Origin: a bacterium
Lineage (GTDB): Bacteria; Fidelibacterota; Fidelibacteria; Fidelibacterales; Fidelibacteraceae
Length of the DNA: 64,000 bases
NCBI GenBank assembly: GCA_963676395.1
Contig: OY781066.1
Location: 960,001 to 1,024,000 of the forward strand
Direction of reading: 5' to 3'
A program made the translations under genes and the position numbers. The notes beneath the pieces were generated by a model. It worked only from the letters and a program-made list of their open reading frames with translations, was not told the DNA's origin and ran no database searches. Each line of letters starts with the position of its first letter. Within the stretch, counting starts at the first letter, position 1. This document shows, in pieces, positions 1 to 64,000 of the stretch.

Positions 1-490
1 TGATATGGTTTTCATATCACATCATCATTTTGACCACACCGGAGGATTGGCAGCTTTTTTGCATGAAAACCCTGATGTGAGCGTCTATGTTCCGCAGTCA
101 CTTCGTGGCATTCGACACGCTCGCGAAGTCCACCATATTACTGAAGCCTGTGAAATATTACCTGATATTTTCAGTAGTGGAGAACTCAACCATATTGAGC
201 AATGTTTATTTATAAAAACAAATAAAGGGATCGTAATTGTATCTGGTTGTTCACACCCCGGTATCTCAAACATTCTTGCTAAAGCAGAAGAATTAGGGCA
301 TGTACACGTTTTATTTGGTGGCTTACATGGTTTTGATAATTTTAAACTCTTGCATAATATTGATTTTGTTTGTCCGACTCATTGCACAAAGCATATTCAA
401 AAAATAGCCGAATTGTACCCCAATAAATATATCAAAGGTGGCGTTGGACGCATATTAACATACCCCTTTAAAAATGAGAGAAACTCATGA
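1..490 (+). CDS. MBL-fold metallo-hydrolase (5' truncated by window edge)
   Basis: SHHHFDHTGG metallo-beta-lactamase motif, GCSHPG, GGLHG, PTHCT. Confidence 0.85.
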   Translation, partial: DMVFISHHHFDHTGGLAAFLHENPDVSVYVPQSLRGIRHAREVHHITEACEILPDIFSSGELNHIEQCLFIKTNKGIVIVSGCSHPGISNILAKAEELGHVHVLFGGLHGFDNFKLLHNIDFVCPTHCTKHIQKIAELYPNKYIKGGVGRILTYPFKNERNS

Positions 491-1332
491 AAACCTATTT
501 AAAATGCATACCCTGTTTTATTAAGCAAGCACTTCGTGTTGGAGAAATGACCTTTGAGGATGAAAAAGACATTAAATCCCTAATGGATAAGATCGGTTGC
601 AGAATCAAAGATATTAACATGGAGCACACACCACCCGAGATTGGCGTTATGATCTATGATGAACTACATAAGATCACGGGAGTCGCAGACCCATATGCCC
701 AAGAAAAAGCAAAGCATATTGCCGAAGCGAAAAGATTATATCCCATGTTAAAAAACAAACTATCGCAAGATGAAGATCCTCTGCTTATGGCCATACGCAT
801 AGCAATAGCAGGTAATGTCATGGATCTTGGCATGGACAAACAATTTAATGTAGAAAAAGATCTTGAACATATCCTTCAACGTAAATTTGCCATATGTGAT
901 TATGATTCTTTTAAAAAAGCTTTAAAAAATACTGATCACATCCTGTATCTGGGTGATAATTCCGGAGAATCTGTTTTTGATAAAATACTTATTGAAAACC
1001 TGGGGAAACCTGTTACCTATGTCGTAAGAGGTAAGGCCATAATCAATGATGTTACCTATAATGACGCCATTGCTTCAGGTCTTGGTGAAGTTGCAGAGAT
1101 CATCAGCTCGGGAACTCCGGCACCGGCAACCATATTGCCACTGTGTAACAATGAATTTATTGAGCGCTTTAATAAAGCGAATATGATTATCTCAAAAGGT
1201 CAAGGTAATTACGAAGGTCTATCCGAAACGGATCGTCCCGTATTTTTCTTATTAAAAGCAAAATGTCCGGTGATTGCCGAGGATATAGGTGTTAATGAAG
1301 ATGATATAGTTTTAATGGACGTAAATCGTTAA
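487..1332 (+). CDS. DUF89/ARMT1-like damage-control phosphatase
   Basis: N-terminal CxxC, AIAGNVMD, DNSGE, KGQGNYE, LKAKC motifs. Confidence 0.85.
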   Translation: MKTYLKCIPCFIKQALRVGEMTFEDEKDIKSLMDKIGCRIKDINMEHTPPEIGVMIYDELHKITGVADPYAQEKAKHIAEAKRLYPMLKNKLSQDEDPLLMAIRIAIAGNVMDLGMDKQFNVEKDLEHILQRKFAICDYDSFKKALKNTDHILYLGDNSGESVFDKILIENLGKPVTYVVRGKAIINDVTYNDAIASGLGEVAEIISSGTPAPATILPLCNNEFIERFNKANMIISKGQGNYEGLSETDRPVFFLLKAKCPVIAEDIGVNEDDIVLMDVNR

Positions 1333-1391
1333 TACGAATCAAAATCATCGTGATCTTCAAAACATAAAATGTCTCGAATTCTAAAATTCTT

Positions 1392-1426
1392 CTTACGACT
1401 TACGACTTACGACTTACGACTTACGA
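1392..1426 (+). repeat. Heptamer tandem repeat (CTTACGA)x5
   Basis: Five perfect copies read directly from the sequence. Confidence 0.95.
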
Positions 1427-1485
1427 ATTTAATTTCCTTTCGCATATTTTTAAGCTAAATTACTAAGTTTTAACAGGATAAAAAA

Positions 1486-1932
1486 ATGATCGCAGTAATT
1501 CAACGCGTATCCAAGGCTGATGTAAGTATAGACTCGAAGATAAAAGGCAAAATCAAGGAAGGACTTGTGATACTTTTAGGTGTCGCCACCGGCGATACAG
1601 AGGCTGATGCAAATTTCCTGGCTGACAAAATCTGTGGCTTAAGAATATTCCCCGATAAACAGGGGAAAATGAATATTTCCTTAAAGGATTCGGGAGGATC
1701 TGCGTTGATCATTTCCCAATTTACACTTTGCGGAGACTGGCGAAAAGGGCGTCGACCCAGTTTTACAAAAGCTGCAAAACCCAATGAAGGGGAAAAGCTA
1801 TATGACTATTTTTGCAAGGTCATAGATGAGCAAAACATTCATATTGAAACCGGAGAATTTGGTGCTATGATGGATGTATCACTTGTAAATAACGGTCCCG
1901 TGACTTTTGTATTAGACAGCAAACAAATATGA
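1486..1932 (+). CDS. dtd: D-aminoacyl-tRNA deacylase
   Basis: VIQRV start, SQFTL, KGRRPSF, NNGPVT motifs. Confidence 0.95.
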   Translation: MIAVIQRVSKADVSIDSKIKGKIKEGLVILLGVATGDTEADANFLADKICGLRIFPDKQGKMNISLKDSGGSALIISQFTLCGDWRKGRRPSFTKAAKPNEGEKLYDYFCKVIDEQNIHIETGEFGAMMDVSLVNNGPVTFVLDSKQI

Positions 1933-1946
1933 TGATAGAGGAATGA

Positions 1947-2354
1947 ATGAGAAAAATTAGAGTAGTTTTAGCTAAACCAGGTTTAGACGGACACGACCGT
2001 GGAGCAAAAGTTATAGCAAACGCAATGCGTGATGCCGGCATGGAAGTAATTTACCTTGGGCTTCGACAAACACCCGAAATGATCGTTAATGCAGCCCTTC
2101 AAGAAGATGCCGATGTTATATCACTATCAATTCTCTCCGGTGCACATATGACGATCTTTCCAAAGGTTCTTGATCTGCTAAAAGAAAACGACATGAACGA
2201 TGTTCTTTTAGTTGGTGGTGGTGTTATTCCCGAAGAAGATATGGAAGAATTACGCAAGCTTGGTGTTGCAGAACTCTTTGGTCCCGGAACGCCCACTGGG
2301 GTAACTGTGGACTTTATTGAAAATTGGTTTAAAAACAGTTCAAGATCAAAATAA
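1947..2354 (+). CDS. Cobalamin B12-binding domain protein (methylmalonyl-CoA mutase C-terminal subunit)
   Basis: [12 protein letters not shown] (DxHxxG), SILSGAH, GGVIP. Confidence 0.92.
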
Positions 2355-2373
2355 ACTGTCTATGGGGGACAAT

Positions 2374-3078
2374 ATGGGGACAACAAACAAGACCATGAAA
2401 GAATGGCCGGAAGATGACCGACCACGAGAAAAATGTATCCGGCAAGGTGCCGGAGCGTTGACACATGCCGAATTACTGGCCATCCTGTTAAGATCGGGAA
2501 CAAGAAAACAATCTGCTCTTGATATCGCAAAAAACTTGCTCTCCGACAACAATGGACTCCTGCAGCTAGGCATGATGACAATAGGTGCTCTTTCAAAATA
2601 TCACGGTGTAGGTCCCGCAAAAGCAACAACGCTATCAGCGGCTTTTCAATTAGGTGCTCGTTTTCACGAAGCACTGGAAGCTAACGATACTCCGGTTGTT
2701 ACCGGTCCCGAAAGCGTTGCACATGCTTATGGGGAGCGTATGCGGCTCATGCGAAAAGAGGTCTGTAAGGTTATACTTCTAAATCGTGCCCACAAAGCCT
2801 TTAGGGATATCAATATTTCTATTGGCAGTGTTTCGGCTTCTATCGTACATCCGCGAGAAGTTTACAAGCCTGCAATCGACCATTTAGCTTCAGCGATCAT
2901 ACTGATGCATAATCATCCAAGCGGTGAGCTAAAACCCAGTCGACAGGATATAGAGATCACCCACACCATTCAAAAGGCAGGTGAAATTTTAGATATCCCG
3001 CTATTGGACCATGTGATTATAGGGCATTCAGGATTTTTAAGCTTAAGAGAGCAGGGACATATGGAGTTAATATCATGA
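2374..3078 (+). CDS. radC: RadC/JAB domain protein
   Basis: DRPREK, ELLAILLRSG, HPREV, HNHPSG...S..D, LLDHVII; start placed at the ATG after GGGGGAC (alternative 2362). Confidence 0.92.
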   Translation: MGTTNKTMKEWPEDDRPREKCIRQGAGALTHAELLAILLRSGTRKQSALDIAKNLLSDNNGLLQLGMMTIGALSKYHGVGPAKATTLSAAFQLGARFHEALEANDTPVVTGPESVAHAYGERMRLMRKEVCKVILLNRAHKAFRDINISIGSVSASIVHPREVYKPAIDHLASAIILMHNHPSGELKPSRQDIEITHTIQKAGEILDIPLLDHVIIGHSGFLSLREQGHMELIS

Positions 3079-3830
3079 AATTACAATCATTTCAAAACGG
3101 ACAAACTATCCTTGAGCATCTACGGCGAGAGGAGATCGATATAGCCTTTCAAAAAGCTAAAGTACTTGTGGCAGAGGAACCTGAAAATGCTCTAATACAA
3201 TACTCTTTGGCAATGTGTTATCTTATAAAAGGAAATGAAAACAAGGCCATGGAGCATTTTAATCGAACCCTGTTGCTTGACCCCTCTTTTATTTCTGCTG
3301 CTGAAAGGCTTATTGAAATAAATAAAGACGGATACTCTCTTGGAGAATTAAAATATCTTTACACTCTCATTACCTCTCACAAAGAAGGTACCGAAGAAAT
3401 GTATCGTTTTCTGGATCAATTTTCGTCAACAGAAATCAATATGAACCTCTCAAACACCAAAACTCTATCTTCAAAAGAAAGTTCTTCCGATGGTGACGAC
3501 AATATATATATTAAGCATCTTATCACACAGATGGATAAATATGATAAAAATGCACCCAAACCCGATGGAGAGGCTTGCGCAATCCCTCAACCGATAACGC
3601 CACCACCTCATGAACCCCCACCTCCCCCGGAACCCGTTAAGGATGAACCCGAAATTGAAACAAGTAGTTTTGGTATAGAAACCCTTACCATGGCAAAATT
3701 ATATATCCGTCAAGGACTATACGAACAAGCTATGGCGATTCTGATGAAATTGTTAAAACGACAACCCAGTGATGAAAATATTCAAATTGAAATTGACAAT
3801 CTTCAAGTTCTCATGAGAGATAAGCGCTAG
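3075..3830 (+). CDS. Tetratricopeptide-repeat protein with Pro-rich linker
   Basis: N-terminal TPR-like helices, PQPITPPPHEPPPPPEP linker, C-terminal TLTMAKLYIRQG TPR-like motif. Confidence 0.6.
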   Translation: MKLQSFQNGQTILEHLRREEIDIAFQKAKVLVAEEPENALIQYSLAMCYLIKGNENKAMEHFNRTLLLDPSFISAAERLIEINKDGYSLGELKYLYTLITSHKEGTEEMYRFLDQFSSTEINMNLSNTKTLSSKESSSDGDDNIYIKHLITQMDKYDKNAPKPDGEACAIPQPITPPPHEPPPPPEPVKDEPEIETSSFGIETLTMAKLYIRQGLYEQAMAILMKLLKRQPSDENIQIEIDNLQVLMRDKR

Positions 3831-3838
3831 GAGACCTT

Positions 3839-4912
3839 ATGAACACCGACAGACTAAAAAGACTTCGTATTATATTGGAAAACGAAAAATTAGATGGCAT
3901 CTTTGTGCGTCACTCATCAAACCTCCGTTATATTTCCGGTTACTCGGGTTCAAACGGGATGTGCTATATTACCCTCGAAGATGCATGGTTCTTTACAGAT
4001 TTTCGTTATAAAACACAAAGTGCTTCGGAAGTCAACAATATGCACGTTAATATCCCCGTAGGCAAAGGATTATTGCAAGCCATGAAGGACAGCGCTTGTG
4101 TAAAACCCGGGTCAAAAATCGCCTTTGAGGGAAATCATTTAAGTTTCGAACAATATGATGAATTAAAAAAACTATTTCCCGATTGCACTTTTATTAACCG
4201 TTCCATGCTGATGGAAAAACTTGCTTCCGTAAAAGAATCCTTTGAATTGGATTATTTCAGAGAAGCGGCTCGTATCACCGATACTGCATTTGCCGAACTC
4301 CTGAATGAGATCAAGCCCGGTATTTCGGAACGAATGATCGATGCTAAGCTTTCCTATATCATGAAAAGCCTTGGCTCTGAGAAAGATAGTTTTGATACTA
4401 TCGTTGCTTCCGGTATAAATGGTTCCAAACCGCACCATAGCCCCGGTGAAAAATTACTTCAAAACGGGGAACTGATCACCATTGATTTTGGTGCCATGTA
4501 TAAAGGTTATCATGCCGATGTGACCAGAACGGTTTGTCTTGGAAAGGCCAACGATAAACAACGTGAAATCTACAATATCGTTTTGGAAGCCCAAGAAAAA
4601 GCTATTGTCGCCCTTAAACCCGGCTTGACAGGAAAAGAAGTTGATGCCATCGCTCGTAATTATATCACATCTAAAGGTTATGGTGAATATTTTGGACATG
4701 GTTTAGGGCATGGACTAAGTTTGGAGATCCATGCAGAACCTCGTTTGTCTCCCACATATAATGAACCCTTATTGGCCGGCCAGATCGTTACGGTAGAGCC
4801 CGGTATATATATCCCCGATTGGAGTGGCGTTCGTATAGAAGATGATATTATTATTACCGCTGATGGAACTGAAAATATCACCAAAGCACCTAAGCACCTG
4901 ATTGAGTTATAA
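3839..4912 (+). CDS. Xaa-Pro peptidase (M24 family)
   Basis: DFRY, IDFGA...YHADVTRT, HGLGHG, HAEP, TVEPGIY, GVRIEDD. Confidence 0.93.
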   Translation: MNTDRLKRLRIILENEKLDGIFVRHSSNLRYISGYSGSNGMCYITLEDAWFFTDFRYKTQSASEVNNMHVNIPVGKGLLQAMKDSACVKPGSKIAFEGNHLSFEQYDELKKLFPDCTFINRSMLMEKLASVKESFELDYFREAARITDTAFAELLNEIKPGISERMIDAKLSYIMKSLGSEKDSFDTIVASGINGSKPHHSPGEKLLQNGELITIDFGAMYKGYHADVTRTVCLGKANDKQREIYNIVLEAQEKAIVALKPGLTGKEVDAIARNYITSKGYGEYFGHGLGHGLSLEIHAEPRLSPTYNEPLLAGQIVTVEPGIYIPDWSGVRIEDDIIITADGTENITKAPKHLIEL

Positions 4913-5508
4913 TGAGCACACAAATAAATACCATTATTTTTGATCTGGGTAATGTACTGGTAGATGTTGATTATCCAAACTTTTGCAAAGTCATGAATTG
5001 GGATTACGATAAATTTATGAAATTCATATTGTCTGATTTTTTTCTTGATTTTGAGCGAGGAAAACATAGTGTTCAAGAATTCTTTAAAGAACTTTCATGT
5101 TATATCCCTTTAACAAAAGAGGACCAAGAGCGCTATAAAAACAATCTTACCAAAAAATTTCCCTTAAGGCCACGAACTTGGGCGCGACTTCATTACCTGA
5201 AAAAGAAGTACCGCGTAATCTTGTTTTCAAATACCAATGTATTGGACTATGAAGCCTTAGATAAAGAATTTGAGCTAAAGCGTGTAATACGAAACAGCTA
5301 TGTTTCCTATGCCCAAGGATACATAAAGCCTGAACCGGAAGCATATAAACGTGTCGAAGAGCTCTTTAAAATCGTTCCTAAAAATACTCTGTTCGTAGAT
5401 GATAAACCTGAAAATATTCAAGGGGCTCGCCATGCCGGTTGGCATGCCGAGATCACCGAAAACGAACAACGCCTATTTGAAGTACTAAAGGAATATGAGA
5501 TCACCTAA
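4912..5508 (+). CDS. HAD-family hydrolase/phosphatase
   Basis: FDLGNVLVD motif I, SNT, KP, FVDD. Confidence 0.88.
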   Translation: MSTQINTIIFDLGNVLVDVDYPNFCKVMNWDYDKFMKFILSDFFLDFERGKHSVQEFFKELSCYIPLTKEDQERYKNNLTKKFPLRPRTWARLHYLKKKYRVILFSNTNVLDYEALDKEFELKRVIRNSYVSYAQGYIKPEPEAYKRVEELFKIVPKNTLFVDDKPENIQGARHAGWHAEITENEQRLFEVLKEYEIT

Positions 5509-5767
5509 ACGATTTCGATAACCTTGTGTATCAGATCTTTTTCAAAACGGACTCCGCCCGAGGGTCAAAACAAAAGCTTTAAATCCCGATTTTAAATTTA
5601 CAACAGGAATGAAGAATGTGTAACGAATGCTATTATTGCAAACATATATAAACGACCTGGAGTCATTCCTTTATTAATCTGAAACATACCGTAGAATTCT
5701 TTATAATCTATTTGTCAATATGAATCCAATACAATAATTTCCCATATAAAACCGGGGAGTTAATTTA

Positions 5768-6481
5768 ATGAAAAAGCTACTTATTGTTTTAATCGTTCTG
5801 CTAACTATTGTTCAAGCACAAAGTTTAAACGGACGCGATTACTTTAAATATGCTATGCCCGAAATTGCCAAAACATGGGAAGGATACGCTATTTTGGGGT
5901 CCGGTGCTGTTTTATCCGGACTGGCTTTAAACATTGACAAACCCGTACGTGAATTCATGACACGCAAGGCATATCTCCCCTCCTGGTTAGATGCATTGGC
6001 CGACTCCTACGTCGATGATTACTGGGCTTTTGGTGTCTCGGCGCTGGGCGCCTTAGGACGTGGCTATCAAACGGGAAACTATGGAGAATCTTTTAGATAT
6101 TGGGCTGCCTCCAACATCGGGACAGTTGCCCTGACATATGCTTTCAAATACGGAGTTGGAAGAATGCGTCCTAATGAAAAGGATAATCATTCTTATCCCT
6201 CTGGACATAGCTCAGTTGCCTTTGCAACCGCTACCATGTATCAAATGTGGTATGGCTGGAAGGCTGGACTTCCCGCCTATGCTTTTGCAACCATCACAGC
6301 ATTTCAACGTTTAGATAACGACCAACACTGGTTTAGCGATGTCATTATGGGAGCGGCCATCGGTATTGCTATCCCTTATATGTTTTACATCGGTGAAGAA
6401 AAAGCAAAACCCCAAGCTGCCGCAGCATTGGTAGTACCTCCAATATCAATTTCAATCCCTTTGAATCTTTCCGGTAAATAA
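5768..6481 (+). CDS. PAP2-family phosphatase with signal peptide
   Basis: KxxxxRxRP, PSGH, R-x5-HWFSD motifs. Confidence 0.85.
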   Translation: MKKLLIVLIVLLTIVQAQSLNGRDYFKYAMPEIAKTWEGYAILGSGAVLSGLALNIDKPVREFMTRKAYLPSWLDALADSYVDDYWAFGVSALGALGRGYQTGNYGESFRYWAASNIGTVALTYAFKYGVGRMRPNEKDNHSYPSGHSSVAFATATMYQMWYGWKAGLPAYAFATITAFQRLDNDQHWFSDVIMGAAIGIAIPYMFYIGEEKAKPQAAAALVVPPISISIPLNLSGK

Positions 6482-7548
6482 TGGTAGAAAAAATCACCCC
6501 ACAAATGACCCGACTGCTCATGTTATGGTTTGAGCAACATCGTCGCGAAATGCCTTGGCGAGGTTCGACTGACCCCTATCATATATGGGTCAGCGAAATG
6601 ATGCTTCAACAAACCCAGGTTACAACAGTCGTAAACTATTTTCATCGTTGGATCCAATGCTTCCCCGATGTTTACACCTTAGCAAAATCAGATCTCGAGG
6701 ATGTTCTAAAAGTGTGGGAAGGTTTAGGTTATTATACCCGTGCCCGAAATTTTCATAAAGGTGCCAGGTATATCGTTGAACATGCAAGATCAACCGTACA
6801 ACCCTTCCCCGAAAACTATGATGAATGGCTGAAAGTACCCGGTGTTGGCCCCTATACGGCAGCCGCAGTTTCCAGTATTGCTTTTGCCTATCCGGCCGCC
6901 GTAGTCGATGGGAACGTCAAGCGCGTTATGGCCAGATTATTCCATATCAATGAAGATATATCCACTCAAAAATACCATAAAAAATTGTTTCACATCATGA
7001 ACCAGGCCTTTTATGACTTTCATCCCGGTTGGGTAAATCAGGCGTGGATGGAGCTGGGCGCTCTTCAGTGTACACCAAATCCCAATTGCTCAAGCTGCCC
7101 GTTAATTTCTTTTTGTTCAGCTAACAAGAATGCTAAAGTTCACGAACTTCCGGTACGTAAAAAAAAGAAAAAAATTCCCACCCGTTATGGTGCGGCATTT
7201 ATTATCGGTAAAAATAAAACACTCATGCTAAAAAGACCTTCCGAGGGCTTTCTTGGTGGCTTATGGGAATATCCGAGTTTCACACTTAAAGAGCCGGATC
7301 CAACCTATCTAAGTAATTTCTGCAAGGATCATGATATTGATATCAATGAAGAATTGGCAACAAAAGTTCGACATACATATTCTCATTTCCATCAAGAGCT
7401 TACTCTCTATAAAGCCACATTGAAATCTAAGGGTGATTTTAAGGACTGGATCGAAGCACGGGAGGTAAATCAAAATGAAATTCAAGACCTTCCAAGATCA
7501 AAAGTTGCCATTAAAATTAATGCGATACTAAAGAATCTTAATCCTTGA
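6481..7548 (+). CDS. mutY: A/G-specific adenine DNA glycosylase
   Basis: [33 protein letters not shown], Fe-S cysteines, C-terminal Nudix-like domain. Confidence 0.95.
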
Positions 7549-8800
7549 TCTCAATAATATCATCCCAATTGGTCGTATAGTTGGGACTTTTTTTATCTTG
7601 ATTCAACATATGCTTATTCTTTAAACCCAAATCGGCAAGCTTTACCGTATTTCTTCCATACTTATCATTTATCAGATCCATTGCCGCAACTAAACTTTGT
7701 TCACTTTCATTTGCTTTATTTTGTGTGAATAAATCTATTTGCAATGCCGTGTCTTGCTGGAGATCCATAAGAATTACACCGGCTTTTTTATACTGATACC
7801 CGGGTTTATATATTGTCCGCAGAGCTTCCTTAGCACGTTTCACCAAGTATAAAGTATTTTGAGTTACAGGAAATTTAACGATAATATTACGCTTATATTG
7901 GGGAAGATCTTTTCTAAAAGAATTTGTATGAACAAACACCATCATCGCAGAAGCATAAGAATGCTGTTTTCGCAATTTAACAGCACAAGTGCTACAATGC
8001 GTAGCCACGGCTTGTTCAAGGTACTCGTAATCGCGTATCATCGAACCAAATGACCTGGCGGTACATATTGCCTTTTTAGGATTCTCGCTAGATGCAAAGG
8101 TTATAGCTGCTTTACCTTTTAACTCTCTCTGCGTCCTTAAGCCTACGACCGTAAATTCCTTAAGAACAAAACCTTCCTGTAAATCTCTGTATTGAGCGGC
8201 AGTCTTCACCCCCAACATTTTCAGCTTTTGAGTTGTTTTTCTACCAACACCCCAAATTTCGCCGATAGGCAGATGAGATAATTCACGGTCAATCTTATCT
8301 TTATCTCGCAAAATAAAACAGCCTTCATGAATAGGATTCTTTTTAGCAATATGGGTTGCCACTTTAGCGAGCGTTTTGCTTTCGGCAAGGCCGATGCTAA
8401 CCGGGATACCCGTATGCTTTTTAATGATATATCTCATCTCCCGAATGAGCTTAAGCAATTTATGATCACTTCCGCCTTCCAATTCAAGAAAAGCTTCATC
8501 TATAGAATATATCTCTATATCCTTCGAGTACTCTCTAAGGATGCTCATCACACGGTGGCTCATATCGCCGTAAAGCGCAAAATTGGTGGAAAACACATGT
8601 ACAGATTCCGCTTCGATCAATTTCTTGTATTTAAAAACAGGAGCGCCCATAGGAATACCCAGCGCTTTGGCTTCATTTGAACGGGCGATCACACAACCAT
8701 CATTATTTGAAAGCACAACAATCGGTTTTCCCTCAAGATTGGGATTAAATACGCGTTCACAAGAAGCATAAAAATTGTTACAATCTACTAAAGCAATCAT
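7538..8800 (-). CDS. umuC: Y-family DNA polymerase V catalytic subunit
   Basis: [23 protein letters not shown]-terminal SPNYTT.W. Confidence 0.93.
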
Positions 8801-8802
8801 GA

Positions 8803-9249
8803 TTACATTTTTTTGATCACATAGGTAACGACACCCCAGATAATAAAATCATTATCTTCACCTACGGGAATAGGTTCATAAGCATCATTTTCGGGTAGCA
8901 AAAAACATTTACCACTTTCGACATGAACTCTTTTGACAGTAAAATCCCCATCAATAAAGCACACGGCAATGGCATCATTCGTAGGATCTAAAGAACGATC
9001 AATAACCAAAACATCACCATCATGAATTCCTACATTTTCCATTGAATTGCCTTTTACACGGCCATAAAATGTGGCATTGGGATTATTGATAAGTTCCTTG
9101 TTTAAATCAAGACTCATATCCATATAATCATCAGCCGGAGAAGGAAATCCTGCAGAAATATTGTTAGCTACAGGTAATTCCAGCTGAGACGAAGGATCTG
9201 CTGTATAAAAATCTATGGTATTGTGTTTATTAATTCTGGAGAGTTTCAT
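8803..9249 (-). CDS. umuD: DNA polymerase V autoproteolytic subunit (S24)
   Basis: SAGFPSPA cleavage site, GNSM serine, FTVKR lysine; adjacent to umuC. Confidence 0.93.
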
Positions 9250-9251
9250 GC

Positions 9252-9599
9252 TTAAACCCTATTATAATCATCCTCATATCTTATGATATCATCTTCTCCA
9301 AAATATTCACCGGTTTGAATTTCAATTACAATCGCAGGCTTTTGAGTCACGTTTTCCATACGGTGTTTTGTTTGCTTAGAAATATAGGCATGATCATTTA
9401 CATAATAGTCGGCAACCTGATCACCTATTGTAATACGCATTACACCCTCGGTAACAACCCAGTGCTCATTCCGTTTTTCGTGAGATTGTAATGAAAGACG
9501 CCCACCCGGATTAATAGTAATTTTTTTAATTTTACATGCTTTTTCATCAAGCAATATCTCAAACATACCCCAAGGACGTTCTTCTTTATACAGACTCAC
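9252..9599 (-). CDS. Mannose-6-phosphate isomerase type II-like cupin
   Basis: ERPWG, LSLQSHEKRNEHW, HRMEN, IEIQTG..GEDDI.R. Confidence 0.88.
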   Translation of the reverse strand: MSLYKEERPWGMFEILLDEKACKIKKITINPGGRLSLQSHEKRNEHWVVTEGVMRITIGDQVADYYVNDHAYISKQTKHRMENVTQKPAIVIEIQTGEYFGEDDIIRYEDDYNRV

Positions 9600-10548
9600 T
9601 GTTCCCTACCTCTTCGGATTTTACATTATTCTTTTTCCTGATGATCATAAAAAATGAAACCAATAATACAAGCGCTGCAATAATTTGAATTGATGTCAAA
9701 TGATTATCATTAACAAAATAATCCAACAAGACAGCTGACAAAGGCCAAACCAGTTCAAAAATTGTAGCAATGGATGCGGGAATACGCTTCAAACCAAAAT
9801 AATATATAAACATGGATAATGCTCCACTGGAAAAAACGATCACGACCCATAATTTCCAGTGTATTGCTTGTATATCGGGAATTGCCTTAAAATAACCGCC
9901 AATAAAGATAACTAAAAATGCCAAAATCGTGGTGGCCAGAAATCTTAAAGATGTGGCCGTACTAAAACTTAACTCATTGGTAAAACGTTTACCGAATACC
10001 GTAGATGAACTAAAAGCAAACGCCGCCAATAAGGCATAAAGTGCAGCAGGTTCAACGAATCTAACCTCTTTCAAGCTCATACCGGGTTGGGCAAAAGCAA
10101 GAAAATAGGCAGCAATGATCGCCAAAATAGCCCAAATATAAAAATCTTTTCTAAGTTGTTCTTTCAAAATTAATCGTGCTAACAACAAAGCAAAAATCGG
10201 TTGCAACTTCTGTAAAAGTACAACTGTCGCAAGGGTTGTTTGTGTTTCCGGATTGTAAGCAGAGAAAAAAGCCTGAGTAATAAAGATCGTTCCCAGCAAA
10301 CCACCCCAAACAGAGATCCAAGCTAAAGAACCCCAACCCGCCAATGAAAGCTGTTGAACTTCTTTTCTACCTCTTACAAGAAAGGGTATAAGTACAAGAA
10401 AACCCAGAGCATGTTCAAAAAACACAACCAAAGCGGCCGGTAAATGATAAAACTGTGGACGAATAAAAACGCCATCCAAGCTCCAAAACAATGCAGCTAC
10501 ACCTACCGCCATTGCACCGATCAAAATAGAAAGATTCTTTCTTGCCAT
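9586..10548 (-). CDS. EamA/DMT family transporter
   Basis: About 10 TM helices in two EamA-like halves, LQPIF...LKE. Confidence 0.85.
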   Translation of the reverse strand: MARKNLSILIGAMAVGVAALFWSLDGVFIRPQFYHLPAALVVFFEHALGFLVLIPFLVRGRKEVQQLSLAGWGSLAWISVWGGLLGTIFITQAFFSAYNPETQTTLATVVLLQKLQPIFALLLARLILKEQLRKDFYIWAILAIIAAYFLAFAQPGMSLKEVRFVEPAALYALLAAFAFSSSTVFGKRFTNELSFSTATSLRFLATTILAFLVIFIGGYFKAIPDIQAIHWKLWVVIVFSSGALSMFIYYFGLKRIPASIATIFELVWPLSAVLLDYFVNDNHLTSIQIIAALVLLVSFFMIIRKKNNVKSEEVGNSESV

Positions 10549-11447
10549 TATTTCATATCACCTTTCTGAAGTTCCAGTACACTATTAATGTTTACTTTAT
10601 TGGTTTTTAGCCATTGTTCTAATTTATCAATATCTTTCGAGCTTTTCATTAAATATTTTATTTCAATTCCGGGTGTTTCAAATGTCTCATCTATGCCCAA
10701 TTGCAAATTGTTCAATCTATCAAAAGCGGAATTTCTGTTTTTTAGTTCTTCTCTGTACCTTGAAATTACAGGGTACCTCAAGATCGACAGCTGTGCTCTG
10801 ATCGCCGCTAACTTTTGAGCGGAGCTAAGATCTCCTTCAAGTATTGAATTTACTTCGATCGCTTTCAGCAACTCAGCATAATGAACTTCATCTCTAATTG
10901 ATAGTTCCTTAAGCAAAATCGCGATCTGCTCCAACATGTTTATACCGGGCTTTAGCGTAAGGAAATGTTCAATATTTTTTCTTAATTCCGGATCTTCAAA
11001 TGCACGAATTCTTTTATAGGAAATATTCTTAGAAATAAAATAAGACTTCCATTCATATGACAAGGTATCCAAATCTCTGATCTTATCCCAATCACGTAAT
11101 GGAATGTTTAACTTCCTACACCAACTTTGCCTATCCGGATCTTTGGAATATTTTTCCAAAAGGATAAGCAATTTTGACACATCAAATATAGTTAATTCAT
11201 AAAAGGTGATAAGATCATCCAACACCTCTTCATAGCTTAAATCTTCCGGATAAACCATTGCCATGATGTCTGCGTCCGTTTCTTCTATGTGATAATATGA
11301 ACATGGTATCCACTTTCCATCGTATTTCCAAAATAATGGAAGAGTATTGGGGAATTGACTTTGCTTGCTATCCCGAAAGACCTCAAGATCAAAACGTTTA
11401 TCCCAATGGTCGATCATGTCTGAATGTATGCTGATCACTTGTTTCAT
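10548..11447 (-). CDS. Hypothetical protein
   Basis: 299-aa ORF heading a tightly packed minus-strand run; no motif recognised. Confidence 0.6.
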   Translation of the reverse strand: MKQVISIHSDMIDHWDKRFDLEVFRDSKQSQFPNTLPLFWKYDGKWIPCSYYHIEETDADIMAMVYPEDLSYEEVLDDLITFYELTIFDVSKLLILLEKYSKDPDRQSWCRKLNIPLRDWDKIRDLDTLSYEWKSYFISKNISYKRIRAFEDPELRKNIEHFLTLKPGINMLEQIAILLKELSIRDEVHYAELLKAIEVNSILEGDLSSAQKLAAIRAQLSILRYPVISRYREELKNRNSAFDRLNNLQLGIDETFETPGIEIKYLMKSSKDIDKLEQWLKTNKVNINSVLELQKGDMK

Positions 11448-11541
11448 ATCAGCGAAATACTACATAATAATTTAGCCTTTAAAAAGGAAAAATATTGTCT
11501 TTCATAGAAATTCGTTTTATGTTGTAGTCGATATTTGAATT

Positions 11542-11714
11542 AAACTTGCGGTCACATTTTTTTGAATCAACGCTGAACAATAGGGAGCCAAAGCTCATAG
11601 TCGGTGGAAATCAGGCCTTCTTGCCATAGTTTGACTACGACAGGTAAAGGAAGATTGAATTCGACGGCGGGCACCCACCGTGTAAATACGGGTTCATTAA
11701 ATAACCGCAAGTTT
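11542..11714 (+). ncRNA. ssrS: Probable 6S RNA
   Basis: Closing stem AAACTTGCGGT (11542-11552) / ACCGCAAGTTT (11704-11714); about 173 nt; internal GGGAGC, GACGGCGGGCACCCACC and CGGGTTCA blocks typical of 6S RNA; T-run at 3' end. Confidence 0.78.
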
Positions 11715-11759
11715 TTTTATGCGTGCTGTTTTTATGCTCTTCTTCATGTTAACACTAGA

Positions 11760-12010
11760 GAATAATTAATTTTATATTTTGAGCTAAATTAACTTGATTT
11801 TATTTATGAAAAGCCGTATGTTGGTTTCGATCATGAGTGTGAATAATATGTGGATAAGCGAATATATTACACCTTGTTGATTGTTAACGATTTTACAGAT
11901 TTTGGCAACAATTATTATAAATAGCTGATTATCAGCATGTTTTATTACCATACTTATTGTGGATAACTTGTTAACAGTATGTGAGTAAATATAGGCGGGA
12001 ATGTGGATAA
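11760..12010. promoter_or_regulatory. DnaA-box cluster, probable oriC / dnaA autoregulatory region
   Basis: TGTGGATAA at 11849, 11958 and 12002; TGTGAATAA at 11838; TGTGAGTAA at 11980; AT-rich tracts; immediately upstream of dnaA. Confidence 0.75.
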
Positions 12011-13415
12011 TATTCAATATGACAAAAATGCACTCTTAGAAGAAGAAAGATGGGGTAAGTGTGTAAAAGAGCTTGAGAGCAACGTAAATCAGCAATCTTT
12101 CAGCTCCTGGTTTGCCCCCTTAAGATACTGTTCAAATGACAATGGTATTTTAACCCTGTCCGCTCCTAATAAATTTCATATTGAGTTTATCGAATATAAT
12201 TACTGGGATACGCTTTCCCCCATCATCGACAAGCATTTCCCCGAAAACAAAAAAGTACAATTCATTATAAACTCTCAAATCAAGCCGGAGCGTCATAATG
12301 ATGCTATTGGCAATAGTACTCCCGAGATACAAGCTGTTCAAGAAGAAAGCAGTCAAAAACCCAAGCCACCCAAACCTGATATCTACTCTACTTTTAACAG
12401 TCGTTTTACATTTGAAGAATTTGTAGAAGGACCGCATAACCAATTTGCTAAAGTTGCTGCCTCTTCGGTTTCCGAAAACCCCGGAAAATCCTACAACCCC
12501 TTGTTTATTTATGGCGGTACCGGATTGGGTAAAACTCACTTACTGCAGGCCATTGGCAACAGAGCCTATATACGAAATCCATACAGAAGAATTATTTACG
12601 TATCAATTGATACGTTTATGAGAGATTTTATAGACGCAATACAGAACAACAAGAAAAACGATTTTTCAATGCTTTACAAGCAAGCAGATATATTATTAGT
12701 GGATGATGTACAATTCCTGAGATCAAGAGAAGGGACACAGGAACAATTTTTCCATATATTTAATGATTTGCTCCAGCGAGATAAACAAATCGTGATTACA
12801 TCGGACCGACCTCCGAAGGAGCTAGAGGGTTTGGAAGAACGTCTTGTGTCCCGTTTTCTTTCAGGTTTAATGGTCGATGTTCAGGCTCCCGACCTTGAAT
12901 CCCGTATTGCTATTTTACAACACAAAACAATCATTGAAAATCTTGATATCCCTTACGAGGTTATTGAATTCATTGCACAAAATATCTCTTCAAATATTCG
13001 TGAACTTGAAGGCACGCTTACAACTATGCTGGCAAGATCTTCTTTGGGACATATAGATATCTCTCTGGGCTTGGCCAAGTCAGTGCTTATGGATATGAAA
13101 GGTGTAAAGCGAGATCGCATGATCTCAATTGATACGGTTCAAAAAGTAGTTACGCGCTACTATAAAGTCACACCAAATGAGATTATCGGCAAAGGTCGAA
13201 GAAAAGAGGTTGCGCTGGCCCGACAAGTTATGATGTATCTCTGTCGTGAACTTTGCCAGGCTTCACTTAAAACCATTGGTTTAAGACTGGGTGGGCGCGA
13301 TCATACCACCGTCATGTACGGTGTGCGCGAGATCGGCAAACGCTGTAAAAATGATCCTGCGTTTAAAAAAGAAGTCGAGTTGATCACGCAGCAAGTTGAA
13401 TTTGAGGGTGACTAA
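12003..13415 (+). CDS. dnaA: Chromosomal replication initiator DnaA
   Basis: YNPLFIYGGTGLGKTHL, LLVDDVQF, NIRELEG, GGRDHTTV; GTG start. Confidence 0.98.
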   Translation: MDNIQYDKNALLEEERWGKCVKELESNVNQQSFSSWFAPLRYCSNDNGILTLSAPNKFHIEFIEYNYWDTLSPIIDKHFPENKKVQFIINSQIKPERHNDAIGNSTPEIQAVQEESSQKPKPPKPDIYSTFNSRFTFEEFVEGPHNQFAKVAASSVSENPGKSYNPLFIYGGTGLGKTHLLQAIGNRAYIRNPYRRIIYVSIDTFMRDFIDAIQNNKKNDFSMLYKQADILLVDDVQFLRSREGTQEQFFHIFNDLLQRDKQIVITSDRPPKELEGLEERLVSRFLSGLMVDVQAPDLESRIAILQHKTIIENLDIPYEVIEFIAQNISSNIRELEGTLTTMLARSSLGHIDISLGLAKSVLMDMKGVKRDRMISIDTVQKVVTRYYKVTPNEIIGKGRRKEVALARQVMMYLCRELCQASLKTIGLRLGGRDHTTVMYGVREIGKRCKNDPAFKKEVELITQQVEFEGD

Positions 13416-13459
13416 ACACTGCACATTCGAAAAAACACACTATATAAAAGCAAACATTT

Positions 13460-13484
13460 AAGGCACAAATTTCTTTGTGCCTTT
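13460..13484. terminator. Intrinsic terminator between convergent dnaA and bcp
   Basis: AAGGCACAAA-tttc-TTTGTGCCTT hairpin. Confidence 0.7.
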
Positions 13485-13534
13485 ATTATATCGCAGTCTT
13501 TATTTTATATTATTTCAAATAATGTACAACTGAG

Positions 13535-14005
13535 TTATTTTTCAACTCCGAATTCTTCCAAAATCTTATCCGAATGGCCTGGAACTCTGACGCGTCCATA
13601 TATCTTCGAGATATTTCCTTCCTCGTCGATCAAAAAGGTCTTACGAATCACACCCACGGTAATCTTACCATACATATTTTTTTCACCCCATGCACCATAG
13701 GTTTTCATTACCTCTTTATCTTCATCGGATAACAATAGAAAGGGTAACTCATATTTCTCAATGAACTTCTTGTGCGCACGAGCCCCATCTTTCGAAACAC
13801 CAATAATCACAATATCATTATCAGTATACGCTTTGTAATCATCCCTAAAAGCACAGGCTTCTTTCGTGCAACCGGGTGTATCATCTTTGGGATAAAAATA
13901 CAAAACAACACGCTTGCCACGAAATTGTGACAAACTATACTCTTTTCCATCTGCATCCGGCAGTTTAAAGTCGGGAGCAACATGCTTTACTTCTAATTTA
14001 TTCAT
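13535..14005 (-). CDS. bcp: Thioredoxin-dependent peroxiredoxin
   Basis: [16 protein letters not shown] motif. Confidence 0.93.
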
Positions 14006-14056
14006 GGTCTTTCCTTTATTTTAAATCGTTTTTCAACACACTTACTTCAAGAAAGT

Positions 14057-15073
14057 TCACTTTTTTTTCAAGAATTTAGCCATCGCTTTACGAACCCGCC
14101 GTATTTCATATACGATCCCCAGATGCCCACGATTATTATCAAGCACCAGCGTTTTTGCATTTACAAGCTTAGCAAAACTTAGCGCCTCCCATGGTGAGAC
14201 TGTATGATCCTGTTTGTTTACAATAATAAACAATTTTGTTTTAATTCTTTCCGCTGTTTTTGCGATATCATATTCATCTCTCCAAGATATATCGTGATAA
14301 TACAAAGCTTTTGTCTGACAATAAAAGTTATCGGCATTAAAAGTCGTTGGCTCATACACATCAAATGTAGCAATATAATCTTGTACTTCGGTATGTGACA
14401 GCTCAAGGCAATAATACTCCGGCGACTTTGCATTAACATTCTGATACAATCGTACCGAGCGCATATATTCTTCGGGTGGAATATTGTATTTTCGACCCAT
14501 TTCGATTATATCTAATGCCGCTTCCCGACGAATGATATCATAAGCGGAATTTCTGGGTGAAGAAACATACAACACAGCTTTATCCACCAATTCCGGATAT
14601 TCAGCGACAAACTCAAAACCCTGCATAGACCCCATAGACCCACCTACAAGAGCATGAAGATGATCAATATTCAGATCATCAAGTACAGCTTTCAAACCGT
14701 GTACCATATCGACCACGCGTATATCGGGAAAATCGGGTCCCGCCTGTGTTTTTGAATTTGACGGAGAACTTGAGACTCCATTTCCCAAAGCGTCGACAAT
14801 AACAATGCAGTAAGCCGATGTATCAACAAAATTATATTTTGTGATCAATCCCACCACATGCTCAGACGTCCCTCCATGCCAAGTGGGATATAAAACAAAA
14901 TTACTACTGTCCTGATTGACTTCACCTATAATCCTATAACCCATGCGGCAATTTTCAAGAGTTTCTCCATTAAACAATTGAACATCACCAAGCTCAACAA
15001 AGTTTAGTATTGGCACAGCAAAAGCAATACTTAAAAGGAGAAAAGGCAATAAAATCAAGTTGATCTTTTTCAT
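14057..15073 (-). CDS. Alpha/beta hydrolase, homoserine O-acetyltransferase-like, with signal peptide
   Basis: GGSMG nucleophile elbow, LGNGVSSSPSN, C-terminal GH; start placed at MKKINLILL. Confidence 0.8.
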   Translation of the reverse strand: MKKINLILLPFLLLSIAFAVPILNFVELGDVQLFNGETLENCRMGYRIIGEVNQDSSNFVLYPTWHGGTSEHVVGLITKYNFVDTSAYCIVIVDALGNGVSSSPSNSKTQAGPDFPDIRVVDMVHGLKAVLDDLNIDHLHALVGGSMGSMQGFEFVAEYPELVDKAVLYVSSPRNSAYDIIRREAALDIIEMGRKYNIPPEEYMRSVRLYQNVNAKSPEYYCLELSHTEVQDYIATFDVYEPTTFNADNFYCQTKALYYHDISWRDEYDIAKTAERIKTKLFIIVNKQDHTVSPWEALSFAKLVNAKTLVLDNNRGHLGIVYEIRRVRKAMAKFLKKK

Positions 15074-15158
15074 TTGATTATTCCGTTTTTTTATTTCCAA
15101 AATATAAGCTTCTTATCAGATTAGAAAAAGAATTATAATGATGAGAAATTTATAATTG

Positions 15159-16316
15159 TTATTTACTGTTCAGTTCGTCGATACATTTTCGTATGGCCGC
15201 CACACCGGACTGAATGTCTTTTTCTTCAATGGCAAATGATATCCTGATATACCCCTCGGCAAGCGGCCCGAAATGAGAACCGGGAGTTACCAGTATACCG
15301 TATTGCTCATTTAAGATCTTTACAAAACGTACATCAGACATCCTATCTTCCAACTCGTTCTTAACATTGATCAATATAAAATATCCCGCTTCGGCGCTGA
15401 CATAACTTTTTAATTCATATTGTTGCAAAGTTTCCAACATGAGCTTTCGTCGATTTTGCAATATGGATAATAGCTTATCTTTTGTTTCATCACCTAAACC
15501 CTTTACCATTCGCAACGCCAGTCTTTGAGAAAAAGTATTGGCACAAGTCGATGAAATATAACGAACCGAGTTTATCGCTTCGGTAATCTTCGGGTGAGCA
15601 AACAGCCAACCGATCCGAAGCCCACTGATGCTAAACAGCTTAGTCATGCTTGAAAAGGTAATCACATGATCGGCATAACCGGCAAAGGAACAACAATGAT
15701 TTGTAGCATAGCGAACTTCATAAAAAGATTCATCCACAAGAATATAAATATCGTGCTCTTCACAATAGACTGAAAGTTTTGCAAATTCATTTTTATCAAA
15801 AAGCTGTCCCGTAGCTATCAAAGGATTATTGATCAAGATCGCGCGCGTTTTATCACTGATCATTTCGATCATCTTTTCTGCTGTTACCGCATGAGGCATT
15901 TCGAGCGATACGGGATATTCCCTCACGGTTCCCGAAAAGAAATGACCTACGGCTTCATGTGCACGAAGTGTAAGCGACGGTACAAGCAATTCCTCTTCGG
16001 GGTCCAAAAGCGCGGCAAGAACACAAAAAATAGCCTCTGTTGTACCGGTCGTGATAGTTGTGCCTGCAACACCCCATTCCAATTCATATTTACCGGCAAG
16101 AGCTTCACGAAGTACGGGTAAACCATAAGTTTCGGTATAATTTAAATTCTCTGAGCGTATGATTTCCTGTGCGGCATTCAATAATATTCCCGGCACCGGA
16201 AAAGGTGGCACCGAAGATGTCATATCAATATGTCCTTTAGGAATCTCATCTCTCAGGATTCGTTCACTGGAACCGATCAGATCCAGCAGATGTTGTATGC
16301 GTGTACTAAATTTCAT
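15159..16316 (-). CDS. PLP-dependent aminotransferase class I/II
   Basis: Y...GLPVLREA, DE.FY, SxxK..SISGLRIGW, PGSHFG, YIRISF. Confidence 0.88.
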   Translation of the reverse strand: MKFSTRIQHLLDLIGSSERILRDEIPKGHIDMTSSVPPFPVPGILLNAAQEIIRSENLNYTETYGLPVLREALAGKYELEWGVAGTTITTGTTEAIFCVLAALLDPEEELLVPSLTLRAHEAVGHFFSGTVREYPVSLEMPHAVTAEKMIEMISDKTRAILINNPLIATGQLFDKNEFAKLSVYCEEHDIYILVDESFYEVRYATNHCCSFAGYADHVITFSSMTKLFSISGLRIGWLFAHPKITEAINSVRYISSTCANTFSQRLALRMVKGLGDETKDKLLSILQNRRKLMLETLQQYELKSYVSAEAGYFILINVKNELEDRMSDVRFVKILNEQYGILVTPGSHFGPLAEGYIRISFAIEEKDIQSGVAAIRKCIDELNSK

Positions 16317-16461
16317 CGCGAAATGATAATAAGTTTATTTGTTTAATTAGGCAAGCAATATTTATTCGGAAGCAATTTACCGGAATTCATCTATTGGGAC
16401 TCTTAATAGATTTAGCTTAACACCCCGGGTTTTGAGCTTGACAAAAATTAAACAACAAAAT

Positions 16462-16487
16462 AAAAAGGCTCGGAAATACCGAGCCTT
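16462..16487 (-). terminator. Intrinsic terminator of the M6 protease gene
   Basis: AAGGCTCGG-aaata-CCGAGCCTT hairpin with A-run on the left (U-tail on minus strand). Confidence 0.75.
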
Positions 16488-16507
16488 GTATGACTGTTTT
16501 AATATTA

Positions 16508-19500
16508 TTATTTCAATAAAACCATTTTTCTGGTAATAACCTCAGGCCCGGCCGTCAAACGATACAAGTACATACCACTTGGCAGATCTGCAGCGTGGAA
16601 GCGTACGGTATAATAACCCGCTTCTTGATATCCATTTGCCAATGTGTGGACTAATTGTCCATTTAAATTGTAAACGTTCAATGTCACATTTACATCTTCG
16701 GGCAATTGATAATCTATGCTTGTCATAGGATTAAATGGGTTGGGATAATTTTGAGAGCAGGCAAAATCATCTGGCAGACCATCTGCCAAGCCTGTTTCAC
16801 TCACCAAAACATCAACAACCTGTACACAAGAATCATTTTCAATATCCTTGGCTCGAAGCTCAATGCTTTCTAAACCTTGAAAATCAGAATTCGGTGTTAA
16901 TACCAAAAGCGTATCATCAACAATTCCCACCGCAAGATTTACCGGCAACCCGACCCAAGAATAAGTCATGGGATCACCATTGGGATCAACAAAAATCTCA
17001 TTCAAATTATAGGTCTTTGCCTGATTCATCTTTACATCAAGCGTATCATATGTGTCATCCACAAATACCGGAGCATCATTAAAAACCGTAATATAGTTTA
17101 TTTTCATACTATTAGAGACTTTACCATCCTTTAACGCAGAAAGCGATACAGAATACACGCCTGAACGTGTATAGGTATGAACCGGTTCTTTTTCATTATA
17201 AAATTCACCATCATCGCCAAATTCCCAAATATAAGAATCTGTCGTATCGGGATTACATACCGTTGTATTCATGAATTTTACGGTCAACGGTTTGCGCCCT
17301 TCAGTATTGGCAGCATAAAAACCTGCCGCTAAACCCGTATCCAATGCTGATGAAATTTCAAAATCATCTATACACCAGTACTTTTCTTTTGCCCCACGAT
17401 AGCCTAATTTAAATTTTACATCTCTAAAACCACCAACCATGTCTGACATATCGATCTCGGCCATTTCCGTACCGTTCGTACCCTCTGTCCAACGAGCAGC
17501 TTCAAACCAAACCTGTCCGTTATTGACCGTATACAACAAGCGAGCCAAGGTAAGATTTACAACCTCTAACTTATGTTGGAATTTTACAACAACCGAATGA
17601 CTTAAACCGAAATTAAACGACTGGGTGATCAACTCGGCATCGATCTGTGTTACATTTCCCGCATATTCTGAATCCATCACAATAAAACCATTATCGGATG
17701 TACTTGAGGCAATGGTTCTGTTCAATGGATTTTCTAAGCCAAAAGTTCCATTGCCATAACGATCGAACACGGTCCAACCTTCGGGAATGCCATCAGAAAA
17801 ATCCGTATAATAAAATGGTGGTGAATTTGTCGTGATCTCTTTCAAGTTCTTTTCGGAATATATGTAAGAAGAATCATCAAAAGCAAAAACCGCATAATTT
17901 TGCAAGGTTCCTTCATTCAAACCCGTATGATAAAATACCGTGTCTATACCTTTGTAAACAACCTCGCCACCGGCGATGGATTCGCCTACACTATATTTGT
18001 GCATATTTTCGGGATAACCAAGCTTCGTATCTTCCCCCCAAACGATCATTACTGAATCGGCATTTGCATTCAATTCCCAGGAAACAGTCACCGAATCGTA
18101 ACCCTGAGTTGAAATGGAGATATCGGTAGGACTATCAATACGGGCATCGCCAAACATAAAGGTGATCACACCACCTGATTCGTTGATAGCACGAATGGGT
18201 GAACGACTTGGATTATCGGACCAGTCTAACGCGTTTGGATTGGTATTATCGGTAAAAGAAGTATTTCCGCTTGTACCCGGAAAAGGATCCCCACCATTGT
18301 CATAACCGGCAGAAGGATTTCCAAAACCGTCGGCTTCTTCCAAATCAAAAGCCTGGCGTGCGGGATTATTGTTTAAGCTATTACTATTCCAACCGGAGTG
18401 ATTTAGATCAATATGATAAACCAACAAACCGTGTCCGGGCAGAGCTGCATCAAAACCTGTCCTCTGACGATTTTCCATCATGAAATATTCACCGATATTT
18501 TCTGCCTTAAAATATCGGATCTCATTATACGTATAAGCCGGATTCATCGTAACAGCTTCGATATCACTTAACTCTACCGCAGTAGCCCAGTTTAAGTACA
18601 TTCTTGACCAGGCATTAAATAAAGGAGGACGTCGACCACTATCATTCCAGGAGCCACCGGCCATTTCATCCCAATTCCCCAAACCACCTGAATTACCACC
18701 ACTACCGGAATAATCGGTATCATAAAAATCGGGCAAACCGCAAACATGGCCAAATTCATGGCAAATCACGCCAATGCTTGTAAGTGTCGTACCTGAAGTA
18801 CCATATAATTCATTGGATGTGGAATAATCACCAAAGTATTTTCCATCAAGCTGTTGTGATCCCATAGAATACAACCACCAACGATGCGGCCAAATCGTAT
18901 TGGCCGAAGCACCCGAAGCCTGTCCGTAACCCGCATAGATAAAATAAACATTATCTACATAGCCATCATTATCCAGATCATAATCGGAATAATCTACATA
19001 AGGATCCGCAGCAATAAGTGCATCATAAGTAAATTGTTGAATATTTACATCATGATCATCACCATTATCTTTTCCATAATATTCCCAAGTGGAATCCAAA
19101 TTAATAGGACCTACAACATCAAAGCTAGGATCAAATAGATCGAATGATGTCTTCTTATAATACTCGTTTACAGATCCTATGGCGCCATTATATGTATAAT
19201 CTTTAGCATTAAACAATGAGTCGAAATGCTCGGCATTGTATACAAAATTCTTATTAGAAAAACCTACTAAAATACAAAGAAATTTTCTAGAGCCAAGTGT
19301 TGGAAAATCCGTATGCCCAAAAGGGTCAGCAGCCGGAACTTGCAAGGCAGCACTTTTATGCGTATGCACAGGAGACTGCTGTAAACCGGTTTTTACGGTT
19401 GAAATATTCACCGGCATATTTTCAATGTTTGGCATTTTTTGAATTTGTTTTAAATCTTTTGAATCACGTACTTTCTGATCATGTGCGCGCACACCGGAAA

Positions 19501-19735
19501 GAAGCACGTGTCCTTTATCGTATGATCTTACATATTCATATTCACCTTTAAGGTTTTTTTTGATATGCAAACCATCTTCCGTTTCATGCCAAGAAAAATT
19601 CTCATCACCTTTTAAATATACTTTTAAACTCCTACCATCAGGATAATTTATGGTTTGAGGTTCAGGACTGGCAGGAACCGCAAACAATATAACTACCATT
19701 GACAGCAATAATATAATCACTAACAATTTTTTCAT
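16508..19735 (-). CDS. Secreted M6 (immune inhibitor A-like) metalloprotease with PKD domain and C-terminal secretion-sorting domain
   Basis: Signal peptide; HEFGHVCGLPD (HExxHxxGxxD); WEFGD...PVHTY PKD; QNYPNPFNP...SGMYLYRL...KMVLLK. Confidence 0.9.
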   Translation of the reverse strand: MKKLLVIILLLSMVVILFAVPASPEPQTINYPDGRSLKVYLKGDENFSWHETEDGLHIKKNLKGEYEYVRSYDKGHVLLSGVRAHDQKVRDSKDLKQIQKMPNIENMPVNISTVKTGLQQSPVHTHKSAALQVPAADPFGHTDFPTLGSRKFLCILVGFSNKNFVYNAEHFDSLFNAKDYTYNGAIGSVNEYYKKTSFDLFDPSFDVVGPINLDSTWEYYGKDNGDDHDVNIQQFTYDALIAADPYVDYSDYDLDNDGYVDNVYFIYAGYGQASGASANTIWPHRWWLYSMGSQQLDGKYFGDYSTSNELYGTSGTTLTSIGVICHEFGHVCGLPDFYDTDYSGSGGNSGGLGNWDEMAGGSWNDSGRRPPLFNAWSRMYLNWATAVELSDIEAVTMNPAYTYNEIRYFKAENIGEYFMMENRQRTGFDAALPGHGLLVYHIDLNHSGWNSNSLNNNPARQAFDLEEADGFGNPSAGYDNGGDPFPGTSGNTSFTDNTNPNALDWSDNPSRSPIRAINESGGVITFMFGDARIDSPTDISISTQGYDSVTVSWELNANADSVMIVWGEDTKLGYPENMHKYSVGESIAGGEVVYKGIDTVFYHTGLNEGTLQNYAVFAFDDSSYIYSEKNLKEITTNSPPFYYTDFSDGIPEGWTVFDRYGNGTFGLENPLNRTIASSTSDNGFIVMDSEYAGNVTQIDAELITQSFNFGLSHSVVVKFQHKLEVVNLTLARLLYTVNNGQVWFEAARWTEGTNGTEMAEIDMSDMVGGFRDVKFKLGYRGAKEKYWCIDDFEISSALDTGLAAGFYAANTEGRKPLTVKFMNTTVCNPDTTDSYIWEFGDDGEFYNEKEPVHTYTRSGVYSVSLSALKDGKVSNSMKINYITVFNDAPVFVDDTYDTLDVKMNQAKTYNLNEIFVDPNGDPMTYSWVGLPVNLAVGIVDDTLLVLTPNSDFQGLESIELRAKDIENDSCVQVVDVLVSETGLADGLPDDFACSQNYPNPFNPMTSIDYQLPEDVNVTLNVYNLNGQLVHTLANGYQEAGYYTVRFHAADLPSGMYLYRLTAGPEVITRKMVLLK

Positions 19736-19844
19736 ATAATTTCCTTCTTTCTCAATTTCGGATGTAACTTATAATTATACGAAAGCATTTTGATACATTG
19801 AAATATTTTAATAAGTTTTTATTGCTAAAAGGAGCTTAAAAATT

Positions 19845-21284
19845 ATGGAAAACAAATTATTGGTCGAGCGTTCTGCAGAAGGAAAACAAAGTATCACACT
19901 ACCTTTATGTGATGTCCCCGAACGCCCAATTGAAAATTATATTCCCAAAGAATTTCTGCGCGAGCAGAATTGCAATTTACCCGAAGTCAGCGAACCTGAA
20001 GTTGTTCGTCATTTTATAAATCTTTCAACATTAAATCATCATGTAGACAAGGATTTCTATCCTTTGGGTTCTTGCACAATGAAATACAATCCAAAAATCA
20101 ACGAAGCTGTCGCAGCCTCTCCTTGTCTTTCAGAAATTCATCCTCTTCAAGATCCCGCTACGGTACAATCTGCTCTTAAGATCTATCATGATGTCGATCA
20201 GTATCTTCAAAAGATCACCGGCATGGCTCGCTTTACTCTACAACCTGCGGCCGGTTCACATGGTGAGCTTACCGCTGTTATGGTTATGAGAGCTTACCAC
20301 AAAGAAAAAGGCAACGAAAAAACCACAATCCTGATCCCGGATTCGGCACACGGCACAAATCCCGCTTCCGTACATTTGGGCGGCTACAAAGCTGTTACCG
20401 TAAAATCCACAGTAGATGGTTTGGTTGATATTGCCGATCTTAAAGCAAAGCTGAGTCACGAAGTGGCCGGTTTCATGCTGACCAACCCGAATACTCTGGG
20501 TATTTTTGAAGAAAATGTTCAAAAGATCTCTGAGCTGGTGCATTCTGTAGACGGGCTCATGTACATGGATGGCGCCAACATGAATGCTTTGCTGGGCATT
20601 GTTAAAACCGCTGATATGGGTTTTGATGTTACTCATTTAAACCTACATAAAACCTTTTCTACACCTCACGGTGGTGGCGGACCCGGCTCCGGTCCCATTG
20701 GTGTAGTAGAAAAGCTTATCCCCTATCTTCCTGTTCCAAGAATTGAAAAAAACGATGACACTTACTTCCTTGATTGGGAGCAAAAAAATAGCATCGGTAA
20801 AGTTTTAGGGTTTTGGGGCAACTATTCCGTGATCGTAAAAACCTGGGTTTATATTCGCATGCTGGGTGAAGCAGGATTAAAAGATGTTTCTAAACACGCG
20901 ATCATCAACTCCAATTATATTCGTAAATCACTTGAAGATATCTATGAGCTCCCCTTCAAATCACCAACAATGCATGAGTGTGTGTTTTCGGGCGACCGCC
21001 AAAAAAGTCTTGGTGTAAAAACACTGGATATTGCCAAGCGCATGTTAGATTATGGTGTACATGCTCCCACTATTTATTTTCCACTTATCGTTCATGAAGC
21101 CTTGATGATAGAGCCAAGTGAAACAGAAAGTAAAGAATCATTGGATCATTTTATCAATATTATGCGCAGCATTGCGAAAGAAGTGAAAGAAAATCCCGAA
21201 CTCCTGACTTCAGCACCGCAGAACACACCGGTAAAACGACTCGACGAGGTCAAAGCGAATCGTGAATTGAATATTAGATGGTAG
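19845..21284 (+). CDS. gcvPB: Glycine dehydrogenase (decarboxylating) subunit 2
   Basis: YPLGSCTMKYNP, AHGTNPAS, HLNLHKTFSTPHGGGGPG. Confidence 0.95.
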   Translation: MENKLLVERSAEGKQSITLPLCDVPERPIENYIPKEFLREQNCNLPEVSEPEVVRHFINLSTLNHHVDKDFYPLGSCTMKYNPKINEAVAASPCLSEIHPLQDPATVQSALKIYHDVDQYLQKITGMARFTLQPAAGSHGELTAVMVMRAYHKEKGNEKTTILIPDSAHGTNPASVHLGGYKAVTVKSTVDGLVDIADLKAKLSHEVAGFMLTNPNTLGIFEENVQKISELVHSVDGLMYMDGANMNALLGIVKTADMGFDVTHLNLHKTFSTPHGGGGPGSGPIGVVEKLIPYLPVPRIEKNDDTYFLDWEQKNSIGKVLGFWGNYSVIVKTWVYIRMLGEAGLKDVSKHAIINSNYIRKSLEDIYELPFKSPTMHECVFSGDRQKSLGVKTLDIAKRMLDYGVHAPTIYFPLIVHEALMIEPSETESKESLDHFINIMRSIAKEVKENPELLTSAPQNTPVKRLDEVKANRELNIRW

Positions 21285-21311
21285 GAAAATTGTTTAAAAT
21301 TTAAACCATAT

Positions 21312-22949
21312 ATGAACCTCAGTTATAAAAATCAATCTATCTCATTTGAACCGACCACCGCGCTTAGCGGTAATGAGCTCATCAAAGGCTACATTGCTGC
21401 CGACGAAAAAGAAATTCTTTGCATGGCATGCGATAACGAAATTCAAAGTCTTAATAATATGGTATCACCCGATACCAAAAATTGCATTTTTTACGACATC
21501 AGTCACCCGCTGGGAGCGGAATGCCTTGCGGTTAGCACAACGGCATTGATGTTAATGTCCGCCGAAGAGCTTTTCCCCGAAACTCGCATTTCCGTCGAGC
21601 ATTCATTCGGCAAAGGTTTTTACTGCGAACCGCTAGATACAAATATTATTCCTCCCGGCTATCTTGAACTTATCAAAAGCAAAATGCATGAATTCGTTCA
21701 ATCCGATTTCCAATTTAAGGAAAGAAAATTATTACCGAGCGATATTAAAGAGCTTGGGTACAATCGCTTTAGAGTTTTAGAAAACTCTCCTAAGCAAAAC
21801 CTGCGTATTTACGAATTACAAAACTTCCCACACTGGTTTATTTCGGCTTTGGTTCCTTCTGCGTCTTATATCAATAAATTTAAGCTTACCCCCTATAAAC
21901 GTGGATTTGTACTAAATTTTCCGACTCAAGATTCTCCCAATGAAATCCCAAGTTTCAAACCATCACCTAATTTATTTTCTATTATTCGTGAAAGCGAAGA
22001 ACGTGGTGAAATGCTAGAAATCAAAACAGTAAACGACCTAAATAAACGTGGTGGCACACCCAAAGAAGCTGAGGCCATACAGTTATACGAAGCCCTTCAT
22101 GAAAAAAAGATTGCCGAGATTGCCGACGTCATCGCTCATCGTAAAAAACTGCGCTTTGTATTTATTGCCGGTCCCTCCGCTTCCGGAAAAACTACTTTCA
22201 TGAAGCGTTTGTCTTTACAATTACGCATTAACGGACTAAAGCCCAAGCATCTGTCTTTAGATAATTATTTTGTTGAAAGACATCAAACGCCCCTGGATCA
22301 AAAGGGCGAACTTGATTTCGAGCACTTCGAAGCGATTGATCACGAATTACTAAATGATCATTTGACTAAACTGATGAATGGACAGGGAGTTCATCTGCCA
22401 AAATTTCAATTTACCGAGGGTAAAAAGTTATACGACGAAAAAGAAACCACTCTTCGTGAAGATGAGATTCTCATACTTGAAGGTATACATGGACTTAATC
22501 CCAATCTTGCAAAACCTATTCCCGAACAGACAAAATTCCGTATTTATATTTCGGCATTAACTCAGTTGAATTACAACCTTTATAACCGGGTTTCCACCTC
22601 AGATACACGTCTATTACGTCGCATGTACCGCGATCTGCAATTCCGCGGGCACTCACCGGAACAAACCCTAAAACGCTGGCCCTCTGTCCGTAGAGGTGAA
22701 AATAAATGGATCTTCCCTTTTCAGGAAAATGCCGACATTTACTTTAATTCCGCCTTAGAATATGAGTGGCCGGTATTCAGCGGCATTCTGCTTAAAGAAC
22801 TACGAGCTATTCATAACAATTCTCCCATAAAAGTTGAAGCTGAACGACTCAGTTGTCTTATGGAGCTTTTTATTCCCTTTAGCACCAAATATATACCTCC
22901 CACATCACTTGTTCAGGAGTTTTTGGGTGGATCATCGTTTGTTTACTAA
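21312..22949 (+). CDS. Nucleoside (uridine) kinase with ThrRS-like N-terminal region
   Basis: AGPSASGKTT P-loop, LDNYF, EGIHGLNP, WPSVRRGE, EFLGGS. Confidence 0.88.
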   Translation: MNLSYKNQSISFEPTTALSGNELIKGYIAADEKEILCMACDNEIQSLNNMVSPDTKNCIFYDISHPLGAECLAVSTTALMLMSAEELFPETRISVEHSFGKGFYCEPLDTNIIPPGYLELIKSKMHEFVQSDFQFKERKLLPSDIKELGYNRFRVLENSPKQNLRIYELQNFPHWFISALVPSASYINKFKLTPYKRGFVLNFPTQDSPNEIPSFKPSPNLFSIIRESEERGEMLEIKTVNDLNKRGGTPKEAEAIQLYEALHEKKIAEIADVIAHRKKLRFVFIAGPSASGKTTFMKRLSLQLRINGLKPKHLSLDNYFVERHQTPLDQKGELDFEHFEAIDHELLNDHLTKLMNGQGVHLPKFQFTEGKKLYDEKETTLREDEILILEGIHGLNPNLAKPIPEQTKFRIYISALTQLNYNLYNRVSTSDTRLLRRMYRDLQFRGHSPEQTLKRWPSVRRGENKWIFPFQENADIYFNSALEYEWPVFSGILLKELRAIHNNSPIKVEAERLSCLMELFIPFSTKYIPPTSLVQEFLGGSSFVY

Positions 22950-23075
22950 TTAAAACAAAGCTCCAAATAACGTAGATTTAAACGATTTGTATATTCCTGA
23001 TAAATATTCTAATATTAACTGTGACATCTGTGATTATGATATTATTAAATTCAACTTGTAAAATTCGTAAAAAAA

Positions 23076-23705
23076 ATGCATAAAAGATCGATCAATCTCA
23101 CGGACTGGCCTCGTGCCTCTACTTTTAAACATTTCACATCCTACTCCAATCCTTATTTTGGTATCTGCACCGAAGTAGATTGTACTAAAGCCTATCGTTA
23201 TGCCAAAGAAAAGGGCATGTCTTTTTTCCTTTTTTATTTTTATCTCTCTCTACAAACAGCAAATAACATCCCTGAATTTCGCATACGAATAGAAAAAGGC
23301 AAAGCCGTGATCTATGATAAAGTCAAAGGTTCTCCCACCATTATGAAAAACGATGGTGAGCTTGGATATGCCATGATGGAATATGATGAGAATTTTGAAA
23401 ACTTCTACAGATCAGCTCAAGCGGAAGTGCAGCGAGTAAAAACTCAGGATCATCTTGATACATCACAAGATTGTCCCGATACCATCTATTATTCCATTCT
23501 TCCCTGGGTAAAATTTACATCTATTGAACATCCCATGAATATACCTACCACCGAGGGTGTTCCCATTCTCACCTTTGGTAAAATGACCGAAGTAAACGAT
23601 CGCAAAACCATGCCTATTGCCATACATGCTCATCATGCCTTAATGGATGGAATGCATATGGCAAAGTTTGTAGAATCCTTTCAAAATAAACTGGATTCTT
23701 TCTAA
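23076..23705 (+). CDS. CatA-like O-acetyltransferase (chloramphenicol acetyltransferase family)
   Basis: W.R...F.HF, IPEFRIR, SILPW..FT, P..TFGK, HHALMDG. Confidence 0.85.
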   Translation: MHKRSINLTDWPRASTFKHFTSYSNPYFGICTEVDCTKAYRYAKEKGMSFFLFYFYLSLQTANNIPEFRIRIEKGKAVIYDKVKGSPTIMKNDGELGYAMMEYDENFENFYRSAQAEVQRVKTQDHLDTSQDCPDTIYYSILPWVKFTSIEHPMNIPTTEGVPILTFGKMTEVNDRKTMPIAIHAHHALMDGMHMAKFVESFQNKLDSF

Positions 23706-23792
23706 ACTATTCCAATGATCCCTAAATCTTATTTAAAGCTATCCCATTACTCTTGATATCCTATCCATATTATCCTGCCGCCCAATCAAAAT

Positions 23793-23863
23793 AAAAAACT
23801 TACCGAAAGGTAAGTTTTTTTCTTGCAAACGGGAACATCGACACTTACTTTCCGTTCGGTAAG
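23793..23863 (+). promoter_or_regulatory. Promoter with two candidate TetR operators
   Basis: Inverted repeat AAAAAACTTACC-gaaa-GGTAAGTTTTTT (23793-23820); TTGCAA(23823)-17 bp-TACTTT(23846); second site CTTTCCGTTCGGTAAG (23848-23863). Confidence 0.6.
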
Positions 23864-23885
23864 TATAAAAAGGAGTCAAACATAT

Positions 23886-24479
23886 ATGGGCGACATAACA
23901 ACACACGATAAGATCATAGATACTGCCATCCGCTCTTTTTCAGAGCGGGGATATGCCGGTACATCTATGAGAGAGATAGCCGAAGAGTTAAATATAACCA
24001 AGGCAGCACTTTATTATCATTTCCCCGGAAAAGAGGAAATATTCAACTCGTGCATTCGTCATAGTATTGAGAGCATCGTGCTTAATCTCGAAAAACTGGT
24101 TGAGGCCGATATGGTATTTTGGGATAAATTGCGATTTTTGATAAAAAGCATGTTAACGTTTTCTGATAAAAATCCTCATGTTTTTGTTTTCTTCAGAAAA
24201 CTGATGACCAAAAACTTTGATGCAGAATTTGATATTGAAAAACTTGAGTCTTTCTTTAATCGTCAGCTAGTTGCATCACGAGAACTTATCAAGCAAGGCA
24301 TAGAAAGCGGGGAACTTCGTAATGATTTGCCTGTAAACTTTTTGGCTACTGCCATTAACGGTATGATCCATCATACTTCAGGTCCTCAAATGAGGATCAT
24401 GGCCGAACTAAACAACTCCCCGGAAGAACATACAGAAAATCTGATAACACTTATAAAAGAAGGATTTACGCAGAAATGA
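23886..24479 (+). CDS. TetR/AcrR family transcriptional regulator
   Basis: A..F..GY..TSMREIA.....[18 protein letters not shown] after AGGAG. Confidence 0.92.
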
Positions 24480-25792
24480 AAAAATTCTTAAGCATCATGT
24501 TAATTCTGACTGTTGCGCTTTCAGCGAAGGAGCTCACTTTGCATGAAGCAGAAACCCTCGCGTTGGAAAACAACATTCAGATCAAACTTTCAGAAGCCTC
24601 ACTTAAAAAAGCAAAAGCTTCCTCAAACGAGTCCTTGGCAAACTTTTTTCCAACGGTCTCGTCTTATTATCAGCTAACCGATAACCTGGAACTCTCTGTG
24701 ATGGTCGTAGACTTTGATGGTGATGGTCCTCAACCTCCCACTGAATTGAAAATGGGCACACAGTTTAACTCAACTGCAGGTATTCAACTACAATATCCCA
24801 TCTTTACCGGTGGTGCAATTCTAAATGGTCAACTGCTTTCAAAATCGGCCGTGAGCTTATCCGAGCTATCAATGCAAGATCAGGTAAACACGGTTATTCA
24901 TACCATCCGTGTTCTTTACTATCAAGCACAAATGCTTGAATCAATGTGTGAAGCTACCAAGATGGGGCTTGAATCTGCTAAAGAGAGCTACGGACTCGCG
25001 CTGCAGCGTCAACGTGTCGGTCAAGCTACAGAGCTTGATGTTTTGCAAACAAAAGTTCAATATGAATCTTATAAACCTCAATTGCTCTCTCTGGAGAACC
25101 AACTGGTATCTGCTCTAGCCAATCTAAAAACCTATATCAATGATCCCTCACTTGAAGAAGTTGCGGTTGTGGGTCAACTTGAAATGATCACCAATCCCTA
25201 CGAAGGGATGAGCGTTGAAGAACTTCAGGCTATTACATTAAATGAACGCCTTGAATTAAAGATGGCTGAAGAACAAAAGAAAATAGCCAAATACCAGCGC
25301 AATTTAGCTTTGAGTGGTATAATGCCCAAAGTTCAGCTTGGTGGTACAATGCAATGGCAAGCAAATACAGACGATCTTGCCAATCTTGATCATCTGCGTT
25401 CATCCAATGTCTCAATTTCTGTTTCTCTGCCTATCTTTTCAGGTGGCAAAACCGCAGCGGGCATCCAAAAAGCCAGCATTGGTGTCAAAGAAGCAAATTA
25501 CCAGATCGAACAGATCGAAGACTTTGTATACACCAATGTCGACGAAGCTTATCGCAAAGTTAATGAAACCATGAGCAATATTATTGCTACCGATAATGTC
25601 GTAAAACAAGCTCAAGAAGCTCTTCGCTTATCCAAGCTCCTTTATGAGAATGGATCAGCTACTCAAATAGAACTCATGTCAGCCGAATCTGCTTATATTG
25701 GTGCAAAAGCAAATTACATTTCAATGGTATTCCAATATAATCTTGCTGTAGAAGATTTAAAAAAATCATTAAACAACTTACTTAGCTATTAA
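24476..25792 (+). CDS. TolC-family outer membrane efflux protein
   Basis: Signal peptide, two OEP-like repeats (PIFTGG / PIFSGG), operon context. Confidence 0.88.
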
Positions 25793-25803
25793 TGGAGAAA
25801 ACG

Positions 25804-27069
25804 ATGAAACATTCATTAAAAATAATTTCACTAATTATCATTGCAGGACTTATACTGGTATCCTGCGGTGCACCCGGTGCGAAACCGACCGTGAAAGTTG
25901 ATTATAACAAAACAGTTGAAAATATACGCACATTAACCAATGAATTGGACAAAAATGCCAATGATGCAGAAATACGTCGATATCTTTCCAAGGTTAAAAA
26001 GGTGCTTCAACCTGTTTCTGACAACAAAAACAATAAAAATTTAAGTATCGTCCCTGTTAATGTCCAGGTCGTTGAAACGGAAAGCATTACTGAAAAGATA
26101 CAATACTTGGGTAACATCAGTGGAGATCCCAGTGTTGTCGTTTATCCAAAACTATCTGATCTTATTAACGATATCTTTGTTGAAAACGGTGATTATGTCA
26201 AGAAAGGTCAAGTATTGGCGAGCATCAGCGATGCCACTGTCAGAGCTTCAAAAGCTCAAGCGGAAGCAGCCTATTTTAGCGCCAAAAGCCAAGTTGCAAA
26301 TGTCAAAGTTGAATATGAAAGAATGAAAACTTTGTATGAGGCAAAAGCTATCAGCGATTCTCAATGGGACCAACTTCTAACACAAAAAGAAGTGGCAGAA
26401 GCGGGATTAAAACAAGCAAAAGCAGCACTTGACATGGCAGAAACACAATTGGCTTACGCAAAGATCAGCGCACCTATTTCAGGTTATGTATCTAATCTTG
26501 CATATGAAATCGGGGACATGTCTACACCTCAAAAACCTTTTGCAACAATTCACCAGATCAAAACCATTCAAACAAAAGTCAATGTTACAGAAAGAGATCT
26601 TGGAAAGATCAAAGTCGGTCAGCGTTCAGAGATAAATGTTGAAGCTTATCCTAATGATGTCTTTATGGGTACTGTTGTAAATGTTTCACCCGTGATCGAT
26701 CCCATGACGCGTACCGCTCAGGTTGAGATCAAAAGTGAAAATGCCGATAAACGACTAAAACCCGGCATGTTTGCGCGAGTATCAATATTAACCAACGAAC
26801 TCGAAAATGCACTTACCATCGACAAAGCTGCTACAAACAAACAAACCGTTTTAAAACGTTTTGGCGATAGTGTTCGTGATGAAAAGGTTGTTGAAACATA
26901 TTCTTGTTTTATTGTGCGCGACGGTGTTGCACTGGAAGTTCCTATCGAGATCGGTATCGAATCAAAAACAAAATATGAAGTAACATCCGGTCTTTCCGAA
27001 GGTGATCTCGTCGTAATTATGGGACAAAACAACCTTAGCGACTCCACCCTGGTGAATATTATCAAATAA
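25804..27069 (+). CDS. RND efflux periplasmic adaptor (MFP), lipoprotein
   Basis: LVSC lipobox, V.NGD.VKKGQ, ISAPISG, LKPGMFA. Confidence 0.9.
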   Translation: MKHSLKIISLIIIAGLILVSCGAPGAKPTVKVDYNKTVENIRTLTNELDKNANDAEIRRYLSKVKKVLQPVSDNKNNKNLSIVPVNVQVVETESITEKIQYLGNISGDPSVVVYPKLSDLINDIFVENGDYVKKGQVLASISDATVRASKAQAEAAYFSAKSQVANVKVEYERMKTLYEAKAISDSQWDQLLTQKEVAEAGLKQAKAALDMAETQLAYAKISAPISGYVSNLAYEIGDMSTPQKPFATIHQIKTIQTKVNVTERDLGKIKVGQRSEINVEAYPNDVFMGTVVNVSPVIDPMTRTAQVEIKSENADKRLKPGMFARVSILTNELENALTIDKAATNKQTVLKRFGDSVRDEKVVETYSCFIVRDGVALEVPIEIGIESKTKYEVTSGLSEGDLVVIMGQNNLSDSTLVNIIK

Positions 27070-27089
27070 ACTCTGAAAGAGGCTAATAA

Positions 27090-30000
27090 ATGAAATTATC
27101 ATCATTAAGTATAAGACGTCCGATCACCTTCTTTATGATCTTTTTGATCGCTTTGGGATTTGGTGTATTTGGATTATCCAGATTAAAGCTGGATCTTTAT
27201 CCGAATCTTGAATTTCCCGTTGCGCTCGTGATCACCAACTACGAAGGTGTTGGACCGGAAGATATTGAAAACAGTGTAACACGAACACTTGAAGGTTCCA
27301 TCTCAACCGTAGAAGGGATCAAACATATTAATTCAACATCAAGCAAAGGTTTATCGATCATTCAGGTTGAGTTCAACTGGGGAACAGATATGAACCAGGC
27401 CGAAACGGATATACGTCGACAAATCGACTTCGTCCGGGATTTTTTACCTGCCGATGCAACCGATCCAATCACCTTTGTGTTTGACCCCTCTTTTATCCCA
27501 GTAATGAGGCTCATGGTGGCATCCGAAGAATTGGGGAGTGCCGAGCTTCGACAACTTGTAGAGGAGCAAGTGCAACCTAGAATAGAACGAGTTGACGGTG
27601 TTGCCTCTGCCACGGTTAATGGTGGTTTAGAACGCGAAATTCAGGTCAACATCAATCCCTTTGAGTTGGCGGCCAATAATATTTCCATTCTTGATGTAAG
27701 CACACTATTGGGAGTATCCAACCTCCCAATTCCGGGTGGTTTGATCGAAGAAGGTAATTTGGAATTCTCTGTAACAACAAACTCTGAATTCGAAAATATA
27801 GATGACATCCGCAATACGGTTGTTGGATATTCAAATATGGGAGAACCTATCTTCCTGAAAAATGTTGCTACCGTGGTTGACGGATACAAAGATATCACAG
27901 ATATCGTAAGAGATAACGGTGTGAATACTATTAATATTCGTGTCCAAAAACAATCTGACGCCAATACGGTTCAAGTGGCAAACTCTGTTTCAGAAGTCTT
28001 GGCTGATATTGAAAGCAGCGTAGGAAACGGTATTGAGATCTATGTAAACTTTGACCAATCAGAGTTTATTAAAGAATCCGCCAATAACCTTGCGATCACC
28101 GGTATTCTTGCCTTTCTATTGACCGGTCTGGTATTATTTCTTTTTTTGCGACACTTCAGCTCAGCTCTTACCGCTGCCATTTCCGTGCCGGTATCTATCG
28201 TTGTGACTTTCTTTGTTATGAATATTCTTGGGGTTACCTTAAATATTATTTCAATGGCGGGCTTGGCGATCGCCATCGGTATGTTAGTGGATAACTCGGT
28301 CGTGGTATTGGAAAATATTTTCCGCCGTAATCGTGACCTGAATGAAGCTATTTGCCTAGCAGCCGACAAAGGTGCTTCTGAAGTGGGTACCGCCGTTATG
28401 GCCTCAACCTTAACAACCCTATCAATTTTTATACCCATGTTGTTCGTCGGTGGTGTTGCCGGAGAAATGATAAAAGACCTGGCGTTGACGATCATTGTTT
28501 CTCTTACCGTCTCATTGTTCGTTTCTTTAACTTTGGTTCCCCTGCTTTCTTCAAAGCTGCTTTCTAAAAAACAACAAGCTCATAAAACAAAGGCAATGCA
28601 AGGTTTTGATAAGAGAATGGGAAATTTCTTTAAAAAACTTGGAAACGGGTATCAAAAAACTCTGGCTTGGGCTTTAGGTCACAAGAAAACCATTGTCTTT
28701 TCAGTTATCGGTCTTTTCGTAATTGGTATTATTCTGCTAGGCCAGGTTGGCTTTGAATTTATGCCTAAAACAGATGATAATGAGATCAGTCTGGATGTCG
28801 AACTACCCGTAGGTACAGCTTTACCAACGACCGACAGTTATTTCCGTCAGATCGAAAATCTTGTCATTATGGATGTTCCGGAATTGGAAAATATTAACGT
28901 AAGTTTTGGTAGCCGAACCGGTATTGCTTCTGTTTTCGGTGGCTCTTCAAACAGTGGTTCCGTATCACTTTCTTTGATTGATAAAGATCAACGCGAGCGA
29001 AGTAAATTTGAGATTCAAGATGAACTTCGTGAAAAGATCAACAAAATCCCCGGAGTTAAAGCAACCTTTGCAAGCGGTAATTTCATGGGTGGTGGTAACG
29101 GTGCCGACCTTACGCTTGAGATCTATGGTTTTGATATGAACGAAGCCAAACGTGTTGCTAATGACTTGAAAAATAAAATGAAAAATATTGGCGGTATCGT
29201 TGATATTAATCTGTCATTTTCGGACCCTCAACCGGAATACAGCATTAAGATCGATCGTGAAAAAGCCAGTTTAATGGGCCTGAATATCGCACAGCTCTCA
29301 CAGATCGTTGAAACTGCCGTCAAAGGTAAAACCGCTTCGATCTACCGTGAAGGTGGTAATGAATATGATGTTTATGTACAACTTGATCGTCAATTCCGCG
29401 AATCGGAACAAGACCTGAAAAGTATATTTATTGCAACTCCTTCTGGAAATCAAATCCCTTTGAGTGCGATTGCTACGATCACAAAAACCGAATCTCCTGT
29501 TTCCATCTCACGAAAAGATCAGAGTCGTTTGGTAACACTGAGCGCAAACGTCAGTGGACTTGATCTGGGTACAGCCACCAACCTGGTTGAATCCGAGATC
29601 AACACATTGGCAATGCCCTCTGATTTCCGTATTGAGATTAGTGGTGCTGCGCAAGATTTAAGAGAAACAACCAGTTCATTTATGCTCGCAATTCTTATTG
29701 CGATCGCATTGGTATACATGGTTATGGCATCACAGTTCGAATCTTTACTCGATCCTTTTATTATTCTCTTTACCATACCACTAGCTTTAATCGGGGTTGC
29801 TGTTATGTTATTCCTAACCGGAACCACGCTAAACATGACATCTCTGATCGGTTTGGTTGTGTTGGTAGGTATCGTAGTTAATAATGGTATCGTATTGATA
29901 GATTATATTAACCGATTGATCCGTGAAGACAAAATGCATGTAACAGACGCCATTCTTAAAGGGTCGGAAACTCGTTTGCGTCCCATTTTAATGACGGCTC

Positions 30001-30218
30001 TTACCACAATTCTCTCCATGATCCCTCTCGCGCTTGAACTGGGATCCGGTGCAGAACTCTGGGGCCCTATGGCTCGTGCCATTATCGGCGGATTACTGGC
30101 TTCGACTTTCTTAACGCTCTACTTCATTCCAATCGTCTTTGATAGCTTTCAACATCGCAGAATGGAAAAGAAATTAGATGAAAGTTGTGAAGACATGGTT
30201 GATGTTGACGTGTCTTAA
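27090..30218 (+). CDS. RND efflux permease (AcrB/AcrD/AcrF family)
   Basis: GMLVDNSVVVLENI, GIVVNNGIVL, RLRPILMT; 1042 aa. Confidence 0.95.
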   Translation: MKLSSLSIRRPITFFMIFLIALGFGVFGLSRLKLDLYPNLEFPVALVITNYEGVGPEDIENSVTRTLEGSISTVEGIKHINSTSSKGLSIIQVEFNWGTDMNQAETDIRRQIDFVRDFLPADATDPITFVFDPSFIPVMRLMVASEELGSAELRQLVEEQVQPRIERVDGVASATVNGGLEREIQVNINPFELAANNISILDVSTLLGVSNLPIPGGLIEEGNLEFSVTTNSEFENIDDIRNTVVGYSNMGEPIFLKNVATVVDGYKDITDIVRDNGVNTINIRVQKQSDANTVQVANSVSEVLADIESSVGNGIEIYVNFDQSEFIKESANNLAITGILAFLLTGLVLFLFLRHFSSALTAAISVPVSIVVTFFVMNILGVTLNIISMAGLAIAIGMLVDNSVVVLENIFRRNRDLNEAICLAADKGASEVGTAVMASTLTTLSIFIPMLFVGGVAGEMIKDLALTIIVSLTVSLFVSLTLVPLLSSKLLSKKQQAHKTKAMQGFDKRMGNFFKKLGNGYQKTLAWALGHKKTIVFSVIGLFVIGIILLGQVGFEFMPKTDDNEISLDVELPVGTALPTTDSYFRQIENLVIMDVPELENINVSFGSRTGIASVFGGSSNSGSVSLSLIDKDQRERSKFEIQDELREKINKIPGVKATFASGNFMGGGNGADLTLEIYGFDMNEAKRVANDLKNKMKNIGGIVDINLSFSDPQPEYSIKIDREKASLMGLNIAQLSQIVETAVKGKTASIYREGGNEYDVYVQLDRQFRESEQDLKSIFIATPSGNQIPLSAIATITKTESPVSISRKDQSRLVTLSANVSGLDLGTATNLVESEINTLAMPSDFRIEISGAAQDLRETTSSFMLAILIAIALVYMVMASQFESLLDPFIILFTIPLALIGVAVMLFLTGTTLNMTSLIGLVVLVGIVVNNGIVLIDYINRLIREDKMHVTDAILKGSETRLRPILMTALTTILSMIPLALELGSGAELWGPMARAIIGGLLASTFLTLYFIPIVFDSFQHRRMEKKLDESCEDMVDVDVS

Positions 30219-30289
30219 AATATATTATCGTGGGGAATGGTCGCTACTATTTCTTGCGTTAACATAATTTTAATTGCTAGATAAAACTC

Positions 30290-30319
30290 AAAAACCTCGG
30301 GTTAAACCCGAGGCTTTTT
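30290..30319 (+). terminator. Intrinsic terminator (possibly bidirectional)
   Basis: AAAAA-CCTCGGGTT-a-AACCCGAGG-CTTTTT. Confidence 0.75.
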
Positions 30320-30525
30320 GATTGTAACAACTTACTAAAAATCTTTAATGGAGAATTAAAGCCGTCTTATCTCATTCCACATATCACGCAAAGCTCTAAC
30401 AAACCCTGATCAAAAACAATTCATAAATAGTTTTTACCTTTTAATTCCATCAATTTATAACTCAAATGCTTATATGACAAAGACTAAAGACAGTGGATTA
30501 TTTATCATCCTTTATCAATCATTCG

Positions 30526-33486
30526 CTATCGAACCAACATCATTTTTCTCATCATGATCGCCGGTTCTCCATCGATAATGGCTGACATACGACATAAATA
30601 TACGCCACTGGGGCAGGGCATTCCTGATGCGGTTTCACCAAACCAACGTATACTATAGTTTTGTGGTTCATGATATGAATTTGCCAGCGTAATGATCTCT
30701 TTACCCAGTAGATCATAGATTTTAACACTCACATAACCGCCCACAGGCAAAGAATAACGAACATCGGTATAACTTTGGAATGGATTGGGAATATTTGGCA
30801 ATAATTCCAATTTTACAGGATTTGCCATAAGGAATCTATCGACTTCTTTTACATTAACCGGAATATAACAAGTGATCATATCGTAGCCATCACTGATACG
30901 AATACTGACGATATCTTCGCCTGATGTAAAATTCTCCGTATAAAAAATGATAGCATTATGCTTTAAATCATACATGTGATAGGTAATATTACCATTGATA
31001 ACTTCCCACTCCAATTCGGAGTTTTTATTATCGATATCATAAACGATCTCATCCAAGTATAAGGTGTCTGAGCTATTTGCGTAGAAAGTAATAGAGTCCG
31101 GAAGTTCCATCGTAAAGTAAGGAGCATCATTTACAGCAAACACAGGAATATTCCATACCTTTTTAACCGTTTTCTTGCCATCACTTACAGATATAATGAA
31201 TTTTTCTTTTCCATACCAATCTTCATAAGGCCAGATCTCAACCAGATCTTTCTTTTTCTCAAGATAAAAATTATTCCCCGCATCAAAACTCAACGTTAAA
31301 CTATCCTCTTTGTCAGGATCAAAAACGAATTGTCTAATATAATCATAGGGTAACGCAAGCGAACCATCTTCGGCAATACTCGTATCGGGAAAAGATTTCC
31401 AACGTGGTGGATCGTTTACAGCTTGAACATTGATCTTCATAAATCCGGTATCTTTCAAACCGCCATCACTCACGACAAAGCCGATCTTTGCCGAGCCATT
31501 CCAATCGGGAGCTGAAGCGAGCGTAATACTATTTTGTCGTTCTCTTACGCTTACACCGGGCTGATCGCTAAAATAACTCCACATCAGGTCGGAACGCTTA
31601 GTCTCGACATCTGTAACATATTTACTCAGATATGATTTCGAAATGGACAAGGTATCGTCTTCTTTCCAGGAATGCGCCGGAATATCAGAAACATGAGGCT
31701 TATCATTAACCGAGATAACGCGCAATCTGTAATCCATTGTATCTGCATATTCCCCATCGCTAACGATCATTTTCAATCCTGTATTTCCATACCAATTTTT
31801 GTCTGCCTTAAGCGTAAAACCACTTTCGTTTTCTTTAAAATATATATGCGAGGCCGGCAACAAGGTCCAATCTAGATCTTTGGACGAGGTTTCGGGATCA
31901 TAAACAAGATCATACAATTCATTTTTATTTAAATTTAAGGTCTCATCTTCAAGAAAAGAGCGCTGCGTTTTCTTGCGTTTCCATGCGGGTGCATCATTCA
32001 CGGATAAAACATTCATCCGCCAGATTCTACTATCACTCAACTCACCATCAGATACCATGACCTCCAACGAATCGAAGCCAAACCAGTTATTAGGTGCTGA
32101 GCATCGGACACGCGCTCCATTATAATGTGCACGAATATTGCCAAGGCGACGGATCTGCCATTTCAACTCGCCGGCATCGCTTTCTACATCCTCTGCATAC
32201 TTTTCCAATTCCTCACGAGCAATGACCAATCGTTCATCCTCCAGAAACATGGTGTCCGGCAAAACGCTCAATACAGGCGCATCATTCACCGGAGTCAATT
32301 CTATTTTCCAGAGGGTACTGTCTTTTAATTCGCCGTCGCTGACTGTAAGTAAAAGTTTTTCGGTACCGTACCAGTTTTCATCGGCAATCAATGTCACCTT
32401 TCCACCTTCTGTAGAAATACTGATATGCTCACTGGAAAACACATGAATTTTTAATAGAGAATCCGCTGACTCAACATCGGAAGCATAATCATAAAGCATC
32501 TCCAAGGGAAATTGGCGGTACTCATCTTCAGGGAAACGAAATGAGGTTATACTTTTCCATTGAGGCGCATCATTCACCGGATTGACTTGGATATATTGGA
32601 CTAAGGTATCGTGCGATTCCCTGTCACCTACCCAAAAATACAGGGTATCTTTCCCCGACCAGTTTTCCCGTGGCCTGTAAACATATGCATTCTTGAAACG
32701 ACGACAATTACGAACACCAAATAAAAGACGAAGTTTCAAATCGTCTTGACCATCTTTATCTTCAACACATGCCAGGAGCGAGTCGATAGGCATGCTGATA
32801 TCTACATCTTCGGGGGTTTCTAAAATAGGTCGCTCGCGAACAATACGAGGCAGATCGTTTACGGGCATGACCATAATGGAATAATCAACAGTATCGGAGA
32901 AAATACCTTTTGAATATGTGAGCCTTATATTTGCGTTACCATGCCAGTCGGGCGAGGGAACAACAAACAAGCCACTGTCACTCTGTTCAAGAGACATTAC
33001 GTTTTTGTCGACGGTTGGAGTAAATGCTACTCCTTCAAAAAGCCCATCATTCGGTAGTGCGATAAATAGCGAGTCATCTTCTTGCATTGGAAAAAGTCGG
33101 GTATTCAATAAAGGCAAGGCAGCATTCTCATATACCATCCATTCCTTATCTACCTTCTGAACAAGATCGGGAATGCTATCGCCATTGCAATCAAAGCTAA
33201 GGATAGGGCCACTGTTCTCAGAGAGCTTTAGCGTATCGCCATTATCCCAGGAAATGATAAGCCCTTGCAGACCTACAATTTCTTCGTTCACTCCATTAAG
33301 ATCCAAATCCACCCAAAGCGTATCTGAAAATTTTAATTCTTTTTGATCTCTGATACTTTTTTTTACATCTTTTGTCAGCTTAACGGCCGCTTGCATATCT
33401 CCTGCCAAAATATTTTCCACACCAAAAGCATACACTAAGCAAAATGCTGAAAAAACAAGTATTTTTAAGAGGTTTTGAGATCTCAT
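30526..33486 (-). CDS. Secreted cadherin/Ig-like tandem-repeat protein with C-terminal secretion-sorting domain
   Basis: About seven ~95-aa repeats of pattern ED...D.E....W.G....VSDG...VNDAP; PNIPNPF...SGVYL...KMMLVR end; start placed at ATG 33486. Confidence 0.82.
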   Translation of the reverse strand: MRSQNLLKILVFSAFCLVYAFGVENILAGDMQAAVKLTKDVKKSIRDQKELKFSDTLWVDLDLNGVNEEIVGLQGLIISWDNGDTLKLSENSGPILSFDCNGDSIPDLVQKVDKEWMVYENAALPLLNTRLFPMQEDDSLFIALPNDGLFEGVAFTPTVDKNVMSLEQSDSGLFVVPSPDWHGNANIRLTYSKGIFSDTVDYSIMVMPVNDLPRIVRERPILETPEDVDISMPIDSLLACVEDKDGQDDLKLRLLFGVRNCRRFKNAYVYRPRENWSGKDTLYFWVGDRESHDTLVQYIQVNPVNDAPQWKSITSFRFPEDEYRQFPLEMLYDYASDVESADSLLKIHVFSSEHISISTEGGKVTLIADENWYGTEKLLLTVSDGELKDSTLWKIELTPVNDAPVLSVLPDTMFLEDERLVIAREELEKYAEDVESDAGELKWQIRRLGNIRAHYNGARVRCSAPNNWFGFDSLEVMVSDGELSDSRIWRMNVLSVNDAPAWKRKKTQRSFLEDETLNLNKNELYDLVYDPETSSKDLDWTLLPASHIYFKENESGFTLKADKNWYGNTGLKMIVSDGEYADTMDYRLRVISVNDKPHVSDIPAHSWKEDDTLSISKSYLSKYVTDVETKRSDLMWSYFSDQPGVSVRERQNSITLASAPDWNGSAKIGFVVSDGGLKDTGFMKINVQAVNDPPRWKSFPDTSIAEDGSLALPYDYIRQFVFDPDKEDSLTLSFDAGNNFYLEKKKDLVEIWPYEDWYGKEKFIISVSDGKKTVKKVWNIPVFAVNDAPYFTMELPDSITFYANSSDTLYLDEIVYDIDNKNSELEWEVINGNITYHMYDLKHNAIIFYTENFTSGEDIVSIRISDGYDMITCYIPVNVKEVDRFLMANPVKLELLPNIPNPFQSYTDVRYSLPVGGYVSVKIYDLLGKEIITLANSYHEPQNYSIRWFGETASGMPCPSGVYLCRMSAIIDGEPAIMMRKMMLVR

Positions 33487-33686
33487 TTTCTTCCAATTCA
33501 AGAACCGTTTTACAAACGCCTAAATGTAATTTTAAATGATAACTTGCACAAAGCTTTTTTACACATAAACGTAGTCTTTAAAGCTTGAAAGCATCGTAAT
33601 AAGCTAACTTTAATATTAAAAATTAAATCGTTATTCTCATCTCACTCTCACCCCCCGGTGTTCAGCACAAAATATCATCTAAAAAC

Positions 33687-33708
33687 AAAAAGGCTCCCTT
33701 CGGAGCCT
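33687..33708 (-). terminator. Intrinsic terminator after ileS-dksA
   Basis: AAAA-AGGCTCC-cttc-GGAGCCT. Confidence 0.7.
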
Positions 33709-33745
33709 ATCTTTATACTACCAATCACTGATTTTCAGTTAGCAG

Positions 33746-34141
33746 TTACACTATTTTTGATTTACACTTAACGCAATGTGTTGTATGAGGCACTTCTTCT
33801 AGACGTTCATCGGGAATACGAACACCACATTCTTTGCAGTATCCGTAGTTTTCATCATTTTCGATGCGATCTAACGCCTTATCGAGATAGGTCAAGAACT
33901 TGTTTTCACGCGCATATTGCATGAAAGCCTTTTCTCGTTCCTGAGCATCGGTACCCACATCAGCCATATGATAGGCATAGTTGGAATCCAACTGTGAGCT
34001 TCCGGGCGAGGAATCCATGAAGGATTCGCGCTTGGTCTCGATCTGTGCCACAGCTTCTTCGCGTTTATTGAGAATTACTTCTCTAAAATGCTTGCGTTGA
34101 GCTTTTGTCAGTTTTGGGCCTTGGCGTTTAACTTCCGGCAT
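33746..34141 (-). CDS. TraR/DksA C4-type zinc-finger protein
   Basis: Coiled coil with HMADVGTD tip; YGYCKEC...ERLE..P....CVKC. Confidence 0.9.
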   Translation of the reverse strand: MPEVKRQGPKLTKAQRKHFREVILNKREEAVAQIETKRESFMDSSPGSSQLDSNYAYHMADVGTDAQEREKAFMQYARENKFLTYLDKALDRIENDENYGYCKECGVRIPDERLEEVPHTTHCVKCKSKIV

Positions 34142-34165
34142 AATGTCTTCCTCTTAATGTGTGAA

Positions 34166-37100
34166 TTATTTTACGCGAATAATATTAAGAATTATTCCGT
34201 CATTTCCAACTTTTATTTCTTTACTGGCATCGTATTTATCTGCCTTCTCTTCAAGGAAAGTCGCAAGTGTCTCAGCTTCAAGATATTCACGATACGATTC
34301 AACCGCAGTCAATACATCATTATTTGCATCAATATAAAGCTCAATACGATCGTCAACCTGGAAATCGGCTTCTTTTCGCAGTGTTTGTATATGACGAACA
34401 AGGTCACGAACCAATCCTTCTTTAGCCAGTTCATCCGTGATATTCACATCAAGAATTGCAACATAACCTTTATCTTCTACCGCAACCACGCCATCTTTCT
34501 CATTAACCACAACATTCAGGTCTTGAGGTTCAACGGTGATACCTGCAATAAGCACAGATTCTCCGGCATGAACTTTGGCGGCCAATTCACCACCATCAAG
34601 TTGTTTAATGCCGGCGGCAACCACTTTCATGTCTTTGCCCAATTTCTTGCCAAGCGTATTGAAGTTGGGTTTAACATCGTATGATACATATTCATCAATA
34701 GAGTCCACGAGTGAAACTTTCTTGATATTCAATTCTTCTTTGATCTGATCGGCCAATTCTGTGATGTATGCTTTTTCTTTATCATTCTTGGCTTTAAACA
34801 GCATCTCTGCCAAAGGTTGACGAGTACGAATATTGGCTTTATTACGAGCGGAGCGACCCATCTCAACGGCCTTAATGATGGTATCGATCTTATTTAAGAG
34901 ATCCACATCCAACATGCTTTCGTCGGCAAGCGGGAAATCCTGCAAGTGCACAGATTCGGGGGCAGTCTTGTCTACCGACAACACAAGGTTCTGATAAATG
35001 TCTTCCGTTGCAAAAGGCAAAATAGGTGCAATAGCTGTAATAAGCGTGCGCAATACGGTGTACAGTGTATAATAAGCACCGAATTTATCATTATCGTTTT
35101 CGCTTTTCCAAAAACGGCGGCGTGAACGACGAACATACCAGTTTGACATTTCATCGAGGATCTTTTCGAATTTTCGCATCAGGCGTTCAACGTGATATTC
35201 GCTAAAGTCTTTATTGGCTTCTTTAACGAAAGCGTTCACTTTGGCCAAGGCCCATTTATCCAACTGAGACAAATCGTCGTAAGCAACGGGATCTTTGGTA
35301 GGATCATAGCTATCTATCTCGGCATACGTAATATAGAATGAATACATATTCCAAAGGGTGAGCAGTTTTTTGCGAATTTCATCGGCAGGGCCGTAACCGA
35401 AATTCAAGTTATGCTCGGGATTGTGAGCCGTGTACATCCAGCGCATCACATCTACACCCATCTTGTCTGCAGCTTCGTGGAAAGGAATAGAATTTCCGGC
35501 AGACTTATGCATGTCGTTGCCTTTTTCATCCTTAACAAGTGCATGACCAAGCACGGTTTTAAAAGGTGCGGTATTTTCAAGAACGGTACTCATGGCAAGC
35601 AAGGAATAGAACCAGTTACGGAACTGACCGGGCAGTGATTCTGTAATGAATTCTGCAGGGAACCATTGCTTCCAGTATTCTTTGTTGGTGATATAGTTCA
35701 TGGTTGAATAAGGTACAATACCTGCATCTAACCAAGGGTTGCCTACATCGGGAATACGGTGCGCTTCGGCGCCGCATTTGGAACATTTAATACCAATGTT
35801 ATCAATATAAGGTTTGTGCGGTGAATGGCCATCAAACTCTTCATAACCGCTGATTGCACGATCTTTCAATTCGTCCTTACCGCCGATCACTTCAAAATTA
35901 CCACATTCTTTACATTCCCAGATAGGAAGTGATAAACCCCAGTAGCGTTTCTTAGAGATCATCCAGTCGCCCATGTTGCGCAGCCAGTCCATCTCACGAT
36001 CGTGACCCCAACCGGGGATCCAATTGATCTGATCGACAACTTTCATCATTTCGTGTCGAAGCTCGTCCATAGAGATAAACCATTCATCCACAAGACGGAA
36101 CACCAATTCCGATCCATGGCGCCAACAAGTTGGATAACGGTGTTTGATCTGATCGATCTTATAACAAATATTTTTTTCTTTTAAATTGTCAAATACTTCG
36201 GGTGTGATCTCCTGGCAATTCTTGCCGGTGAGGTAATCAAAGCCATCAACATAGTTACCGAATTCATCAATGGGCGCCAAAACGGAAATATCGTTTTCTT
36301 TAGACAGCTGAAAATCTTCCTTACCGCAACCGGGAGCAATATGCACAATACCGGTACCATCGCTGTCGCTGACTTCATCCCAAGCGATCACAAAATGATC
36401 CACATCTTTTTGAGCCGTTAATTCATCAAAAGGACCATGATATTTTAAGCCAAGAAGATCTTTACCTTTGAGCTCTTCAACAACTTCATGGTCGCCATTT
36501 AAAATGGAAATAAGATTTTTTGCAAGATAGTGATATTCGTCGCCTTGTTTGACTTTAACATAATCCATATCCACATTCACGGCTGCGGCAGTATTCGCGG
36601 CCAGCGTCCAGGGTGTGGTGGTCCATACCAATAGAGATTCGTTTTCTTTGTCTTTTAGTTTAAATTTTACAAAGACGGTTTTATGAGTCAGGTCTTTATA
36701 ACCTTCGGTGGCAATTTCGTGTTCGCTCATGGCAGAACCACAGCGAGGACACCAAGGCATCACATCGTGACCTTTATAAATTAGGCCGCGGTCATAGGCT
36801 TTTTTCAGGAAATGCCAGATCGTGTAATTGTTCTCATCGCTCATGGTGTAATAGGAATTGTCCCAATCCATCCAATAGCCCAGGCGTTTAGACTGCTCGG
36901 TCTGAATACCCGAATACTTGATCACGCGGTCTTTACAAGCCTGCACAAAATTTTCGATCCCGAAGGCTTCGATATCGGTTTTTGATTTAAAGCCATGTTC
37001 TTTTTCCACTTCGACTTCCACCCAGAGACCCTGGCAATCGAAACCATTCTGGTAGCGCAGCTTTTGTCCCAACATAGAATGATAGCGGTTGAACACATCT

Positions 37101-37294
37101 TTTAACGTACGACCCCAGGCATGGTGCACACCCATGGGATTGTTGGCCGTCATCGGACCATCTAAAAATGACCAGCGCGGACCGTTCGCGTTTTGTTCGC
37201 GGCGTTTATTAAAAATAGAATTGTCTTCCCAGAACTTCAGCTGATCATGCTCAAGTTTAATAAAATCCACCTTGGAAGAGACCGGTTTGTACAT
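34166..37294 (-). CDS. ileS: Isoleucine--tRNA ligase, type 2
   Basis: DGPMTAN, GFDCQGL, WTTTPWTL, GTGIVHIAP, DWMISKKRYWG, long type 2 C-terminus; HIGH=GVHH, KMSKS=DMHKS. Confidence 0.96.
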   Translation of the reverse strand: MYKPVSSKVDFIKLEHDQLKFWEDNSIFNKRREQNANGPRWSFLDGPMTANNPMGVHHAWGRTLKDVFNRYHSMLGQKLRYQNGFDCQGLWVEVEVEKEHGFKSKTDIEAFGIENFVQACKDRVIKYSGIQTEQSKRLGYWMDWDNSYYTMSDENNYTIWHFLKKAYDRGLIYKGHDVMPWCPRCGSAMSEHEIATEGYKDLTHKTVFVKFKLKDKENESLLVWTTTPWTLAANTAAAVNVDMDYVKVKQGDEYHYLAKNLISILNGDHEVVEELKGKDLLGLKYHGPFDELTAQKDVDHFVIAWDEVSDSDGTGIVHIAPGCGKEDFQLSKENDISVLAPIDEFGNYVDGFDYLTGKNCQEITPEVFDNLKEKNICYKIDQIKHRYPTCWRHGSELVFRLVDEWFISMDELRHEMMKVVDQINWIPGWGHDREMDWLRNMGDWMISKKRYWGLSLPIWECKECGNFEVIGGKDELKDRAISGYEEFDGHSPHKPYIDNIGIKCSKCGAEAHRIPDVGNPWLDAGIVPYSTMNYITNKEYWKQWFPAEFITESLPGQFRNWFYSLLAMSTVLENTAPFKTVLGHALVKDEKGNDMHKSAGNSIPFHEAADKMGVDVMRWMYTAHNPEHNLNFGYGPADEIRKKLLTLWNMYSFYITYAEIDSYDPTKDPVAYDDLSQLDKWALAKVNAFVKEANKDFSEYHVERLMRKFEKILDEMSNWYVRRSRRRFWKSENDNDKFGAYYTLYTVLRTLITAIAPILPFATEDIYQNLVLSVDKTAPESVHLQDFPLADESMLDVDLLNKIDTIIKAVEMGRSARNKANIRTRQPLAEMLFKAKNDKEKAYITELADQIKEELNIKKVSLVDSIDEYVSYDVKPNFNTLGKKLGKDMKVVAAGIKQLDGGELAAKVHAGESVLIAGITVEPQDLNVVVNEKDGVVAVEDKGYVAILDVNITDELAKEGLVRDLVRHIQTLRKEADFQVDDRIELYIDANNDVLTAVESYREYLEAETLATFLEEKADKYDASKEIKVGNDGIILNIIRVK

Positions 37295-37404
37295 CTTAAA
37301 TTCCTTTGCTTCAAATTCATGTCAATAGCCCAGTAAAATATAATTGTATGTGCTGAAAAACAAGTAATTATCTATTGTTGAAAGAGTTATAAAAATGTTG
37401 CTTT

Positions 37405-37433
37405 GTAGAAACACAGCACTGCTGCGCCTGTAC
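37405..37433. repeat. Degenerate GTAG-type REP-like palindrome
   Basis: GTAGAAACACAGCACTGCTGCGCCTGTAC imperfect hairpin starting with GTAG. Confidence 0.45.
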
Positions 37434-37478
37434 CAGATTATCATGTAAAATTCAGCATGTTATTATCGCAGGAAAGAC

Positions 37479-37597
37479 TATCAGCCGTCAGCCATCAGCT
37501 ATTCAAGACGCATTTGCTGAACGCTATTTGCTGAGAGCTGTTTGCTGTTTGCTGATTGCTGATTGCTGATTGCTGATTGCTGATTGCTAAAAGCTAA
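37479..37597. repeat. Heptamer arrays: ATCAGCC/T units facing TTGCTGA units
   Basis: Five perfect TTGCTGA at 37549-37583 plus variants; three complementary-type units at 37480-37500. Confidence 0.9.
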
Positions 37598-37610
37598 AAA
37601 AAGAAATACA

Positions 37611-37706
37611 CAGAATCCAGAAGCCAGTAGTTAGTAGTCAGAATAAGAATTCAGAAGTCGGAAATCTTCGATATTCTAGCTGCTAAATTCTGGCTACTGA
37701 CTTCTG
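37611..37706. repeat. Inverted degenerate heptamer arrays (CAGWAKY ... RMTWCTG)
   Basis: cagaatc cagaagc cagtagt tagtagt cagaat ... attctgg ctactga cttctg. Confidence 0.7.
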
Positions 37707-37712
37707 TTTGTC

Positions 37713-37759
37713 TGTCATTTCGACCGAATCCGCCAGCCGGCGGAGGAGCGTAGAGATCT
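37713..37759. repeat. REP-like element TGTCATTTCGACCGAA...AGAGATCT with nested palindrome TCCGCCAGCCGGCGGA
   Basis: Palindrome at 37729-37744; related copies at 45478, 47516 and 51759. Confidence 0.7.
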
Positions 37760-37873
37760 ATTCATGAGACAGAGAAATTGAAACGCCTCTATCCACAGAT
37801 CTCGAAAATTTAAAAAATAATATGTTTTTCAGCACCAGTGTGCATAAATTGCTTATAACAAAGAGGAATAAAT

Positions 37874-38329
37874 ATGAAAAAAACACTTTTACTTCTATTA
37901 TCGCTATGTCTGATAGCCTTCTCCTGCCACATGCCCATCCCAGAGCCCACCCTCTCTGAGCTCCCGCTCAACCCTGTGGCTTATGAGCATTACGATTTTT
38001 CATATTGGGCGGATACGGTTCATTATAGCCCGGATAATACGCCCACCGGTGTGAAAATCTTTATTATGGATGACACACTTGTTGTAGATGTCTGTTTTTG
38101 GGACAAAATGGAAGCGACCGATATAGACATGTCTGCTGCCAATAAAGGAGATACACTGGTTCTTAACTTAAATGGCAATTTCAATAAGATCGTCTGCGCC
38201 GATTCGCACTATCTATTCCGATATAAATTTACCGATTTTATCTCTCAAAACTTTTATTACAGAGTGTGGTTTAACAATTCCGAGAACAAATTTGAGGGTT
38301 ACTCGTCTGATGCCTTTGTATTTGAGTAA
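37874..38329 (+). CDS. Hypothetical lipoprotein
   Basis: MKK + hydrophobic stretch + AFSC lipobox-like; RBS AGAGGA. Confidence 0.7.
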   Translation: MKKTLLLLLSLCLIAFSCHMPIPEPTLSELPLNPVAYEHYDFSYWADTVHYSPDNTPTGVKIFIMDDTLVVDVCFWDKMEATDIDMSAANKGDTLVLNLNGNFNKIVCADSHYLFRYKFTDFISQNFYYRVWFNNSENKFEGYSSDAFVFE

Positions 38330-38547
38330 AGTTAATCCGTTCGATTAACTCAGTTTTCTTACTCTCTACTCTTTTGCATTACGAACGAAGTGGAGGTGTC
38401 ATCGCGGACCCCGAAACGTCGGGGCCGACGGATTGTTGATTCAGGATCGGCTCCATTCCACCCGGGCGTGTTTTTCGCGATACATGCACTATTTATTGCA
38501 TTTTTAGTACACGTTTGAGAAATATGTCCCATCCGGCACCATATCAT

Positions 38548-38644
38548 TATCGTATCATATCGTATATTATCGTATCATTTTTAAAACTATTTACATTATT
38601 TTAATATTTGTATCGTATCGTATCATATCGTATATTATCGTATC
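38548..38644 (+). repeat. Two exact 29-bp direct repeats built of TATCG pentamers upstream of the Fic gene
   Basis: TATCGTATCATATCGTATATTATCGTATC at 38548-38576 and 38616-38644. Confidence 0.9.
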
Positions 38645-38670
38645 GTTTTAACAAAAAGCAATAAGATATT

Positions 38671-39714
38671 ATGGTAAGTAAAATTCACACTTTTTCGCTG
38701 GATCTTCAATGGAAGCTGATCAATGACATTTCTAAGATCGATCGTTTCGATGCATCATGGACATCTATAGAAAAAAAGGAAGGTTCCAGTTTACATCAAT
38801 TAAAACAAATTGAAACTGTAAGAAGCGTGGGCGCATCTACCCGAATCGAAGGTTCGCTGATGTCGGATGATGAAATACGGATCTTTCTTGAAAAAGAGAT
38901 CGACATAACAAAGCTCGACGACAGGGATTCCCAGGAAGTTCTGGGCTATTTTGATACCCTGGATATTATCTGTGATTCTTACAACAATATCAATATCACA
39001 GAAAGCGCCATTAAGAACTTGCACAACATCCTCTGCAAATACAGCGAAAAAGACCATTGGCATAAAGGCGATTATAAACAACAGAATAATGCAGTAGAAG
39101 CCACACTGCCGAATGGAGAGAAAAAAACATTGTTCAAAACAACGCCGGCAGGTATTCCTACGGAAAGCGCTATGAGAGAATTGATCGAATGGTATCATGC
39201 CGACAAGAACACACATCCATTGGTCAAATGTGCAAGCTTTGTTTACGATTTTGTGAGCATTCATCCCTTTCAAGATGGGAACGGACGCTTGAGCCGTCTC
39301 TTGACGACTTTATTATTGCTGAAATCCGGATATAAATGGATACAATATGTCAGTTTTGAACATGAGATCGAAAGCAGAAAGAGTGAATATTATTCTGTAC
39401 TAAGGACGTGTCAGGCTAAACGCCCGAATGAAAACATCACACCCTGGAACGAATTCTTTTTCTCGGCTTTATCTAACATTCAAGAACAATTAATGGCCAA
39501 ACTTGAACACGAAGGATCCGGATCGGAATTATCAATGAGGGAAAAAATCATTGTCACGTATATTGCAGGGCACCCGGGGTGCAGATCCGGAGACATTTCA
39601 GATAAACTTGATATCCCTCTGCCCAGTGTTAAACGATTACTCGCCGAGCTTTACAGGAAAAACCTGATCGACCGGCATGGGTCCGGTCCGGGAACACATT
39701 ATACCGCCAATTAA
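38671..39714 (+). CDS. Fic-family protein with C-terminal winged HTH
   Basis: HPFQDGNGRLSR catalytic motif; N-terminal STRIEG inhibitory motif; C-terminal HTH ending G.GPGTHY. Confidence 0.92.
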   Translation: MVSKIHTFSLDLQWKLINDISKIDRFDASWTSIEKKEGSSLHQLKQIETVRSVGASTRIEGSLMSDDEIRIFLEKEIDITKLDDRDSQEVLGYFDTLDIICDSYNNINITESAIKNLHNILCKYSEKDHWHKGDYKQQNNAVEATLPNGEKKTLFKTTPAGIPTESAMRELIEWYHADKNTHPLVKCASFVYDFVSIHPFQDGNGRLSRLLTTLLLLKSGYKWIQYVSFEHEIESRKSEYYSVLRTCQAKRPNENITPWNEFFFSALSNIQEQLMAKLEHEGSGSELSMREKIIVTYIAGHPGCRSGDISDKLDIPLPSVKRLLAELYRKNLIDRHGSGPGTHYTAN

Positions 39715-39814
39715 TAATTTACGATCTTAAACCATAAACATTAAACGTTTACGCCCCCGCTCGGAACGAGAGCATGAGTGTAAGTGAATACGATGGTACG
39801 AAATTCAACCTCCC

Positions 39815-40002
39815 GATCGTACTACGTACTGTCGTACTTTCGCACCCTCGAAATTCTCAATCGCACGCTCTTCCCCACCTGCTCTCGTACGCTCGTTTTG
39901 TGATGCCCGTCACACAATCAATCACAACACATCTGCCTACTGCTTACCGCCTACACTCTGCCTACCGCCTAGTGCATAGTGCATAGTGCATAGTGCCTAC
40001 TG
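39815..40002 (+). repeat. Mosaic of short degenerate tandem repeats (TCGTACT-like, CTGCCTA-like, GTGCATA x3)
   Basis: Read directly; for example agtgcat agtgcat agtgcat agtgcct at 39971-39998. Confidence 0.75.
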
Positions 40003-40011
40003 ATCCTTAAT

Positions 40012-40085
40012 TCCCTGATTTCCAACAATTTAAATTACTATTTGCAAAGTTCAGCTAATTTCCACATATTGTTCCTTTAATTAAA
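40012..40085 (+). promoter_or_regulatory. Repeated ~74-bp promoter-bearing leader, module A copy 1
   Basis: TTGCAA-17 bp-CATATT; similar copies at 40892 and 47884. Confidence 0.7.
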
Positions 40086-40096
40086 TTCAAAATACT

Positions 40097-40867
40097 ATGA
40101 ACGATTTAGCAATTATTCAAAAACAGCTTCAAACCCATTCCGGTATTACAATTCAATCTTTAAATGAATTGGAACTGTATAAAAATAAGTTTTTTCTTTA
40201 TAGGGGTAATATTGTTCTTGTATACATAAGAGATCAATACTCTAATTCCAAGAATAAAAAACACAGAGAGTATAAATATCATATTACCAACTGTAAAACC
40301 CTTTTGGAGATGGCCAATAATGATCGATTTGATAGGTATGTTATTTCAACCCGAATTGATGGATATTTTTTGATAAATTTGCGGGATGTCGAAACACATA
40401 AATTAATTAAAAAAGGAGTTGTAGAACATTTAAACGTATGTAAAAATTGTTTGTTAAAACTTGGCTACCGTGGTTATAAAAATCATAAAGAGGATAAGAA
40501 TATTTATCATAACTTTAACTTCAATGACTTTCTAAAAGAGAATTATACTTTCTTTAAACAACAGCCTAAATATAATAATTTTAATGCACCTCAAGACGAA
40601 TACACGAAAGATTTTGAACAAATATCATATTCATTTAGGGCAATAAATGATTGGCGATGCAGTAACTGTGGAATTGGGCTTGAGAATAATAAAGAATTTT
40701 TAGACACACACCACATCAATGGTATAAAATCTGACAACAATTTAACTAATTTGGAATGTTTGTGCGTATGCTGTCATGCTAATAAATATCTCCATGATCA
40801 TATGAAAAAATCAAAGAAATATGCAACCTTCATTAACAAATTGATGAAGGGAGGTAAGACAAAATAG
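40097..40867 (+). CDS. HNH endonuclease, ZorE-like
   Basis: C..C...HHINGIKSDN...NL..LC..CH HNH; N-terminal blocks VYIRD, YHI..CKTL.EM...RF.RY, RIDG.F, L.VCKNCL..L.Y.G resemble Zorya II ZorE as recalled. Confidence 0.75.
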   Translation: MNDLAIIQKQLQTHSGITIQSLNELELYKNKFFLYRGNIVLVYIRDQYSNSKNKKHREYKYHITNCKTLLEMANNDRFDRYVISTRIDGYFLINLRDVETHKLIKKGVVEHLNVCKNCLLKLGYRGYKNHKEDKNIYHNFNFNDFLKENYTFFKQQPKYNNFNAPQDEYTKDFEQISYSFRAINDWRCSNCGIGLENNKEFLDTHHINGIKSDNNLTNLECLCVCCHANKYLHDHMKKSKKYATFINKLMKGGKTK

Positions 40868-40891
40868 AATTTTCTCAAATAATCATCGAAC

Positions 40892-40965
40892 TCCCTGAAC
40901 ACCAACTAATTAAATTATTATTTGCAGAATTCGACTATTATCTACATATTATTGTCATGAATTAA
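40892..40965 (+). promoter_or_regulatory. Module A copy 2
   Basis: CCCTGA..CCAAC..ATTAAATT..TTTGCAG-17 bp-CATATTATTGTCATGAATTAA. Confidence 0.7.
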
Positions 40966-41108
40966 TAAATAATCAAGCAAATGAAACATTTTATGTTTAT
41001 AGTGTTTTATAATAAAGCTATCGAAATAATAACGTTGGAGTTGGTATGAAAAAAATGAACATGTCGATAATTAGTATAAGTACTGAATTAATTTAAAGGA
41101 AAATTATT

Positions 41109-41474
41109 ATGAATTGTACAATGGACTATGAAATATTTATTAGAACAGCGTTTGGGTATACCACAAATAAAGGTGAAATAATCAATCGCTGGGATGATCC
41201 CGCTGGATTAGCGACCACTGATATTTTTACTCTAGATAATATCTTCAGTGTTAAAGCTGCAACAAGTTATTGTATGGAAATATTTTCTCATGCAATAATT
41301 AATAAACATGGTGAAAATATTAATGATGCCGAACATTCACGGCTTAAGGATTTTACAAAAAAAATTCTAAATGCCAAAGATCTTGATACAATATGCAAAT
41401 TAATTAATGAGTATAATGAAACTGTTATTAAGAAATATTTCGATTTTAATAATGGCATTATTAATTTGAGATAA
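41109..41474 (+). CDS. Hypothetical protein
   Basis: 121-aa AT-rich ORF with AAGGA RBS. Confidence 0.6.
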   Translation: MNCTMDYEIFIRTAFGYTTNKGEIINRWDDPAGLATTDIFTLDNIFSVKAATSYCMEIFSHAIINKHGENINDAEHSRLKDFTKKILNAKDLDTICKLINEYNETVIKKYFDFNNGIINLR

Positions 41475-41994
41475 CTGTTATAGCAATTGTATTAAATAAT
41501 TCATTTTCCCAGCAAATTACAAAATACTTGTACCTAAAAGAAAATGCTATATTTTATTTGAATACAAATAAAATATGTTACAAATATGCGATTATATTCT
41601 CATTTTTTCTTATTTCGTCACCTTGGGCCTCATTCATTACTTATACCTCTCCTTGTATTCTAGTACCGTGAATGGCGCCAGTTAAAAAGCGCTGGCTCTG
41701 AGCGCTGAGAAAAATCCCTTCAATATATCCCCCATTTTCAATTCTTGCTTCTCCCCCCATCATTACCAACAATTGAAAATTGACAGAGGACAATTGACAA
41801 TTAATTGGTCAATCTTAAATGGATAATTATCTGTGTAATCTGCGAAATCTGTGGATATAATTTGTTTTATTTTCTTCTCCCATTCTTCCATTTATCGTTC
41901 ATCGTTTATAGTTTCTTCCGTTGACTTTACCCCATCAATTCCTCAAATTGCACTTGCTTAAATTATTAATACCTGCAAGCGGAAAAGGATAAAG

Positions 41995-43011
41995 ATGGAT
42001 AAAAGAATCGACCTTATTTTAAAGAAAATTAAACTTACTGAAAAACAAAAACTGTGGTTACAAGTTTGCTATGACTTTTTTAGTATTGGTAAGAAAACAA
42101 CAGATGTAAACATTAGAGTTGCTTTGTATAATAAAATCGATAAAAAATTCAATCCAAAATTAATAGACCAGAAATTGCTTGATAACGGTAACAGAATTAC
42201 TCTCCTTGGAGTTTTGTATCTAGATAAAACAAATACAATTTTAAACGATGCAAATAAGCTGATTAATCTTATTAGAAAAATGATTTTAAAAAATTCGGAT
42301 TGTGAAGAATTGTTAACAGATGAATTAGCAAATATAACGGGGTTTTCTCAAATATATATAAACAGGATATTTGATCTTATTCGTGAATTTGGGTATTGGA
42401 ATGGTGCAAGTGGAAGCAATCATATTTATACTAAATATTCTATAAACAAGGAAAAGATTGCCGATTTATATTTATCTGATGACAAAATTGAAGATGTAAT
42501 TATTCAACACTACAAGTCGCTTGAAGAGAGAAGCTTATCTGATGATTATTTTGATTATTACGATCAAATTTATATTGTACATACACCTTGGAAAGAAATA
42601 AATAAATTACAGAATAAATTATTTGAATTGTTAAAAATCAGTAATGATTCGATTGATTTTCAAAATATTGGGAATACTGCACGAACAATTATGTTAAATA
42701 TTTCTGAAGAAGTATTTGATGCTCAAAAACATAAACCACAGAAAGCAGGTATAGATTTAAGTAAAGACAAATTCAAAAACAGATTACATACTTATATTGA
42801 TTCAGTACTAAGCGGAACTTCAAACAGAGAATTTAGACAGCTGGCTGAAGTTTCTATTGAGTATGTAGAAAAATCAATTGATCTTATGAATAAAACAACC
42901 CATAAAACTGATGCGGAGAAACACTTAGCTGAAGTTTGTGTAATTGGCACAATTAGTGCTGTAAATATTATTAAATTAATTGCTGAAATCGAAAATAAAG
43001 AAGAAGTATAG
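41995..43011 (+). CDS. Hypothetical protein; possible HTH region plus C-terminal Abi-C/HEPN-like helical domain
   Basis: ELANITG...YINR HTH-like; C-terminal FQNIG..AR...N..TH...A pattern. Confidence 0.5.
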   Translation: MDKRIDLILKKIKLTEKQKLWLQVCYDFFSIGKKTTDVNIRVALYNKIDKKFNPKLIDQKLLDNGNRITLLGVLYLDKTNTILNDANKLINLIRKMILKNSDCEELLTDELANITGFSQIYINRIFDLIREFGYWNGASGSNHIYTKYSINKEKIADLYLSDDKIEDVIIQHYKSLEERSLSDDYFDYYDQIYIVHTPWKEINKLQNKLFELLKISNDSIDFQNIGNTARTIMLNISEEVFDAQKHKPQKAGIDLSKDKFKNRLHTYIDSVLSGTSNREFRQLAEVSIEYVEKSIDLMNKTTHKTDAEKHLAEVCVIGTISAVNIIKLIAEIENKEEV

Positions 43012-44077
43012 TGAAATTCCACCCAAATAAAAGAATAACTAAAATTCTTATTTCATCAACCAGTAGATTCGTAGGAGAATTTATTGATAATGATTTATTG
43101 ATAACACATGCTCGGGCAAGTAGTTACAATCAAATTGAAGGAACCTCTGGATTTCATGAAAATCCATTAAGCCGTAATTATTATGTTATTGTAATGGAAA
43201 CTCCTGAAACAAAAAAAGGAACAGTAGTTATACCAAATTATACGTATATGGGTGATGCCGTTACTATTCTTATGAGTATTCTTTTCGGTAAAAGATTTGA
43301 TAATCATGGACGGATAGAAAGCACAGGTAATTTTTATTTACCGGATATATCAAGTAAAACAACTCCATGTATTTCTTCTTTAGCCTATAATAACCATAAA
43401 CCAAGAAAAAATTTAAACATAGCATTAAAATTAAATGAATTTGAAAGAATTTTTCCCTTGTTAACAGATAATTTTAAAGATGAAATATTTTTAAAAATAT
43501 TGTTTTCTGCTGGCCGTTTTTACGTACACGCACTTCAAGAAGCTGAGCAACAGCCTGCGGTGAAATCCTTTCGAATTATTATCAATATTCTGATGATGAA
43601 ATTATTGACGATGATATGAAAAAAGATTTAGAAATTATTGAAACTCAAATTGATAATGGAGACATTATTGCAAAAAGAATAAGAAACCGTTTATTTCAAG
43701 TCAGAAAAAGACACAATCTCACAATACAAAAATTACTAACATCTGATTTTTTTGCTAATTCTGAATCAACTTCCGAGTTTTTTTCTTTAACAATTGAGGG
43801 ATTCACTAAAAGAATAAATGCAGCATATGATTTGCGAAGTCTCTATGTTCATACTGGAACAGAATTTGGCCCATGGTTAACTATCGGCATGCGTGATAAT
43901 TACGAGATTAATTTGGGACAGCCTGTAATCAAAGACAAAACACTAAAAAAACTCATACAGGATTGCCCAACTTTATTTGGACTCGAAAGAATAATGAGAT
44001 ATTGCTTATTGCGTTTTATTCATTTACATGGTTGTAAAATTGATGATTCACTTGAAGGAGATGGATTAATAAAATAA
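43011..44077 (+). pseudogene. HEPN-domain (ApeA-like) gene split by a frameshift
   Basis: Frame switch near 43554-43557; the second frame is open upstream of its ATG (CGEILSNYYQYSDDEIIDDDMKK); RSLYVH (RxxxxH) at 43835-43852. Confidence 0.7.
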
Positions 44078-44150
44078 TTTTTAACTATTGTAATTTAATG
44101 TAATTTATTGATAACTTTATTTGAAGAACTGATAACTTAGAAAGAATGAA

Positions 44151-44435
44151 ATGACAAGTAAAGCATATATAATAAGTTATGACCTAAATTCACCTGGGCA
44201 GGATTATTCTAAATTATATGAAAAAATTAAAAGTCTGGGCAAGTGGTGGCATCATTTAGATTCCACATGGATTGTTAAATCTGATAAAAAAGCATCTGAG
44301 ATTAGAGATTATCTTGCTGATTATTTAGATAAAAATGATGAACTGATTGTTATAAAATTAGGAGATTCATGGGCAGGCATCGGGTTTGAAAAGAGAGCTT
44401 ACGATTGGCTTCATGATAACGCATATGAGAAATAA
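44151..44435 (+). CDS. Small Cas2/VapD-like ferredoxin-fold protein
   Basis: YIISYDL....QDY..LY..IK.LG.W.H.LDSTWIV; D..D.LIV. Confidence 0.65.
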   Translation: MTSKAYIISYDLNSPGQDYSKLYEKIKSLGKWWHHLDSTWIVKSDKKASEIRDYLADYLDKNDELIVIKLGDSWAGIGFEKRAYDWLHDNAYEK

Positions 44436-44438
44436 ATA

Positions 44439-44963
44439 ATGATATTAAACTTTGAAACCATAGCTTTAATCGTATCCATAACATCAATAATTTTGGCTAT
44501 TGTATCATTACTGTTTTCCGTAATATTTTATTGGTGGTCAAACAAATCAAATAGACAAACTTTTGAGTTATCAAAAGAAATTGAACAAAACACAAATAGG
44601 ATTCATGAATTATTTAATAGATTTTATTCTGATACCTTTGGTTTAATGAAAAGCAATTATTTGGCGATGCAATCTAGTATTTTCAGCCAGCAAGTAAGTT
44701 CGGGTGATTCTTCTTTTTCCCCAGAGGAACAGATTGAAAATATTATTATTTCTCTGTTGTTAAAGTCAAAAGTGTTAACACGTGAAAATATTTGCACTTA
44801 TTTTGAAAACACATATCCATCAAAGCAAATTTCACGACAATCAATTTTGGACGCAATAAATTCCCTTAAAGATAAAAACAAAATTTTCATTAATGATAAT
44901 TTGATTTCAATTTCTACTGAAAAAAAATCTTCTTCTAATGAAGATGAGAGCAATAGTTCATAA
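44439..44963 (+). CDS. Membrane-anchored hypothetical protein with possible C-terminal winged helix
   Basis: One N-terminal TM helix, coiled coil, C-terminal AINSLKDKNKI.I...I.I pattern. Confidence 0.6.
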   Translation: MILNFETIALIVSITSIILAIVSLLFSVIFYWWSNKSNRQTFELSKEIEQNTNRIHELFNRFYSDTFGLMKSNYLAMQSSIFSQQVSSGDSSFSPEEQIENIIISLLLKSKVLTRENICTYFENTYPSKQISRQSILDAINSLKDKNKIFINDNLISISTEKKSSSNEDESNSS

Positions 44964-44971
44964 TACCTTCC

Positions 44972-45461
44972 AAACTCTGTTCCCTTGCTTTTAGTAAACA
45001 TTCCACCTATATTCTTTTACCTGAATCTGTGTGGCGCAGTGAAATGGTTCCTATGAAACGTTTTCCGTTTTTCAAGATCATATTACTAAGCCTGGTCATT
45101 TCCCCGGTATTTTTAAGCGGGTATTCGCGGACGGCACGTTATGATGCGGTGATATCGCGGGAGGGAGAGCGCCGGTGTTTCAGGATGACGATTCTTTTTG
45201 TTATTTAGATTATCCCAGACCTCCATTCTCAACCCTTGATCCTCCCCCGCATCATTACCTATATTCATTTAGCCGAGAGGCTGTGTGGCACACTTCAAAG
45301 AACACTGGGCGCTGAGCGGTGCCTGCCCTGCGTAGCCTTGTGCGAAGCAGGGGGCTCTGTGAAAGGGTGCGTATGAAAACGACTCCATTTTATAGATCTA
45401 TTTGCTAAGCCTTGTCATTACCCTGCTTTTTTTGTGCGGGTGTTCGCGGGCGAAAAATTGA
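44972..45461 (+). pseudogene. Two tandem degenerate copies of promoter module B plus 5' stub of a lipoprotein gene
   Basis: MKRFPFFKIILLSLVISPVFLSGYSR (from 45053) versus frameshifted ...LLSLVITLLFLCGCSR (ATG 45373); each preceded by TTGxTx-17/18 bp-TATATT and CTGTGTGGC. Confidence 0.55.
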
Positions 45462-45823
45462 AAATTGACCAGCCTCCTTCGCCAGCTGGCGGATTGTTAA
45501 TTATAAAGAAAATGCTGCTTATACTCTTCTTTGACCCCTCGAAATCAATAAAAGTCATTAATTCCGAATCATGATACTTGGAAAGGTCGCGCCTCAGCGG
45601 CGACGCGTGAAGAAAATCCGATGAGGTAGGCTTTGATCGTTATCGGGGTGCTTTGAGTTCTGTCACATACTAAATAATATTCATCTATCCTGAATCCATA
45701 ATACTGAGCACGTATAATAAATTGAATGAATATAAAAATTAACAATTAATCAATTTAAACTTTTGTCGTGCTTCTATTTTTCATTATCTTAATTACTACA
45801 AACAACTAGATATTGGATAATGT

Positions 45824-46771
45824 ATGAATTTTAAATCAACTACCTATGTATTACTTATTGCGATCGCGCTGACATTAAGTGCTTGTAATAGTGAAAATCC
45901 TTTTGACTTGGACAATGTTATCGCTGCGCTTCCGGCTGATACGTTGTTAAGTATTTCAACTTATGACGGCAGTGGCCAAGCAGTACATCCTGATATTATA
46001 TTATCAAATAACATTTTTTATCTGGCAATTACGCCCTATCCTTTCAGCAATGATTCATATGAAAATCCCTGTTTATATTCCAGTATTGATGGCCTTGAAT
46101 TTAATCCTTGTGTATCAAATCCTTTAGTCAAGACTCCGAAAAACGGCCATAATTCTGACCCTGATATATTTATTGACAACAGTGGAATTCTGAATATTTG
46201 TTATCGTGAAAGCATATCAAATGATGCAGACAATATAATCTTGCTAAAAAACAAGGGGAATTTACGCTTCAGAAGTTCGACCATTCTTCATTATCCAATA
46301 ATTGACCCCAAAAACAGAGTATTATCTCCTTCTATAACCTATTATCAGGATCAATATTATTTGTTTTACATGAGAAAATATGAAATAAAATACCTAACCA
46401 GTTCTAACTTGGATTCTTTGGATAAAACCAATGAGCATGATATTAATATTCATATGCCGGAAAACTACCGTTGTTGGCATGTGGATGTATTCAAAGCACA
46501 GGATACAGATGAATATTATATGCTTTTACACGGTTATTTGGGAGCTTATAATTATTCCCTTACCTTTGCTACCAGCACAGACCTTACTAACTGGACCGTT
46601 CAGGGCGAAATTATTAATAATGATAATTTGACGGATGAAGAAGCTTGGTATGTGTATCGCTCAACGGGGATTGTAAATAATAATATCCTCGTGATTTGGT
46701 ATTCGTATCGAACATACAACAACTATTGGAAATTGGGTTTGAAAAAGATCGATATCAATACTTTATCATAA
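45824..46771 (+). CDS. Lipoprotein, probable beta-propeller glycoside hydrolase-like fold
   Basis: LSAC lipobox; HPDI, ENP....S.DG..F, SDPD, SPS, WHVDV, ATSTDL.NW. Confidence 0.65.
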   Translation: MNFKSTTYVLLIAIALTLSACNSENPFDLDNVIAALPADTLLSISTYDGSGQAVHPDIILSNNIFYLAITPYPFSNDSYENPCLYSSIDGLEFNPCVSNPLVKTPKNGHNSDPDIFIDNSGILNICYRESISNDADNIILLKNKGNLRFRSSTILHYPIIDPKNRVLSPSITYYQDQYYLFYMRKYEIKYLTSSNLDSLDKTNEHDINIHMPENYRCWHVDVFKAQDTDEYYMLLHGYLGAYNYSLTFATSTDLTNWTVQGEIINNDNLTDEEAWYVYRSTGIVNNNILVIWYSYRTYNNYWKLGLKKIDINTLS

Positions 46772-46962
46772 CTTTAATGTGATTATTCAATTTCTAAAAC
46801 AAAATTTTGCATAGTTACAAGACATTATTTATTTAATCGTGATAATTTCACATTGAAATATGACGCAATATCGGGTTAATTTAATTACTCATAATAAATA
46901 TAAACCCCATCTACCCGGCAACTATTAATTGTTAAGCGATAAAACCATGATGGGGAATAAGT

Positions 46963-47394
46963 ATGAAATCTCAATATATCGCACCCTGCGGGATGAATTG
47001 TGCCTTGTGCATCGGCTTCATTCGTGAGAGAAACAAGTGCCATGGTTGCAACGAACACGATCAGTCAAAGCCCGAATACTGCCGTTCCTGCAAAGTCGTT
47101 GTCTGTGAAAAACGCAAGGCTTTGCCGCTCGGGCCGGGGGAAGTTGTTGCTCTGTGCTACGACTGCCCTGACTTACCGTGCGCGCGCATCAAGCAGCTGG
47201 ATAAACGCTACCGCGCCCGCTATTGGATGTCCATGATGGAGAATTTGGCGTATATTAAGGAGCATGGAATGGTTGCGTTTCTCGCGCGGGAAGAAAAACG
47301 ATGGAAATGTACTTCTTGTGGAGAAACATTGAGCGTTCATCGCACAGAGTGTCTGCAGTGTGGTCACCCGCGCGAAATTATGAATGATGGATGA
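46963..47394 (+). CDS. DUF3795-type Cys-rich protein
   Basis: IAPCG.NC..C, C..C, CY.C...PC, C-terminal C..CG...HR..C..CG. Confidence 0.8.
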   Translation: MKSQYIAPCGMNCALCIGFIRERNKCHGCNEHDQSKPEYCRSCKVVVCEKRKALPLGPGEVVALCYDCPDLPCARIKQLDKRYRARYWMSMMENLAYIKEHGMVAFLAREEKRWKCTSCGETLSVHRTECLQCGHPREIMNDG

Positions 47395-47880
47395 TGGATT
47401 ATGAATAAAGTGACTGGACAGGTCACCGATCACTATATTCTGGATTCCGGCTTCTGATAAGACGGTTCCCTTCCACCCAAGAATATTCTCCTGGATCTGC
47501 CACGCCTCTTCCCTGTCCGCCGACTTGTGCGTCGAATCGGTCGACTGGCGGAGAAAACGGAAGCTTTAGCGAAGGCTGGAATTACAAGCATTTATATGAC
47601 GTAACATGTGACGTGCGACGCACTCGTTACGAGTTACGAGTCACGAAAAAAGTCATAAAATACAAAGAATTATCGTAGGAAAAGCTATCAGCTATTCAAG
47701 ACGCATTTGCTGATTGCTGAAAGCTATTTGCTGAAGGCTATCCCGAGCTTTAGCGAAGTTGAGCGAAGGCGGGTTCGCCTCCCCGCCTCCCAAATTGTGA
47801 TCCCCGTCACACTTTTAACAAATAAGTCTTATTCATCCTCTTAATTGGCTGTTTGCTGTAAGCTGTGGGCTGATAGCTAT
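47385..47880. repeat. Dense spacer of heptamer arrays and REP-like palindromes
   Basis: ATGATGG x2, GTTACGA x2, AGCTTTAGCGAAG x2, TCCGCC...GGCGGA, and a 27-bp exact copy of 37494-37520 at 47687-47713. Confidence 0.75.
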
Positions 47881-47883
47881 ATT

Positions 47884-47957
47884 CTCCTGATTTCCAACAA
47901 ATTAAATTTCCATTTGTAAAGTTCAAATTTTATGCACATATTATTGTCTTGAATTAA
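47884..47957 (+). promoter_or_regulatory. Module A copy 3, upstream of the ABC-3C operon
   Basis: CCTGATTTCCAACAAATTAAATT..TTTGTAA-17 bp-CATATTATTGTCTTGAATTAA. Confidence 0.7.
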
Positions 47958-48034
47958 CTTTACATAAATTTATCTTAATTTGATATTATTCGTTAAATCT
48001 AAAAAAAGTTTAATTAACTTTTCGGAGGGTTATT

Positions 48035-48385
48035 ATGGATCCAATCACATTATCAAGTGCAGCTATTTCAATTATTACTCCTTTTATTGTAAAAACTGGG
48101 GAGGCAATAGTTCAAAAAACAGGAGAAAAACTTTGGAAATGGTTAAATATCAAGTTTAAAAAAGATGAAATAAAAACCAAAACAGGAAATATGAATACAG
48201 GTGATTTTGATATAATTAAAGGTGTAATACTTGATAAAATAAATAACGATAAAGAATTTAAAATAGCACTTGAGAAAGAAATAGAAAAAGCTAAAACATC
48301 AATATCAAAAATGACTGTTATTAATAAAGAAACTGTTGAAAAACAAATCAATATTAACAAGAATTTTGGTGATATTACTATGTGA
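48035..48385 (+). CDS. Small helical protein, Bell-domain-like candidate effector with C-terminal amyloid-like motif
   Basis: GGAGGG RBS; MDPITL + hydrophobic helix, GEKLWKWL..KF, D.EF...L; ends VEKQININKNFGDITM. Confidence 0.65.
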   Translation: MDPITLSSAAISIITPFIVKTGEAIVQKTGEKLWKWLNIKFKKDEIKTKTGNMNTGDFDIIKGVILDKINNDKEFKIALEKEIEKAKTSISKMTVINKETVEKQININKNFGDITM

Positions 48386-48408
48386 TACTATTGAAAATAC
48401 TTATTAAG

Positions 48409-48936
48409 ATGAAGCAATTAAACATTAACAAAAATTTTGGGGAAATCTATCTAGAAAAAACAACCAGATTTTCTAGCCGATTCAAGCGATTAAACGAAGA
48501 AATTGAAAAGGATCAAAAAATTGATGAAGTTATCGATAAACTTCAAACTTATAATAAATCAGCTGATTTAAGAAGTATGCCAGAAAAACTAGAAGATGGT
48601 GGTTTTTCGAAAGAAGAAATTTATCAAGCAAAATTAAGAAAACAACAATATTGGATGAGTTTTGAAAAACATAAATTCTACAAAACAGCTCAAATAATTG
48701 ATTCAGAAATATTTGCATTGTTGAAATTTAATTTTGACACTTATATTTATCCTTTAATTTTGCAAAACGAACCAAAAAATAAAATCTTACTTGAATTAAA
48801 TTCAAAAGTTATATTGCCAATATTAACATTATTGAATAAAGAAGGCGAGGAAGATACTTATCTAAACTATAGTGTTGATGATTTACTTGGCATGTTATAT
48901 TTTATTACTGGCAAGTGTCATATTAATTGGAAATAA
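48409..48936 (+). CDS. ABC-three-component/Lamassu-type CTD protein with N-terminal motif matching the upstream gene
   Basis: EKL..GG, AQ.I...IFA, I.P.I, GMLYFITGKCHINW as in ABC-3C CTD proteins (CTD6-like as recalled); begins MKQLNINKNFGEI; alternative GTG start 48382. Confidence 0.75.
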   Translation: MKQLNINKNFGEIYLEKTTRFSSRFKRLNEEIEKDQKIDEVIDKLQTYNKSADLRSMPEKLEDGGFSKEEIYQAKLRKQQYWMSFEKHKFYKTAQIIDSEIFALLKFNFDTYIYPLILQNEPKNKILLELNSKVILPILTLLNKEGEEDTYLNYSVDDLLGMLYFITGKCHINWK

Positions 48937-48937
48937 A

Positions 48938-49459
48938 ATGATTGTATATAATCAAGCTTATGATGTCTATTACACAATTTTTAGGATGATTCATTTACTT
49001 TATAGTATCAGAAAAAGTAATAGTATAGATTTGGATCGATTAAGAATTTACGATTTTTATTTATTATTTCCCAGTGCGAGTCATAACATGACTATAAAAC
49101 GTAATGAAGGTGATATTCGCCAGTTGAGAAAAGATTTGATTGACAAAAATAAAAATCCCTTCGAAATTCTTTATAACCAGAAAAAAATATTCGATAATAT
49201 AAAGAATTTTCAAATAACTTCATTAAGATGTCTATCTTCTTTTGGGCTAATAAATAATGATTTTGAAAAATCAAAGACGATTATTATTGAAGATAATTCT
49301 CTTTTGGAAGAAGCTATAGATAATATTGGGAAGCTGACTTCAAGGCAAAAAAACATGTTAATCTTTATTCAAGAAAGTTTCTCAAAATTCCCTATGACGG
49401 GCGTAGATGGAATTAAAAATCGTACCAAATTAATGGAAAGCAAGTATGATGCAGAATAA
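48938..49459 (+). CDS. ABC-three-component system middle component (MC5/LmuC-like)
   Basis: MIVYNQAYD.Y..IFR, RLRIYDFYLLFP, GIKNRTKLME.KYD; sits between CTD and ATPase genes. Confidence 0.75.
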   Translation: MIVYNQAYDVYYTIFRMIHLLYSIRKSNSIDLDRLRIYDFYLLFPSASHNMTIKRNEGDIRQLRKDLIDKNKNPFEILYNQKKIFDNIKNFQITSLRCLSSFGLINNDFEKSKTIIIEDNSLLEEAIDNIGKLTSRQKNMLIFIQESFSKFPMTGVDGIKNRTKLMESKYDAE

Positions 49460-51368
49460 CTTATTTGTAAATCGATTATTAATTTATACCGAAGAGGGTC
49501 GAATAGCTTACGATGAAGAATTCCATAAAGGTATAAACATTATTAGAGGACATAATAGTAGCGGAAAATCCACAATTACTCATTTTATATTTTTTGCATT
49601 AGGGGGTGCTTTCAATAATTTTGTTCCAGAAGCCAAAAAATGTTCTACTGTATATATTGAAATTGAAGTCAACAATGCGGTCATTTCCCTTAAGAGAAAT
49701 ATTGAGAAAGATATTTATGATAAAATTAATTCGAAATCATCTTTATACTTTTATTGGGGTTCCTTAGAAAAAGGATTAAGAAGTAGTAAGGATTGGTATA
49801 AATTTGGTTATAACTCAACCAAGAATACAAAGAGTTTTTCAAATGTGCTTTTTGAAAACATGGATTTACCTATAATATATGCTGATAATAATATAACTTT
49901 TTATCAAATTTTACGACTCTTGTATATTGATCAAGAATCTCCAACAAGTTCTTTATTTTATTATGATCAATTTGATAGTCAAATTACCAGAGAAACAGTA
50001 TCAGAAATATTATTAGGATTATATAGCAATGATCTTTACACAAAAAAAATGAGATTGAGAACAGCGAGAAAGGAACTTGAAAGTATAAATGATGAAATTA
50101 GAGTTACAAAACGATTTTTCAAGGACCCGAACTCACTTGACTCTGGGTTCTTAGAAAGTAAAATCAAGAGCCTAGAAGAACAAATATCCTCTATTGATAA
50201 TCAAATAACAAATATTCGTAATGGAAATAAAACCGTTGAATTTAAAAAAACCTCTAAGATGGAATTTGAAAATATTGAAGGCGAAATAATAAATACAAGA
50301 AAACATCTCACTGAAACAAAAAATAAAATTGCAACACTAAATAGTGAAATTGAGGATACAAGCTACTTTATCTATACTTTAAAAAGTAAAATTGAAGCGT
50401 TAAGAAATTCAATCAAAACAAGAAATTTTTTAGATAATATTGATATTGAATTTTGTCCAAAATGTTTATCAAAAATAGATTCTAAAGCAAATATTGGGCA
50501 ATGTAATTTATGTAAACAAGAAATTAGTATAGATAATACTGGAGAAGCTGAAGCAAGAAAGATTGAACAAGAAATTAGTTTTCAAATACTTGAATCAACT
50601 CAAATTCTTGAAAAGATTCAAAGAGAACGTATAGATTATAAATCTGTGTATAAAGGAATTCAAGCTAAGTTGTTTGTCCTTCAACAGAAACAAAACTCTA
50701 TTATCAAAGATGTAAAATCATATCAACAAGAAGTACTTGACAGTCTTTTTACTAAAAAAGGGTTTATTGAAGGAGAATCTTTACAGTATCGAACCATGCT
50801 TGAAAAAGCTACATTATATGACGAATTGCTTGACATTAAATACTCCTTAAAAAAAGAAATTGAGTTACTGGATAAACAAATTTTACAAATTGAATTTACT
50901 CAAAACAGGCTCAAAGTTAGAATAAATGATACGATCAAAAAAGAAGCTCTTTATTTACTAAATAATGATTTAAATCGGCAAGATGAGTTTCGCAATGCAA
51001 GTGAATTCTATATTAATTATTCAAATAATATCGCTTTTTTATCAAGTAAGTATGCAAAATACTCAGCAAGCTCTAATTTTTACCTGAAAATCACTGCGCG
51101 TTTTGCAATATTTTTAGCATCCCTATCTATTCCTGAAATGAGATTTCCTAGATTTATATTTGCTGATAATATGGAAGATAAAGGAATTGAAATAGGAAGA
51201 GCTCAAAATCTTCAAAAAGTTTTAATAAAACGTTTAAATGAGTTTGATTCCAAAAATTATCAATTGATATACACTACCTCGTATATTACAGATGAGCTTA
51301 ATGAGAGTCCTTATGTCGTAGGTGAATTTTATACTGAAACTAATCGGAGTCTTAAAAATATTTCATAA
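49446..51368 (+). CDS. SMC/Rad50-like ABC ATPase (ABC-3C / LmuB-like)
   Basis: Walker A GHNSSGKST, LYIDQ Q-loop, long coiled coils, central CPKC..CNLC, SASS signature, FIFADNMEDKG, QLIYTTS. Confidence 0.88.
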   Translation: MMQNNLFVNRLLIYTEEGRIAYDEEFHKGINIIRGHNSSGKSTITHFIFFALGGAFNNFVPEAKKCSTVYIEIEVNNAVISLKRNIEKDIYDKINSKSSLYFYWGSLEKGLRSSKDWYKFGYNSTKNTKSFSNVLFENMDLPIIYADNNITFYQILRLLYIDQESPTSSLFYYDQFDSQITRETVSEILLGLYSNDLYTKKMRLRTARKELESINDEIRVTKRFFKDPNSLDSGFLESKIKSLEEQISSIDNQITNIRNGNKTVEFKKTSKMEFENIEGEIINTRKHLTETKNKIATLNSEIEDTSYFIYTLKSKIEALRNSIKTRNFLDNIDIEFCPKCLSKIDSKANIGQCNLCKQEISIDNTGEAEARKIEQEISFQILESTQILEKIQRERIDYKSVYKGIQAKLFVLQQKQNSIIKDVKSYQQEVLDSLFTKKGFIEGESLQYRTMLEKATLYDELLDIKYSLKKEIELLDKQILQIEFTQNRLKVRINDTIKKEALYLLNNDLNRQDEFRNASEFYINYSNNIAFLSSKYAKYSASSNFYLKITARFAIFLASLSIPEMRFPRFIFADNMEDKGIEIGRAQNLQKVLIKRLNEFDSKNYQLIYTTSYITDELNESPYVVGEFYTETNRSLKNIS

Positions 51369-51619
51369 AATGATTTATTTTATTCTAAATTTGGCACATA
51401 CTGGTTGAGAACTAATTAATGGTGACAATCAAAATATTTTCCCTATATAACATTATACTCGAAAAAAAACATCACTTAGGTCAAAACTCCTAAATATTGT
51501 ATGTTATTTTTTCTAAAATACATAGAGACGATTCTATCAAGTGCCCGTAAAGCAGTAGTATATATAAACTTGTAACTGGTAACTAGAAATTAAATACCAT
51601 TCAAAGGTTATATATCTTT

Positions 51620-51684
51620 TCAATCCTTGATTCCCACCCCACCATTATTTATATTCATTTAGCCGAGAGGCTGTGTGGCACTTT
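51620..51684 (+). repeat. Promoter module B copy with 32-bp exact repeat
   Basis: TATATTCATTTAGCCGAGAGGCTGTGTGGCAC at 51650-51681 is identical to 45260-45291. Confidence 0.85.
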
Positions 51685-51758
51685 CTAGTAACTAGTGACC
51701 ATCCTTCGCTGAAGCTACGGCCGGCAGGCAAAGGACAATCATCTGTGCTTGCCGGGCG

Positions 51759-51778
51759 ACTCCGCCAGCTGGCGGAGT
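51759..51778. repeat. Perfect 20-bp palindrome ACTCCGCCAGCTGGCGGAGT
   Basis: Self-complementary; family members at 37729, 45478, 47516. Confidence 0.9.
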
Positions 51779-52048
51779 AGACTGGAAATCTATGGATAGA
51801 TATTGTATTTAACTTTCCCAAATGAAAACCCCAAATTACACTTGGTTTAAATTATAAAAATATGCAGCGAGAATCGTAAATAGAACCCAAAATTTCGATT
51901 TCATAATAGAAACTCCATCTGTTAAGCGAACGTCGACAAAACTCGATAATAATCAATGTTAATAAATATTAAGTATAATAGTATTTGTTGTCAAGCGACA
52001 ATTTTATATATTATTTAACAATAGTAAAATAATATTCGAGGACACAAG

Positions 52049-53053
52049 ATGAAAAAATCACTATGCTTATTGATCATACTCAGCTTATTTCTCTCTGCTT
52101 GCCTTTTTACACCGCCAGCAAGTGACGAAACCTTTGGCATTTATATGTTACAAAATAAAAACCTGGATATTTATGATGATCTTGAGGATGAAGTGCTCAG
52201 CAAACCTTTGGACTCCGCGGCGGTACTCACAGCGGCGGACATTGATTTTTATGATTGGTCCTCCCATTGCATCTACCTAAAAAACAACAAAGACCAACTC
52301 AAGGAACGCCTGTTGGATGACCGTGGCTTTTTAGTCAAGAACCCAGGGGCGGCCTTTGTTGTCAGTACCAATGGTGCTTCACAATACTATGGCTGTTTTC
52401 ACAGTCTGATCATGAACCTTGCGCCAACAACACCAACTATCGATGAAATGTCACTTACTTATTATCCAGAGGATGTTCTGTCTATTGGCAGATCCTGGAT
52501 CAGCGACGATCTTGATACCCGAAATAACGACGATGTAAAACAAGCCTTGATCAATGCCGGATTGTTCCATGCGGGGATCTCGGTGGAGATTGATACGGCT
52601 TTTGGACTGAATTTCTATCCGTTTGCCGGTGATTCCTCACAAATGGAGTATCGTTTTATTATTAGCAACCATGACGAGGATGCGCTCTATGTGCTGGATC
52701 CTGACAAAATTGGCACGGAACTTTTCTTTTACTTCAATGTGGCACCATCGATCTATAATTTGGATACCGACGCTTATCTGCATCCCAATCACAGTTACGA
52801 CCCGAGCATGACGCCCGATACCAGCAATTTTGATAATTTGAATTGGTACACCCTGCTGTCCTCCGGAGAATCGATAACCCGAACTGTCCGCACAGGCAAC
52901 TATACCAATGTCACTGCCGGTCGCTACGAACTTGCGCTAGATTATAGCACCCCGATTAACACCCTGAGACAAGCACGCCGAAATAAACCCCTTGGCAGAA
53001 TATGGATCGGGAATGTAAAATCTGACAAATACATATTGAGTGTTGAGTTGTAA
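52049..53053 (+). CDS. Hypothetical lipoprotein, paralog of 57229-58254
   Basis: LSAC lipobox; shared DI..YDWSSH, RNND, LY.LDP.KIG, RIW.G. Confidence 0.75.
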   Translation: MKKSLCLLIILSLFLSACLFTPPASDETFGIYMLQNKNLDIYDDLEDEVLSKPLDSAAVLTAADIDFYDWSSHCIYLKNNKDQLKERLLDDRGFLVKNPGAAFVVSTNGASQYYGCFHSLIMNLAPTTPTIDEMSLTYYPEDVLSIGRSWISDDLDTRNNDDVKQALINAGLFHAGISVEIDTAFGLNFYPFAGDSSQMEYRFIISNHDEDALYVLDPDKIGTELFFYFNVAPSIYNLDTDAYLHPNHSYDPSMTPDTSNFDNLNWYTLLSSGESITRTVRTGNYTNVTAGRYELALDYSTPINTLRQARRNKPLGRIWIGNVKSDKYILSVEL

Positions 53054-53423
53054 GAGGCGAGTAACTGAAAAAATACAAGAATCTGAAAGCCACGGTGAAA
53101 TAACTTATACCCATATGCATTTTCATGATATTCATATCATGTTTTATGCCCCGCTCAGAAACCATGCTCTCTGATTGCCCTCTCACACCTGTGGCTTATC
53201 AATATTACGATTTTTCGTACCGGGGTACAGATCTTTACAAGAATTGAACGTTAGTCTCTTGCATCCCTATTGATTTAATATCTTAATAATTTTGTCATTC
53301 GGCTAATGGGACCCGGTTCGTTATCAACTATTCATTGTAAATCTTTGCTATCACAACGTTTACTGTTTAAATTATTCTGCCGGTTTGGTAAACACAACTT
53401 AGTCACCTGACGGAGCCTGACAC

Positions 53424-54281
53424 ATGGATTTTCTTACATACGCGATCATTATATTTTTGGTCTTGGAAACCGCTAACGTTCTTATGTTATATTTTACACC
53501 GGGAACTCAGCGGGGTAATGGTCTTGGCGTATTTAAAGCCTATGAAGAATCAAAATCTGACCCCGACGTCCATGCTCTGGTAAAATATTTGATCAACTGG
53601 GTTGCCAATACAAAGTTAATCTTTATTGCCATCATGATCGTCATTATCGTGGTTGGAAATGATCACACAAAACTCTATGCCGTTGGTGCTCTTTGTATTT
53701 CTATTTCAGCCTACTATTTTTCTTTGTACCCCAATATCAAACGACTTGATGAAGCGGGCAAGATAACACCCCGTGGTTATTCAAGAACACTGTCTTACAT
53801 GATCACAGCCTTTCTTGCTATCTTTTGTCTTGCCATTATTTGGGTAGCTTTACCCAAGCTAAATAATAAACCGCTTACTATCAATGGTAGTTGGCGACTT
53901 ATCCATAGCGTTGAAATAACTGAGCAAGATACAAGTGTAACCATCTATGAAGAAGGTCGCGAATTGTATAAAATCATCAATACGGCACATTTTTCATTTC
54001 TTGAACATGATCCCAGTCTCCGACTGAACGGCATCCCCTACTTTATTGTTGGTGGTGGCCGATATACGTGCAAAGGTCAAACCTATACCGAATGTATCGA
54101 TTATTGCAGTGACCCCACGCTTCAAAATACCACGACCGTTTATGATATTGAAATAGTCGAAGATACCCTCAAATTGAAAAATATCGAAATTATGGAGAAA
54201 AACGGGGTTGACCGCTTGACGATCAAAACCTACTTAAAGATCCCGGAAGAAGCTTGTAAAGACATAAACTTAGCCAAATGA
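53424..54281 (+). CDS. Membrane protein fused to a lipocalin-like C-terminal domain
   Basis: Four TM helices, then INGSWRLI and GGGRY......YTE. Confidence 0.55.
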   Translation: MDFLTYAIIIFLVLETANVLMLYFTPGTQRGNGLGVFKAYEESKSDPDVHALVKYLINWVANTKLIFIAIMIVIIVVGNDHTKLYAVGALCISISAYYFSLYPNIKRLDEAGKITPRGYSRTLSYMITAFLAIFCLAIIWVALPKLNNKPLTINGSWRLIHSVEITEQDTSVTIYEEGRELYKIINTAHFSFLEHDPSLRLNGIPYFIVGGGRYTCKGQTYTECIDYCSDPTLQNTTTVYDIEIVEDTLKLKNIEIMEKNGVDRLTIKTYLKIPEEACKDINLAK

Positions 54282-54416
54282 TCACATCTTGCAAAAACAC
54301 ATTACGACTTTATTATATTTTATAAACCATTTTGTATATCTGAATATTTTTCCGAAACATTCCTCATATAAAAAACCTATATAAAGTGTAACATTAAATC
54401 ATCTCGGAGTAAAAAT

Positions 54417-55148
54417 ATGAAAAAAAATCTCTCGTCATTATTAATTGGTGTCTCCATCGTTCTGGCGGCCCTCATTTTAGCCAGTGCATTTTTAAACCGT
54501 AATGCCGCAAGCGAAACCATTTCGGTTACCGGCTTAAGCAAAGTTGATTTTACTTCGGACCTCATCGTGTGGGAAGCTTCTTTTAATAAAAACAATTATG
54601 ATCTTAAAAAAGCCTATACAGAGCTAGATAAAGATAAAGAAATCGTACTGGATTATCTTAAAAGCAAAGGTATCAGCGAAGATGAAATCGTTTTTTCTGC
54701 CGTAAACACACGGCGTAACACTCGCTCTAATTATTCAGACGATGGTAAATATATTGGCGATAAATTTACCGGGTATACACTGACCCAAAAAGTAGAGATC
54801 CAATCCAAAAAAGTCGAAGATGTTGAAAAGATCTCACGCGAGATCACCGAACTTCTCTTTAAAGGTGTTCAACTCTACTCCTACTCACCTCGTTATTATT
54901 ATACAAAATTATCCGACCTAAAAGTTGAGATGATCTCAAAAGCTACCCAAAATGCCAGACTACGTGCCGAAATGATCTCCGACAATTCTAATGCTAAACT
55001 TGGTAAACTATCTTCGGCAAAAATGGGCGTTTTCCAAATTACCGGTCAAAACTCAAACGAAAACTACTCATGGGGCGGCACATTTAATACCTCTTCCAGA
55101 GAAAAAACCGCTTCTATTACCGTAAAGTTGACTTACAGATCAAAATAA
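54417..55148 (+). CDS. SIMPL (DUF541) domain protein
   Basis: ISVTG, PRYYYTKL..LK..MI..AT.NA..RA, LGKL..A.MGVFQI. Confidence 0.85.
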   Translation: MKKNLSSLLIGVSIVLAALILASAFLNRNAASETISVTGLSKVDFTSDLIVWEASFNKNNYDLKKAYTELDKDKEIVLDYLKSKGISEDEIVFSAVNTRRNTRSNYSDDGKYIGDKFTGYTLTQKVEIQSKKVEDVEKISREITELLFKGVQLYSYSPRYYYTKLSDLKVEMISKATQNARLRAEMISDNSNAKLGKLSSAKMGVFQITGQNSNENYSWGGTFNTSSREKTASITVKLTYRSK

Positions 55149-55186
55149 TAAACTGACCTTATTAATTTAAATCAGTAAAAACAATG

Positions 55187-55210
55187 AAGGCGCAGAAATT
55201 GCGCCTTTTG
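55187..55210 (+). terminator. Intrinsic terminator
   Basis: AAGGCGCA-gaaat-TGCGCCTT-TTG. Confidence 0.65.
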
Positions 55211-55295
55211 ATTTTTAGGATAAATAAAAAATCATTTCCTTTATATAAATATTTGCCTTAATATATATCGTTAACAACTAATCAAGAGGCAGGTT

Positions 55296-56111
55296 ATGGA
55301 TAAAATGCGAAATAAAATTGATATTCATTTCCCGACACTCATTGCGATTTCCGTAATTGCATATATTTTGGCAGTCATTTCTTACCAATTTTTGGGACAG
55401 GCTATCGCCGTATTGTTGGTTAAAGGAAGGCTTTTAGAAGTATCTTCAACTTTCGTTCAATATGAGTTGGCGGCTAGAAACACGTTTCAAAGCAAATACA
55501 TTGCTTCCGCTGGATTTGCTGTTACCTTTTTTATTTCCGGAATTGCAGTTGTACTTCTTCAAATGCGAGCAAAACGCGATAATATAAAATACTTCCACTG
55601 GGTATTTATGACGGTAAACCTTTTAATGGCCATCAGTTGTTTTTTATTCTCTGGTCTTACCGGTTTAGGAGATTGGCATATCTTAATTGAAAGCAGCGAT
55701 ATGTATATCCTCTGGCGCTTAATGTATATTTTTGGAGGATTCTCCCTCTATATCATTGCTGTTGTCATGCCAATGAACCGACTTAATACCTATATAGGCC
55801 GTGATTCGCTAAGATCTTTGCGTGGCTTTTATTTAACCTTCGTCCCATTTATTACCGGTAGTTTAGCTGTAAGTTTACCCGGCTTTTTAAACAGCAAATC
55901 AATGAATTTGGCTTTTACCATGGGTGCATTCATCATTTTTGGCACCTCTGCCATGGCGTGGATGAGTCAATTATTTAAAACAAACATATATCCCCCTGAA
56001 CGCGGAGGTGATATTTTAGTGATCACCCCCTCAAAGAAATGGATTATTGCTGCGATCATTCTTTTCATTCTATATACCATCTTCTTCGGTTTCGGGATGA
56101 AATTCTCATAA
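55296..56111 (+). CDS. Multi-pass membrane protein
   Basis: About 7 hydrophobic segments; GDW motif. Confidence 0.65.
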   Translation: MDKMRNKIDIHFPTLIAISVIAYILAVISYQFLGQAIAVLLVKGRLLEVSSTFVQYELAARNTFQSKYIASAGFAVTFFISGIAVVLLQMRAKRDNIKYFHWVFMTVNLLMAISCFLFSGLTGLGDWHILIESSDMYILWRLMYIFGGFSLYIIAVVMPMNRLNTYIGRDSLRSLRGFYLTFVPFITGSLAVSLPGFLNSKSMNLAFTMGAFIIFGTSAMAWMSQLFKTNIYPPERGGDILVITPSKKWIIAAIILFILYTIFFGFGMKFS

Positions 56112-56121
56112 GCCATATAAC

Positions 56122-57132
56122 ATGAACATATTAATTATCGGTGGAACCGGTTTAATTGGCTCTGCTTCAGCACAAGAACTAATTAAACGCGGGCATCAAG
56201 TCAGTACGCTTGCCTTGCCTCCTCTTCCCAAGAATGCCAAATTTCCCGCAGAATTAAAAATCCGCTTTGGGGATATGTTTAAGCTTAGCGATAAGGAACT
56301 TATCAAAAAAATGCACGGGTTCGATGCGCTTGTATTTGCTGCCGGTGTTGATGAACGTGTTCATTTCCCAAAACCTTCCTATGATCATTTCAAAAAATTC
56401 AATGTTGATATTCTCGTTCGTTTACTCACATTGGCTAAAGCTTGTGACATTCGCAAAGCGCTGATATGTGGGTCATATTTTTCTTATTTTGATAAAAAAT
56501 GGCCGCATTTAAAATTAGAGCAACATCACCCCTATATCCGATCCAGACGAGAGCAAGAAAGGCGGGCAATGGCCTTTAACGATGCATCGTTTTCAGTTTC
56601 GGTCCTGGAATTACCTTATATCTTTGGCATACAAGCCGGAAGAGAGCCGGTTTGGACCATTCTTGCCAAACAAATATCCGGCATGAAATTTTTTACTTTT
56701 TATCCCCGGGGAGGTACCGCTATGCTAACGCTCAAACAAACAGCGCAGGCCGTAGCGGGGGCAATTGAAAACGATCGAGGTGGAAAAACATATCCTGTAG
56801 GTTGGTTTAATATGAACTGGAAAGAGATGTTGAGCATTTTTCATAAAGCAATGGGGAAAGCAAACAGAAAGGTTATTACCGTGCCCGATATCTTTGTACG
56901 CATGAAATTTAAACAAATACAAAAATCACTTGAAAAACAAAGCATTGAGCCGGGTTTACACCTACCCGAATTTACAAAATTAATGTGCCGTGAACTTTTT
57001 ATCGATAAAGCTACCATTCAACATGAGCTTGGTGTGCAAGATGACGATATATATGCTGCGATCGCAGATTCAGCTATGCTTTCATTAAAAGCTATAAAGA
57101 AAGATCTGCATTTATTGACCATGCAACACTAA
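56122..57132 (+). CDS. NAD-dependent epimerase/dehydratase family protein
   Basis: IIGGTGLIG Rossmann motif, VFAAG, Y..SR..QE, LPYIFG. Confidence 0.85.
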   Translation: MNILIIGGTGLIGSASAQELIKRGHQVSTLALPPLPKNAKFPAELKIRFGDMFKLSDKELIKKMHGFDALVFAAGVDERVHFPKPSYDHFKKFNVDILVRLLTLAKACDIRKALICGSYFSYFDKKWPHLKLEQHHPYIRSRREQERRAMAFNDASFSVSVLELPYIFGIQAGREPVWTILAKQISGMKFFTFYPRGGTAMLTLKQTAQAVAGAIENDRGGKTYPVGWFNMNWKEMLSIFHKAMGKANRKVITVPDIFVRMKFKQIQKSLEKQSIEPGLHLPEFTKLMCRELFIDKATIQHELGVQDDDIYAAIADSAMLSLKAIKKDLHLLTMQH

Positions 57133-57228
57133 AAAACACTTTAAATATTTATTGAATTAATTCTTTTTATGGAAGAACTTTGGCTATGAAAGATAAATGT
57201 AAAAACATATGTTTAAATCGGAGCACGA

Positions 57229-58254
57229 ATGAAGATATTTAAATTCCCTTTCTATATTATAATTCTATTGCTGTTTACCTCTTGTATAAAACCCCCTATC
57301 CCCCAACCGGTGGAAAACACGATTGCCTATTACTTTTTACAAAATCCCGAACAACATACAAATCATTTGGATAGCTTGCTGCTTTGTGAGGACCCATGGT
57401 TAACTCATGATGATATTGAGCTTTACGACTGGTCCTCGCATACCATTCATTTGAATAAAAACAAATACGAACTGCTAGACGAATACTTTTCCGGGGATAC
57501 GTTGATCTATCCTCTTAAAGAGCAAGCATTTGTGATATGCGTCAATGATTCTGCTGTTCAAAAAGGTAGCATTACACCTTTTTTTCGTGCGGGATCCCCC
57601 GATCATCCCTGTATCACCGAGATAGAATTAAGGCTCTTCCCTAAAGATCAGTTATCATATTTTTATCCTTTGAATTATGAAAACGATAAACGAAACAATG
57701 ATAAATTGAAAAAAGCATTGGAAAACCTGGAGCTTTTACATCAGGGACTTGAGGTGGAGTTGGATAAAGTTTATGGCATACATTTTAAAGATGTCAATGG
57801 CACAAAAAGTATATCTTATCAGATCAAAGTCAAAAACAACGACGAAAATGATCTGTATATCTTAGATCCGGAGAAAATCGGTTCAGATCTTTTTAGACAC
57901 TATAACAATACGATTCACTTTGAAGCATTGGATGGGCAAAGCGATGCCACCTGCTCTGATTATCCTGCAGTAGATAATCCACCGGATAGCAGTCAACATG
58001 CAAACCTTAACATGTATCAATGCCTGGCTTCCGGAGATTCCTGCTCGTTAAAGATCAATGTTGATCATTACTCAAACTTTCAAAATGGTCGATATGCCTT
58101 TTATCTTTGGTATTGCTCACCATTAGAGGCAATGGATCATAGCAAGATCATTTTAGAGGATGCCCGAATTTGGACCGGATGGATGTGGCTGCCATATTAT
58201 GAAATGACGTATACGGGTGATAGCATTGCGCAGGTTATTGAAATGGAGCTTTGA
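57229..58254 (+). CDS. Hypothetical lipoprotein, paralog of 52049-53053
   Basis: FTSC lipobox; shared motif blocks. Confidence 0.75.
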   Translation: MKIFKFPFYIIILLLFTSCIKPPIPQPVENTIAYYFLQNPEQHTNHLDSLLLCEDPWLTHDDIELYDWSSHTIHLNKNKYELLDEYFSGDTLIYPLKEQAFVICVNDSAVQKGSITPFFRAGSPDHPCITEIELRLFPKDQLSYFYPLNYENDKRNNDKLKKALENLELLHQGLEVELDKVYGIHFKDVNGTKSISYQIKVKNNDENDLYILDPEKIGSDLFRHYNNTIHFEALDGQSDATCSDYPAVDNPPDSSQHANLNMYQCLASGDSCSLKINVDHYSNFQNGRYAFYLWYCSPLEAMDHSKIILEDARIWTGWMWLPYYEMTYTGDSIAQVIEMEL

Positions 58255-58350
58255 GATATAACACCCACAACATCAATGGAACCCGTCAATAATTATAAAT
58301 TATGTATCATAAATGAATAGCCTTAGATTTTTTCTTCCCCGATATATAGG

Positions 58351-58929
58351 CTAATACGAATTGTATTTATCTTCCCAGCGAATGATTCGCCATTTGCCGT
58401 CATTTCCTTTTCGAAAACGAAAATCCGCATTCCCGATCAAGGTTGTGTAATCTCCAAGTGTCAACTGATAACTTTTAGAAATATCGGCATAGTTTGCCAA
58501 TTCAAACAAGGAATCACGCTCAGATAAGATCTCATCTCCCTGCATTTCATAAAATGAGCTGTCCAAAGTCGTTTGCCAGATAAGATCGATATAATTAAAA
58601 GCCGACAAAAAACGGCCTGTCGTCTTTAATTCTACAGAGCGCATCCAAGAATCGTAGTGCCCGGTTCCCGAACCCTCACCCGGCTGATAATAAACAAAAA
58701 CAAATTCCGAATCAATGAGATTTGAATAGATAAGAGAATCACGATAAATATAAGCATACTTAAAGTTATGTAAGACATCTGCGGGTGTTGCCTGATCACT
58801 GCGATAAATAGAATTACCTCCATCAAGATTACCCAGTGCCGGGGCAAAGATATTATTGCAAGCGCTTATCGCCAAAAGTGATAAGACCAATAAAAAATAA
58901 ACCGCAAATGTAAATCGCTTTAAACACAT
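58351..58929 (-). CDS. Hypothetical lipoprotein
   Basis: ISACNNIFAP lipobox; NF.YAY...D...Y..L...F.F; W.I.RWED end; start placed at MCLKRF. Confidence 0.65.
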   Translation of the reverse strand: MCLKRFTFAVYFLLVLSLLAISACNNIFAPALGNLDGGNSIYRSDQATPADVLHNFKYAYIYRDSLIYSNLIDSEFVFVYYQPGEGSGTGHYDSWMRSVELKTTGRFLSAFNYIDLIWQTTLDSSFYEMQGDEILSERDSLFELANYADISKSYQLTLGDYTTLIGNADFRFRKGNDGKWRIIRWEDKYNSY

Positions 58930-59078
58930 ATGAGAATATACGAGGGAATTTAATACAGCACAAAGAAGAATTCCATATTCCATTATCATCTAAATATTGA
59001 GACAGCGTCTCAATTATATTCTTTTCATTGTCATAATTTTTTATTATATATTCTATTGAAATCAAAAGGAAGTAAATC

Positions 59079-59891
59079 ATGTTTAACGAAAATGTTCTAT
59101 TTGCACTTGGATTGACTCTTTTTGCCGGCTTATCTACAGGCATCGGTTCTCTTATGGCATTTATGTCAAAAAAATTCAATCCTAACTTTCTATCGGGTGC
59201 ACTTGGCTTTTCCGCGGGTGTCATGATCTATGTTTCCTTTGTGGAAATTCTTGCTAAGGCCAAAAATTCTCTTTCTATGTCACTGGGCGACAAACCGGGA
59301 TATATTTGGACAGTTATCGCTTTCTTTGCCGGTATTGCCTTAATCGCATTGATCGATAAACTGGTGCCGTCCTATGAAAACCCGCATGAAATCGGCAACA
59401 TGGAAGTCAGTAATTTAAATAAAGATAAAATGAACGATAAGCGCTTACTCCGTATGGGCTTATTCTCAGCACTTGCTATTGCAATCCACAACTTCCCGGA
59501 AGGTCTTGCAACATTCATGGGAGCTTTAAGCGATCCTACTCTCGGTATCAGTATTGCCGTTGCGATCGCTATCCACAATATCCCCGAAGGTGTCGCTGTT
59601 TCCGTACCTATATATTATGCAACAGGAAGTAGAAAAAAAGCCTTCTGGTTATCATTTCTCTCAGGACTTGCAGAACCTGTCGGTGCAATTGTGGGATATT
59701 TCATTCTACGCTCGGTATTCAATGACACAACCTTTGGCATTGTCTTTGCCGCTGTGGCAGGTATCATGGTTTATATTTCTCTCGATGAGCTCTTGCCCAC
59801 CGCTGAAGAATACGGTCGCCACCACATTGCCATTGGCGGTTTAGTCGGCGGTATGGCTGTGATGGCAATGAGTCTATTATTATTTGCGTAG
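59079..59891 (+). CDS. zupT: ZIP-family zinc transporter
   Basis: [41 protein letters not shown]. Confidence 0.93.
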
Positions 59892-60055
59892 AAAATCCTT
59901 TAATATTGATTAATTATTTTTTTCTCTTTACCTCTCGTGTTAATGACACTGAGATGTCATTGATTTTCCCCTAGCTTACCCTGTCGTTTTATATTTTAGC
60001 TATTCATCACTTTCTACCTTTGAGAAGCAGTTTAAGCTAATTATATTCATTCACT

Positions 60056-60538
60056 ATGATGAACATCATTATCTGGACAGCTTCAATTATTCTTTTAATC
60101 ATTTCACTAATCAAAAACCGTGAAAAAACTCTACGCGCTTTAAAGATCGCCTGGAAATCATTTTCTAATATTGTGTCGATCTTTGTCCTGGTATTAGCTT
60201 TGTACGCTCTTCTTATCACCTACATTTCACCGGAAAGCATTCAACAAGCCGTCGGCGTTGACTCTGGAATCATGGGGACTGTGATCGCTATTGGCTTAGG
60301 ATCTATTTCTGTCATGCCGGGTTTTGCGGCTTTCCCTCTATGTGCGGCACTCTATACACAAGGAATTCCATTTTACATCCTTGCCGCATTTTCTGTTTCA
60401 TTGATGAATGTTGGCGTGGTCACCTTCCCCATTGAAAAAAAATTCCTTGGGACAAGAGTGGCTCTTGTACGTAACCTGCTCGGACTTTTTGTTACCATTA
60501 TAACAGTCATCATCGTTAAACTGGTATTCGGAGAGTAA
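60056..60538 (+). CDS. Permease subunit (DUF318/ArsP-like)
   Basis: TM helices, PGFAAFP, E...LG...A..RN. Confidence 0.7.
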   Translation: MMNIIIWTASIILLIISLIKNREKTLRALKIAWKSFSNIVSIFVLVLALYALLITYISPESIQQAVGVDSGIMGTVIAIGLGSISVMPGFAAFPLCAALYTQGIPFYILAAFSVSLMNVGVVTFPIEKKFLGTRVALVRNLLGLFVTIITVIIVKLVFGE

Positions 60539-60539
60539 T

Positions 60540-61058
60540 ATGAAAAGATCAAAGCTTATAAATTTCATTCTCGCGGGCACCTTTTTGGTCTTTGTTGCTT
60601 TATCTTTTCTTCTTGAATATGATAAAGGCGTACAAAGCGGTAAGGAGTTTTTCAAAATCATCATTGAAATGTTGAAACTCTTACCGCCGGCCTTCATCTT
60701 GATTGGATTATTCGAGGTTTGGGTCAGCCGCGAGACGGTAATTACTCATCTTGGTGAAGAAGGTGGTTTTAAAGCCTACCTTTTGGCCCTACTGTTGGCC
60801 GGTATTACCATTGGTGGACTATATGTTGCCTTCCCGATCTCTCAATCATTGTATAAAAAAGGCGCCTCTCTTAAGGTGATCTTTGCTTATCTGGGTTTTG
60901 CGGGTGTTTTTCGTATTCCCATGAACGTCTTTGAGATCTCCTGTTTGGGACTTCCCTTTACGATGACCAGATTGATGGTTACCATACCTATGTTTCTGCT
61001 GATCGGTATTGTTATGGGACATGTGTTAAAGAAAAAAAGCTTTTCTATTAAAGAATGA
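60540..61058 (+). CDS. Permease subunit (DUF318/ArsP-like), partner of the upstream gene
   Basis: FILIGLFEVWV, GGLYVAFP...L.KKGA, FE...LG..F...R. Confidence 0.72.
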   Translation: MKRSKLINFILAGTFLVFVALSFLLEYDKGVQSGKEFFKIIIEMLKLLPPAFILIGLFEVWVSRETVITHLGEEGGFKAYLLALLLAGITIGGLYVAFPISQSLYKKGASLKVIFAYLGFAGVFRIPMNVFEISCLGLPFTMTRLMVTIPMFLLIGIVMGHVLKKKSFSIKE

Positions 61059-61174
61059 GTAATGACTGACCTTAATTACCACGTACTACATTCTGATTAC
61101 TATTTTCTTCTTTCCTTGAAACGTCCCTCTCGCTATATTATATTAATAAACACTGATAAAATAAGGAATATCTC

Positions 61175-61651
61175 ATGAAAGCATTACTCGTTGTTGATAT
61201 ACAAACACAATTTATTAAAGGTAGCCATGCTTACGAGGAAGAGCGTTTCATCAAAACGGTTAATCATACCATTGACACATTTCGCAAAGCGGGTAACCTG
61301 ATCGTTTTCGTACATCATCTGGATAAAAATACCGCTCCGGAAACGCCCGGTTGGGAGTATGATGAACGTATCCATATGAACGACACAGACCCTAAAGTCT
61401 GGAAACGAAAAGGCAATGCGTTTGAAGGTACCGATCTGCGCGAGATACTGGATAAACATGATATCAATGAATTGACCGTCTGCGGACTGGTAACGCAAAA
61501 CTGCATCCGCTCCACAGCTATCGGTTGCATAGAGGAAGGATACACCACCCGACTCGTAAAATATGGTACGACCAATTGGACTGATGACCCACAGAAAACG
61601 ATTGATGACGTGGAAAAAGAACTGAGAAAAATTGGAATTGAAATTTCTTAA
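61175..61651 (+). CDS. Isochorismatase-family cysteine hydrolase
   Basis: ALLVVDIQ, K...NAF.GT.L, GL.T.NCI.ST. Confidence 0.9.
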   Translation: MKALLVVDIQTQFIKGSHAYEEERFIKTVNHTIDTFRKAGNLIVFVHHLDKNTAPETPGWEYDERIHMNDTDPKVWKRKGNAFEGTDLREILDKHDINELTVCGLVTQNCIRSTAIGCIEEGYTTRLVKYGTTNWTDDPQKTIDDVEKELRKIGIEIS

Positions 61652-61956
61652 ACATTTAACAAAAGATATTTAATTCATACAGAATTATTCACGATATACC
61701 TGTGGAATACATCCTGTTGATACTTTAATTATATTTTAAAATACTTTTGCATTTTATACGGTAATCCACTACACTACATTGCATGTTAAAAACAACACAT
61801 AACACAGCGGTATAAAAGACGGGAGCGGTCGAAACCTTCGGCACGCATCTTGTCGCCCACTTCATTTAATCGATGGTGCACCATCGATATTATTGCATTA
61901 TATAAATAAAATATCAGGCTTATGCTAAAGCCGATGTATTGTAAAAGGAGAAACAA

Positions 61957-62514
61957 TTGAATTTTAACGATATTAAGATCATTAAAACCGACGACTCACA
62001 TTTTAACGATATCATGACAGTCGAAAAACGCGCTTTCGGATATGATAAAGAGGCCAATCTGACCGCTGCCTTGCTAAAAGATAAAACAGGTGAACCAACT
62101 ATTTCATTACTGGCTTATCACAAAGATAAGGCCGCGGGTCATATTCTTTTCACTCGCGGTTATGTTGATGAAATGACGACGGATCAACCCTTATTCCATT
62201 TTTTGGCACCCTTGGCGATCATTCCCGAATACCAGAAAATGGGACTTGGCGGACGTCTGATCAAAGAAGGCCATAAGCTTTTAAAAGAAATAGGTTCGCT
62301 TATGGTGTTCGTGCTGGGACATATTGATTATTATCCCAGACACGGCTATATCAATGATGCCGCACAGTTCGGATATTCACCCACCTACCCCATCCCCGAA
62401 AAGGTCAAGGATGCCTGGATGGTTCAATCATTGACAGGGGTAGAGTTTCCAATCAAAAAAGGACGGATCCTCTGCTGCGAGGAACTGAACCGGCCGGAGC
62501 ATTGGCGGGAGTAA
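61957..62514 (+). CDS. GNAT N-acetyltransferase
   Basis: GHILF, LAPLAI.PEYQ..GLG..LI, VLGH..YYPRHG; TTG start after AAGGAG. Confidence 0.88.
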   Translation: MNFNDIKIIKTDDSHFNDIMTVEKRAFGYDKEANLTAALLKDKTGEPTISLLAYHKDKAAGHILFTRGYVDEMTTDQPLFHFLAPLAIIPEYQKMGLGGRLIKEGHKLLKEIGSLMVFVLGHIDYYPRHGYINDAAQFGYSPTYPIPEKVKDAWMVQSLTGVEFPIKKGRILCCEELNRPEHWRE

Positions 62515-62518
62515 GCAC

Positions 62519-62923
62519 ATGAATAAAAACATCCCCTCTGAACCGGGATTCTCTCATGGCTTTACGTGCGCCTCATGTGGAAAGGAGATTTCTCCTTTGG
62601 CTTACGGTGGCCGGCATCGTAACCACTGTCCCCATTGCCTATGTTCTTTGCATATTGATCATAAACCCGGTGATAGAAAATCCTCTTGCCGGGGTATCAT
62701 GAAAGCCATCGGTATCCATGTCCAGCAGAACGGAGAATGGTCCATCATTCACAAATGTTCTCAATGCGGCACAGTGAAAGTGAACCGGATCGCATATGAT
62801 GACAACGAACTGTTGTTATTGACCATTGCGGCCGAGCCGCTGATGTCCCTGCCTTTTCCATCGAAGAATTTGATCGAAACACTGCAGAAATTGAGCATGG
62901 AAAAAGAAACGAATATACCGTAA
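62519..62923 (+). CDS. RNHCP domain protein
   Basis: F.C..CG, RNHCPHCL.SLH.D..PGDR...C.G.M, H.C..CG, NR...DD. Confidence 0.9.
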   Translation: MNKNIPSEPGFSHGFTCASCGKEISPLAYGGRHRNHCPHCLCSLHIDHKPGDRKSSCRGIMKAIGIHVQQNGEWSIIHKCSQCGTVKVNRIAYDDNELLLLTIAAEPLMSLPFPSKNLIETLQKLSMEKETNIP

Positions 62924-63024
62924 TGTGTTTAAGCTTCATTTAACGTGTCAATAGAATAAAAACAATTAATTTGGCAAATAACTGCTGTTTCCCTTAAATT
63001 GAATCATCATTTAAGGGAAACGGC

Positions 63025-63570
63025 ATGAGCTATTATTTTAAACAGTACAGTAAGATCTGCCTACTATTTGTTTTATTGGCAGGATATTTAGCAGCCCAAA
63101 ACGAAACAGCTGTCGATACGCTTGATAAAACGATGATCAGTGAAACAGAATTCATCGCCTTCTGGTCGGAATTCAAGGACTTTTGCCAGAGCAAAGACAC
63201 GTCGCTTGCCGGGCGTTTTATAGCACCGACCGTTATAAAAACATACTTGCCCTATGAGCAGGGGGCTGTGTATGAAACACACGCTCTCGACGAGATCGTA
63301 AAAGCCATGAAAAGGCAAGAAGGACCTGGTTGCGTGCTGCCCTCGTGGCAACCCGAAATGGACAGTATTCAGATCGGCCATCCTTTGCTACGATACCTTG
63401 ATCAACGAACTGCGCTTGAATGGGGCATTGGTCCATCCTATGAAGACCCTGAACATGTATACAATTATAGATACTTCATAGGCGGGCCCGTCAGCATATC
63501 TATATATTATTATTTCAAGAAGTTCGATGGACAGATCAAATTCTTCAAAAAACATCATGATGAATATTGA
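63025..63570 (+). CDS. Hypothetical secreted protein
   Basis: Signal peptide-like N-terminus; C-terminal YYFKK.DG..K. Confidence 0.6.
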   Translation: MSYYFKQYSKICLLFVLLAGYLAAQNETAVDTLDKTMISETEFIAFWSEFKDFCQSKDTSLAGRFIAPTVIKTYLPYEQGAVYETHALDEIVKAMKRQEGPGCVLPSWQPEMDSIQIGHPLLRYLDQRTALEWGIGPSYEDPEHVYNYRYFIGGPVSISIYYYFKKFDGQIKFFKKHHDEY

Positions 63571-63762
63571 ATATATTCCTTTTAATCATACTATATCCCG
63601 AAATATTATTCACTTGCAAATCATATATTGTTTCATTATTTTTTTCTAATAGAAATACAATAATGAAGTGACAGAGTGGAAATTTTATTTATTCTATAAC
63701 TTTGTTTTATAGGACTTAAATGAAGTTATTTGGATTGAGAAATATAAAACTGTGAGGTCAAT

Positions 63763-64000
63763 ATGAAAAATTATATTCCTTTGAGCGGTTCAATGTCTGG
63801 TTTCATAAATAATCAGAAAACGTATAAGAATATCTTTAAAATTGATAATCCTTCAGCTTTAACTGAAATCGACAACTTCACTCAACCCCAGCCCCAATCA
63901 CTACAAGAACTTACAAATGAAAAAACTGAAACCATTAAATTGTCTGTTGATGCAGCATTAAAACTTAATATACCCATCGGATCGACAGATAATAAGTTAT
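63763..64000 (+). CDS. Hypothetical protein (3' truncated by window edge)
   Basis: GAGG RBS then ATG; frame MKNYIPLSGSMSG... stays open to the window end. Confidence 0.5.
   Translation, partial: MKNYIPLSGSMSGFINNQKTYKNIFKIDNPSALTEIDNFTQPQPQSLQELTNEKTETIKLSVDAALKLNIPIGSTDNKL

Follow-up and report, generated by a model that had tools for sequence, protein, structure and literature searches.

A Lamassu-type operon with a candidate trans-encoded effector whose C-terminal motif recurs at the N terminus of its CTD9 adaptor

In the window, the whole 64,000-nucleotide stretch of bacterial DNA that we analysed, four closely spaced genes on the + strand (A, B, C and D) encode, in this order, an effector candidate, a CTD9 protein, an MC5 protein and an LmuB-like ATPase, and the C-terminal tail of the effector candidate closely resembles the N terminus of the CTD9 protein. 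We propose that the locus is a Lamassu variant in which a trans-encoded membrane effector is activated by homotypic, probably cross-beta, stacking of this motif upon CTD9 oligomerisation, a reading to which we assign a probability of about one half. Lamassu is among the commoner SMC-based defence families, and the activation of its diverse effectors is only beginning to be understood.

The CTD9-MC5-LmuB operon and its upstream gene

Re-derivation of the open reading frames gives the four-gene operon that had been described, with a small helical protein, a CTD protein, a middle component and an SMC-like ATPase. As read from the sequence, gene A (48035..48385, +) is preceded by a Shine-Dalgarno-like GGAGGG (48024..48029, +) at a distance of 5 nt from its ATG; a weak sigma-70-like site at 47959-47987 has 9/12 matches and is by itself no evidence. 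The spacing between A and B is 23 nt from the ATG start of B, or a 4-nt overlap from an alternative GTG start at 48382, which overlaps the stop codon of A as GTGA and would give a B protein of 184 aa. B and C are 1 nt apart, and C and D overlap by 14 nt. The locus lies within a low-GC defence island, in which SoFic and a ZorE-like HNH gene are also found.

Profile searches return CTD9, MC5 and LmuB for B, C and D, respectively, in agreement with the Lamassu/ABC-3C identity put forward in the original prediction. Specifically, B (48409..48936, +; 175 aa from the ATG) is an LmuA-like adaptor in which an N-terminal motif and a linker precede a CTD9 domain (48577..48930, +; Pfam CTD9 PF20285, E 4.6e-26), the match exceeding the 27.9-bit cut-off and covering residues 58-175 of a 176-residue translation that begins at 48406, one codon upstream of the ATG. 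Gene C (48938..49459, +; 173 aa) encodes the LmuC-like middle component MC5 (Pfam MC5 PF20291, E 3.5e-36; PADLOC LmuC, 4e-5), and MC5 follows the CTD9 gene in 29/29 related genome loci of sufficient length. Gene D (49446..51368, +; 640 aa) encodes an LmuB-like SMC/Rad50-type ABC ATPase (PADLOC LmuB, E 4.4e-33; AAA_23, 2.6e-11; SMC_N, 1.1e-4), and the large ORF of the related loci matches it by blastp, again in 29/29. The translation of D contains a Walker A motif, GHNSSGKST, at residues 35-43 (49548..49574, +) and, in the middle of the protein, two CxxC pairs, CPKC...CNLC, at residues 337-356 (50454..50513, +), which are kept in locus L001 as CPEC...CKLC and which may form a zinc-hook-like element, as in Rad50. 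The locus has the core features of Lamassu/ABC-3C, namely an LmuB-type ATPase, an MC component between the CTD and ATPase genes, and a CTD-family first component, and on these profile matches it is a Lamassu/ABC-3C operon of composition CTD9-MC5-LmuB.

Besides CTD9, B matches no family at E<=1e-3 in Pfam, PADLOC or NCBIfam, and none of the PADLOC LmuA models matches it. A HeLo row (E 0.04) falls under its own cut-off and was taken as noise. About 57 residues precede CTD9, and the N-terminally fused effector domain of Lamassu is absent; the scans bear out the earlier description of a CTD protein of about 175 aa without an effector domain.

Gene A encodes a candidate trans-encoded effector of 116 aa, in which a C-terminal motif follows a Bell-like helical domain. 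No Pfam, PADLOC or NCBIfam family matches it, and a HMMER search over 1.84 billion representatives collected 49 proteins at E<=1e-3, A itself counted, mostly of 112-122 aa. Members of this family are about 118 aa long; they start with an MEPITL-type N terminus (consensus start M-E-P-I-T-L...PFL.K.GE.IAEKIGEDIW; the window protein has MDPITL), are predicted to form five helices and end in a disordered tail rich in N, Q and G. The AF2 model of A, built from a 34-row alignment (pLDDT 73.1), places helices at residues 3-18, 24-40, 43-50, 55-71 and 73-91, while the pLDDT of the tail, residues 95-116, is below 50. The hydrophobic N-terminal helix, MDPITLSSAAISIITPFIV (48035..48091, +), has an acidic residue at position 2. 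No other 19-mer of the protein is as hydrophobic as residues 1-19, whose Kyte-Doolittle value of 1.49 is slightly below the TM mark of 1.6.

A shows the descriptive features of Bell/Babybell domains, which are helical bundles of about 80-100 aa that start with a hydrophobic helix and have an acidic residue at position 2-3. Furthermore, its MDPITL start fits both the MEPITL of its family and the 'MEPIS' N terminus reported for Bell/Hell domains (Ibarlosa et al., bioRxiv 10.1101/2024.11.07.622273). To this extent the Bell resemblance that had been suggested stands, with homology no more than putative. There is no Pfam hit, the HetE-N (PF20701) profile matches 0/34 members of the A family, and hhalign of the A family with two HetE-N-type effectors gives a probability of 0.3%. 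No sequence likeness was found in the PDB chains searched with the A family profile, Foldseek with the A model returned no match at E<=1e-3, and the best Z in VIA with A was 6.0, within helical-bundle noise (the ZAR1 CC domain ranked 7, with Z 5.4). A is Bell-like in its features, and Bell homology is unproven.

A terminal motif shared by effector and adaptor

The C-terminal motif of A, KQININKNFGDITM (residues 103-116; 48341..48382, +), and the N-terminal motif of B, M-KQLNINKNFGEIYL (residues 2-15; 48412..48453, +), in an N terminus that reads MKQLNINKNFGEIYL, were read from the sequence. The A motif aligns in register with the B motif and with the family motif QQNIxNNGxIEKQINIQxNSGNIQM; the window motif has a core of 12-14 aa, and B from its ATG start is without the first half of the family motif. 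The common terminal motif claimed for the two proteins holds up well, with 10/12 aligned residues identical and a local alignment score of 57, as against a maximum of 40 in a shuffle control (partners of 28 loci, 200 shuffles each, 5600 in all; mean 18.2). The codons differ at 5/10 identical residues and a DNA repeat search with a 10-nt seed did not report the two stretches as a repeat, indicating that the likeness is at the peptide level.

The pairing recurs in related loci. In 28/31 CTD9 species-genome loci (27 readable loci and L002, which is frameshifted with the pair still visible) the upstream gene encodes a small protein with a tail that resembles the CTD9 N terminus, and 24/26 metagenome loci located via the A family show the pair, effector then CTD9-like ORF, followed by ORFs of 172 aa and 642 aa as far as the contig reaches. 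The hosts of the paired loci are Bacteroidota and Pseudomonadota (Vibrio, Pseudomonas, Halomonas and others), and five relatives of B (51-61% identity) all have the N-terminal motif. The motifs fall into five classes, and for 28/28 effector tails the highest-scoring CTD9 N terminus belongs to the same class. The median own-pair score is 51.5, far above the shuffled mean, and own-pair scores exceed the shuffle 99th percentile in 27/28 loci and the shuffle maximum in 23/28. For class I taken alone, only 3/22 loci have their own partner as the top match, and the own-pair excess is small (mean 55.2 vs 50.6; reached by 13/20000 permutations).

On the CTD9 tree each motif class lies on one side of a branch, 5 changes being the minimum, and because the classes split by branch, the concerted change amounts to about 4-5 independent events, not 48. 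Over 48 distinct loci, 239/457 identical residues (52%) differ in codon; with about half of the identical residues encoded differently, selection therefore acts on the peptide. The co-variation of paired motifs in homologous loci, which the original prediction had named as a check, is borne out by these comparisons, and a fused Bell-CTD9 protein, which it had named as counting against the idea, was not found among the homologues searched.

In-register stacking predicts partners that are alike, not complementary, and the class I copies appear alike when compared by sequence. In particular, effector and adaptor copies align over 26 columns, with Q, N, G and hydrophobic positions conserved alike, and their position-wise conservation is correlated (Spearman 0.57, p 0.002). 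Relative to the rest of the same proteins, 96 motif segments are enriched in N (3.9x), Q (2.0x) and G (1.6x) and poor in L (0.25x) and P (0.64x); K (1.1x) is not depleted, and V and I are not enriched.

The pairing and the concerted change fit equally well with a stable dock without amyloid, which we consider rather unlikely. Here the tails would form a fixed small heteromer that permanently tethers A to the CTD9 adaptor, pairing for example as a short beta-sheet or beta-hairpin, with no templating and no prion-like spread; A and B together would be the non-covalent equivalent of an effector-CTD LmuA, and CTD9 oligomerisation, as known from other LmuA proteins, would cluster the tethered membrane domains. 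The shortness of the window motif is consistent with such a dock, as are the tight translational coupling (GTGA/ATGA overlaps, gaps of 0-10 nt), which would favour co-assembly at synthesis, and the all-in-one CTD9 proteins of 377-407 aa in the same family (loci L013, L023 and L025). However, a dock needs complementary surfaces, whereas the two motifs retain identical residues at matching positions across as many as 26 columns. Moreover, they are rich in N, Q and G and poor in Leu and Pro, as stacking motifs are, and this composition is common to five unrelated-looking classes, which argues for a structural type rather than a specific interface.

Effector variety and the proposed activation

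One or two strongly hydrophobic segments are present in 25/28 effectors. TM segments are absent from A and from the class III effectors, which belong to Pfam HetE-N (L007, E 1.6e-27), and in L001 and L058 the class I tail is carried on a 2-TM domain. At the level of domain composition, membrane-type N-domains are shown to swap modularly on a retained tail.

The abundance of plain 1-2 TM partners without a recognisable toxic domain would also suit a small protein that is not the killer, acting instead as a membrane anchor or regulator, or with its tail competing with the B N terminus for one site on MC5/LmuB, a chaperone or a protease, so that it sets a threshold or location while the toxic output lies elsewhere; look-alike tails are also expected from competition for one pocket. 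We regard this as improbable, since B, C and D have no effector domain and the system would have no output, and since those partner domains that are recognisable are of the cell-death type (HetE-N in class III; Bell-like features in A). Furthermore, A and the class III proteins, having no TM segment, are not anchors, and the swapping of N-domains with a retained tail is the pattern of interchangeable effectors. That the A/B likeness is a product of chance, or a functionless remnant of local duplication or gene fission, is extremely improbable and is refuted by the shuffle scores, by the recurrence of the pair in metagenome loci and in both phyla, and by the codon differences, although the repeat in the window spans few residues and the two genes are rich in AT and in Asn, Lys and Ile.

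For the stacking model, we infer tail-tail binding, cross-beta templating, membrane attack and defence; by analogy, the pairing of the motifs is probably cross-beta in nature. Li et al. 2025 show that LmuB and LmuC sequester the oligomerisation domain of LmuA and that LmuA, once released, assembles into cyclic tetramers. In the resting state of the present system, the CTD of B would be held by D (LmuB) and C (MC5). Sensing of foreign DNA by D would release B, which would oligomerise via CTD9 and gather its N-terminal motifs into a stacked beta-arch nucleus (cross-beta, amyloid-like). This nucleus would recruit and template the identical-register tail of A, and clustered A may expose its sheltered N-terminal helix, leading to membrane damage and abortive infection. 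The original prediction spoke of an SMC sensor coupled through the motif; the motif is carried by the LmuA-like CTD9 adaptor rather than by the SMC ATPase. Prion-like cross-beta templating may be a general modular 'wire' of bacterial immunity that is also plugged into SMC-type (Lamassu) DNA sensors, with the oligomerising CTD9 adaptor as an NLR-like nucleator, a generalisation that we find plausible and put forward tentatively.

On the proposed reading, the output of Lamassu would not have to be an enzyme fused to LmuA and could be a separate membrane-attacking protein recruited by a peptide of 14-26 residues. If cross-beta templating is true, amyloid-type signalling would reach a third, unrelated sensor class beyond NLR and TGP. 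Its host range, so far multicellular bacteria and E. coli, would then also take in unicellular Bacteroidota and Pseudomonadota from sea and soil. If the 'wire' reading is true, there would be at least five new signalling-motif families and several new membrane-killing modules (the Bell-like 118-aa family, 2-TM peptides) at work in ordinary unicellular Bacteroidota and Pseudomonadota, and 'effector-less' Lamassu would not be defective, firing through a fourth gene that PADLOC models miss. Such systems are likely under-called, because B has no PADLOC LmuA match and A has no family in the libraries searched, and annotation models should include the small upstream gene. The five natural co-varying motif pairs could tell templating from docking by motif swaps.

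Comparison with known systems

As in Lamassu/ABC-3C (LmuA-LmuC-LmuB; DdmABC), the gene order is CTD protein, middle component and SMC/Rad50-like ATPase, and release and oligomerisation of LmuA, as described by Li et al. 2025, is the expected activation logic here too. LmuA normally has an N-terminal enzymatic effector, such as a nuclease, SIR2, protease, hydrolase or others (PMC10586767; 10.1101/2025.06.23.660979). For Lamassu CTD8/9 a lipase is predicted as the effector, whereas the CTD9 protein here has none, and a small membrane-type protein, linked to it by the shared motif, comes from a fourth gene that lies upstream. Our literature search found no description of a motif-coupled Lamassu effector and no defence assay of any CTD9-MC5 system.

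In Bab/Agp (BASS11), an anti-phage system of E. coli, a sensor other than an NLR signals to a Bell-type protein through an amyloid motif (bioRxiv 10.1101/2024.11.07.622273). The likeness includes adjacent genes, a protein of about 110 aa with a small helical bundle and a hydrophobic N-terminal helix, a C-terminal motif repeated on the N terminus of the next protein, an output, here predicted, of abortive infection through the membrane, and a sensor that is not an NLR; the difference is that here the motif is carried by an adaptor of 175 aa that belongs to a three-protein machine of the SMC type. The text of the Bab/Agp paper (bioRxiv 10.1101/2024.11.07.622273) has no mention of Lamassu, ABC, SMC or CTD. 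The novelty originally claimed thus stands for the pair on a Lamassu system, but not as a new principle, because Bab/Agp already pairs a non-NLR sensor with such a motif.

Bell/NLR BASS of filamentous bacteria and the fungal HET-S/NWD2 likewise have the motif at the effector C terminus and receptor N terminus of neighbouring gene products, and BASS share with the present loci a Q/N/G-rich motif, coexisting all-in-one and split forms, and several effector domains per motif. According to Dyrka et al. (bioRxiv 10.1101/2020.01.06.895854), BASS motifs are enriched in Q, N and G and depleted in L and P, and BASS are typical of multicellular Actinobacteria and Cyanobacteria. The Q/N/G and L/P bias is matched here, whereas the K depletion and V/I enrichment of BASS are not, and the hosts differ, being Bacteroidota and Pseudomonadota. 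BASS motifs are about 20-25 aa long and unstructured in the monomer, as against the 12-14 aa core in the window and 26 columns at the family level. The BASS receptor is a STAND NTPase (NACHT/NB-ARC), whereas the partner here is a CTD9 adaptor from an ABC-3C system.

Effector-associated domains (EADs) are helical domains with a death-like fold. Kaur et al. reportedly described in 2020 that EADs couple effectors to NTPase cores in trans. In both cases a module common to two neighbouring gene products joins an effector to a sensor or adaptor, whereas the shared element here is a disordered peptide of 14-26 residues.

The operon and its paired terminal peptides

Four genes lie head to tail on the + strand of the window. 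Gene A (48035–48385; 116 aa), preceded by GGAGGG, matches no family in Pfam, PADLOC or NCBIfam. Gene B (48409–48936; 175 aa) encodes a CTD9 protein (Pfam, E 4.6e-26) and has an alternative GTG start at 48382, which overlaps the stop codon of A as GTGA. Gene C (48938–49459; 173 aa) encodes an MC5 protein (E 3.5e-36; PADLOC LmuC, 4e-5), and gene D (49446–51368; 640 aa) encodes an LmuB-like ATPase (PADLOC, E 4.4e-33; AAA_23, SMC_N) with the Walker A sequence GHNSSGKST and two CxxC pairs mid-protein. CTD9 and MC5 were reportedly defined by Krishnan et al. in 2020. In B, the CTD9 match covers residues 58–175 of the 176-residue translation starting at 48406, and the approximately 57 residues N-terminal to it contain no domain recognisable to Pfam, PADLOC or NCBIfam; a HeLo match of B (E 0.04; 14.2 bits, below the 23.2-bit cut-off) was treated as noise.

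The C-terminus of A, KQININKNFGDITM, resembles the N-terminus of B, M-KQLNINKNFGEIYL. Specifically, 10 of 12 residues are identical, and the alignment score of 57 compares with a maximum of 40 over 5600 shuffles pooled across 28 loci. Codons differ at five of these ten identical positions, and a repeat search did not detect the two stretches as a DNA repeat. The original prediction described an operon with an effector-less CTD protein and a common terminal peptide; this description was correct throughout, and the family-profile search that it proposed matched B, C and D as CTD9, MC5 and LmuB-like.

The operon has a GC content of 0.25–0.28, versus 0.38–0.45 in its flanks, and no direct repeats flank it; the genome, of 2.34 Mb, is a single contig. 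An upstream low-GC stretch (0.27–0.30) encodes a SoFic-like Fic/DOC protein with a MarR-type C-terminus (38671–39714; PADLOC SoFic, 1.2e-42) and a ZorE-like HNH protein (40097–40867; PADLOC ZorE, 4.2e-65), with no other Zorya genes nearby, and this stretch resembles a defence island that extends as far as the Lamassu operon. The same stretch carries a Cas2-like/DUF3884 gene (44151–44435; 94 aa; PADLOC Cas2b 6.8e-5, Pfam DUF3884 2.8e-5); neither a CRISPR array nor another cas gene appeared in the scanned part of the window. It is followed after 3 nt by a gene for a 174-aa protein with an N-terminal transmembrane helix and no family (pair, 44151–44963). Between the HNH and Cas2-like genes lie three overlapping or abutting + strand ORFs (41995–44077; 338, 202 and 153 aa) that match no family in Pfam or PADLOC; together they may form a defence operon not described before. 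Two GC-richer stretches without long ORFs (44963–45824 and 47400–48034; GC 0.41–0.45) lie between two low-GC blocks and contain no tRNA (ARAGORN) and no Rfam family, and an Rfam scan of 36000–56000 likewise returned no family.

None of 400 other genomes searched from the same phylum contained the family of A. Since the closest relatives are in Bacteroidota, horizontal acquisition of the operon is probable. CTD9 is rare: 400 other genomes from the class to which a Pseudomonas carrier belongs were sampled, and none contained it. Viral contigs searched with an alignment of the ten closest members of the family of A yielded no relative.

Recurrence and concerted change of the motif pair

Five relatives of B, at 51–61% identity, each carry an N-terminal Q-x-N-I-x-x-N-x-G-x-I-Y motif. 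Scanning one genome per species with an alignment of B relatives gave 152 matching stretches and, from these, 31 confirmed loci. In 27 of the 31, a small ORF precedes a CTD9 ORF of 174–204 aa, the two being separated by 0–10 nt or overlapping, and the last 15–25 residues encoded by the small ORF match the N-terminus encoded by the CTD9 ORF. The small ORFs encode 92–121 aa in 26 cases, the remaining one (58 aa) being cut by the contig end. In one locus (L009) no start codon could be assigned to the CTD9 ORF. MC5 follows CTD9, and an LmuB-like ORF is present downstream (blastp to D, E 2.5e-26 down to 0), in 29/29 loci that are long enough. In a Chitinophagaceae MAG (L002:4580–8000), all four operon genes are broken by many frameshifts, which could be either long-read assembly error or real decay; both motif copies and a homologue of the N-domain of A are still visible across frames.

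Three further loci of the 31 (L013:3116–5345, L023:3308–5471 and L025:2894–5210) show an alternative four-gene arrangement of the CTD9-MC5 system. Their CTD9 proteins are all-in-one proteins of 377–407 aa, the N-terminal region of which has no Pfam family and contains a conserved SGLIFN...SSKHS stretch, and the preceding gene encodes a metallo-beta-lactamase fold (Lactamase_B, 6e-10 to 5e-13 in L013 and L023, the two scanned). A search for longer, fused CTD9 relatives returned none at E ≤ 1e-3, a result that carries little weight.

The motif sequences sort into five classes: class I, to which the window belongs (KQ-I-N-I-x-x-N-x-G-x-I), class II (G-D-I-V-x-G-D-K), class III (H-x-G-x-G-D-N-x-x-x-x-K), class IV (G-S-x-[VI]-x-G-x-[VIL]-x-x-G-[ND]-[ND]-x) and class V (V-T-Y-x-x-x-S-T-H-N-G-D-N-x-F). 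Across the window and the 27 readable loci (n = 28), the median score of a motif with its own partner is 51.5, versus 18.2 for shuffled partners; the own-pair score exceeds the 99th percentile of shuffles in 27/28 and the shuffle maximum in 23/28. Furthermore, among 48 distinct loci, 239 of 457 identical motif residues (52%) are encoded by different codons, indicating that the likeness is kept by selection on the peptide and does not stem from recent duplication or gene conversion.

The original prediction had proposed asking whether the paired motifs co-vary across homologous loci, and they do: for each of the 28 effector tails, the highest-scoring CTD9 N-terminus belongs to the class of that tail. 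In a tree of the C-terminal 150 residues of CTD9, which excludes the motif (50 rows; one truncated locus, L037, and the frameshifted L002 left out), every motif class forms one side of a branch, with 5 changes, the minimum. The concerted change thus represents four or five events rather than dozens. Among the 22 distinct class I pairs (4 duplicates dropped), only 3 motifs score best with their own partner, and the own-partner excess is small (55.2 versus 50.6), although unlikely by permutation (13 of 20000); the loci, being related, are not independent.

The class I copies on effector and adaptor align in one register over 26 columns. The positions constrained in both are Q6, [IV]8, N11, G13, [IV]15, Q18, hydrophobic 19, N20, [IV]21, G26, [IV]28 and hydrophobic 30, and column information is correlated between effector and adaptor copies (Spearman 0.57, p 0.002). 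This pattern may be read as two hydrophobic-x-N-x-G-x-hydrophobic units, which would correspond to two strand-turn-strand arches. Over 96 motif segments of all classes, the enrichment is 3.9-fold for N, 2.0-fold for Q and 1.6-fold for G, while L and P stand at 0.25 and 0.64 of their level in the remaining parts of the same proteins, and K is not depleted (1.1). The shortest pair is that of the window: the first half is degenerate in A (TVINKETVE), and B carries the second half only, unless the GTG is its start.

The small protein and its exchangeable heads

A word-based protein search with A matched only A itself, and a HMMER search over 1.84 billion representatives gave 49 proteins at E ≤ 1e-3, A included. 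A and 33 near full-length relatives were aligned; left out were six fragments (P0025, P0033, P0044, P0046, P0050, P0051), a 602-aa repeat protein, apparently unrelated (P0030), and nine proteins whose tail differs or is absent (P0034, P0036, P0037, P0049, P0052–P0055). Members of the family are 111–127 aa long and share the N-terminal consensus M-[ED]-P-I-T-L...P-F-L-x-K-x-G-E-x-I-A-E-K-I-G-E-D-I-W and the C-terminal consensus Q-Q-N-I-x-N-N-G-x-[IV]-E-K-Q-[IV]-N-I-Q-x-N-S-G-N-I-Q-M; Pfam assigns none of the 34 to a family below E 0.006.

The AlphaFold2 model of A built with this alignment (pLDDT 73.1, pTM 0.60; without an alignment, pLDDT 45.8 and unusable) predicts five helices (residues 3–18, 24–40, 43–50, 55–71 and 73–91) and a tail, residues 95–116, with pLDDT below 50. 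The most hydrophobic stretch is residues 1–19 (Kyte-Doolittle 1.49). Bell domains, according to Dyrka et al. (bioRxiv 10.1101/2020.01.06.895854), are bundles of five helices, the N-terminal one hydrophobic, with an acidic residue at position 2–3; Babybell, according to Ibarlosa et al. (bioRxiv 10.1101/2024.11.07.622273), has four helices that form a cup around a hydrophobic helix 1, and its N-terminus reads 'MEPIS'. The sequence and predicted model of A match these descriptions. The Bell resemblance noted originally for the MDPITL start and hydrophobic helix is thus a likeness of features. Foldseek found no PDB match at E ≤ 1e-3, and a PDB sequence search with the family profile gave one chance row only (E 0.77). 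VIA-align against 48,161 chains gave a best Z of 6.0, and ZAR1 CC, CARD and death-like domains gave Z 4.5–5.4, all within the noise stated for helical bundles. No kinship of A with HetE-N was detectable.

Scanning JGI/ENA metagenome contigs with the ten closest members of the family yielded 26 loci. In 24, the effector is directly followed by an ORF of 190–198 aa that is CTD9-like by alignment and then, as far as the contig extends, by ORFs of ~172 and ~642 aa. One exception (L036) stops at the effector. The other (L057:608–1660) carries a relative of A with a different tail, VVHGQVIGVVQGNVEIGN, and the next ORF begins with the matching VDTVIGVVNGDANIH; that ORF is unrelated to the CTD9 partner, has no Pfam family and is cut by the contig end. 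Four other relatives (P0036, P0037, P0053 and P0054) keep the A-type N-domain and have other N/G-rich tails. Together with the L057 pair, these relatives show that the N-domain of A is used with other motif-partner pairs too.

The tail, in turn, occurs on other heads. In a Marinoscillum locus (L001) and in L058, which pair on the tree and are nested among Bell-like loci, the class I tail is attached to a two-transmembrane-helix domain, not to a helical bundle. In classes II, IV and V the effectors are peptides carrying 1–2 transmembrane segments (M-[DE]-x-F-W...); overall, 25/28 effectors contain one or more segments with a Kyte-Doolittle value of at least 1.6. The class III effector of L007 is a HetE-N protein (Pfam, E 1.6e-27), to which that of L017 is 56% identical. 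Dyrka et al. (bioRxiv 10.1101/2020.01.06.895854) describe amyloid-signalling pairs as modular; the same pattern is seen here, where different heads of membrane or cell-death type share one sort of tail and all-in-one relatives exist beside them.

A model for the motif pair and its relation to known systems

According to Li et al., the oligomerisation domain of LmuA is held by two LmuB and by LmuC, and freed LmuA forms a cyclic tetramer in which the effector is switched on. With a motif on the adaptor N-terminus, such oligomerisation would gather the motifs, as an NLR does in HET-S/NWD2 and Agp does for Bab. The gathered motifs would nucleate a stacked beta structure, which could capture the look-alike effector tail, and the captured effector would then attack the membrane. 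We give this cross-beta templating reading, which draws on analogy, a probability of roughly 0.5.

The next candidate, rather unlikely in our estimate, is a fixed, non-amyloid tether that joins the small protein to the adaptor. A complex prediction with two copies each of B residues 2–50 and A residues 80–116, made with alignments, scored 0.02 against a mark of 0.32 and is evidence neither way. Stacking is favoured over a lock-and-key dock since the partners are alike and not complementary, are alike in register, and fall into five unrelated-looking classes with the same make-up. It is improbable that the small protein is an anchor, a regulator or a mimic. Whatever the physics of the link, the small protein is quite likely the trans-encoded output of the system. 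The motif pair is a real, conserved feature, and a likeness by chance or as a relic is scarcely credible.

Among the papers searched, which did not include the one defining CTD9 and MC5, none links Lamassu, ABC-3C or SMC-type sensors with such motifs. On amyloid signalling in antiphage BASS the search found Ibarlosa et al. alone, and the terms Lamassu, ABC and SMC occur 0 times in that preprint (bioRxiv 10.1101/2024.11.07.622273), in PMC12261475 and in PMC13506858. The locus is proposed to work like the Bab/Agp and Bell/NLR pairs but stands outside both, because its partner belongs to neither the NLR nor the TGP proteins. Compared with Lamassu/ABC-3C, it lacks the fused effector but has the other three of the four architectural features.

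Follow-up and report, generated by a model that had tools for sequence, protein, structure and literature searches.

In the Bell/NLR pairs designated BASS1-10, effector and receptor genes are collinear and separated by small gaps (Dyrka et al., bioRxiv 10.1101/2020.01.06.895854), and the published description places the common motif at the effector C terminus and the receptor N terminus, with pseudo-repeats on the effector side and effector domains that are exchangeable. In abortive infection by the Bab/Agp pair of E. coli ECOR25 (BASS11; Ibarlosa et al., bioRxiv 10.1101/2024.11.07.622273), a Babybell effector and its sensor are linked through an amyloid motif about 20 aa long; the same source names the conserved N terminus of Bell and Babybell domains 'MEPIS' and reports that MEPIS mutation abolishes killing by Bab. 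The MEPIS helix is pore-lining. NWD2/HET-S of Podospora anserina (HRAM), as described, combines an oligomerizing NLR sensor carrying one 21-residue repeat with an effector that has two pseudo-repeats and a membrane-targeting helical domain.

Lamassu (ABC-3C, DdmABC) operons are described as encoding an effector component, a middle component and an ATPase in that order. LmuA is reported to be a monomer in the LmuA1B2C1 complex and to tetramerize through its C-terminal domain (CTD) on activation, oligomerization through the CTD being known from that report only for a CTD type other than CTD9 (PMC12663957). The N-terminal domains described for LmuA are enzymatic (nuclease, protease, Sir2, TIR and others) and, according to a review, Lamassu otherwise always carries its effector on LmuA (PMC10586767).

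Here we analyse a four-gene Lamassu/ABC-3C operon in the window (the whole 64,000-nt stretch of bacterial DNA that was studied), in which the protein encoded by gene 1 ends, and that encoded by gene 2 begins, with nearly the same 12 residues. We propose, with a probability of roughly 0.6, that the two copies serve to couple the parts of a split Lamassu and nucleate cross-β activation of a membrane effector. That the products of genes 1 and 2 are coupled through the motif is well supported; its amyloid (cross-β) nature is suggested by architecture and composition. The operon appears to be a variant that combines features of known BASS pairs, of Bab/Agp and of Lamassu, and the coupling of Lamassu to amyloid signalling would be new, no link between the two having been found in the literature searched.

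The operon and its surroundings

All four genes lie on the forward strand and encode, in order, a 116-aa helical protein, a CTD9 protein, an MC5/LmuC component and an LmuB-like ATPase. Gene 1 (48035-48385) is preceded, 5 nt ahead of its ATG, by a Shine-Dalgarno-like GGAGGG (48024-48029, forward strand), read directly from the bases and the sole strong site of its kind within the operon. Gene 2 (48409-48936, with an alternative GTG start at 48382) encodes an LmuA-type adaptor in which a short N-terminal motif precedes CTD9 (Pfam PF20285, 3.3e-26, residues 57-174, above the 27.9-bit cut-off); its homologues are 37-53% identical, and Pfam found no effector domain ahead of the CTD9 core. Gene 3 (48938-49459) encodes an LmuC-like ABC-3C middle component 5 (PF20291 MC5, 5.3e-36; PADLOC LmuC, 4.2e-5) whose true start is MIVYNQ, as in homologues, and not the upstream GTG of the mechanically called open reading frame. 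Gene 4 (49446-51368) encodes an LmuB-like ABC ATPase of the SMC/Rad50 type (PADLOC LmuB, 4.4e-33; Pfam AAA_23, 2.6e-11; weak SMC/Rad50 matches in NCBIfam), the translation of which contains the Walker A sequence GHNSSGKST, a coiled coil and a CPKC...CNLC pair. From the DNA alone, an earlier note had guessed at an ABC-3C sensor, and the Pfam CTD9 and MC5 matches prove it right.

The operon thus resembles described Lamassu, ABC-3C and DdmABC systems in its LmuB-like ATPase, in an LmuC/MC5 component encoded between the CTD9 protein and the ATPase, and in the LmuA-type C-terminal docking domain (CTD9). It differs from them in the absence of an enzymatic or toxic N-terminal domain on LmuA, which is replaced by a peptide of 19-32 aa, the presumed effector being a separate gene. 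As the effector domain is absent from LmuA, we file the operon as a Lamassu variant with its effector in trans. Krishnan et al. 2020 reportedly defined ABC-3C and CTD9 and may already cover effector-less CTD9 proteins.

The neighbourhood is a defence island, with SoFic (1.2e-42) and a ZorE-like HNH protein (4.2e-65); its GC content is 25-28% against 38% for the genome, and no tRNA was found in the window. Among 401 sampled genomes of the phylum, CTD9 was detected in one, which is the window's own.

The motif common to genes 1 and 2

The first copy, KQININKNFGDI (48341-48376, forward strand), forms residues 103-114 at the C-terminal end of the gene 1 product and is encoded by AAA CAA ATC AAT ATT AAC AAG AAT TTT GGT GAT ATT. 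The second, KQLNINKNFGEI, forms residues 2-13 of gene 2 counted from ATG 48409, is encoded by AAG CAA TTA AAC ATT AAC AAA AAT TTT GGG GAA ATC (48412-48447) and is followed by YL (to 48453, same strand). The earlier note had reported that ten of the 12 residues are identical, the remaining pairs being I/L and D/E, and that five of the ten identical residues use different synonymous codons; re-reading the bases confirms both. As DNA the copies match at 28/36 bases, and the five codons shared among the identical residues compare with 6.06 expected from the operon's own codon usage, so that their likeness as DNA is no greater than the common peptide demands. Comparing the last 30 residues of gene 1 with the first 30 of gene 2 gives a best 12-mer identity of 10, whereas 5,000 composition-preserving shuffles reached a maximum of 7. 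A six-frame regular-expression scan placed the motif at these two sites only in the whole 2.34-Mb genome.

To see how the pairing behaves in relatives, we used 89 CTD9 loci, of which 80 came from metagenomes (scanned with alignment A3), 7 from genomes and 1 from a further genome search, the window supplying the remaining one. The loci were gathered with CTD9 as bait and therefore say little on how frequent relatives of gene 1 are elsewhere. An upstream open reading frame of at least 40 aa is present in 87, on which the motif comparison was made. In 84 of the 87, the CTD9 N-extension finds its best local match at one end of the upstream protein (C terminus in 53, N terminus in 31); 300 shuffles never reached the observed score in 70 of the 87 loci and reached it at most 15 times in 81. 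Homologues therefore retain the motif in both partners, and its loss or lack of constraint in one of them, which the earlier note had named as refuting, is not what they show.

Five effector/motif classes recur, and the motifs match inside each pair. The upstream gene encodes a Babybell-like effector in class A (42 loci), a two-TM protein in class B (7 loci), a 172-aa protein in class C (31 loci, one broken), a 53-91-aa TM protein in class D (5 loci) and a 140-148-aa protein in class E (2 loci); dereplication at 90% CTD9 identity leaves 42 representatives. In classes C and E the motif is N-terminal in both partners, which sets them apart from the Bell/NLR pairs, as does the occurrence of the present loci mainly in Bacteroidota-labelled records and alongside an SMC/Rad50-like ATPase, the Bell/NLR pairs being described from Actinobacteria, Cyanobacteria and some Archaea with NACHT/NB-ARC receptors. 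The same layout is found in an Allorhizobium plasmid locus (L095) with a CTD9 that is 25% identical, where an upstream 64-aa TM protein ends ..AGGDIVGGNK.. and the CTD9 protein begins ..AGGDIVAGNK... The small TM proteins of classes B and D and of this plasmid locus look like membrane effectors.

Across 31 dereplicated class A/B pairs, both partners have the core Q-x-N-I-x-x-N-x-G-x-I-x-[LMF] in common. In this set cognate partners are more alike than non-cognate ones by mean Smith-Waterman score (51.4 versus 46.5, a difference reached by 0/10000 permutations) and by ungapped 15-mer identity (5.74 versus 5.23; 36/20000 permutations), and in either direction the first rank goes to the pair from the window. 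Co-variation specific to pairs is modest: cognate partners mostly rank in the middle, and each side is conserved as orthologues, in an effector-side version ..EKQINIQxNxGNIQM and a sensor-side version ..NQLNIGENQGAIYL that are maintained separately. Selection for a matching peptide, which the earlier note had preferred to a recent duplication, is upheld by the chance-level codon identity, by the retention of the motif at the same termini of both partners across relatives and by the greater likeness of cognate pairs in the permutation tests.

The same data bear on two other accounts of the match. We give almost no credence to a chance likeness of low-complexity, AT-rich coding sequence, or to a functionless relic of a small duplication, which the comparative data already contradict: N, K and I codons are indeed common at the GC content of the island, but 5,000 local shuffles did not exceed 7/12 where 10/12 is observed, codon identity at chance level makes a recent duplication unlikely, and the motif is kept at the same termini in 84/87 loci and in 34 aligned relatives of gene 1. 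It is also highly unlikely that a third party reads the motif in both proteins, as a protease degron, chaperone site or localization signal, with no mutual binding. Short terminal peptides often serve as degrons or sorting signals, and physical contact between the two proteins is a prediction; a common reader, however, needs one motif, whereas the CTD9 family contains at least five unrelated motif types, each matching solely in its own pair, cognate pairs co-vary, and the motif is confined to these two genes in the genome.

The N terminus of the gene 2 product depends on the junction ATGTGATA (48380-48387, forward strand), which contains the codon that ends gene 1 together with its stop, the GTG at 48382 and, at 48385-48387, an ATA at the site where relatives put the ATG of gene 2. 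As the earlier note had it, the bases read ATGTGA at 48380-48385 with GTG 48382-48384 in the gene 2 frame. The extension before the conserved CTD9 core is 19 aa with ATG 48409 and 28 aa with GTG 48382. No in-frame ATG, GTG or TTG occurs between 48412 and M57, and M57, the next canonical start, sits inside the conserved CTD9 core; a start past the motif, also named beforehand as a refutation, is therefore not what is found. A GTG 48382 start with translational coupling is plausible; genes 1 and 2 would then overlap by 4 nt and the N-extension would measure 28 aa, both values near those of the family. In relatives the ATG of gene 2 overlaps the stop of gene 1 by 1 nt in 23/42 class A and 7/7 class B loci and the overlap is 4 nt in 9/42 class A loci, the gap being -1 or -4 nt in 39/49 class A/B loci.

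The N-extension of the CTD9 protein measures 29-32 aa in 48/49 class A/B loci and contains two repeats there, the sensor-side motif finishing I-Y-L in most relatives. The window is the exception, with the second repeat alone (12-14 residues); the 12-mer first described is thus a real motif, but as a unit it is merely the second half of a two-repeat motif of about 25 residues in relatives. For an amyloid core, one 12-mer on its own may be on the short side. An out-of-frame 'TIENTY' stretch lies between genes 1 and 2, and one may speculate that it is the remnant of a lost first repeat.

Gene 1 and its family

The gene 1 family is conserved in two parts, a helix at the N terminus and the motif at the C terminus. 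In the window the former is MDPITLSSAAISIITPFI (48035-48088, forward strand), within a stretch (residues 1-25) of mean Kyte-Doolittle hydropathy 1.2-1.6; across the 34 relatives of alignment A2 the family begins MEPIT or MDPIT, with the consensus MEPITL...P16..K20.G22E and MDPITL in the window. The tail, SKMTVINKETVEKQININKNFGDITM (48308-48382, forward strand), carries the family motif with its first repeat degenerate and its second intact; in A2 the C-terminal extreme has the consensus QQNIxNNGxIEKQINIQxNSGNIQM, two repeats of Q, N, G and I in which G112 is invariant and K103 nearly so.

An exhaustive HMMER search of 1.84 billion representatives returned 49 relatives at E ≤ 1e-3, a word-indexed search nothing beyond the protein itself. 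No family was assigned to gene 1 by Pfam, PADLOC or NCBIfam, and all 34 members of A2 gave only scattered sub-threshold matches in Pfam. The AF2 model made with A2 (pLDDT 73.1; the single-sequence model, at 45.8, was unusable) places five helices between residues 3 and 91 and predicts disorder (pLDDT <50) for the tail, residues 95-116. Foldseek gave zero matches to this model in the PDB at E ≤ 1e-3, and VIA-align wide nothing above helical-bundle noise (best Z 6.0), a range that includes the coiled-coil domain of ZAR1 (Z 5.4); a sequence-profile search of the PDB yielded a single irrelevant match (E 0.77). Two candidate families were set aside: NNH1, a weak match (E 0.16) of relative P0034 that a Pfam scan of the A2 members did not reproduce, and HetE-N, an Atlas lead covering 11% of one cluster that HMMER did not confirm.

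Relatives were present in 2/401 genomes in the phylum of G401 and in 3/401 in the order of G402, bait genomes counted. A further locus, L097 in G919, showed a weak gene 1-family match (E 2e-4). The viral contigs searched contained no relatives, and no longer, fused forms of the family were found in our search, which is weak evidence. The same helical domain bears other C-terminal tails rich in Q, N and G in P0033, P0034, P0050 and P0051, and in loci L096 and L098 it has as its partner a TPR protein of 540 aa, the two being matched by another motif, in the gene layout that is classical for BASS.

The locus resembles Bab/Agp in several respects: a small helical effector (Bab 109 aa, gene 1 116 aa), a conserved hydrophobic N-terminal helix (MEPIS in Bab, MDPIT/MEPIT in the gene 1 family), a motif of about 20 aa at the effector C terminus and the sensor N terminus, adjacent collinear genes and a setting in a defence island. 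The likeness of gene 1 to Bell and Babybell domains consists of the five-helix model and the MDPITL start, with no significant match to solved chains or Pfam. The systems differ in the sensor, which in Agp is a TPR-GreA/B-PIN protein and in the window a Lamassu/ABC-3C complex with a CTD9 adaptor as the link, and, as far as BASS11 is described, in the motif, with four glycines in about 23 residues there and one G per repeat of about 12 residues here. The motif that a BASS pair has in common between an effector terminus and the N terminus of an adjacent collinear sensor is present in the window; an oligomerizing receptor (NLR in BASS1-10, TGP in BASS11) is absent, its place being taken by the CTD9 adaptor. 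The division of repeats recalls NWD2/HET-S, with one repeat on the sensor and one intact plus one degenerate repeat on the effector, although, as that system is described, it has an NLR sensor and no sequence relation to the window.

These comparisons also weigh on the role of gene 1. We consider it very unlikely that its product is a regulator, a cap or antitoxin-like inhibitor or decoy, with toxicity residing elsewhere, in CTD9 aggregation or LmuB. In favour of a regulator, an enzymatic or pore-forming activity of gene 1 is at most predicted, and its product belongs to no known family and gave no significant match in fold searches. Against this, small TM proteins hold the same position elsewhere (classes B and D and the Allorhizobium plasmid), the hydrophobic N-terminal helix of gene 1 resembles the MEPIS helix that Bab is reported to require for killing, and without gene 1 the operon would have no effector, whereas other Lamassu are described as always having one on LmuA. 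We continue to regard the gene 1 product as the predicted effector, in which the helical domain is Bell/Babybell-like and the C-terminal tail would serve in signalling.

Proposed coupling of effector and sensor

How the motif joins the two proteins can be approached from several sides. Kaur et al. 2020 are said to have described the EADs of NTPase conflict systems as a small globular domain common to the core protein and the effector; here the common element spans 12-45 residues and is predicted to be disordered in gene 1, which argues, as far as the models go, against a globular EAD. Features in line with a cross-β motif are the alternation of Q/N with I/V, the conserved G, the two pseudo-repeats and the low pLDDT. 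Complex prediction for genes 1 and 2, run on our own alignments, scored 0.40 (runs 0.40, 0.00 and 0.45), with 0.00 for the best control, a partner pLDDT of at least 63 and at least 33% of contacts common to the runs. The mark applied is reached by 116/157 solved complexes and 2/215 mismatched pairs, and 18/157 solved complexes together with both passing mismatches lie at or below 0.60 among the passes; hence the support is weak.

The main competitor of cross-β templating, unlikely in our judgement but the one to be taken seriously, is a non-amyloid docking peptide that holds the gene 1 product constitutively on CTD9, by β-strand addition or as a small heteromeric element. A conventional two-domain LmuA would be rebuilt from two polypeptides, with the usual release and CTD tetramerization and no templating. 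The match within pairs and the terminal position are equally compatible with any direct-binding model; the separately conserved effector-side and sensor-side versions suggest a heterotypic interface and not identical stacking; the sensor motif of the window has just 12-14 residues; and the complex prediction weakly supports a 1:1 contact. On the other hand, the Q/N ladders, I/V alternation, conserved G, two-fold pseudo-repeat and predicted disorder of the tail fit descriptions of BASS and fungal motifs, and the same effector family is also paired with a TPR sensor, in a layout classical for amyloid signalling. Bab, the closest described analogue, is reported from experiment to act by amyloid conversion, and a permanently tethered pore-former would require a separate auto-inhibition.

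In the cross-β model that we prefer, the LmuB/LmuC part would sense phage DNA ends and the CTD9 protein would be set free and oligomerize through its CTD, as has been shown for LmuA of Vibrio cholerae. A cross-β (β-arch or solenoid-like) nucleus would form where several N-terminal motifs are brought together, and would recruit and template the tail of the gene 1 product; release of the effector N-terminal helix would then damage the membrane and the infection would abort. By analogy, this mechanism would correspond to those of NWD2/HET-S, of the Bell/NLR pairs and of Bab/Agp. With the recently reported tetramerization of LmuA through its CTD, a physical trigger for nucleation is already at hand, which makes the model directly testable, and nature supplies a panel for specificity in the five matched motif classes.

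A wider and more tentative proposal, which we regard as possible, is that CTD9-type Lamassu in general act by prion-like templating, with CTD9 as a dedicated nucleator and at least five orthogonal peptide codes leading to interchangeable effectors. The effectors in that reading are a Babybell-like pore-former, TM mini-proteins and two uncharacterized families of 140-175 aa. One uncharacterized family occurs in records labelled Prevotella or human gut metagenome. The head-to-head (N terminus to N terminus) topology of some pairs is not part of the available descriptions of BASS pairs.

If the coupling model is true, amyloid or prion-like immune signalling is not confined to NLR and TPR sensors but includes the widespread, SMC/Rad50-like Lamassu family, Lamassu operons with a seemingly effector-less LmuA are explained, and small upstream open reading frames, easily missed or called hypothetical, are real killing modules. 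Should templating hold for CTD9 systems at large, amyloid signalling would be a general output of bacterial immunity beyond NLR-like receptors, in which DNA-end sensing by an SMC/Rad50-like ATPase is converted into a self-propagating cross-β signal.

The four-gene operon and its shared terminal motif

Genes 1–4, all on the forward strand, form a Lamassu/ABC-3C operon. Gene 1 (48035–48385) encodes a 116-aa protein in no known family; gene 2 (48409–48936) a protein with the CTD9 domain of ABC-three-component systems (PF20285, 3.3e-26); gene 3 (48938–49459; true start MIVYNQ at 48938, judged by homologues) Middle component 5 (MC5; PF20291, 5.3e-36; PADLOC LmuC, 4.2e-5); and gene 4 (49446–51368) an LmuB-like SMC/Rad50-type ATPase (PADLOC, 4.4e-33). 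The LmuA-type gene 2 product lacks an effector domain, its CTD9 core being preceded by 19 residues only (28 with a GTG start).

The GC content of the operon is 25–28%, compared with 38% for the genome, and the operon sits within a variable region containing a SoFic-like Fic protein (38671–39714; PADLOC, 1.2e-42) and a ZorE-like HNH protein (40097–40867; 4.2e-65), both upstream in low-GC DNA. Of 401 genomes sampled across the phylum, only that of the window yielded CTD9, which fits horizontal acquisition of the operon. Two short segments of 48–50% GC (45000–45500 and 47000–47500) break up the 25–35% GC island, the second holding a Cys-rich DUF3795 ORF (46963–47394). A 94-aa ORF (44151–44435) that weakly resembles Cas2 and DUF3884 (Pfam, 2.8e-5; PADLOC Cas2b, 6.8e-5) is flanked by ORFs of unknown function (43616–44077 and 44439–44963).

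Genes 1 and 2 share a 12-residue motif on the forward strand, KQININKNFGDI at residues 103–114 of gene 1 (48341–48376) and KQLNINKNFGEI at residues 2–13 of gene 2 when read from ATG 48409 (48412–48447). The earlier note had described this motif as conserved in protein rather than DNA, and re-reading the sequence bore out its codons and coordinates: 10 of the 12 residues are identical, the remainder are I/L and D/E, and synonymous codons differ at 5 of the 10 identical residues. The copies agree at 28 of 36 bases. At the identical residues 5 codons are shared, versus the 6.06 that operon-wide codon usage (all four genes) predicts on average for independent sequences, so that the common peptide accounts in full for the likeness in DNA. 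When the 30-residue termini of genes 1 and 2 were shuffled locally 5000 times, the best match was 7/12, against the 10/12 observed, and scanning the complete 2.34-Mb genome in all six frames turned up no copies beyond these two sites.

Matching termini across CTD9 loci

Related loci were collected from genome contigs (191 pattern matches, 7 confirmed CTD9 relatives) and metagenome contigs (242 pattern matches, 145 CTD9 relatives, the best 80 of which were used), with one additional locus, L014, from a genome search; a CTD9 ORF was found in 89 of 89 sources, the window counted in. Leaving out L021, which ends at a contig edge, and L015, which has no upstream sequence, we compared the 87 loci that have an ORF of 40 aa or more upstream (again with the best 80 of 145 metagenome relatives). 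The best local alignment of the CTD9 N-terminal extension fell at a terminus of the upstream protein in 84 of the 87, at the C-terminus in 53 and the N-terminus in 31; in the exceptions the partner lies two genes upstream (L007), the upstream gene is truncated (L085) or the match stops nine residues short of the C-terminus (L057). The observed score was reached by 0 of 300 shuffles in 70 loci and by at most 15 of 300 in 81. Loci are often near-duplicates, with 42 representatives left at 90% CTD9 identity.

The 89-locus set (best 80 of 145 metagenome relatives) contains five effector/motif classes. Class A (42 loci including the window, 25 representatives) has an upstream protein of 106–124 aa that starts MEPIT and carries the motif at its C-terminus, effectors ending ..QQNINNNGxIEKQINIQxNSGNIQM and CTD9 proteins starting MSQxVxNxxxQIxNQLNIGENQGAIYL. 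Class B (7 loci, 6 representatives) has a two-TM protein of 90–96 aa with the class A tail, also C-terminal. Class C (31 loci, one broken; 5 representatives; for example, L008:2572-3087 and L058–L094), with proteins of 171–175 aa, bears ..GNPGTGNTF..NYNPNA.. N-terminally in both partners; its sources include a Prevotella-labelled record (L008) and human gut metagenome records. Class D (5 loci, 4 representatives) has a TM protein of 53–91 aa with a C-terminal motif, effectors ending ..NINAGGDVAGRDINK and CTD9 proteins starting MFGxNYKQENINAGRDVAGRDI. Class E (2 loci, 2 representatives; L007:2691-3137 and L093), with proteins of 140–148 aa, has ..SGGNNQILPNAT.. at the N-terminus of both. Neither class C nor class E effectors (140–175 aa) gave a Pfam or NCBIfam match. 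At L085:754-1173 (class C) the upstream effector has lost its N-terminal motif-bearing part and the CTD9 motif is intact, apparently a decaying copy.

An Allorhizobium plasmid CTD9 protein, only 25% identical, has the same layout (L095:3731-6931, NZ_CP049243.1): a 64-aa TM protein ending ..AGGDIVGGNK.. is followed by a CTD9 protein starting ..AGGDIVAGNK.., MC5 and the ATPase. A DarT-family gene lies immediately downstream on the opposite strand. The CTD9 peptide varies by class and matches its partner in every pair, and from classes A–E and the plasmid locus it follows, as a family-wide rule, that an effector-less CTD9 protein carries a short peptide matching its small neighbour.

In all 7 class B effectors a TM helix precedes a second hydrophobic helix starting (E/M)EP(I/L)I(L/I) (L006:3684-3965, L019, L020, L022, L026, L028 and L038). 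By eye, this second helix looks like the class A MEPIT start, as if a pore-lining helix had been retained with one TM anchor instead of a four-helix sheath; a profile search backs the class A/B likeness at the C-terminal motif only.

Among 31 dereplicated class A/B pairs, the core Q-x-N-I-x-x-N-x-G-x-I-x-[L/M/F] is kept on both sides; the refuting case named in the earlier note, a motif unconstrained or absent in one partner, does not hold for the homologues. Smith–Waterman scores averaged 51.4 for cognate versus 46.5 for non-cognate pairings, reached by 0 of 10000 permutations, and ungapped 15-mer identity was 5.74 versus 5.23, reached by 36 of 20000. The effect is modest, and cognate ranks are mostly mid-range because each side has its own conserved flavour; the window pair is the extreme case, ranking first in both directions, with an unusual K-N-F-G common to both partners.

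The start of gene 2 and a minimal motif

The N-terminal extensions of the remaining 48 class A/B sensors hold two repeats in 29–32 aa; that of gene 2 is 19 aa long if read from ATG 48409 and 28 aa if read from GTG 48382. Among relatives, the gene 1 stop and the gene 2 ATG share 1 nt in 23 of 42 class A loci and in all 7 of class B, and the overlap is 4 nt in 9 of the 42 class A loci; where relatives have the 1-nt-overlap ATG, the window has ATA (48385–48387). The GTG candidate would give a 4-nt overlap (GTGA), with GGTGAT ending 8 nt upstream as its ribosome-binding signal, and ATG 48409 would leave a 23-nt gap without an SD-like site. The motif lies inside the gene 2 product either way, because no in-frame ATG, GTG or TTG occurs between 48412 and M57, itself inside the conserved core; a start downstream of the motif, which the earlier note had named as fatal to its reading, finds no support. 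Since the nine residues that a GTG start would add (ILLKILIKM) are unlike repeat 1 and the first repeat of gene 1 is degenerate (MTVINKETVEK, without G), the window holds a minimal, one-repeat form of the family motif. Between genes 1 and 2 (region 48385–48408), the 23-nt spacer gives T-I-E-N-T-Y-stop when read in the third frame, a faint echo of the relatives' first-repeat ..IEN..; a repeat 1 lost by frameshift or deletion may have left this trace, or it may have arisen by chance in such AT-rich sequence.

The gene 1 family and a proposed amyloid output

An exhaustive HMMER search found 49 gene 1 relatives at E ≤ 1e-3, 12 of them at E ≤ 1e-10. An alignment of 34 of the 49 (A2) has two conserved parts, an N-terminal helix (M(E/D)PITL..P16..K20.G22E..GExxW34) and the two-repeat motif at the extreme C-terminus, in which K103 is nearly invariant and G112 invariant. 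The AF2 model from this alignment (pLDDT 73.1, pTM 0.60) places five helices in residues 3–91 and leaves the tail, 95–116, at pLDDT < 50. Against solved structures, a sequence-profile search turned up nothing relevant, Foldseek gave no hit at E ≤ 1e-3, and the best VIA-align Z, 6.0, did not rise above helical-bundle noise. Four relatives (P0033, P0034, P0050 and P0051) have the same helical domain with different Q/N/G-rich tails. A distant relative of 126 aa (L096/L098) precedes a 540-aa TPR protein with a 1-nt overlap (L098:72-2074, genome G1009), and its tail ..DINGHVTFGDNNTIS matches the TPR protein's N-terminus ..NVNGSVTFGDNSGNI (common ..NG.VTFGDN..); by sequence, this is the classical amyloid-signalling layout, a BASS-type (bacterial amyloid signalling) pair with a TPR-only sensor.

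The closest described likeness is the Bab/Agp system of E. coli ECOR25. In the Ibarlosa preprint (10.1101/2024.11.07.622273), Bab is a 'Babybell' effector of 109 aa. Four helices cup its conserved N-terminal 'MEPIS' helix, and its C-terminus carries an amyloid motif of about 20 aa that recurs at the N-terminus of the adjacent sensor; β-breaker mutations were shown to abolish abortive infection. Gene 1 resembles Bab, so described, in its length, its N-terminus, its predicted architecture and the place of its tail.

V. cholerae LmuA is reported to sit in the LmuA1B2C1 complex as a monomer and, after DNA-end sensing, to disengage and tetramerise through its CTD, bringing the N-terminal domains together (PMC12663957). 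By analogy, we propose that oligomerisation of CTD9 would draw the N-terminal motifs together as the nucleus of a cross-β fold, that this fold would recruit and template the gene 1 tail, and that the MDPIT helix so freed could attack the membrane. The main rival is that the motif is a non-amyloid docking peptide. A complex prediction for gene 1 with full-length gene 2, using custom alignments, scored 0.40 (runs 0.40, 0.00 and 0.45), against 0.00 for the best control, with a partner pLDDT of 63 or more and contact agreement between runs of at least 33%; it lends weak support to a modelled gene 1/gene 2 contact. Of 157 solved complexes, 116 reached the mark, as did 2 of 215 mismatched pairs; passes at 0.60 or under came from only 18 of the 157 and from both mismatches. 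The logic of the proposed cross-β mechanism is that of NWD2/HET-S and of the Bell/NLR pairs of Dyrka et al. (10.1101/2020.01.06.895854).

The literature searched did not link 'amyloid signaling' to Lamassu or 'bacterial amyloid signaling' to ABC-3C; from titles and abstracts, the three papers naming 'Lamassu' and 'amyloid' look unrelated, and within that literature BASS11 and Babybell appear in the Ibarlosa preprint only. Effector-less CTD9 proteins may already have been described, for instance by Krishnan et al. 2020, who defined CTD9, and the motif may be identical with BASS11. The head-to-head arrangement of classes C and E, N-terminal in both partners, is absent from the BASS passages compared. 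We read the window operon as a Lamassu system whose output is probably of BASS type.
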